NCBI GenBank assembly: GCA_032718475.1
Contig: JAUCBJ010000613.1
Span: 1 to 39,084, forward strand
Direction of reading: 5' to 3'
Source of the DNA: Nemertoderma westbladi
Lineage: Eukaryota > Animalia > Xenacoelomorpha
Length of the DNA: 39,084 bases
Numbering within the stretch: position 1 is the stretch's first letter; every line of letters starts with the position of its first letter. Under the pieces are notes generated by a model, which had not been told where the DNA came from, ran no database searches, and saw nothing but the letters and a program-made list of their open reading frames with translations. Of the stretch, positions 1 to 39,084 are shown piece after piece. The position numbers and the translations under genes were made by a program.

Positions 1-421
1 GAAGAGCAAGTCGTTTCCAAGGTCTACCCAGAGCTTGGTTTAGCCGAGACACGAGGATCTGAACTTTGCATTCCTATTACTCTGCCTACCAATAATACTT
101 GAATATAGTAGTGGCTTTATTGTACTTTACTAAGTACGGACATTTCATCTTACTGTAGTCACGTATTTACAATATGATACGGACAGTAAGGAAAGAGAAA
201 AAATAATTATTTCTCGCCGTCGCACTAAATATATTATAAGTAATTACGTACGTAATAAACACTAATATATTGCACTAATCTACTAAATAATCACTAAAAT
301 AACATTCTACTAAATAAAATTAAAGAAAACGATTATAATAAAATTACATAATAATACATACATAAATATAAAATAAAAACAAATATAAAATGATATAGTC
401 ACACGCCCACTCCATATGTTA

Positions 422-3400
422 TTACGTTATGGAGTCCCTAGATATTTGTCGGATTAGGGAAGTGGTCGTAGGAAGAGTATCTTGCCTTCCATAGTTTCCG
501 GACAGTTTTCGGTCTCTTTCCAGTAAACATAAACGACCAGCTGGGCGATTGAGTTGTTGTGTTACTTTCTCCGCTCCCTTGGCCTGTCTAATCTCCGCCG
601 TGGTAAGATGAGGAGGCCATTCTTCTTCTTCTTTACTTAAGAAGTCGGATCCACCTAACCAGCCTGGAGTATCTATCAGTTCTTGAGGAGTTGCTCCTCT
701 GGAAGCGATGTCGGCTGGATTAATCGTCCCAAGGCAATGTCTCCATTGATCTACATTGGAGTTAATATCGTCATTATCTGAGGAGTATGGTGTTCCCTCA
801 GTTGGATCGTCCACATCACTGCTCTCCACTTCCCATTCCTTTACTTGGTATACCTGTTGTTGAGGTAATCTCTCTTTGAGAGTTCTACGGGAAGGGCCAG
901 TGAAGTACCAACCTACTCTAGTTCTTACCGCATAGGTTTGTAGTGGCTGCGGTTGAGCAGGCCGTTTCTCCAATGTCTCGAGCGCCTCATGCGCGTTTTG
1001 GCCGATGAGTATTTGCACTCCAGGATAATCTGTCTGGAATCGAGGTATCTTAAGATGTTGGATGCTCTCATCCTCGTCCCAATTATAAAGGTCTGCTTGG
1101 GTAGTAGCGAAGTTCTTTATAGCCACCATTTTTACTGACCTTATACTTTGTGCTCCTAATTTATCCTGGGGGGTGGACAACGCACCTACATAGTAATCTG
1201 CCGTTAGGGTAGATTTCCAAACCTGCATAATTCCTGACATATTCAATTTAGTCCGGAACTTGGGTTGTCCAGCAAAGATATCTTCGGCTAGTTCTTGATC
1301 GATGAATGTTCCTGTGCTGCCGGAGTCAAGGAGGGCGTTCACTATGTAACTTTTGTTAAGACCGTGAACTCTTACCTGCACTACAGGAAATTCTCTGATT
1401 CCTACGTTGGAAGTTGGAGCTTTCCAAGATGGTTGTTTGGCAAAAGTAGTTGGGGGAAACTCATTGTTGGTGTCCTTTTCATAAGTAAGTGCTCGATACA
1501 CTGCGGTATTGATTAGATAACAGGATTCGTTGGCGTCGGAGAATTCGTCAGTATAGAATCCTTCCATCTCAGATTCTTGATCAGTGTCGTTTACATCACT
1601 GAATTGGACATGTAGTTCGGGCTCACTTACCTGACTCAGTTTGTCTCGTTCGAACTCACTGTGTAACAAGATGTGATGTTTCGCGCCACACTTTGCACAC
1701 TTTATGTCGGAGTAACAGGTTCGCCGTTGGTGTCCTGATCTGAGGCAATTATAGCATAACCGCTTATTCCACAGGACTGTACGTCTGTCTACAAGGGATT
1801 TCTTTAGAAATTCAGCACACGCACTCAAACGGTGGGGCCCGTCGCACAGCGCACATTTTGGTTTGATGTTACTCACCTTAACTTGGTTAACGTTCTGCAC
1901 TCTCGTTCTTTCTTCGGGCTTTCTTCCGTGAATTCTCTTAGGAGACGTAGGAGGAATTGTTATTACCTGTTCTCTCCTGTCACTGGTTCGAGACTTGTAT
2001 TTACTTACGTCTTTATAGGTCTTGTTGTCATAGTAAGATTTTGCTGTGTCTTTCCCGCTGTCCTCTTCTTGAGAAGCTTGGCTTTCGCCGTCGTCAGTAT
2101 AACACACTGGTATTATCCTTCTCCTAGAAACGGGTTTCTCACTTACCTTATTTTCCGATGTTTTCTCTCTGGACTGCCTTATGAGTTGTAATTTTACTTC
2201 ACTATCTAAGAAGGACATGAGATCAGCCATGGTAGGGCTTCGGCGTTGTTGTTCATTCATGTACAACACTTTCTTGTCCCAGCGCGTACATACTCCACCC
2301 TTTGGTAAAGTAGAGACTACGGCTCCAATGACCATGGAACTCTGATATTCATGCGACTTACCTAACCAGTCCAGTTGTCTACAGATCTCTTGAATTTCAT
2401 CGGAAAACTCTATAATCCCGCTACTAAGGAAGTGTCGGGGGGCTACTAATTTTGCATACAAATACTTAGCTATGTTATCCTTGTTACCATACCTGATGTT
2501 TAATGTATCCCAAACTTGTCTTAATCCATCTGGATGTCCAATAAACTTTAACGCCATTAACTTGGGAGGTCCTTCCAAGCACTTGATGAGGAATCTAAGT
2601 TTCTCTCCGTTAGATAGTACAGAGTTCTGTATGCTATCTTTGTAATATTCGTTGAAAGGTAACCATTTCATCTCATCTCCATTGAATTTGACGATCTCTC
2701 CCACTTTGACCGCTTGGCGGGCTTCTGTTCTAGCCATCTGACGCGTAAAGCTTTCTTGGGCCATCGTGTTATTTAATATCGAATTATCGGTATATAAAGT
2801 TCTCGGATCATTATCAGGTCTATAGGGAATATCATTAATAACAGGTCTATAATCACCCTTAATAGGGTTTGCTATAGGAGTTTCAACTTCACTAGCAGTA
2901 TAGATGCGTGTAGGCTCCACACCTTGCGCATGTAATACTTCAGACCTAACAGCTTGACACAATGTTACAGGGGGTATTGGTATGCCCTTTTGGATATTGA
3001 CTAATTTGTCGCGTTCTAGTGCGATACTTTGCTGCACTTCTTGCAACTCTGCTCTACCTTCCCTCACTGTTCCCTTAAGTTGGTGGACAGTCTCCTGCAT
3101 CTGTCCTAGCAGGAGATTCATCCCCCGCCGTCCCTCTTCTACCCACTCAACCGCCGAAGCGGGAGTCGCCAACATAGTAGCGGGCTGACGCGGGACGACG
3201 GGAGACAAATCTTTGATTTCTCTCTCTGCTATCCGGACAGGGATATTCTCTTGGACTGTTCTACCGGGTACAGGCAGTGTAGTACTATGTAAAGGGAATT
3301 TAGAGTTAAGCTCTGGAAGTACAGGGGTCTCTAATACAGGGGTGACTTTGGGAACGACAGGCCTAATTATTTCAGGCACATCAACTATAGTAGGGAGTCT

Positions 3401-3982
3401 TTTGACCTTAATAATTTGGTCTGTAGGTTCTATACTACTCAAGTCTGTGCTAGCTAGTTGTCTTCTAACAGCTGGGGGCAAATCAGGCAATTTGTGACGG
3501 TAAGATGTTTTTCTACGCCTACTTAGATGAGATCTATTTCCTCCGCCTTCAGGATCGGTGGTCTCGCCTTCCTCCGAGGATGTGTATCCCTGGCGCTTGG
3601 GAGTAGATTTTCTCATCATCTGCATTTGATTAGCAGTAAACTGTTTATTTATACTGTCTTGTGTCTCTTGCAGATTTTCCAACTCCAGTTGGGTAGTCTG
3701 CTCAGAGGCTCTCCGTTCTGCTTCTGCCACTGCCTTTGCTGCTTTTCTTTCTGCTTCTGCATCTGCCGCCGCTGCCTTTCTTTCTACTTCTGCTTCTGCC
3801 ATAGCCGCCGCCTTTTGTTCCTCTATCCGTCTTTTATTTATTTGTTCTTCTCGGACTCTAATGAGGCGGAGTTTTTCATCACATTCAGCTTGGTTTGCAG
3901 CTAACATTTCGGCATCGATTGAGTCCAACACAAGCTTGGTTCCTTCACTATTAGGGGAAAGTCCAGACAGCCGTCTCCTCAA
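422..3982 (-). CDS. BEL/Pao Gag-protease polyprotein fused in frame to a C-terminal RNase H remnant (no RT, no integrase in this ORF)
   Basis: N-terminal coiled coil. DUF1759-like capsid region (KFNGDEMKWLPF...LSNGEKLRFLIKCLEG). Three Zn knuckles (CALCDGPHRLSAC, CYNCLRSGHQRRTC, CAKCGAKHHILLH). Aspartic protease ALLDSGSTGTFI...ILIGQN...RTRVGWYFTGP. The Pao RNase H end motif WRHCLGTINPADIASRG...W..G..FL..EEEEWP follows ~50 residues later. Confidence 0.9.
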   Translation of the reverse strand: MRRRLSGLSPNSEGTKLVLDSIDAEMLAANQAECDEKLRLIRVREEQINKRRIEEQKAAAMAEAEVERKAAAADAEAERKAAKAVAEAERRASEQTTQLELENLQETQDSINKQFTANQMQMMRKSTPKRQGYTSSEEGETTDPEGGGNRSHLSRRRKTSYRHKLPDLPPAVRRQLASTDLSSIEPTDQIIKVKRLPTIVDVPEIIRPVVPKVTPVLETPVLPELNSKFPLHSTTLPVPGRTVQENIPVRIAEREIKDLSPVVPRQPATMLATPASAVEWVEEGRRGMNLLLGQMQETVHQLKGTVREGRAELQEVQQSIALERDKLVNIQKGIPIPPVTLCQAVRSEVLHAQGVEPTRIYTASEVETPIANPIKGDYRPVINDIPYRPDNDPRTLYTDNSILNNTMAQESFTRQMARTEARQAVKVGEIVKFNGDEMKWLPFNEYYKDSIQNSVLSNGEKLRFLIKCLEGPPKLMALKFIGHPDGLRQVWDTLNIRYGNKDNIAKYLYAKLVAPRHFLSSGIIEFSDEIQEICRQLDWLGKSHEYQSSMVIGAVVSTLPKGGVCTRWDKKVLYMNEQQRRSPTMADLMSFLDSEVKLQLIRQSREKTSENKVSEKPVSRRRIIPVCYTDDGESQASQEEDSGKDTAKSYYDNKTYKDVSKYKSRTSDRREQVITIPPTSPKRIHGRKPEERTRVQNVNQVKVSNIKPKCALCDGPHRLSACAEFLKKSLVDRRTVLWNKRLCYNCLRSGHQRRTCYSDIKCAKCGAKHHILLHSEFERDKLSQVSEPELHVQFSDVNDTDQESEMEGFYTDEFSDANESCYLINTAVYRALTYEKDTNNEFPPTTFAKQPSWKAPTSNVGIREFPVVQVRVHGLNKSYIVNALLDSGSTGTFIDQELAEDIFAGQPKFRTKLNMSGIMQVWKSTLTADYYVGALSTPQDKLGAQSIRSVKMVAIKNFATTQADLYNWDEDESIQHLKIPRFQTDYPGVQILIGQNAHEALETLEKRPAQPQPLQTYAVRTRVGWYFTGPSRRTLKERLPQQQVYQVKEWEVESSDVDDPTEGTPYSSDNDDINSNVDQWRHCLGTINPADIASRGATPQELIDTPGWLGGSDFLSKEEEEWPPHLTTAEIRQAKGAEKVTQQLNRPAGRLCLLERDRKLSGNYGRQDTLPTTTSLIRQISRDSIT

Positions 3983-4566
3983 CTCTTCGTCTCCTAGGAA
4001 TCACTGATAGTCGGACAAATAAATGTCGATAGCGTCTCTAGTTCGCGGCTTCTCTGCTGATGTTAATTCGCTTTCCACTTCGCTTTCCACCTCGCTTTCC
4101 ACTTCGCTTTCCCCCTCACTTTCCACTTCGCTTTCCACCTCACTTTCCACTTGAGAAGAAGTGGCGTCGGTTGATTCTTCATAGGTTGGCCGCTCATCAT
4201 AAACCGTATCCGCCATCTTCGCTCCGCGTTCGGGCGTCCGCTCAACAGTATCCGAACTACTGGAGCTATCGGGCTGCTGAGAACTAGGTTCTTGGCTAGG
4301 ATGTTGCTGCTGTTTTATAGCTTCTTCTTGATCCCGCTTGACTTGGGGGCCCGAGTGCCTATGGCAGACCAACGGCGCTTCACTAACTTCGCAAATTGCG
4401 AAATCTTTTCTACCAACCTAGGTTCTGACACAACCACTGCAGGGGTTGCCCTTCTTACCGTATGAGGGGTTTCAGACCTCGGTCTGGGATTCTCTACACT
4501 TTGATCTGAGAAACAGGCTGTTGTTTCTAGGAGACTATCTGACAGAGTTTGCCTTGTGTCAGCCAT
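3983..4566 (-). pseudogene. Disrupted N-terminal part of copy A gag (true start probably ATG 4566)
   Basis: ORF 4001-4372 is in frame with 422-3982, separated only by one TGA (4001-4003; YQ*FLGDEELRRRL). ORF 4315-4566 overlaps it in another frame, implying a frameshift. Its start MADTRQTLSDSLL aligns with copy B ISDTKRALSDSLL at 18235. Confidence 0.75.
4067..4152 (-). repeat. 12-bp coding tandem repeat, (ESEV)x~7, in the gag N-terminus
   Basis: Units TTCGCTTTCCAC/CTCGCTTTCCAC on the plus strand; translation VESEVESEVESEGESEVESEVESEVESE. Confidence 0.9.
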
Positions 4567-4679
4567 GTTTGATTGTACAGTTGAATGTCTACTGCTATAT
4601 TACAGTTAAAGCAAGTCTAGTAATTCAGTATCACTGTTAGCCTAATAATTAATTACCGATACTGCTACTCAGTGTAGCG

Positions 4680-4950
4680 TGATATATATATAATATATTA
4701 GAATACCGGTATGCTTATAATATATATATAAGTATTATTACAGACTAGATTTGTCACAGAGTACCGGTATATAATTTTAGCACAAATATATATAAATATA
4801 TAATAGGCCTATCGTGAATACCGGTATACAGCTGACACTTATAGTATATATAAGTATAATTATTACTAGAATTAATTACAGAATACCGGTATGATTTCAG
4901 CTCAAATTTATAGAAATAAATATAATAAGCCTATGGTAAATACTGGTATG
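4680..4950. repeat. Degenerate ~60-bp AT-rich repeat centred on TACCGGTA in the copy A leader (counterpart ~17900-18110 in copy B)
   Basis: TACCGGTA at ~4704, 4762, 4819 and 4884, with variant TACTGGTA at 4941. Confidence 0.7.
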
Positions 4951-5899
4951 TCAATTATTTTAGAATAATTGAATTTCTGAATATTTTAGGGTTACTTGGT
5001 TACTTTAACTTACTTTGTTACCGTTATTTAAGCATTAGTTCAACTGATATTGAGACCTAGTTATTGTATGGCAGGCCTACTATTTATAAATCGTTTGAGT
5101 TGATTTATAATAGATATATACCCGTTTAAAAGGGGTTTGTCAATATTTGAAATAAATGTTATTATTTCTGGGTGGTCACTACACAGAAGCTGTGCGCTCT
5201 CAGTGAAGTGCTATTTATTGGACACTAAAACAGATAATTCTAATTTACCTAAGTTACTTAATACTACAAATTACGTACGATACGGGTGAGATTAATTCTC
5301 TAATTAAACACAACAAAAATATTACGTACGAATTTTTAGGGTAATTTTACAGGAAGTCTACAAACCAGTCTAACAAAGGGTTAGAATCCGGTTTATTACA
5401 ACGGACAGGGTACTACGGTATTTGAAATAATAAGTAGTAGTAAATACACTGCGTTGTCCAGATAGGAAAATACCACCGCCTGACGACCTATAACCGTATC
5501 GCTATAGGTACTACGTTATGTATCACGGATTGTTCCTACCTAGAAGTTAATTACCGCGGACTACCAGATCCAGCGTGCCTATTAACCACTTTACAACACA
5601 AATATACTGCCTACACACTAATTACTTCGGAAAGCACTGTATACTAAACCCTAAATTAGGTACAAGTACTGGTATAACAAATAATCAGCAGTTAAATATA
5701 CTTGAACTGTTAAAAGAACCACGGCATCTGCTGGAGTGACCAGAGCACAAAGTCACCAGTCTTGTCCTACGCCAAGCAGCCCGTGTAGTACCGGGGTTAA
5801 TTTAACTATAACGGTATGTGTAACAAACACAATTACTGTAGGAATAAACTTGGGGACATGAATGTTGCGAATAATCGCATAAACTCTGAATAATAAATA

Positions 5900-6470
5900 T
5901 TACGCTACCCGTACAGAATACTCAAACAAAATACAAACCAAACGCTGGCAGACTACCACCAAGCCTAAATAAACTACCGTACGTGTAGATTCTGAAATGG
6001 TTAGTTAGTATGCGTTCTAACACGGTAGTACGACTTATTTTTTAAGAGGGGATTGACCTTACAGCATATGGCTGCCCCAACTTACTAACGGCACTTTATC
6101 AGACAAACTCCACACACACAGCAATCTCTTCAGACCTAATAATAGCTAGACAACAATCCAGCCTACAAAATATCTGAGTAATAACTATAACAGTACCTGA
6201 ACAGACCACACAAACAAACACAGGCTAAAACGCTGGCAGACTACGATCAAGCCTAAATAAACTACAGTATATGCAGATTCTGAAATAGTTAGTTAGTATG
6301 CGTTCTAACACGGTAGTACGACTTATTCTTTAAGAGGGGATTGACCTTACAGCATATGGCTGCCCCAACTTACTAACGGCACTTTATCAGACAAACTCTA
6401 CACACGCCGTAATCTCTCCAAACCCAACAACAGTCAGACAGCAGCTCAGCCTACAATTATCTGAACAATC
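5900..6470. repeat. ~288-bp tandem duplication in the copy A leader
   Basis: AACGCTGGCAGACTAC at 5941 and 6229; GTTAGTATGCGTTCTAACACGG at ~6004 and ~6292. Confidence 0.85.
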
Positions 6471-6740
6471 TGAGCAGACTTACACGTCTTCAGCTCAATA
6501 TTAACTTACTAGGAAATAAAACCGACAGAAATAGGTAAAATCCCAATAAAAACCAGGGCTGCAGTCCCTGATTAAATACTAAGACCTACCGGTATACAAT
6601 AATCAAAATCGAATAATACTAATGTACTTATACTGGAAGTACCGGTTAGGACAGTTGGGCCTACAGACCTACAGAAGTACCGGTTCAGGTTTACCGGTTG
6701 ACCGGTACTTTCAACTTTATTGCTTACTGCAATAAAGTCA

Positions 6741-6751
6741 ATGACTGTTAT
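6741..6751 (-). promoter_or_regulatory. Primer-binding-site position of copy A (ATAACAGTCAT), complementary to LTR segment 7524-7534
   Basis: Directly follows the LTR end ...GCGCGTACA (6752) on the minus strand. No TGG. Exact 11-nt complement within the LTR. Confidence 0.8.
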
Positions 6752-7603
6752 TGTACGCGCTTTTGAAGACCTTTAGCAGTTTAACCTGCCAAAATTTATA
6801 TGTCTTTTGATTTATAAATATACTTTAGAAGATGACAAATATTTAATACCAATAAACACAACATTAGCAGAAGCCAGCCTAGTGCGCGTCCATTCACCCG
6901 CTGGATAATCCCGGGAGGCTGGATTCTGTCGGCTTAGATTATTATTGCAGTGAAGCTTACGGTATTGTATTATTCGATTGATCGTTAATAATTAATTTCT
7001 GACTAATATTATTCACTTTCGGGAAATATTAACAGTTCCTTTTAGGACGTGGCGCTCTATCTAAGTAAACAGAGATATGACTTATACTAATCACAACGGT
7101 AAGTCGGTAAGGCTTATGATTCACGTATGAGGCGCATTCTTTAGGAAATGCTTAGTTATCAGCCACAATCATGCACACTACCGGTAACGCACAATACTGC
7201 TCACTAATTTGAAGACCGTCAATGAATTTTATCATATATAAAGAGAATAGCAACGGACTCATGTAGGGCTTATCAAATAGCATTAAATTCAATACACACC
7301 ACAATAATATAAGTCGCAATCGCTATATATATAACCCGCCTCTCTAACCTGTAGTGTATCAAGAAAATTGGGAAATTTGGGTTCTTTATAAATGTTCTCC
7401 AAATAATATTCAATCCACTGATATAAGATATGACAACAGTAAAAACATTAAGACGGTAGGTTAAGATATGATATGAACAGATATGTACAGCGATATGCAC
7501 TGATATGGACCGATATGTGCCCGATAACAGTCATACGCTCTATAATCTTAAGCCTACTAATGTTTCTTTCTAGAGCCGTTGTTTCTGGCTTAGACAGCAA
7601 TAA
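6752..7603 (-). repeat. 5' LTR of copy A, distal (R/U5-side) part
   Basis: Reverse-complement homology to ~15255-16091 (e.g. GAGCGCCACGTCCTAAA, ATATTTCCCGAAAGTGAATA, CCAGCGGGTGAATGG); ends in CA. Confidence 0.85.
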
Positions 7604-10089
7604 CACGTTCGTGGGGACTTCGCGCAGCACGAGGCCTATTTATTATATACAAATTAAAATGCAGCGACTGTATCACAAAATCAGGTTTTGAGAAATTTAC
7701 CCACACCACCAATCAATCAAAGAAAGGTGGAAAGTACGTGTTCACCCCTTTTAATCTCCCCCCCCCCCCCCCCCCCACCCTTCCCAACCACCAATACATA
7801 ACCGCGACATCTACCACCCACGGAAGGGTAGCACGAACTTATTTCCAATCGCACGTTAAATATGCAAAGCCAGGTGGTTTATAGGAATATAATAAACGCA
7901 GTACTCGTTTTCATTATAAGCCTCTTTGCGTTCGTCCTGTTTTGTATTTAAATATATTTCTTAAACGCAGGCTAGGACGATCTTTATAATAATAATAACT
8001 AGGGATGCGATCAATATGTGAAGCCAGGTGGTTTATATAATAATTTAGTCAACGCAGTACTCGTCTTCATTATATGCCTCGTTGCGCTCGTCGCTTGTCC
8101 TGTTTTGTCATAAAATATTTTTCCTAAACGCAGACTGACGATCTTTATACAGTTATAACTATGCGAAGTTTCGAAACTGTGCGAGTAACTGTTGATACAT
8201 CTATGTGGAGATGTGTGATATGTGGAGATGTGTGATACAACGCCAACGCATCTTATGCCGATGTAGTAATATGGGTATTGAAATAATATTAAATCAATGT
8301 ACACTCTTAAAGCTGCAGCGAAAAAATGTAGCTAATTTCCTAGGTTACATATAAAATAATAATATTATTTTTAAGAACATTAATTTTACTACTTTGCAAA
8401 AATTCAATTAAAAAATAACCAGACATATACATTGTGGAATAAACTATTTCAGAAGCCTACAACAGCCATGCCATGGATTGTATTTATGTTATTATATCTG
8501 TCATTTAACTGAGATAGCAATAGTAGTAATAGTCGAACGGTTATGCGGCCCGTCCAGCCTATAATAAACACAATTCAGTGATTGGGCTGGAATAGCAATA
8601 CTGGTTGCCTCTATTACAATTCCTCTCAGGTTAGTCTACAGCCACAACTCCCAGCAGCTAGCTCCACACCAGCAGAGACTTGACCAATAATGGGAAGGAT
8701 TAAATTTGTACTCAATAATTGTGCGGTTTAATTACGTTTAGATCAATTAAAGACACATTTATTAAAGCAAACCACTCAAACCAACCAAAAACCACAACAC
8801 AATTCCCACCCCCATACATACCGGATCTAACCCGGAAGTAGAACTTATTTCAATACGTATATGAGCTGTATAGGAATTAATCTCCGTATAAATACAGTGT
8901 TGAAGTAATGAATGTTTTCAAATCAATTTATTTAATAACTTAACTGCCTCTTAAACTTAGCATTTAAAATGGCCACACGAAATTCCACTTAAAAAATTAT
9001 GCTAATATTTTGAGAAACAACATGTGTACCAAGCCTTCTGCATGGAATTTCATTGCGAAACATTTGCAGACGTTATTACCGAGACAAATTGAACACAGAC
9101 TTTAGTAGTGTAATAGAAGATAGGGAATGACAGTTTCAATTCGACAGCGACAGAACGACAGAACGACACGTTCGTGGGGCCTTCGCGCAGCACGAGGTCC
9201 AGTTATGAGATACAAATTAAAATTAAGCGACTGTATCACAAAATCAGGTTTTGAGAAATTTACCCACACCACCAATCAATCAAAGAAAGGGGGACAGTAC
9301 GTGTTCACCCCTTTTAATCCCCCCCCCCCCCCCACCCTTCTCAACCACCAATACATAACCGTGACATCTACCACCCACGGAAGGGTAGAACGAACTTATT
9401 TCCAATCGCACGTTAAATATGCAAAGCCAGGTGGTGTATATGAATATAATCAACGCCGTACTCGTCTTAATTATTATAAGCGTCGTTCAATCGTTGCGCT
9501 CGTCCAGAGTAAGTCCCCCCCCCCCCCCCCCCCCCCCCCTATCAGAAAGATTTACTCAACAAAAAATAGTGTAAATAAATAAACAACTACAAGGATAAGA
9601 GGTCATGTGTAGGAAAGCTAATCAGACGATACCTTTACTAATATATTGAGCTGCATTGATCTATACATAGTAATGTTGGGTGATGGGGGGGGGGGGGGGG
9701 GGGGGGGGGGGTGAGGGGTAGGGGGTGTCTGGGTGGGTTGTTAGTATTAGGGTGCACAATATCGACGCACGCGCAGGAATGTGTTGATGTTTAATAGCAC
9801 CGCATTCCCGCGTTAGAAAGCATCCCCAATTGGAATAAATAAATAAATTAAACGCGTTTCGTTATGTTCCTCGACTTATATTATTCTCTCCACGGACGAG
9901 TTATTAGCTGCTAGACAGGTAGACCTAGTCCCCCACAACAACGGTCATACCTTCAATCAATCAATCAATTGAGCTCATATGAGCTCGTATATTAGTTTTA
10001 TTTATAAATTGAAATCTCACGAATTAATAGGCCTATTAGCTGATTAGTGAACTATCATATGTTAGACCATATATATATATTATATATTG

Positions 10090-10450
10090 GACCTTATCAA
10101 AATAGCGGTTGTACTGGGGCGGTATATGTTGTTCTCTAACCCACTGCAAGCGCATTTGAGGGGCCGGTATGTTTTAATAACTTCTGGTACAACGGGATGC
10201 AGTATTACAGCGCCAAGTAGATTTAATCTGATCAGAATATTCCGGACGCTAAGTTCATGTCATTCCCGATAAGTCGGGACTTTACAAAACTCGTGGATAA
10301 AACCGCGTGTAGCAGAGAGCAGATAAATTGGGTTGAATTGCAAAACAGAATAATATGGAACTGTAAGTGGAACTGCGGCGATTTGGGTTTTTTTGTTATG
10401 GTGAATAGTCAGCCTGTCCGCGATATGTTCAGCTGCCCTTTTTAATGGGT
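10090..10450 (-). pseudogene. Degenerate Penelope-like retroelement fragment (RT-to-GIY-YIG linker)
   Basis: Broken frames read LKRAAEH...KKTQIAAVPLTVPYYSVL...PTYRE*HELSVRNILIRLNL, then RCNTASRC, then KTY...CSGLENNIYR. This resembles the PLVxxY..NLRxILVR..C..RC..NVIY order of Penelope elements. Motif recognition by eye only. Confidence 0.5.
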
Positions 10451-11154
10451 TGCAGGTACAAATGAAATACACATTGCAGTTACTAAAATAAAAGTGGCGC
10501 ATATTATTGTACATTTACAACAACAATTATATAAATGCAATATGCCTGATCCCTATTAATGTACTTTGTACCGCCAATTCTGTAATTCAATAACGCAAAG
10601 CCGCGTTTACTGTACAGCAGCACGTAATATATTTGATACTTATTATACTAACTAAACTAACAAACCGCAAGGCCTACTTACCGAAATAAATTAACTTTCA
10701 GTTAAATACAATATACTTGTTTGCTCTGTAAAAATTTTAATTAAAAACAATCCTGCCATTTAATATACCTAATTAGCATGGTTGCGTAAGCAGTATGAAT
10801 TGGAATGAAATTGTGAAATAATTTATTTAAACTATTATGTACATTTAGATTAAATAATAATACAGTAAGTTGGCCTACAGAAATAAACATTGATATTCGG
10901 AACAGTAAAACAATTATTTATTTCATTCATTCAACTAACCAGAGAGACTCATAGCTCCAGTGAATATTAACATCCCGACGTTACTTTAGTAATAATATTA
11001 ATGTCATTGAACCCGATACACACACACATCCAATCAGCCAGTTCAATGGAGAGTGAGTGAATGGATGGCTACTAGCAGCAGCAGCAGTCTGCCTCTTACA
11101 AGCAAGGCTGACTGAATACCTCAAGTGTTGCTGGGAATCAAGCCAACTTGGATG

Positions 11155-12750
11155 TTAACCAATAAATGAGCAGTATTTAATGAGAATACATTTTTTATGC
11201 CGGTTTAATTACTTTAGATCAATTAAAGACACGATTATTAAAGCAAATCACTTGAACTAATTAAAAACTATAATAGAATGGAGTATGCGGATTACATCTG
11301 TATATTTTTTAAGTATAATTATTGAAGTCTTATACTGTAAAACAATTAATTTCCTTTAAAAGGCAGGTTGAAAATGGTGTTTTTACCGTAATCAACTTAA
11401 TTAACTAATTAACTGCTATTATCTTAGCTTCTCGAAGGCCACACGGAAATTCTACTTGGAAAATTTCTAAACTTTTGCCATACAACATGTGTACCAAGTT
11501 TGGATAGATTTCATCAAAGATTGGCCGAGTTATTAACGTTTAAAATTGAACACGACAGAACGACAGAACGACAGAACGACAGAACGACAGGTTGATTAAT
11601 GGTACCACTACGCTAAGGCTCACTCACTTCGTGGCTCGCCCCACATACAACCCCCCTCCACTGGCATTCCCAGCAACTGGCTCCCTTACACACACATCCC
11701 CCATCTATGTACCAGCCAACTTGCAAGTTGGCCAATAAATGATCAGTATTTAATGAGAATCCATTTTTTATGCCGTTTTAATTACTTTAGATCAATTAAA
11801 GACACAATTATTAAAGCAAATCACTTGAACTAATTAAAAACTATAATAGAATGGCGTATGTGGATTACATCTGTATAATTTTTAATTATAATTATTTAAA
11901 TCTTATACTGTAAAACAATTAATTTCCTTTAAAAGGCAGGTTGAAAATGGTGTTTTCACCGTAATCAACTTAATTAACTAATTAACTGCTATTATCTTAG
12001 CTTCTCGAAGGCCACACGGAAATTCTACTTGGAAAATTTCTAAACTTTTGCCAAACAACATGTGTACCAAGTTTGGATAGATTTCATCAAAGATTGGCCG
12101 AGTTATTAACGTTTAAAATTGAACACGACAGAACGACAGAACGACAGAACGACAGGTTGATTAATGGTACCACTACGCTAAGGCTCACTCACTTCGTGGC
12201 TCGCCCCACAATTCCTCTCAGGTTAGTCTACAGCCACAACTCCCAGCAGCTAGCTCCACACCAGCAGAGACTTGACCAATAATGGGAAGGATTAAATTTG
12301 TACTCAATAATTGTGCGGTTTAATTACGTTTAGATCAATTAAAGACACATTTATTAAAGCAAATCACTTAAACTAATTAAAAACTATAATAGAATGACGT
12401 ATGGGGATTATATCTGTATAATTTTTAAGTATAATTATTTAAATCTTATACTGTAAAACAATTAATTTCCTTTAAAAGGCAGGTTGAAAATGGCGTTTTC
12501 ACCGCAATCAACTTAATTAACTAATTAACTGCTATTATCTTAGCTTCTCGAAGGCCACACGGAAATTCGACTTGGAAAATTTCTAAACTTTTGCCAAACA
12601 ACATGTGTACCAAGTTTGGATAGATTTCATCAAAGATTGGCCGAGTTATTAACGTTTAAAATTGAACACGACAGAACGACAGAACGACAGAACGACAGGT
12701 TGATTAATGGTACCACTACGCTAAGGCTCACTCACTTCGTGGCTCGCCCC
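11155..12750 (+). repeat. Three tandem ~545-565 bp units, each ending in an (ACGACAGA)n microsatellite and the CTTCGTGGCTCGCCCC terminus
   Basis: Terminal motif ends at 11642, 12207 and 12750; unit bodies are nearly identical. A diverged unit lies at ~8620-9165. Confidence 0.9.
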
Positions 12751-13161
12751 GCAACAAAGTATCAGTAAAAAACTGTAAGACTGAACAATCCCAGTATGAT
12801 CGGCTCAAAGCTCCACATCGACAGAGAGAATCGCTCTGATTGGCTGAAGCCAAACAAAGAACCATGCGTCCAATGGCTGTTTCCATTTAAGCAACCAGCT
12901 GCTAGATGTCGTAATCTGAATCATCACGGCTAAGCTGTGTAAAAGTATTTGCCGTATTGCGGGTTTTTTGCCTTACCATGTCCGCTAAAACACGTATATA
13001 GCAGAATGACTTTTATGTCCGTTAAAACACCTGTAACGGTACCTTGCGGGCGAGGGGAATATATATACAGTTAGAGAACCTTTTTTAGAGTATTCCAGCG
13101 CCTGGGGGGAAACTGGATTGCGAAGCAAAGGGGCCAGTTATATCCCACAGAAGCTTTTACA
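12751..13161 (-). repeat. 5' LTR of copy A, proximal (U3) part
   Basis: First ~90 nt match the copy B LTR start (TGTAAAAGCTT.TGTGGGATATAACTGGCCC...GGCGCTGGAATACTCTAAAAA). CCAAT and TCAGT occur at equivalent positions. Confidence 0.85.
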
Positions 13162-13514
13162 GGTATCAAGTTCACATTGGTCAAACCTTCCGAAGTAATG
13201 TAAATACTGTAGTAATTTTTCAACGCTAAAAATATTTTTTTGTCAGATTTTCGGACACAATAAGTGGCCAAATTTTTTTATTTAATTTCAACTTTTATTC
13301 CCACCACCAACACTGTCTATAAAAACTAAAAAGGCAGAAATATCGGTAAATTTGAAATATTATGTTTGGTTTAAAGTTTGTGCAGCCAATGTACCACTGG
13401 ACTGGACACCGGAGTGTAGGGGCAATATAATAATAATTGTTATACAATATAACTTTAAGGAATAAACTAATAGGCCTTCGTAATGTTCCATATAAATGTA
13501 ACCAAACCACTTGG

Positions 13515-13761
13515 CTACAATGACGAACCTGCAACTCCTAATCCCATAACGAATAACACCGTCCCAGTTGAGATCAATGACCTAGGGATGGGTAGCCAAG
13601 GTGCTGGTCCTATTAACTGGTGGCCCAGGAATGAAGTTATCGAGGAAATTATAAATATTTCTTTCGTAAAACCAAACCGGTCACAGAATCCTCCTATAGC
13701 AACGCCACCAATGCTGTACGCAGCTCCTAGCAACACGAACATTAGACTCGTTGTCATCGGC
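13515..13761 (-). CDS. SLC18B1: Exon 2 of an SLC18B1-like MFS transporter (ends at an apparently premature TAG; gene may be a pseudogene)
   Basis: Hydrophobic MFS sequence with GGFCDRFG and LIGPAPWLPIP. Acceptor TAG|G at 13762 completes the phase-2 codon left by exon 1 (GG+G, then CCG ATG). Confidence 0.75.
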
Positions 13762-14215
13762 CTATTATAATAAACATAACTTTGTCAATGAAATGTAAAA
13801 GAAGTAAGGAAAGTTACAGTAGGTTAAAAATAACTTCCAGTTATAATAAACTTAAAAACTTTTAAAAAGGTTCTTCAACAGTTATTAAGCCTTGACGATG
13901 AAACAATTTCGCCACATAGCGGCGAACCGTGATATTGCACGACCCATAAACAGTTTAATAATAGATAACTTCCATATAATAGCATATTCTGTGAAAGTTT
14001 CATCAAAACTGATGCAGTAGTTATTAAATCACTGTTGGTTATGCCGAGGGAAGAGTCCCAGTCGAAGGTTTGATCTCAAGAAAATGGTCAACGTCATTAT
14101 AATCTAAAATAAATAACACAATATTCGTAGACCTCCCACTGGCCTGTAACCACATGTTAAATCTTGTAACATGTGTTAACTTTTGTTTATTGTTTTGGTT
14201 CCTCCAACACTCCTT

Positions 14216-14295
14216 ATAACCTGCTCCTTTACTAACCCGCTCCTTTACTAACCTGCTCCTTTACTAACCTGCTCCTTTACTAACCTGCTCCTTTA
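14216..14295 (+). repeat. 16-bp minisatellite (TAACCTGCTCCTTTAC)x5
   Basis: Direct inspection. Confidence 0.9.
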
Positions 14296-14454
14296 AATGG
14301 CAATGGGACCTAACGCTGTTTGGGTACTAACGCGACTTTACCTCTTTGTTTTGTACAGAACGTGCTGTAAAATCTTGAGTCTTTGTTTTGTACTCACCCA
14401 AGATCCTACTGTAGTAACAATATTCTACAACTGAAAGTCTGTAACTGAGAGTCT

Positions 14455-14820
14455 GTTTATTTTGGTAGAATAGTTGATTATTTTGGGGGAATACGTATTT
14501 ATTTTGGGGAAAATATGTATTTATTTTGGGGTATTATTTATTTATTTTTGGGGATTATGTATTTATTTTGGGGGATTATGTATTTATTTTGGGAAAATTT
14601 GTATTTATTTTGGGAAAATTTGTATTTATTTTGGGAAAATTTGTATTTATTTTCTGGGTTTTGTAATTTATTTTCGAGGGAAAAATAGGTTTTGGGGAGC
14701 ATTTATTTATTTTGGTGTTGAATAATTGTTTTTGGTGTTGAAAAATTTATTTTGGTGTTTGAATAATTTTATTTGGGTGACTTTATTTTATTTGGTGTTG
14801 ATTAATTTTTATTTTGGTAA
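14455..14820 (+). repeat. ~21-bp T/G-rich minisatellite (TATTTATTTTGGGAAAATTTG-like)
   Basis: Direct inspection; it explains the spurious ORF 14474-14725. Confidence 0.85.
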
Positions 14821-14879
14821 CATTATTTAAATTGTTGTAATATAATTTTTATGGTGAAATTTTCATGAATTTAGGTGCT

Positions 14880-16091
14880 TGTAAAAGCTTTTGTGGGATA
14901 TAACTGGCCCTTTGCTCCGCAATCCAGTTCCCCCCCCCAAGGCGCTGGAATACTCTAAAAAGCTCCCTAACTCAAAGGATGAAAGCTACCGGCTGATTGG
15001 CTGATTTGCCTAGCGACGGCCTCTTTGTTACGTTCGATCGGCCAACCAGAGCTATAACAACAGAGTATGCAACCAGAGCAACCGAGCGGAGTGACTCATT
15101 TTGTGTGCTGGCCAAGGGCTGCAAAAACCCTGATAGTTAGGCATTTAGACATTCGTGGAACCTGTGAAATCTGATGCTCTGCCAATGAGAGCTTTTCCTT
15201 TCTGTGTTGAAATCTACCTGCAGCAGCTCACAGGGTTCAGTGTGTTGGTTTTTCCAGAGCCTAGAAACATCGGCCGTGGAATATTTCTGAATTATTCCAA
15301 CATTAGAACGTCTTTAATTATAAGAACACATAACTGTTACCGGCACGGCACGGCACGGTACAGCGGTACGAGACACTAAGAACACATAACGGTATGGTAC
15401 GTATTGCACATTATTTACTGCTATTGCTGTTTGTTATTAAATGTATCATTCGTTTGCATATTGTTATTTGGAGAATAACTATAAACGATCAGAAACCCCG
15501 ATCTTCTTGATACACTAAGGTTAGAGAGACCGGCTACATATAGCAATTGTGACTTATATTATCATGGTTTGTAGTGAATTGAATGCTATTTTATAGGCCC
15601 TACAAATGTCGGTTGCTATTCTCTTTATATATGATTAAAATCAGTGACTATCGGCAATTCAGTGTGCAGCGGTGTGCAATAGTCTGTATGTGCTTGTCCG
15701 CGTAACAAAGCATCTCCTAAAGAATACGCTTTATGTGTAACTTATAATCCATTCCGCTGTGTTTAGTGTAAGCCATAGCTCTGTTTATATAGATAGAGCG
15801 CCACGTCCTAAAGGAACTGCTAATATTTCCCGAAAGTGAATAATATTTGTCAGACATTATATATTAACGATCAATCGAATAGTACGGTAGGCCTGCACCG
15901 CAATCAAATTAAAGCATCCGAATCCAGTCTCCCGGGTATATCCAGCGGGTGAATGGTCGCGCATAGACTGGCTTCGGCTAATGTTGGATTTATTTGTCTC
16001 AAATACTTGTCATAGGCTAAAGTCAATTTATAACCTAGAAGACATATAGATTTGGCGGGTTAAACTGCCAAAGGTCTTAAAAGCGCGAACA
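14880..16091 (+). repeat. 5' LTR of copy B (1212 bp)
   Basis: TGTAAAAGC...GCGCGAACA; direct repeat of 26781-27996. Confidence 0.95.
15182..15241 (+). promoter_or_regulatory. Candidate LTR promoter: CCAAT box and TCAGT initiator-like motif
   Basis: CCAAT at 15182 and TCAGT at 15237. Copy A has the same pair with similar spacing (12843 and 12784, minus) in otherwise diverged U3. Confidence 0.45.
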
Positions 16092-16102
16092 GTAACAGTT
16101 AT
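16092..16102 (+). promoter_or_regulatory. Primer-binding-site position of copy B (GTAACAGTTAT), complementary to LTR segment 15330-15340
   Basis: Abuts the LTR terminal CA. Exact reverse complement ATAACTGTTAC at 15330-15340, and at 27235-27245 in the 3' LTR. Confidence 0.8.
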
Positions 16103-16369
16103 TGCTTCTTGATTGCGGCGTAAGCAATCAAGTTGATAGTACCGGTCGACCGGTAACCAGTAGGCCTGACTGCCTGATCATCCGGACCGGTACTTACTTA
16201 CAGTACGGGTACAGCAGTACTATTTCGATTGTGATATTGTATATTGTGGGCTGCTAGGGGATTAGGGATTGATCACCCCTCATTCCTTTGTATAGTTTAC
16301 TTATTTCTGTCGGTTTTATTTACTAGTAGGCTAATATTGAGCAGAAGGCGTGTAAGCCTGCTCAGATTG

Positions 16370-16950
16370 TACAGATAATTTGTAGGCTAGACTGTTGTCT
16401 AACTGTTGTTAAGTCTGAACGGATTGCAGTGCATGTAGAGTGTATGTCCGATAAAGTGCCGGTTAGAAATGTAGGGGCAGCCAGAGCTGTAAGGTAAATC
16501 CCCCACCGAAAGAATAAGTCGTACTACTAGGTTAGAACGCATACTAACTAACCATTTCGGAGTCTGTATGTCCTGTAGTTTATTTAGGCTTAATAGTAGT
16601 CTGCCAGCGTTTGGTCTGTATTTTGTTTGTGTAGTTTGTACGGGTAGCGTAATATTTCTTACTTAGATAATTTGTAGGCTGGATTTTGCCTAGCTGTTAT
16701 TAGGTCTGAGGAGATTTCGGTGTGTGTAGAGTATATGTCCGATAAAGTGCCAGTTGGGAATGTAGGGGCTTCCAGTGCTGTGAGGCAAACCCCCTGTGAA
16801 AGAATAAGTCGTACTACTAGGTTAGAACGCATACTAACTAACCATTTCGGAGTCTGCATATACCGTAGTTTGTTTAGGCTTGATAGTAGTCTGTCAGTAT
16901 TTCGTCTGCATTTTGTTTGAGTAGTTTGTACGCGTAGCGTAATATTTATT
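16370..16950 (+). repeat. ~290-bp tandem duplication in the copy B leader
   Basis: GTACTACTAGGTTAGAACGC at 16521 and 16811. Confidence 0.85.
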
Positions 16951-18234
16951 ATTCAGAGTTTATGCGATTATTCGCAACATTCATTCCCCAAGTTTATTCC
17001 TACAGTAATTGTGTTTGTTATACATACCGTTATAGTTAAACTAACTCCGGTACTACATCAGGGCTGCTTGGCGTAGGTAAAGACTGGAGATTTTATGCTT
17101 TGGTCACTCCGGCAGATACCGTGGTTCTTTTAGCTGTTCAAGTATTTTTAACGACTGATTATTTGTTGTACAAGTACTTGTACCTAATTTAGGGTTTATT
17201 GTACAGTGCTTTCCGAAGGTAATTAGCGTGTAGGCAGTATATTTGTGTTGTAAAGTGGTTAATAGGCACGTTGGTTCTGGTAGACCGCGGTAATTAACTT
17301 CTAGGTAGGGACACTCCGTGATACATAACGTAGTACCTATAGCGATACGGCTATAGGTCGTCAGACGGTGGTATTTTCCTATCTGGACAACGCAGTATAT
17401 TTACTACTACTTATTATTTTCAAATACCGTAGTAACCTGTCCGTTGTAATAACCAGATATTCTAACCCTTTGTTAGGCTGGTTAGTAGACTTCTTGTAAA
17501 ATTACCCTAAAAATTCGTATTTGTGTATTTGTAATTTTTTGTGTTTATTTAGAGATTGTAATCTCACCCGATTTGTACGTAATTTTTAGTATTAAGTAAC
17601 TTAGGTAAATTAGAATTATTTGTTTTAGTGTCCAACAAGTAACACTCCACTGAGAGCGCACCGCTTCTGTGTAGTGACTCCCCCCAGAAATAATAACATT
17701 TATTTCAAATATTGACAAAAACCCATTTTAACGGGTATATATATTATAAATCAACTCAAACGATTTATAAATAGTAGGCCTGCCATACAACAACTAGGTC
17801 TCAATATCAGTTGGACTACTGCTCAAATAACGGTAATAAAGTAAGTTAAAGTAACCAAGTAACCCCTAAAATTTCAGAAATTCAATTATTCTAAAATAAT
17901 TGACATACCGGTATTTACAATAGGCTTATTATATTTATTTCTATAAATTTTAGGCTGAAATTATACCGGTATTCTGTAATTAATTCTAGTCTGTAATTAT
18001 ACTTATATATATATATTATAAGTGTAAGCTGCATACCGGTATTCTGTGACAAACCTAGTCTGTAATAATACTTATATATACTATAAGCATACCGGTATTC
18101 TAATATATTGTATATATATCACGTTACATAGAGTAACGATATCGGTAATTAATTACTAGGCTAACAGTGATACTGAATTACTAGACTTGCTTTAACTGTA
18201 ATATAGCAGTAGGCATTCAACTGTACAATCAAAC

Positions 18235-21200
18235 ATATCTGACACAAAACGGGCACTGTCAGATAGTCTTTTGAAAGGTGTTAGAATGAGTCTTCGACTT
18301 GGACAGTGTCTTGAAAGGATAGAAGACAGAAAAGCAGCAGCAGCGGCAGCTGCAGAAGCGGAAAGAAAAGTAGCAGCGGCAGAAGCGGAAAGAAAAGCGG
18401 CAGAGGCAGTGGCAGAAGCAGACTTGAGGAGACAAACCAGAAGACAGTTATTTGCCTCCTCCGATGAAGGTGATATAAGAGATCCCGAAAGTAGAGGTAA
18501 TAAATCTCGTTCAAGCAGGCGTAGAAGAATGCCACACTGTCCGAAGTTACCTAATTTGCCTCCTGCGGTGAGACTAGCTAGCACAGACTTAGGTAGTACA
18601 GAACCCACAGACCAAATTATTACAGTAGAAAGACTCCCTACTATAGTAGATGAGCCTGAAATAATTAGGCCTGTTCTCAAAGACACCCCTGCGGTGATAG
18701 AGACACCTGTACTCCCAGAACCTACCTCTAAATTCCCTTTGCACAGCACGAAACTACCTGTGCCCAGTAGGACTGTTCCCGAGTCCGAACCCATCCTGGA
18801 CGCCGAGCGAGATATTAAGAATTTATCGCCCGTCGTCTCTCGCTTGCCCGCTACTACGTTGGCGACTCCCGCTTCGGCGGTCGAGTGGGTAGCTGAGGGA
18901 CGACGGGAGATGAGTCTCCTGCTCGGGCAGCTGAGGGAACATTGTAAATGTTCCTCCCAGCAGGTCCGGGAGTTGGAAGGGACTGTTCAGCAGTTAAAGG
19001 GAGCAGTAAGAGAGGGTAGGTTAGCGTTGCAAGAAGTGCAGCAAAGTATCGCGTTAGAACGCGATAAGTTAGTAAATTTACAAAAGGGTATACCACCACC
19101 CTCTGTAACAATGTGTCAACCTGTTAGGTCTGAAGTATTTCATGCGCAAGGTGTGGAGCCTACACGCATCTATACTGTTAGTGTTAGTGAAGTAGAAACT
19201 CCTATAGTAAACCCTATTAAGGGTAATTATAAACCTGTTGACAGTGATATTCCATATAGACTTGATAATAATCCGAGAAATTTATATACCGATAACTCGA
19301 TATTAAATAACACGATGGCCCAAGAAAGCTTTACGCGTCAGATGGCTAGAACAGAAGCCCGCCAAGCGGTCAAAGTGGGAGAGATCGTCAAATTCAATGG
19401 AGATGAGATGAAATGGTTACCTTTCAATGAATATTACAAAGATAACATACAGAACTCCGTGTTATCTAACGGAGAAAAGCTTAGATTCCTCATTGAGTGC
19501 TTGGAGGGATCTCCCAAGTTAATGGCGTTAAAGTTTATTGGACATCCAGATGGATTAAGACAAGTTTGGGATACAATAAACATCAGGTATGGTAATAGGA
19601 CTAACATAGCTAGGTATTTGTATGCAAAATTAATGGCGCCCCGAAAGTTTCTTAGCAGCGGGATTATAGAGTTTTCCGACGAAATTCAGGAGATCTGTAG
19701 ACAGCTAGATTGGTTAGGTAAGTCTCATGAATACCAGAATTCTATGGTTGTAGGAGCCTTAGCATCAACTCTGCCAAAGGGTGGAGTAGGTACACGCTGG
19801 GACAAGACAGTGTTATATATGATGGAACAACAGCAACGAGACCCTACCATGGCTGATCTCATGTCATTCTTGGATGGCGAAGTGAAATTACAGCTCATAA
19901 AGCAGTCCAGAGAGAGGACACCGGAAAACAAGGTTATTTGAGAAACCCGTCTCTAGGAGAAAGGTAACACCAGTGTGTTATACAGACGACGGCGAAAGCC
20001 AGACTTCTCAAGGAGAGGATAGCGGGAAAGACACTGAAAGATCTTACTATGACAACAAAGCGACTAAGGACGTAAGTAAATTCAAGTCTCGAACCAATGA
20101 CAGGAGAGAACAGGTAAGAAAAACTCCTCCTACGTCTCCCAAGAGAATTCAGGTGAGAAAGCCCGAGGAAAGAACGAGCGTGCACCACACAGCACATGTT
20201 AAAGTAAGTAACATCAAGCCCAAATGTGTGTTGTGCGACGGGCCCCACCGTTTAAATGAGTGTAATGAATTCCTAAAGAAATCATTAAAGGATAGACGTG
20301 AAGTCATGTGGGATAAGCGGTTGTGTTATAATTGTCTCAGACGAGGACACCAACGGCGAACCTGTTACTCCGACGCAAGGTGTGCGAAGTGCGGCGCGAA
20401 ACATCATATTTTGTTGCACACCGAATTCGAAAGAAATAGTCCGAGTCAGGTGAGTGATTCCGAACTACATGTCCAATTCAGTGATGTGAACGACACTGAT
20501 CAATCTGAGATGGAAGGATTCTATACGGATGAGTTCTCCGACGAAAACGAATCCTGTTACATGATAAATACCGCAGTGTATCGAGCACTCACTTATGAAA
20601 AAGATACAGAAAGTGACCTCACTCTAACTACTTCTGATCGACAACCATCTTGGAAAGCGCCAACTTCCAATGTAGGGATTAGAGAATTTCCTGTGGTACA
20701 GATAAGGGTCCACGGACCAAAAAGGAGTTATGTAGTGAACGCCCTCCTTGACTCCGGTAGTACAGGAACATTCATCGACAAAGAGCTAGCCGAAGACATA
20801 TTTGCTGGACAACCCAAGTTCCGAACTAAGCTAAACATGTCAGGAATTATGCAGGTTTGGAAATCTACAGTAACAGCGGATTATTATGTAGGTGCGTTGT
20901 CCACCCCCCAGGACGAACTAGGAGAACATAGCATAAGGTCAGTGAAAATGGTGGCAATAAAGAACTTCGCTACCACCCAAGTGGAACCTTATAACTGGGA
21001 TGAGGACGATTTCACCCAGCAGTTTGAAATACCTAGATTCAACACCGATTACCCTGGAGTCCAAATACTCATCGGTCAAAATGCGCATGAAGCGCTCGAG
21101 ACATTGGAGAAACGGCCTGCTCAACCGCAACCTCTACAAGTTTATGCGGGAAGAACTAGAGTAGGTTGGTACTTTACTGGCCCTTCTCGTAGAACTCTTA

Positions 21201-21651
21201 TGGAAAGATTACCAAAAGAACAGGTATATCAATTAAGTGAACGGGAAGTGGAGAGCAGTGAAGTTGACGACCCAACTGAGGGAACACCATACTCCTCAGA
21301 TAATGACGACATCAACTCCAATGAAGATCAATAGAGACATTGCCCCGAGACGATCAATCTAGCCGACATCGCTTCCGGAGGAGCAACTCCTCAAGAACTT
21401 ACAGATACTCCAAACCTGTTAGGTGGACCCAACTTCCTAAGTAAAGAAGATGAATGGCCTCCTCAGCTTACCCCGGTGAAGATTAGACAGGCCAAGGGAG
21501 CAGAGAAAGTAACACAACCACTCAATCGCCCAGCTGGTCGTTTATGTTTACCGGAAAGAGACTGAAAACTGTCCGGAAACTATGGAAGACAAGATACTCT
21601 TCCCACGACCACCTCCCTAATCCAACAAATATCTAGGGACTCCATAACGTA
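18235..21651 (+). pseudogene. Copy B Gag-protease-RNase H remnant, disrupted (ORFs 18271-19941 and 19973-21334)
   Basis: Co-linear with the copy A protein. Start codon is ATA at 18235, there is a 1-bp frameshift near 19937, TGG>TAG at 21332-21334 (DQ*RHC), and a further stop near 21563. Confidence 0.9.
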
Positions 21652-22169
21652 ACAACATACGGAGTGGGTGTGTGACTATATTATTTTATATTTATTTTTA
21701 TTATTTATATTATGTATGTATTATTAGGTAATTTTATTATAATCGTTTTCTTTAATTTTATTTAGTAGAATGTTATTTAGTGATTATTTAGTAGATCAGT
21801 GCAATATATTAGTGTTTATTACTTAATTACTTATATATTATATTTAGTGCGACGGCGAGAAATAATTATTTTTCTCTTTCCTTGCTGCCCGTATTACATT
21901 ACGAATACGTAACTACAGTAAGATGAAATGTCCGTACTTATTAAAGTACAATAAAGCCACTACTATATACAAGTATTATTGGTAGGCAGAGTATTAGGAA
22001 TGCAAAGTTCAGATCCTCGTGTCTCGGCTAAACCAAGCTCTGGGTAGACCTTGGAAACGACTTGCCTCTTCACACTGACATTGCTTCGTGCGATATTGCT
22101 CTCATACCGTATATTAAATAATACATATAGTAGCGTGATGTACCTTTAACAGCAGCGTAAAACGCAAAA

Positions 22170-22485
22170 TAAATCTGTTAAACCCTTTGACCATCTGCAA
22201 TTCTAGTCGATTAAGATATCGCGGCACCCACCGATATACTTGAAAGACAAAATTCTAGAATCAGTGGTTAACGTCCCCAGACAAGTTCTGGAATAAATTG
22301 GTGCCCATCTCAAATATTAATTATTTAATATTTACAAATCTATAAATCAAAATCTGTAAAATTCAGATCCTTTAACAATTCTAGTCGATTAAGATATCGT
22401 AGCACTTACCGATACTCTTAAAAGACAATTTTCATAGAATTAAGGATCCTATGTCCCCAGACCTGCTCTGGAATCAAATTGTGTC
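22170..22485 (+). repeat. Diverged ~178-bp tandem duplication in the copy B 3' internal region
   Basis: CAATTCTAGTCGATTAAGATATCG and GTCCCCAGAC each occur twice, ~178 bp apart. Confidence 0.75.
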
Positions 22486-22916
22486 AATTGTACTATCAAA
22501 TAATAATATTTCAGGGAATAAATTTAAATTCATATTTTAATGAATTTAATAAATTGTCATTCTGTGCAATTTATAACATTCCCAAAATCCCATTAATTAA
22601 TAGATCACGGGAGCGGAGATTCATCCTATTAAGTGTGTTAGAGTGTGAGAATCTCCCATGTATGAGTCAATAGCCGATAAAATTTATAAAATCATATATA
22701 AACGAGATATTGGACCATTAAAGAATTACTATTAAATAGCATCCCAGATCTGTATGCATGAGAATTACCCTAATTCTACCGCTAGCTTTCCATAATGTCA
22801 CCATGGCAACAACCACGCTAGAATTAGAAGCGAGTTAACAGAACAATAAAAAGCTTGCTCATTGAATAGCATACGGAATAAATAGCACACCGCTAGTATC
22901 CAAGGATACATAATAA

Positions 22917-24783
22917 CACGAAGTGGGGCCTTCGCGCAGCACGTGAAATGAGTTAATGCTAAGTATCAACTCGAAAGGATTATAAAAACATAGGAGAAGA
23001 TTTTCCCGGAAAACGTTAACCCTCTAGCGGGAGACTGGGTAACTGAAGAAGGAAGGATTAGTTTCCCTACAAAGCCACAGCCTATGGTCTATTACATATC
23101 TGCCAAATTTCAGCATAAATGGATTAAAAGCAAAGAAATGGGAGGACATTTAACATTTAGACATGTGGCCCTCTAGCAGGAGACTATTGCTCTGATGGTG
23201 TCTGAAAGTCTCTCAAACGTCTCAACTTTTGATCATATTGATGCCTACAAATTTTCAACTTGGCAGCTTTAAATTCGACAAAGTTATAAGCATGTCAATA
23301 TCATAACGAAGACAACGATTTCACTTTCAGACATTTGGCCCTCTAGCGGCAGACTGGAGAACTGCAGATGGATTCGCCTCCTTTGAAAGTCACAGCTACT
23401 GGTCTAATACATATCTGCCAAGTTTCAGCTTAAACGGATTAAAAGCAAAGAAATGGGAGGGCATTTAATGTTTAGACATGTGGCCCTCTAGCGGGAGACC
23501 ATTGCACTGATGGTGTCTGAAAGTCTCTCAAAAATCTCAACTTTAGCTCATATTGATACCTACAAATTTTCAACTTGGCAGCTTTAAATCCAACAAAGTT
23601 ATTAGCATGTCAAAATCGTAACAACAACAACGATTTCACTTTCAGACCTTTGGCCCTCTAGCGGCAGACTGGAGAACTGCAGATGGATTCGCCTCCTTTG
23701 AAAGTCACAGCTAATGGTCTAATACATATCTGCCAAGTTTCAGCTTAAACGGATTAAAAGCAAAGAAATGGGAGGGCATTTAATGTTTAGACATGTGGCC
23801 CTCTAGCGGGAGACCATTGCACTGATGGTGTCTGAAAGTCTCTCAAAAATCTCAACTTTAGCTCATATTGATACCTACAAATTTTCAACTTGGCAGCTTT
23901 AAATCCGACAAAGTTATTAGCATGTCAAAATCGTAACAACGACAACGATTTCACTTTCAGACCTTTGGCCCTCTAGTGGCAGACTGGAGAACTGCAGATG
24001 GATTCGCCTCCTTTGAAAGTCACAGCTAATGGTCTAATACATATCTGCCAAGTTTCAGCTTAAACGGATTAAAAGCAAAGAAATGGGAGGGCATTTAATG
24101 TTTAGACATGTGGCCCTCTAGCGGGAGACCATTGCACTGATGGTGTCTGAAAGTCTCTCAAAAATCTCAACTTTTGCTCATATTGATACCTACAAATTTT
24201 CAACTTGGCAGCTTTAAATCCGACAAAGTTATTAGCATGTCAAAATCGTAACGACGACGACGACGACAACGACGACGACGACGACGACGACAACGACGAC
24301 GACGACAACTATTTGCATAAATTGACCCACCCCCTAACAGTGTCAATTCGCTAAGGCTCCGCCAACTTCGTAGCGGCAGACTGGAGAACTGCAGATGGAT
24401 TCGCCTCCTTTGAAAGTCACAGCTAATGGTCTAATACATATCTGCCAAGTTTCAGCTTAAACGGATTAAAAGCAAAGAAATGGGAGGGCATTTAATGTTT
24501 AGACATGTGGCCCTCTAGCGGGAGACCATTGCACTGATGGTGTCTGAAAGTCTCTCAAAAATCTCAACTTTTGCTCATATTGATACCTACAAATTTTCAA
24601 CTTGGCAGCTTTAAATCCGACAAAGTTATTAGCATGTCAAAATCGTAACGACGACGACGACGACAACGACGACGACGACGACGCGACGACGACAACGACG
24701 ACGACGACAACTATTTGCATAAATTGACCCACCCCCTAACAGTGTCAATTCGCTAAGGCTCCGCCAACTTCGTGGCTCGCCCC
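22917..24783. mobile_element. Helentron/HINE-like non-autonomous element with an internal 315-bp satellite and (GAC)n microsatellite, nested in copy B
   Basis: Starts CACGAAGTGGGGCCTTCGCGCAGCACG and ends CGCTAAGGCTCCGCCAACTTCGTGGCTCGCCCC (CACGAAGT/ACTTCGTG inverted). Unit starts at 23341, 23656 and 23971 (period 315, subunits 145+170). The last unit plus terminus is duplicated at 24372-24783. Confidence 0.7.
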
Positions 24784-25178
24784 ACAACGTGACATTCTGG
24801 AAGGCACTTGACTAACGGACAAATGACCCGAATGTGTGATAGAATGTGTACCATTTGTGACAGTTACGTGGAATTTGTGCGTTTGTAGGTGAATGTTACT
24901 ACTAAGGTGTGTTTACAGTAGCGAGTCGCAATTGTGAAAGTAACCCTAACTCTCCAGTAAGAACCTGAAGTATATCTAAGCCTTTGGGACGGACGGTGGA
25001 GTGGCTCGTGCTGGTTGTTGTAGTCATTGTGCAGCTACGACGTTGGCGATAGGCACATCGGCGAAAGTACACCAGCGCTGAGGATCTCGCACTCTCCGGG
25101 GGCAGAGAGGGGTAGGCAGCGACGCCCGCTCGCCTAAATATAAACTCATTATAATATGGATAAACTTATATAGCAGAT

Positions 25179-26754
25179 ATGATTGAGTTGATAGATGATG
25201 ATCTTGGTATCAGGGAGCGATATACTCTACCTTTACAAGCGTTTGTTGATAGCTTGATACGCGGTGACGCTGGTCCAACTACTACGGAGGACGATGGTCG
25301 TTATATCTAACGGCCAATCTCCCGGGAGCAACTTGCGCGTGGGTTGGACTGTAGAAAATTTACCGCTCGCTATACGCATCGTAATGGTATGTATATGGAC
25401 TTCTTAACTACTGGTCATCCTATCGACCTACATGATACGAACGATATAGACACCAAAAGGGAAATGGTTTTATTTAAATATCATACCCAGCGGAAGCGGA
25501 ACGATAAACTGAGACTCGAACACGAAAATTCTATTCGAAACCGACTCGAAAGTGAAGATGTTGAAGAGCCGGATAAACGCAGCGACTTCACCAAAATATC
25601 TGGAATTCTTGAGAGAAACATATCTCAATATTACCAGTCAACAGAATCTAGAAACTCGATATCCTCCAAGTATACATCATGACCGCATGGTAGAACTCAA
25701 ACGGCTCTATTCCACTATGATGTATCTTACCGCTGATCGACCGCTGCCTGTTGCACCGGATAGCTTCGAACGGATGGAGGAGTATTGTGAACTGGAGAAA
25801 GATCACTCGAGTTTCCCCTACAAGACGTGCGTCTTTGGTGTTGTTGCGATGGATGCCCTAGACCCAACCAACAAACGGAAAGACCTAAACATCCGTGGCG
25901 ACGTTGTATTAAACACGGTTTTACTCGCTATATTTACGGGAGTTTCGAGCGAAATTTGTTTGACGTATCACCTACGCTCGTTCGACTCAGACGATCCTTA
26001 AATAAACCAATGATCAGAGTTCCGGAATACTCGATCAGACCTCCTCATTCCCTAGTGAGACCTCAGACTCTTGATCCTATTAGTATGACGCATCCTCCCG
26101 AGCTGTACTCACTGTTCAAAGATCTAGTGTTACCTGAACAATTAGTCGGTGGCACCCCGGTTGTGGGCTTCCTAGATATTAGCCCATCTTACTTAGCCGT
26201 ATTGGGACGTGGACACCTAATATCGCCATTCAACCGTATAGTCGTCCCAGTCTAACGCGATACAACCCTTCATCAAGGTGGAGGAGAGCGTTGTACGAAA
26301 CGAGTTAAACGCTATTCTACAAAGATCAGAAAGGGAACCTGCGTTTGTTCAGATAAACGTAAGTTGTAACAGCAAGTCCAAGCGATAAACGAATTGGCTT
26401 TATCTCAGTTCGATTGGGAAATCCAGAATCTCTAAGACGATATTGAGCTTGGATGACCCTCTTCTCGGCGAGAGTTTTGGACGAACGTATCCAACGATGA
26501 GCGGAGGAAAATCAGCTCGAGGAGAAGCATATCGAAACGGCGGATACCCCGACTATAATCCTACACCTTCTGATGCAATCATATTGCACCCTTCATCCAG
26601 GAGTTATATAGCCCTCCTCGTAAAGTGGCTCCCCCCAAAGAGAAAAGCACTCTTACTAGCCTCAAAAAACTGCGTAAACGCCGTCCGCGTAAGAAAGACT
26701 AACTGTTTAGAGTATTTTTATATTTTAGAAACTGTGATTTTGTATATTTTATAG
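25179..26754 (+). pseudogene. Decayed extra ORF (~520 codons) of unknown function in the env position of copy B
   Basis: Chain of overlapping sense-strand ORFs (25179 in frame with 25344-25682; 25552-26001; 25827-26255; 26443-26754), joinable with three frameshifts and two stops. Ends 26 bp before the 3' LTR. Confidence 0.55.
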
Positions 26755-26772
26755 ACTTAAATCCCATTTTCT

Positions 26773-26780
26773 GGGAGCGG
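26773..26780 (+). promoter_or_regulatory. Polypurine tract (GGGAGCGG)
   Basis: Purine-rich run directly 5' of the 3' LTR TG. Confidence 0.6.
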
Positions 26781-27996
26781 TGTAAAAGCTTTTGTGGGAT
26801 ATAACTGGCCCTTTGCTCCGCAATCCAGTTCCCCCCCCCCCCCAAGGCGCTGGAATACTCTAAAAAGCTCCCTAACTCAAAGGATGAAAGCTACCGGCTG
26901 ATTGGCTGATTTGCCTAGCGACGGCCTCTTTGTTACGTTCGATCGGCCAACCAGAGCTATAACAACAGAGTATGCAACCAGAGCAACCGAGCGGAGTGAC
27001 TCATTTTGTGTGCTGGCCAAGGGCTGCAAAAACCCTGATAGTTAGGCATTTAGACATTCGTGGAACCTGTGGAATCTGATGCTCTGCCAATGAGAGCTTT
27101 TCCTTTCTGTGTTGAAATCTACCTGCAGCAGCTCACAGGGTTCAGTGTGTTGGTTTTTCCAGAGCCTAGAAACATCGGCCGTGGAATATTTCTGAATTAT
27201 TCCAACATTAGAACGTCTTTAATTATAAGAACACATAACTGTTACCGGCACGGCACGGCACGGTACAGCGGTAAGAGACACTAAGAACACATAACGGTAC
27301 GGTACGTATTGCACATTATTTACTGCTATTGCTGTTTGTTATTAAATGTATCATTCGTTTGCATATTGTTATTTGGAGAATAACTATAAACGATCAGAAA
27401 CCCCGATCTTCTTGATACACTAAGGTTAGAGAGACCGGCTACATATAGCAATTGTGACTTATATTATCGTGGTTTGTAGTGAATTGAATGCTATTTTATA
27501 GGCCCTACAAATGTCGGTTGCTATTCTCTTTATATATGATTAAAATCAGTGACTATCGGCAATTCAGTGTGCAGCGGTGTGCAATAGTCTGTATGTGCTT
27601 GTCCGCGTAACAAAGCATCTCCTAAAGAATGCGCCTTATGTGTAACTTATAATCCATTCCGTTGTGTTTAGTGTAAGCCATAGCTCTGTTTATATAGATA
27701 GAGCGCCACGTCCTAAAGGAACTGCTAATATTTCCCGAAAGTGAATAATATTTGTCAGACATTATATATTAACGATCAATCGAATAGTACGGTAGGCCTG
27801 CACCGCAATCAAATTAAAGCATCCGAATCCAGTCTCCCGGGTATATCCAGCGGGTGAATGGTCGCGCATAGACTGGCTTCGGCTAATGTTGGATTTATTT
27901 GTCTCAAATACTTGTCATAGGCTAAAGTCAATTTATAACCTAGAAGACATATAGATTTGGCGGGTTAAACTGCCAAAGGTCTTAAAAGCGCGAACA
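26781..27996 (+). repeat. 3' LTR of copy B (1216 bp)
   Basis: By manual comparison it differs from the 5' LTR by 4 extra C in the C-run and about 7 substitutions. Confidence 0.95.
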
Positions 27997-28024
27997 GTGC
28001 TATTTAATTGGTAGCCGTAATTAA

Positions 28025-28936
28025 AGGGGGAGGGGGGGGGGGGATACAGTAGCACCCCCTATTTTGGAAATTGCCAAAAAAAAATTTTATTCTATCATGT
28101 GCCGAATTTAATGGAGATTTCAAATCTGCAAGCAGTTTTCTCATATTTTTTCTCAAACTCAAGTTATTACCCAAAATATAAGATCTGATTTTTAGTCTGA
28201 TTCTTGAAAAGCCCTCGAGCAGCACTATATTTTGCTATTGTACGGGGCCCTTTTCATAAAAAAAGTCTCTCACGGTACAGAAATGAATAAAATTACTAGA
28301 AAGTTTTTTACCAGTTATACGTTTAGCAAGCATGAAAAATTTCGTTGAATTTCGTTTATTTTTGACAAAGTTATTGTTGAACATAGAAAAATAGTATTAT
28401 CTAAATTAGCGGGAAGGTTTGAATTGTTCCTTAAACTTTAAACACCCATATCTCAGAATGACGCTCTTCATGAAAAAGGCTATTTCTCCGCCAATTTTAA
28501 CTGAAATGGTTGAAATTTGGGACACTTGTTAAGATTACCCTTCTTCAGACTTCTTCTGAACAAATTTGGTTGGAAATGCCCTGGAGCCTTTTTATATCAA
28601 AAAGGCCAAAAAGAAGCCCTTTTTAGGGGCCTTTTTCTTCTAAAAAGGCTCCAGAGCATTTGAGGCAAAATTTGTTCGGAAGAATTGGATGCAGGGTTCT
28701 TCTGAACTTATATTCCAAATTTCGACAAATTTCAACAAATATTAGTGGAGAAATAGCCCTTTGCGCAAAAAGGCACTTTTGGCCATTACGGAGCCATTTT
28801 GGGCCAATTTTAAAATATTTGGTTTAGGTTATGCTCACACAGCCCAGATGATGTTTAGTAGCACAAAAAATAATTTTCATCCAATTTTATGGTCCAGAGA
28901 CACAAAAATGTGAGGTTTAATGTGCCCCCCCCCCCC
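28025..28936. mobile_element. Non-autonomous DNA transposon, Kolobok-like (TTAA-flanked, G-run/C-run termini) with an internal inverted repeat
   Basis: TTAA-AGGGGG... at 28021 and ...CCCCCC-TTAA at 28937-28940. Imperfect internal arms (GGCTATTTCTCC/GGAGAAATAGCC; CTGGAGCCTTTTT/AAAAAGGCTCCAG) centred near 28620. Confidence 0.55.
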
Positions 28937-29078
28937 TTAATGTCTTTATAGATATTGTATTAATACGGTGTGGATTCACATTGACTCTCGTGGTGGCCGA
29001 CGACCACAACGTATCTCTTACTCTTCTACATACTGTATTATACAGAAAGTAATGGAATGTTATATTTTAATCTCTTAC

Positions 29079-29911
29079 CCGACATTAAAACTTTCCCTCA
29101 TATGTAATGCCAAGATCGGTGTCACGAATCCGATAGTTGCTACAGCAGACAGAGACACAAAACATATTAAATAGAGGGCAGGTATACGAGCAGCAAGATA
29201 GATGTTTGTCTTTCTTGGTTGCTGTAAAGCAATCGGCGGGAGTATAACTGCAGTCACTAGAGCTAACACTATTAACAAAGAGCCACAAACATTGAAGGGA
29301 GTTTTAAACCCTTCATATTCATAAAGAGAAGCACCTGCAAGTGGCCCCATAACACTCCCCAACCCTAAGAAAAATTCCATAAATCCCGTCACAAAATTTA
29401 TATCTTCACGAAATTGTGAAATAACAGCGGCATACGCAGCAGTGTTATACAAATACAAACCGATGGCGGAAAGAATGCGAAATAAGATTGAGAGATAAAG
29501 AAATAGTGTGAAATTCGTAACATATTCCAGACAACCGAAAGCTATTGTTGAAATTCCATATAATAGTAAACCGAAAATAAATCCTCGTTTAGCTCTTATA
29601 TATTGCATGTATATCCCGGAAATCACGGAAGATATTGCGCCAACGATGGCGAATATTCCAATTACAATTCCGATTTCAGTAGCATTCAGGCCTCTTTTCG
29701 TGGCTTCAATGGGGTAAAACGGACCACCAAGGGCATATCCTGTGAATCCTATGAAATTACCCAAACATGTTATTGATAACAATGAATATCTCTCAGATTT
29801 CTTCATAGATACAGGTAAATCATCTACCGAGAGCTCCTCTTCGAGAATCTCATTGCGGGTTGTACTCTCAATAGGAATTAGTTTTTTACCCTTTTGCTCA
29901 TTTAATTCCAT
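29079..29911 (-). CDS. SLC18B1: Exon 1 of an SLC18B1-like MFS transporter
   Basis: ATG 29911 (MELNEQKG). About 7 TM helices with GPFYPIEATKRG, FRILSAIG and GFMEFFLGLGSVMGPLAGASLYEYEGFKTPF. Donor GG|GTAAGA at 29078. Confidence 0.85.
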
Positions 29912-30187
29912 CTCAAATATGAGAAATTGATGGAATAAGTGAATTTTTATAAATGCAATACATAAGCACATAAAAACGAGCACAGTGAATAAGGTTTACT
30001 GAAATCAACAAGGGTCTTTAAAGCTTAATTTATGTGCCATTTTGACAAATGATATAAAGTTGTTACAGTACGGTACTGTATGTATTATCTATGTAGCATA
30101 TGCTTAGGTAGGCCATAACGCTATACCAAGTGCAAGTGGGTTATTTGTAGCGCTAAAATACGAGGATATCAGCAGAGCCAATAAGTA

Positions 30188-31439
30188 CGGAAGCTCCTAG
30201 CAGCATGGACACAAACAAACATTAATGTTGGACGCAAACATTAATGTGGGACGCAAATATTAATGTGGGATGCAAACATTAATGGGGGACACAAACAAAC
30301 ATTAATGTTGGACGCAAACATTAATGTGGGACGCAAATATTAATGTGGGATGCAAACATTAATGGGGGACACAAACAAACATTAATGTTGGACGCAAACA
30401 TTAATGTGGGACGCAAATATTAATGTGGGATGCAAACATTAATGGGGGACACAAACATTAATGTGGGATTCAAACATTAATGGGGGACACAAACATTAAT
30501 GTGGGATTCAAACATTAATGTGGGACACAAATATTAATCTGGGGCCCATTCATGAGGGACACACATTAATGAGGGACACATATTTATCAGGAAAATAAAC
30601 ATTAATGATGGACACAAACATTAATGAGGGACTCAAACATTAATGAGGGACACAACCATTAATGAAGTACATACATTAATCAGGAGTACAAACATTAATG
30701 ATGGACACACATTAATGAGGGACACACATTAATCAGGGACACAAAGAATAAAGAGGGACATACATTAATCAGGGACACAAAGATTAAAGATGGACATACA
30801 TTAATGATGGACGCATATTAATGAGGGACACACATTAATCAGGGGCACAAACATTAACGAGGGACACAAACAATGATGAAAAACACAAAGTTTAACGAAG
30901 GACACACATTAATCAGGGACACAAAGATTAAATAGGGACATACATTAATCAGGGTCACAAACAATAAAGAGGGACACACATTAATCAGGGACAAAAAGAT
31001 TAATGAGAAAGTTTCGCCCTCAAAATGAGTGTAACAGCATGGTTTATTGTTTTGGTTTGAAAAGGCCATCTCTGTAACCTTCCGTCTCTGTAGCCTACTC
31101 CTTCCCCCCAATCGGGCGAATATTGGACGCGGGCGACGACTTCCAGCGGGCGAAGATTGCACCCAACCGGTCAATACTTCCCAAGGAATATTAGGGCGAC
31201 TGTTCTCAGACATTATTAGATATTGAGTGATTAACTGAAAAACTACGACCGTGAGAATGTGACCTCTGATCAAAGTTTGCCGGTCTGAAGACATTTCCAT
31301 CAACGCGGTTGGAGAACATGAACTTACGGTTGCTTATTGAGATATTTTTATCGTTGTTGCCGATGGGTGTGTCCCACATTAATCGATTCATGTTTGTGTC
31401 CATCATTAATGTTTGTGTCCTGGCCGCTATTGGCTTCCG
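30188..31439. mobile_element. TA-flanked MITE with ~30-bp imperfect TIRs and an internal ~20-bp minisatellite
   Basis: Left TA|CGGAAGCTCCTAGCAGCATGGACACAAAC, right GTTTGTGTCCTGGCCGCTATTGGCTTCCG|TA. CATTAATGTGGGACACAAA-type units at ~30205-31005. Confidence 0.75.
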
Positions 31440-32259
31440 TAAATACATAAGTAACTAAAACTGACAGAGAAAAATATAATCTTAATCTAAATTTAAACAG
31501 GGCAAAGGATGAACAACTCTATAGAAATAGGAAAAAAAATAATGATATGAATACTTCAAAAAGGTTATGAATATTCAAACGTTTTATATAAAATATATTT
31601 CAAGTGTAAATTAAATTGTAAAACACATAAGCTGCATTAATGGTGACAATTTCGTTTTAAGACCAACAATAAATAACATCAGCTTCAATTGCAAAAATAT
31701 TGGATAAGAAATTACTATAGAGCGTATGGAATACCTGAAAGGATCTCATTTCCACTGTGCGTGCTCGCTCGGTTTACTGTGTAGCTGTACTGTAGGCCTA
31801 CTGTAGTAGTATTAATTATTTGTAGTAGGTAAGGAGAACTATTTATTCTGCTGAGGAGAGTTGTGCTGAGCTACTGTAGGTAAAAGTAATTCCAAATCCG
31901 GCCGCAAGTGAACTCTTTGCACCTACCCATTACATTGTACTGTGCAGCCGTAGGCCTAATGTGATAAAGTTATAATCTAAAGTACACTAATGTATTTCCC
32001 GGAATTTAGTGTCATATCTTATAATTCAGTGACACGCACCACCCCCCCCCCCCCCCCCCTCCACCCCAACCCCCTCCCCAAATTTTTCTTCAAGTCGCAA
32101 TGAGATCGTATGAAATTTAAAACAAGGAGAGTTTGACCTCACGGCCACTTACTGTACTTGTTTAGCCAGAATTATTACTTTTTTGCTTTCAATCTTTACC
32201 TGCACGCGTTTGAAAAATGTTTCAGTGATTCAGTCGATATTACAAGGTTCGATTATTTA

Positions 32260-32630
32260 TAACATCAGACGTTTCAAAATAACGTTAAAAATTGATGTTA
32301 AAATTCAACGTCTGTTTAACGTTTGGGTTTAGTCATTTTTGTACATGATTAAATTTAACCAATGTCAGACGTTTCAAAATAACGTTAAAAATTGATGTTA
32401 AAATTCAACGTCAGTTTAACGTTTGGATTTAGTCATTTTTGTACATGATTAAATTTAACCAATGTCAGACGTTTCATAATAACGTTAAAAATTGATGTTA
32501 AAATTCAACTTAACGTTTGGGTTTAGTCATTTTTGTACATGATTAAATTTAACTAATATCAGACGTTTCAAAATAACGTTAAAAATTGATGTTAAAATTC
32601 AACGTCAGTTCAACGTTTGGGTTTAGATGA
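32260..32630 (+). repeat. ~100-bp tandem repeat x~4 rich in AACGTT, probably internal to a small DNA element (~32198-32781)
   Basis: CAGACGTTTCAAAATAACGTTAAAAATTGATG at ~32266, 32366, 32466 and 32560; weak termini ACCTGCA / TGCAGGGT. Confidence 0.8.
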
Positions 32631-32782
32631 TTATAGACATGTAGTTTTTAAACGATTATAAGACCTTAGAAAACGTTTGTTCTAAGTTATTTTTATAACT
32701 TTATTTTTCTAACCTAAAACAGATTTAAGTCTAAAATTAGATCTGTAGATTAGCGTAATTAACGTAAAATGTTTGCAGGGTG

Positions 32783-32892
32783 GCAGCAGTAGTACCTACC
32801 AGTACTTTTATATGGGAGTCCATGCTAGGCTCTAACTGTAGAGGAAACCTAAGTAGTAGTAGTAGAGTAGTAATAAGTAGTAGTAGTAGTAG
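32783..32892 (+). mobile_element. Short RTE-LINE-derived fragment with a (TAG)n tail
   Basis: GCAGCAGTAGT..CCAGTACT..GGGAGTCCATGCT.GGCTCTAACTG matches 36259-36310 of the LINE and is followed by TAG repeats. Confidence 0.7.
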
Positions 32893-33046
32893 ATAATTCT
32901 TGATTTGATTGGATTGGTTGGACTGATTTGGTGGGAATTTCGAAATTCCTGATTTCTTTATTCTCTACTCTGGCATGTGGCAGACAGGTAACAGATTTTT
33001 AATTAATTAGCTTACCGGTACCACACAACCACCACCCTAAACCCTA

Positions 33047-33120
33047 GGTAATTATTAAGAGCGCAATAGATACCGGTAATTATTAAGAGCGCAAAAGATA
33101 CCGGTAATTATTAAGAGCGC
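33047..33120 (+). repeat. 29-bp tandem repeat x~2.6 upstream of DHPS
   Basis: GGTAATTATTAAGAGCGC occurs three times, separated by AA(T/A)AGATACC. Confidence 0.85.
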
Positions 33121-33408
33121 TCATAATAATTATAGAACGCGGTCTTCTGGTCTTCAGTCTTCTGCTCTTGATAATTATTTAGATAACTAGTCCTCGCTAG
33201 TCTGATCTTATAAAAATTTCCAAAATGTCCCTTTCTGCCTTTAGAGGCTCAGTAATTGCCTGAGATCAGGAGATATGGTAATTATAAAGTTGTACCATAT
33301 GTTTTTAGGGACATATTTCAAATTTCTAATGGACCTACCAGTATTTTAATATTTTTTAAGTTGGAATTATAGGCCTACATATTTTATTCATATTTCTAAG
33401 ATCAGAAG

Positions 33409-34539
33409 ATGTCCAACGATGTATCTGCCCCCAACGTTGCCCAACAAGCGGTGTTGGCCCGTAGCTGCGAGATGCCCGCCGGTTCGCAGACCGTCAAAGG
33501 CTACGACTTTAACACCGGTGTAAACTACGAGAGACTACTCGCCTCCTACCGCTACTCGGGTTTCCAGGCAACCAATTTGGGCCTGGCCATCGAGGAAATC
33601 AACAGAATGTTAACCGCGCGAGAAAGCGAGTTAACCGAAGAATTTAAAACCAAAATCGCGATGGGGTTAATCGGTGAGAGAACTACAAACTGTACGATAT
33701 TCCTGGGTTACACCTCCAACCTTATATCCAGCGGGTTGCGAGAGACGCTACGCTACCTGGTTGAGCACAAACTGGTGGACGCTGTGGTCACGACAGCAGG
33801 AGGCGTCGAGGAAGACTTCATTAAGTGTCTGGCCCCGACCTACATCGGGGAATTCGGTCTCAAAGGCAGCGAACTGAGAGAGAAAGGTATAAACCGAATC
33901 GGGAATCTTTTAGTTCCTAATGATAATTACTGTTTATTCGAAGATTGGTTGATGCCGATCCTGGATAAACTAGTAGAGGAGCAGAAAGAGACTGGAATTA
34001 ATTTATCTCCAAGAACTCTAATCCACCGTTTAGGGAAGGAAATAAACGATGAGTCATCTGTTTACTATTGGGCATATAAGAACGATATCCCGGTATTCTC
34101 CCCAGGGATTACCGATGGTTCTCTCGGCGATATGCTCTACTTCCATTCTTACAAGAACCCCGGGTTGGTACTCGATATCATCCCGGACGTTCGCGCTCTC
34201 AACGATCTCGCGGTCGCCGCGGCGCACACCGGCATGGTGATACTGGGCGGCGGCGTCGTTAAACACCACATCTGTAACGCGAATCTGATGCGGAACGGCG
34301 CGGATTTCGCGGTGTTCGTCAACACCGGACAGGAGTTCGACGGTTCGGATTCCGGAGCCCGGCCGGACGAGGCGGTTTCCTGGGGGAAGATTCGCGCGGA
34401 CGCCGCTCCCGTGAAGGTGTACGCCGAGGCCACGCTGGTGCTGCCGCTACTGGTTGGGGAGACATTCGCGCGGTTTGTGGAGAGACGACGTAACGCTAGT
34501 AGTAGGAAGGAGGCGGGGGAATCTGTAATACAGATGTAA
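33409..34539 (+). CDS. DHPS: Deoxyhypusine synthase (376 aa, no coding introns)
   Basis: Hallmark motifs [75 protein letters not shown] and [17 protein letters not shown] (catalytic Lys). Confidence 0.97.
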
Positions 34540-34669
34540 TTATGGGACAATTAATTAATAGTATATAATATTACAGTGACGGTGATAGTGTCGAGTATAA
34601 TAAAGTCAGCTTTCTGGTTAGTTGAGGGATGGAGTAGATATTCAATGTACCCTTGAGATCCCAATTTAG

Positions 34670-35035
34670 TTCCATCTTGGTGTATTGATTGCATTGAATT
34701 CACATCTCTCCGGAGGTTGTGCGTTCGATCCAGCATGCGGGCCAGGGGAGTTTAGCTTTCGGCACGATTGCTTTAAAGGGTCTAGTCAGGGCGCATATCT
34801 GCCTTGCATCCTTAAATGGTACCTAAATGAGTGCTCGAGTTTCCTCTGGGGAGTATAGGGCTGCCAATGGACCCTTGATAAAGACCGGCAGAGTGCACCC
34901 TAGATTAGATAACTTTAATTGAGTTCGCCCTTGATCCATGGTTGAGCATTGATATGCCCATTGATGAGTATCTTAGTAATAAAGTGTATGGCTGAAACCA
35001 GCGCGATCGTGATACAGTAATATTAAGTATAACAA
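34670..35035 (+). mobile_element. Possible tRNA-derived SINE
   Basis: B-box-like GTTCGATCC at ~34723 after a weak A-box-like TGGTGTATTG, an internal TAAATGGTACC motif like those in invertebrate SINE cores, and an AT-rich end. Confidence 0.35.
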
Positions 35036-35249
35036 CAGTTATTACTAAGGGGTCTGGCTGCTTGAATTAAAACGCTAAGGTTTTAGGAGTAAAACGTTAT
35101 CGTCCTGAAAATAAAAGAAAGTAAAACTAAGGAAGCACTTAACCAAAATCTTAAAAAGTCCTTGCTAAATGATCTGATAAATAAGTCCTAGAGTAGTATT
35201 AGGCCCGATCATCTATTAAACTCATTAAACAAATTTGTATCTATTTATA

Positions 35250-36728
35250 GCTCATCTATCCCATCATAGTAGACATGTACCGAACATCAAGAGTACCACA
35301 AGAAATGAAAACAAATAAGTTGGTGCCAGTTCCCAAGAAAGGCAACCTAACACTCTATGGTTCTTTTCGGGGAATCTCATTAATCTCAATTGCTGCAAAG
35401 CTATACAATAGGATTCTATTAAATCGCATCAGGGATCCCATTGAGAGACTGCTCCGTGGAAATCAGAATGGGTTCCGTAAAGGTTGTCGGACCATGGAGC
35501 CCATTTTGGCACTTAGAAGGATAATTGAAGAATTATCAAAAAAGAAAGACAGGCATCTGGCTGTTATCTTTGTTGACTTCTTCAAGGCCTTTGATTCAGT
35601 CTCTCGCTCACGTATGTTCAGCATACTTTCATTATATGGGATTCCTGATGAAATTATTGCAGCAATAAGATCAGTATATAATGGTTCGACAACATTTGTG
35701 TCTACTGTTGACGGTGACACAGAACCATTTGAAGTGTTATGGGGCGTCATCCAAGGAGACACACTTGCACCATTCTTGTTCATTATTGTGGTTGACTATG
35801 TTCTACGCATGTCCTTAGATCATCATAATGATGATGGGGTGATGATAACTCCACCTACTGGCTCCAGAAGTCGAGGAAATCCTGCCAAGTACCTAACTGA
35901 TCTAGACTTTGCTGATGACGTAGGAGTACTCTCATAATCATTAGAGGGAGCCCAACGGCTCCTCAGCTCATTAGAACATGCTGCTTCTAGTGTTGGTATT
36001 TTTATTAACTCCAGAAAGACCAAAATTTTGACAGTTAACTTTGAAAGTCCTCAGCAAGTCTCTGATCGGATGAGCATAAGCTCAAAGGATGGTATGCTTG
36101 AGCATGTGGACGACTTCTGTTACCTGGGATCATGGATTAGGAAGTCAGGTGAGGACCTTCGAATACGTAAGGGAAAGGCATGGGCAGCCTTGAATAGGCT
36201 TTCCAGGATTTGGAAGTCACCGAGAATTAATCGGAAACTTAAGGTCCGATTATTTAGAGCAGCAGTAGTTCCAGTACTCCTCTACGGGAGTCCATGCTGG
36301 GCTCTAACTGCTGAGGACACCAAATCTCTGGATGGCACATTCACAAGAATGCTACGCCGGGTTCATTGTGTCAAGTACAATGCACACATCTCCAACCAGA
36401 CACTATATAACATTGGAGGTGTCTCATTGGTTCCCCCAAGCTTGACACTAGAACAAAATCGCCTCCGCTTTGCAGGACATTGCTTTCGCCGTGAGGACCA
36501 GCCAGTGCATAATCTTGTACTTTGGCAGCCTCATGGAGTGAATAAGCATGGTGGACAACCCATGACTTTCTTGAGACGCATCTTAAAGGACACTGGCCTT
36601 GAAAATGCGGATGATCTAGCAAATGTCATGGGTGATAGGGAGTTGTGGCGGTGCAATTTTGTTGACAAGCCGGCACAGCATTCTTAAAAATGCAGCTGCA
36701 ATGCAGCATGCCGATCCTAGTAGTAGTA
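35250..36728 (+). mobile_element. 5'-truncated non-LTR retrotransposon (RTE-like LINE) with a (TAG)n tail and 13-bp TSD
   Basis: TSD GTATCTATTTATA at 35237-35249 and 36729-36741; TAG tail at ~36718-36729. Confidence 0.9.
35275..36687 (+). pseudogene. LINE reverse transcriptase with one in-frame stop (35935-35937)
   Basis: FRGISLIS, NQNGFRKG, FVDFFKAFDSV, GVIQGDTLAPFLF, LDFADD, FCYLGS, RLRFAGHCFR. ORFs 35275-35937 and 36028-36687 share a frame. Confidence 0.92.
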
Positions 36729-36731
36729 GTA

Positions 36732-37318
36732 TCTATTTATAAATCGTATATCACATCGCATTATTAACTGAATATTTCAAATTTTTTTAAAATCTCAAAA
36801 TGTAATATAAATCTATTACAATCAGCAGATTGTACGAATTAAATTGATTGATATATTGAAACTCCAAACCTAGCACCGATCCATATAATCTAAATAACAA
36901 TAAAACCCCAATTACGCACTGTACCTAAACTGGTGATGGGTTTATAATACTGAGAGCGAGTATTATGTAATAAAGAAACAAATAAATGAAACCTTACGGG
37001 TTCCTTTGATTGGTCCTCCTGGCCTGCTTCAGTACTCAAACTCAAATGCAGAAAAAAACGAAAAATGAACAAAACTAAAAACCTCAACCGCCTTTAGATG
37101 AATAATATTCATATTATTCATATTATATTATTCATATTGTGGAATGAGTGCGAGCAACAGGGATATAGCATTGCTTAATAAATTATGTTTAAGCATTTTA
37201 CCACAACGCAGATGCGATTGAGACCTCAATAATATTGATTAAATATTTAGCGCATTTTTTGTTATCCTTGGGAACACTTATGGTGCTACGTGCGTCGTGC
37301 ACGTGGTTATTAGACTAG
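36732..37318 (+). mobile_element. Possible non-autonomous Helitron
   Basis: 5' A|TCTATTTATA and 3' hairpin ACGTGC-GTCGT-GCACGT (37288-37304), followed 10 nt later by CTAG|T. Confidence 0.5.
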
Positions 37319-37485
37319 TAGGACCTTAAGGTAAACTAGCTGAAATAGGTAATCCAAACAAACATTTAAATTAATTTGGTATTGTTTGAAAGCTAATCAA
37401 AAATGTAATTTAATGATCATCAAACATTATCTTTGGTCAAAAAGGTGATGATTTTTTACCCCAAAATGGCGTAAAACAAATACAT

Positions 37486-37525
<40 letters not shown>

Positions 37526-37757
37526 AATTAACAAATGTACAGTAGTTTCAAATATGAATCGTCGCAGTACAATTTATAATATTTCAGTGTTTATTATTGA
37601 TTTAGTTAAGTAACCAAAATAGTATCTGGAATTTTAAATAAAAATAGTAATTTATAACTGTTCTGTCATCAAAGAAGTATAAGTACACAGCTGGAATTTT
37701 CGCTACGGCGGTTTTCGTAATTTGTGATGTAATTTCTAATATCAGTTTTATGTTGGG

Positions 37758-37794
37758 CAAAATCTAGACTGACAGACCGTCAGTCTAGATTTTG
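37758..37794. repeat. Perfect 16-bp-arm inverted repeat
   Basis: CAAAATCTAGACTGAC-AGACC-GTCAGTCTAGATTTTG. Confidence 0.9.
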
Positions 37795-38716
37795 GACAAA
37801 TAAATATAAATATATAAAAATAAATAAAAATGAATAAGTGTCCTGTCTTTCCGAATGTCCGTTTATCTGTTGTGTTTGTACGTTGTGTTTACATAGCTAA
37901 AATTGTGACTACGGGCGTTTTCTGGGTTGCTGATTTAATTTCCGATGTCATTTTGTATGTTTGGTGTAATCTTGGCTGTCTATATGGCTGTCTGTCTGTT
38001 GGTATGCCTGACAACATATAATAAAACACGACCCGGCTAAAATTTTCACTAGGGGGTTTTCGAAAGTAAACATGATGAGAAGCAATAACTTACATATTTC
38101 GGATTAGCCATTAAATTCTGCACTAAAATCGAACAAAAGGGATTATTGAATGTTTGGCCTATAAATGGAGACCCCCCCCCCCCCCCCCCCCCCCTCTAAA
38201 GTTTATACATTTTCGTTTGCATACAACTTGTTGGCTTTTATAGTTCACATCGCATATACTGTTAATTTTTAAGTTGGTTTTAGGTTGAACATGGAATATC
38301 GTTTATGCCGTAGACCGTAATATCTTAGGTATATATGAGGATTAGATATGTACTACATTTACTGTTACTTTATAATTAACTGGTAGGCTTAAACTGTTGA
38401 GACCTTTGCCAACACATGCATTGCCAAATGACATCACAATAGTACTTCTCTTTAAGTTCCTTGTATCTGTATAAAGTGCAGTGGAATAGTAATATATGGG
38501 ACTTTTTGTTCAATATTATTAAACTCTATACGTAATGAACTCGAATTACATAAAAATTAAATTTATTTAGTAGGTAGATATTATTTAATTAGAATTTACT
38601 GAAATCGAAACCAATCGCATGTAATAATAATTGCACTGTTCAGCCGTAAGGAGATATTTGTCTTTCTTTCGTAATAACATAATGTATTAATTAGTTGTCT
38701 TTAATAATACTGTATC

Positions 38717-39084
38717 ATGATATTCGTTTACTGTTTGTTGAGTTTTTGTGGCGCTTTACGAATTTGTTGCGCACTCAAGGATTACGAAGTAAAGACATCC
38801 GATTGTATAGTGGAGGGCAATACGTTGTCGATAGATGTAACTTATTACACTGAAGTAAATGGTTCGACCCCCGAAGAGATTTCAATTAGTTTCATTTCTG
38901 AATCAAATACTTCCGGTAATGGAACTTGGATATATCACCAGCTCGATTCTCCATTCTTTCACACTGAAAGTGGGTACCAATCTAGTTTTACTAAAGTCAC
39001 AATAGATAATACTGTTGCTCGTAAACGTACATTATCGTTTATCTTAACCGCCATAGAGCCATCACCGAGGAATGTTACTGATGC
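38717..39084 (+). CDS. 5' part of a probable secreted or cell-surface glycoprotein, possibly Ig-like (runs off the right edge)
   Basis: Open for 122 codons to the window end: MIFVYCLLSFCGALRICCALKDYEVKTSDCIVEGNTLSIDVTYY...WIYH...RTLSFILTAIEPSPRNVTDA. Signal-peptide-like start, four N-glycosylation sequons, beta-rich. Absent from the ORF track because it has no stop in the window. Confidence 0.6.
   Translation, partial: MIFVYCLLSFCGALRICCALKDYEVKTSDCIVEGNTLSIDVTYYTEVNGSTPEEISISFISESNTSGNGTWIYHQLDSPFFHTESGYQSSFTKVTIDNTVARKRTLSFILTAIEPSPRNVTD

Follow-up and report, generated by a model that had tools for sequence, protein, structure and literature searches.

The window, a 39,084-nt stretch of Nemertoderma westbladi DNA (contig JAUCBJ010000613.1 of assembly GCA_032718475.1, positions 1-39,084, forward strand), contains two copies, A and B, of a BEL/Pao LTR retrotransposon family. 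Copy B (14880-27996) is a young element that has retained gag and protease, while its reverse transcriptase (RT) and integrase have been deleted. It has the TG...CA LTRs, the polypurine tract, and the short target duplication of BEL/Pao elements, and its two LTRs are 99.1% identical, differing by seven substitutions and one homopolymer indel. The 5' LTR of copy A is intact only from about 7590 downwards. The main features of both copies are as follows.

422..4000 (-): copy A, open frame of gag, protease, and RNase H scrap, 1192 codons, internal deletion as in copy B
6752..7590 (-): copy A, surviving 3' part of the 5' LTR, 78% identity to copy B over 678 nt
13069..13161 (-): first 93 nt of the family LTR, 88.5% identity
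14875..14879 (+): copy B, left target-site duplication GTGCT, 5 bp, read from the sequence
14880..16091 (+): copy B, 5' LTR, TG...CA, 1212 bp, 99.1% identity to 26781-27996
18202..21334 (+): copy B, gag (DUF1759, CCHC knuckles) and aspartic protease in two overlapping frames, dN/dS of about 0.2 against copy A
21335..21470 (+): copy B, C-terminal scrap of RNase H fused to the protease; RT, integrase, and the bulk of RNase H are missing
26770..26780 (+): copy B, polypurine tract with a CGG end, preceding the 3' LTR and resembling the GGGGCCGG tracts of other BEL/Pao loci
26781..27996 (+): copy B, 3' LTR, with a second copy of the 11-mer described below at 27235-27245
27997..28001 (+): copy B, right target-site duplication GTGCT, read from the sequence

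The segment at 13069-13161 is perhaps the 5' end of copy A, split off by later insertions.

The gag domain PF03564 was identified at an E-value of 6e-12 in both copies, and the RNase H scrap was of the BEL/Pao type, at 37-50% identity. All five matches of a word search were BEL/Pao polyproteins (22-33% identity), each with PF05380, PF03564, and PF18701. An exhaustive protein search returned 10825 proteins at an E-value of 0.001, the best 150 of which had 24-38% identity, and no relative exceeded 29% identity across the aligned gag-protease columns. In pol, the protease is followed by the RNase H scrap; RT and integrase are deleted, so that no RT tree exists for the element, and clade placement of the family yielded a long branch in the tree and overlapping profile scores. 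Chromovirus domains (Ty3/gypsy RT, integrase with a chromodomain) were not found in either copy, and all domains found were BEL/Pao. A helper element was sought with a family-specific LTR motif, which had no match in the JGI metagenomes or IMG/VR; likewise, no match was found for a BEL alignment in IMG/VR, or for Rfam models over 14880-18300.

Synonymous divergence between the copies was about 0.51 (dS), with a dN/dS of about 0.2 in gag-protease. The deletion from the protease to the end of RNase H is identical in the two, with the same junction, and both lack RT and integrase. Because of the divergence, the low dN/dS, and the common deletion junction, the family is considered a long-lived non-autonomous lineage that has kept its particle genes, with gag-protease under purifying selection. 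Copy B was inserted recently, presumably with help in trans.

Additional features were observed within and around the elements. Both copies have a two-copy direct repeat of 290 bp within a 2-kb 5' leader (16373-16957 and 5885-6464). The 3' interior of copy B includes a 315-bp tandem array with (ACG)n runs (23020-24776) and three overlapping frames without a Pfam or Atlas match (25311-26255), possibly a decayed accessory gene; an Atlas comparison of the frame at 25513-25998 gave no usable match. Elsewhere, the window includes an intronless deoxyhypusine synthase frame nearest to human-type solved structures (PF01916, 33400-34539, plus strand), which is consistent with an animal host, a major facilitator transporter frame (29075-29995, minus strand), a frame judged by eye to be non-LTR reverse transcriptase-like (35251-36687, minus strand), and an imperfect palindrome of 290 bp (28474-28762).

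The primer-binding site and its match in the LTR

A first-pass annotation of this DNA had claimed that the primer-binding site (PBS) of copy B is the reverse complement of a segment of its own LTR, and that in copy A both sites had changed at two positions with pairing kept. The sequence bears out both claims.

6741..6751 (-): copy A, PBS ATAACAGTCAT
7524..7534 (-): copy A, putative self-primer ATGACTGTTAT
15330..15340 (+): copy B, putative self-primer of 11 nt, ATAACTGTTAC, exact reverse complement of the PBS
16092..16102 (+): copy B, PBS GTAACAGTTAT, without TGG, flush with the LTR and directly after its terminal CA at 16090-16091

The LTR sites of the two copies are homologous in the global A/B alignment, and the two positions that differ on each side are mirrored; G-U pairs are absent from the match in both copies. 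The longest match between PBS and LTR is exactly 11 nt in each copy and begins at the first base after the LTR, as claimed. The reported absence of a TGG-type PBS was confirmed as well: no TGG occurs within 150 nt of the LTR, and the first lies at 156 nt in copy B and 197 nt in copy A. Neither copy has the PBS of the ICTV profile, which spans 18 nt and pairs with the 3' end of a tRNA, and no tRNA genes were found in the window or in the 82 BEL/Pao loci described below. As in the Tf1/sushi elements, the PBS is complementary to the element's own LTR and lacks a TGG.

Shuffling the bases of the LTR 20000 times yielded the 11-mer in 11 cases, and 118 of the 37764 11-mers of the window had a reverse complement within the preceding 1212 nt. 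When offsets of 0-3 were allowed, the chance of a match was 0.0015. A chance match, or the relic of a single template-switch event without a current role, is barely credible, although only two phased copies bear on it: a single copy would match by chance with a probability of 0.0006-0.003, depending on the null used, mirrored changes at both positions under independent drift would contribute a further factor of about 0.002 (a rough figure), and the match was kept across a dS of 0.5 while the adjacent 50 nt are 36% identical.

Another explanation is that the primer is a small RNA of another kind, such as a fragment of a host tRNA, the 11-mer in the LTR being a structural mask over the PBS. Internal fragments of tRNAs serve as primers in some nematode BEL/Pao elements. 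The two changes in the PBS are transitions, and a single fixed primer with U and G at these positions could therefore pair with both variants through G-U pairs. Additionally, tRNA priming is given for Belpaoviridae in the ICTV profile (PMC8742986), and half-tRNA primers are known in Ty1/copia, according to the accessible part of PMC6317226. However, a match of 11 nt that is exact, flush, and free of G-U pairs in both copies would then call for a separate cause. This explanation also does not predict, from a fixed set of tRNAs, that the PBSs of 15 other families (see below) differ from one another while each fits its own LTR junction. Priming by such a fragment is accordingly regarded as improbable.

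Predicted RNA structure and family variation around the primer

Further pairings were predicted in the LTR and leader RNA of both copies.

15731..15748 (+): anti-primer segment, predicted to pair with 15317-15333 (16 bp in copy B)
15898..15918 (+): U5 arm of the outer duplex (U5-leader type), partner 16103-16118, p 0.03 (copy B) and 0.02 (copy A)
15954..15962 (+): U5 arm of the inner duplex, partner 16083-16091 (reaching the terminal CA), with a single two-sided change relative to copy A
16108..16132 (+): local hairpin after the PBS, competing for bases of the outer duplex, pair probability 0.92 (copy B) and 0.96 (copy A)

The outer and inner duplexes each have a two-sided change between A and B, and such changes cannot be generated by copying of the primer into the PBS. 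By energy alone the inner duplex was not significant (p 0.17 in B, 0.22 in A). The helix between 15317-15333 and 15731-15748 has three two-sided changes within its 8-bp core. Three helices of at least 8 bp with a two-sided change, counting the primer:PBS helix itself, were shared by the two copies, against a null mean of 0.3, and none of 60 shuffles reached three. The top-ranked partners of the primer, the LTR end, the post-PBS segment, and the segment upstream of the primer were homologous in A and B. Local minimum-energy folds included the outer and inner stems, with the PBS open in copy B and nearly open in copy A (z -2.5 and -2.7), while the inner stem was missing from the centroid fold of copy A. 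The flanking duplexes that form the 'pretzel' of Tf1/sushi elements are thus predicted in both copies; the outer stem was significant in just one of 12 other BEL/Pao loci.

Nested folds of the whole leader were not used as a test, given that the structure is pseudoknotted and the outcome shifted with the choice of ends. For example, the primer:PBS probability in copy B was 0.9 with one choice of 3' end and 0.0-0.35 with others, and in copy A it fell from 1.0 to 0.1-0.2 when at least 25 nt were added upstream. A further helix of 6 bp that would extend the pairing past the 11-mer (15320-15326 with 16106-16113) was not relied on, as stronger partners compete for it.

Variation within the family was examined in contigs from four public DNA runs of three studies (X1-X4), one of which may be the window's own source. 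These contigs are short and unphased and represent many variant copies; A and B are the only phased copies.

15297..15340 (+): family-conserved island, -33 to +11 from the primer start, delimited by contig depth and loose ends in four runs
15341..15440 (+): hypervariable linker right after the primer, A/B identity 36% and then 48% in 50-nt bins, with a drop in contig depth

In X1, the depth of family contigs fell from 26898 to 1682 (about 16-fold) within 8 nt past 15340, and X2-X4 behaved alike. Upstream of about 15297, family members also diverge. Copies A and B have in common an AT-rich octamer at -31/-30, and a CA is found at 15329-15330 in copy B. The island likely comprises a core promoter followed by the primer, and a primer at the 5' end of the transcript is suggested at the DNA level by its limits of -33 and +11 and by the CA at its start.

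Both T and C occur at 15340 in the public contigs, and those departing from the reference after 15339 read T in all four runs. At the opposite end of the pairing, both A and G occur at 16092, with A accounting for most of the depth in X1-X3 and for none in X4. From this excess of A, T would be expected at 15340 in most copies. The unphased proportions in X1, from copy sets that are not comparable, were about half C at 15340 and about 9% G at 16092. This mismatch may be explained by the differing copy sets together with the presence of two LTRs per element, and copies with a terminal C-A mismatch may be present in the family.

The 3' part of the LTR (15774-16085) reached an A/B identity of up to 98%, and its summed depth was about 100-fold above that of U3. 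The public contigs suggest a high-copy family with an exchangeable U3. No conserved polyadenylation hexamer was found in the A/B LTR alignment. Two splice-site-like motifs are kept in A and B, namely AG/GTTAGA at 15519/15520 (15500-15524) and a pyrimidine-rich TAG at 15792 (15778-15792). Contig depth rises at both, and they could bound a 273-nt intron in R/U5.

Self-complementary primer-binding sites in other BEL/Pao loci

By alignment of 15 related polyproteins, 82 further BEL/Pao loci were fetched, which are not close relatives of the window family. Thirteen of their contigs (L070-L082) come from the genome bins of bacteria; they are BEL/Pao elements of animals and likely represent host contamination. 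A scan blind to LTR ends was applied to 53 loci with pol, after 29 loci without usable upstream sequence had been removed by eye. A PBS complementary over at least 11 nt to an exon-exon junction in the locus's own LTR was found in 16 of the 53, compared with five in reversed controls, two in complemented controls, and zero to four across 30 mismatched pairings. One or two of the 16 positive loci, such as L071, are probably due to chance. Among 11 loci with a definable LTR end, six had a spliced match of 11-15 nt (0-1 of 100 shuffles each), and L062 had a TGG-type PBS. In L050, a 15-nt spliced match was found at offset 4, while in L078 and L081, judged by eye, a match required either a mismatch or a larger offset.

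The spliced-primer loci (L002, L004, L012, L013, L017, L018, L037, L050, L054, L057, L059, L069, L075, L076, L077, and L079) have a PBS of 11-15 nt, donors of GTAAGT or GTGAGT, and a CA at the primer start. A GT-AG intron splits the primer, leaving 3-10 nt in exon 1, and the PBS begins 0-4 nt past the LTR. Together with L078, these loci represent 15 RT families of 44-80% identity that form one clade with a support of 0.98 (FastTree), and the TGG-type loci L051 and L062 fall outside it. Inside the clade, L022 has a contiguous self-match of 10 nt and an LTR of 177 bp (1685-1861), possibly through intron loss.

The window family resembles these loci in having no TGG, a PBS that pairs with its own LTR RNA, and a CA at the primer start, but its primer is contiguous, as in L022, whereas theirs is split by an intron. 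The loop between primer and LTR end is also longer, at 751 nt in copy B versus 44-193 nt in the spliced-primer elements. A CA within -2 to +1 of the first primer base was found in 14 of 14 families (background 0.30), where this interval was set after the data had been seen and the families, counted without L078, L081, L071, and the duplicates L059 and L076, are related to each other. In the window family, copy B has its CA exactly at the first primer base, and copy A reads TA there.

The first-pass annotation had cautioned that R and U5 would be long (about 760 nt) and that a TCAGT upstream might be the transcription start, with the primer then internal. Both observations are correct, as the primer start lies 762 nt from the LTR end and the TCAGT is at 15237-15241. 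A non-5'-terminal self-primer could arise from such an upstream start, with the duplex cut out of a longer leader, or from a splice that joins 15335 and an acceptor-like site at 15519. As a rule, the primers of the other BEL/Pao loci are spliced, and the 15335-15519 splice would give a match of 10 of 11 nt. However, its donor would be GTTAC or GTTAT, while all 14 families use GTAAGT or GTGAGT; a 10-nt spliced match occurred in 12 of 100 shuffles; and base 11 co-varies with the PBS in the contiguous form only. As for an internal primer, the helix of 15317-15333 with 15731-15748 involves bases upstream of the primer and has the two-sided changes noted above, which keeps this caution alive, but the 3' LTR copy is an alternative place for this helix to form, and the conserved island is limited to -33 to +11. 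The CA at the primer start in the 14 families and in copy B weakens the caution further, since it favours a primer at the RNA 5' end over an upstream start. A primer in any of these non-terminal forms is considered unlikely.

Proposed mechanism and comparison with known systems

The first-pass proposal that this BEL/Pao family self-primes was supported by the predicted flanking duplexes, by conservation that ends at the primer 3' end, and by the spliced form in 15 RT families. Judged from DNA sequence, self-priming of the family in some form appears very probable. The preferred reading, in which a non-autonomous BEL/Pao element would prime its minus strand with its own RNA in a Tf1-like geometry, is given a probability of roughly 0.6. 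Transcription would begin at 15330 or no more than about 2 nt away from it. The first 11 RNA bases would bind the PBS, which would be flanked by two U5 stems, and a helper RT provided in trans would then use its RNase H to cut after base 11 and would extend the cut 3' end into the terminal CA. The element has no RT of its own, and the acting enzyme is presumed to be BEL/Pao. The match between the two sites would be maintained by selection and by the primer being copied back into the PBS. The bases upstream of the primer would be transcribed in the 3' LTR copy, and their 16-bp pairing with 15731-15748 could conceal the second 11-mer there; the helix fits either this role or an upstream start.

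A variant of self-priming would draw the LTR-PBS module or the helper RT from a Tf1/sushi-type Ty3/gypsy element, and would add nothing new about the BEL/Pao enzyme. A target duplication of 5 bp does not discriminate between the two superfamilies. Neither copy has RT or integrase, the helper search in the JGI metagenomes and IMG/VR gave no match, and the PBS of copy A begins with ATAAC like that of Tf1, as stated in the accessible part of PMC11042837. Yet gag, protease, and the RNase H scrap are BEL/Pao in both copies, with gag-protease under purifying selection; the polypurine tract is like those of BEL/Pao loci; and BEL/Pao elements that do bear pol have self-complementary PBSs. Such a borrowed module or helper is thus held to be very unlikely.

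More broadly, it is reasonably probable that tRNA-independent priming is widespread in Belpaoviridae, with the capped RNA supplying roughly its first 11 bases as primer, which would be contiguous in the window family and spliced from a first exon of 3-10 nt in a large clade of aquatic elements. In the window family, the two copies of the primer would be distinguished by an anti-primer helix able to form completely in the 3' LTR copy alone. Belpaoviridae are defined by host-tRNA-primed replication that is otherwise poorly understood, and a self-primed branch, if true, would correct this definition. It would also add a third LTR superfamily to those in which self-priming originated or persisted, and would mean that PBS-based annotation undercounts self-primed BEL/Pao elements. 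Since the tRNA-type (L051, L062), contiguous, and spliced forms share one superfamily, the origin of tRNA priming versus self-priming can be tested by comparison.

No report of self-priming in BEL/Pao surfaced in the literature searched, in line with the first-pass annotation, which was aware of no such description; most subscription papers, supplements, Repbase, and GyDB lay outside that scope, and their PBS tables or entries could already note self-complementary PBSs. No passage on a PBS, tRNA, or priming was found in PMC554778 and PMC3118150, nor a report of BEL/Pao self-priming in the accessible parts of PMC3601003, PMC4600332, and PMC8220671.

The window element has the traits of Belpaoviridae (Semotivirus), including a DUF1759 gag with CCHC knuckles, a BEL-type protease, a C-terminal RNase H motif, TG...CA LTRs of 1.2 kb, a polypurine tract, and an animal host. 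It differs in being non-autonomous and in lacking the 18-nt PBS for host tRNA-Arg or tRNA-Gly given in the ICTV profile (PMC8742986).

The class of mechanism is already known from Tf1; its occurrence in BEL/Pao would be new, but not a new category. In the accessible text of the sources on Tf1, self-priming requires three duplexes, in which the primer pairs with the PBS and the sequence on either side of the PBS pairs with a part of the LTR that lies downstream of the primer (bioRxiv 10.1101/2022.12.06.519325); the cut falls between bases 11 and 12 (PMC7175516); and about half of the cDNAs carry a copied PBS (PMC11042837). According to the same partial sources, Tf1/Tf2 of Schizosaccharomyces pombe, Tj1, and Tosmo1-3 of the Tf1/sushi group likewise have a flush 11-nt PBS complementary to their own LTR, and the two flanking duplexes of this group are matched by those predicted in copies A and B, as is the ATAAC start of the Tf1 PBS by that of copy A. 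However, Tf1/sushi elements are Ty3/gypsy chromoviruses, whereas the window element has BEL/Pao proteins and no RT, integrase, or chromodomain. The window element also has a 751-nt loop between primer and LTR end, and its start and cleavage sites are putative. Other tRNA-less sites are described for Skipper and bivalve TRIMs in the available portions of PMC5006619 and PMC6934838. Self-priming has also been predicted from LTR-PBS complementarity in the Ty1/copia TAR lineage (Houba, Osr-1), which lies outside Ty3/gypsy, and in the plant Tcn1 clade (PMC6317226, accessible part). These belong to other superfamilies and plant hosts, in contrast to the animal BEL/Pao family described here, and they indicate, as far as that source extends, that self-priming is not unique to Tf1/sushi.
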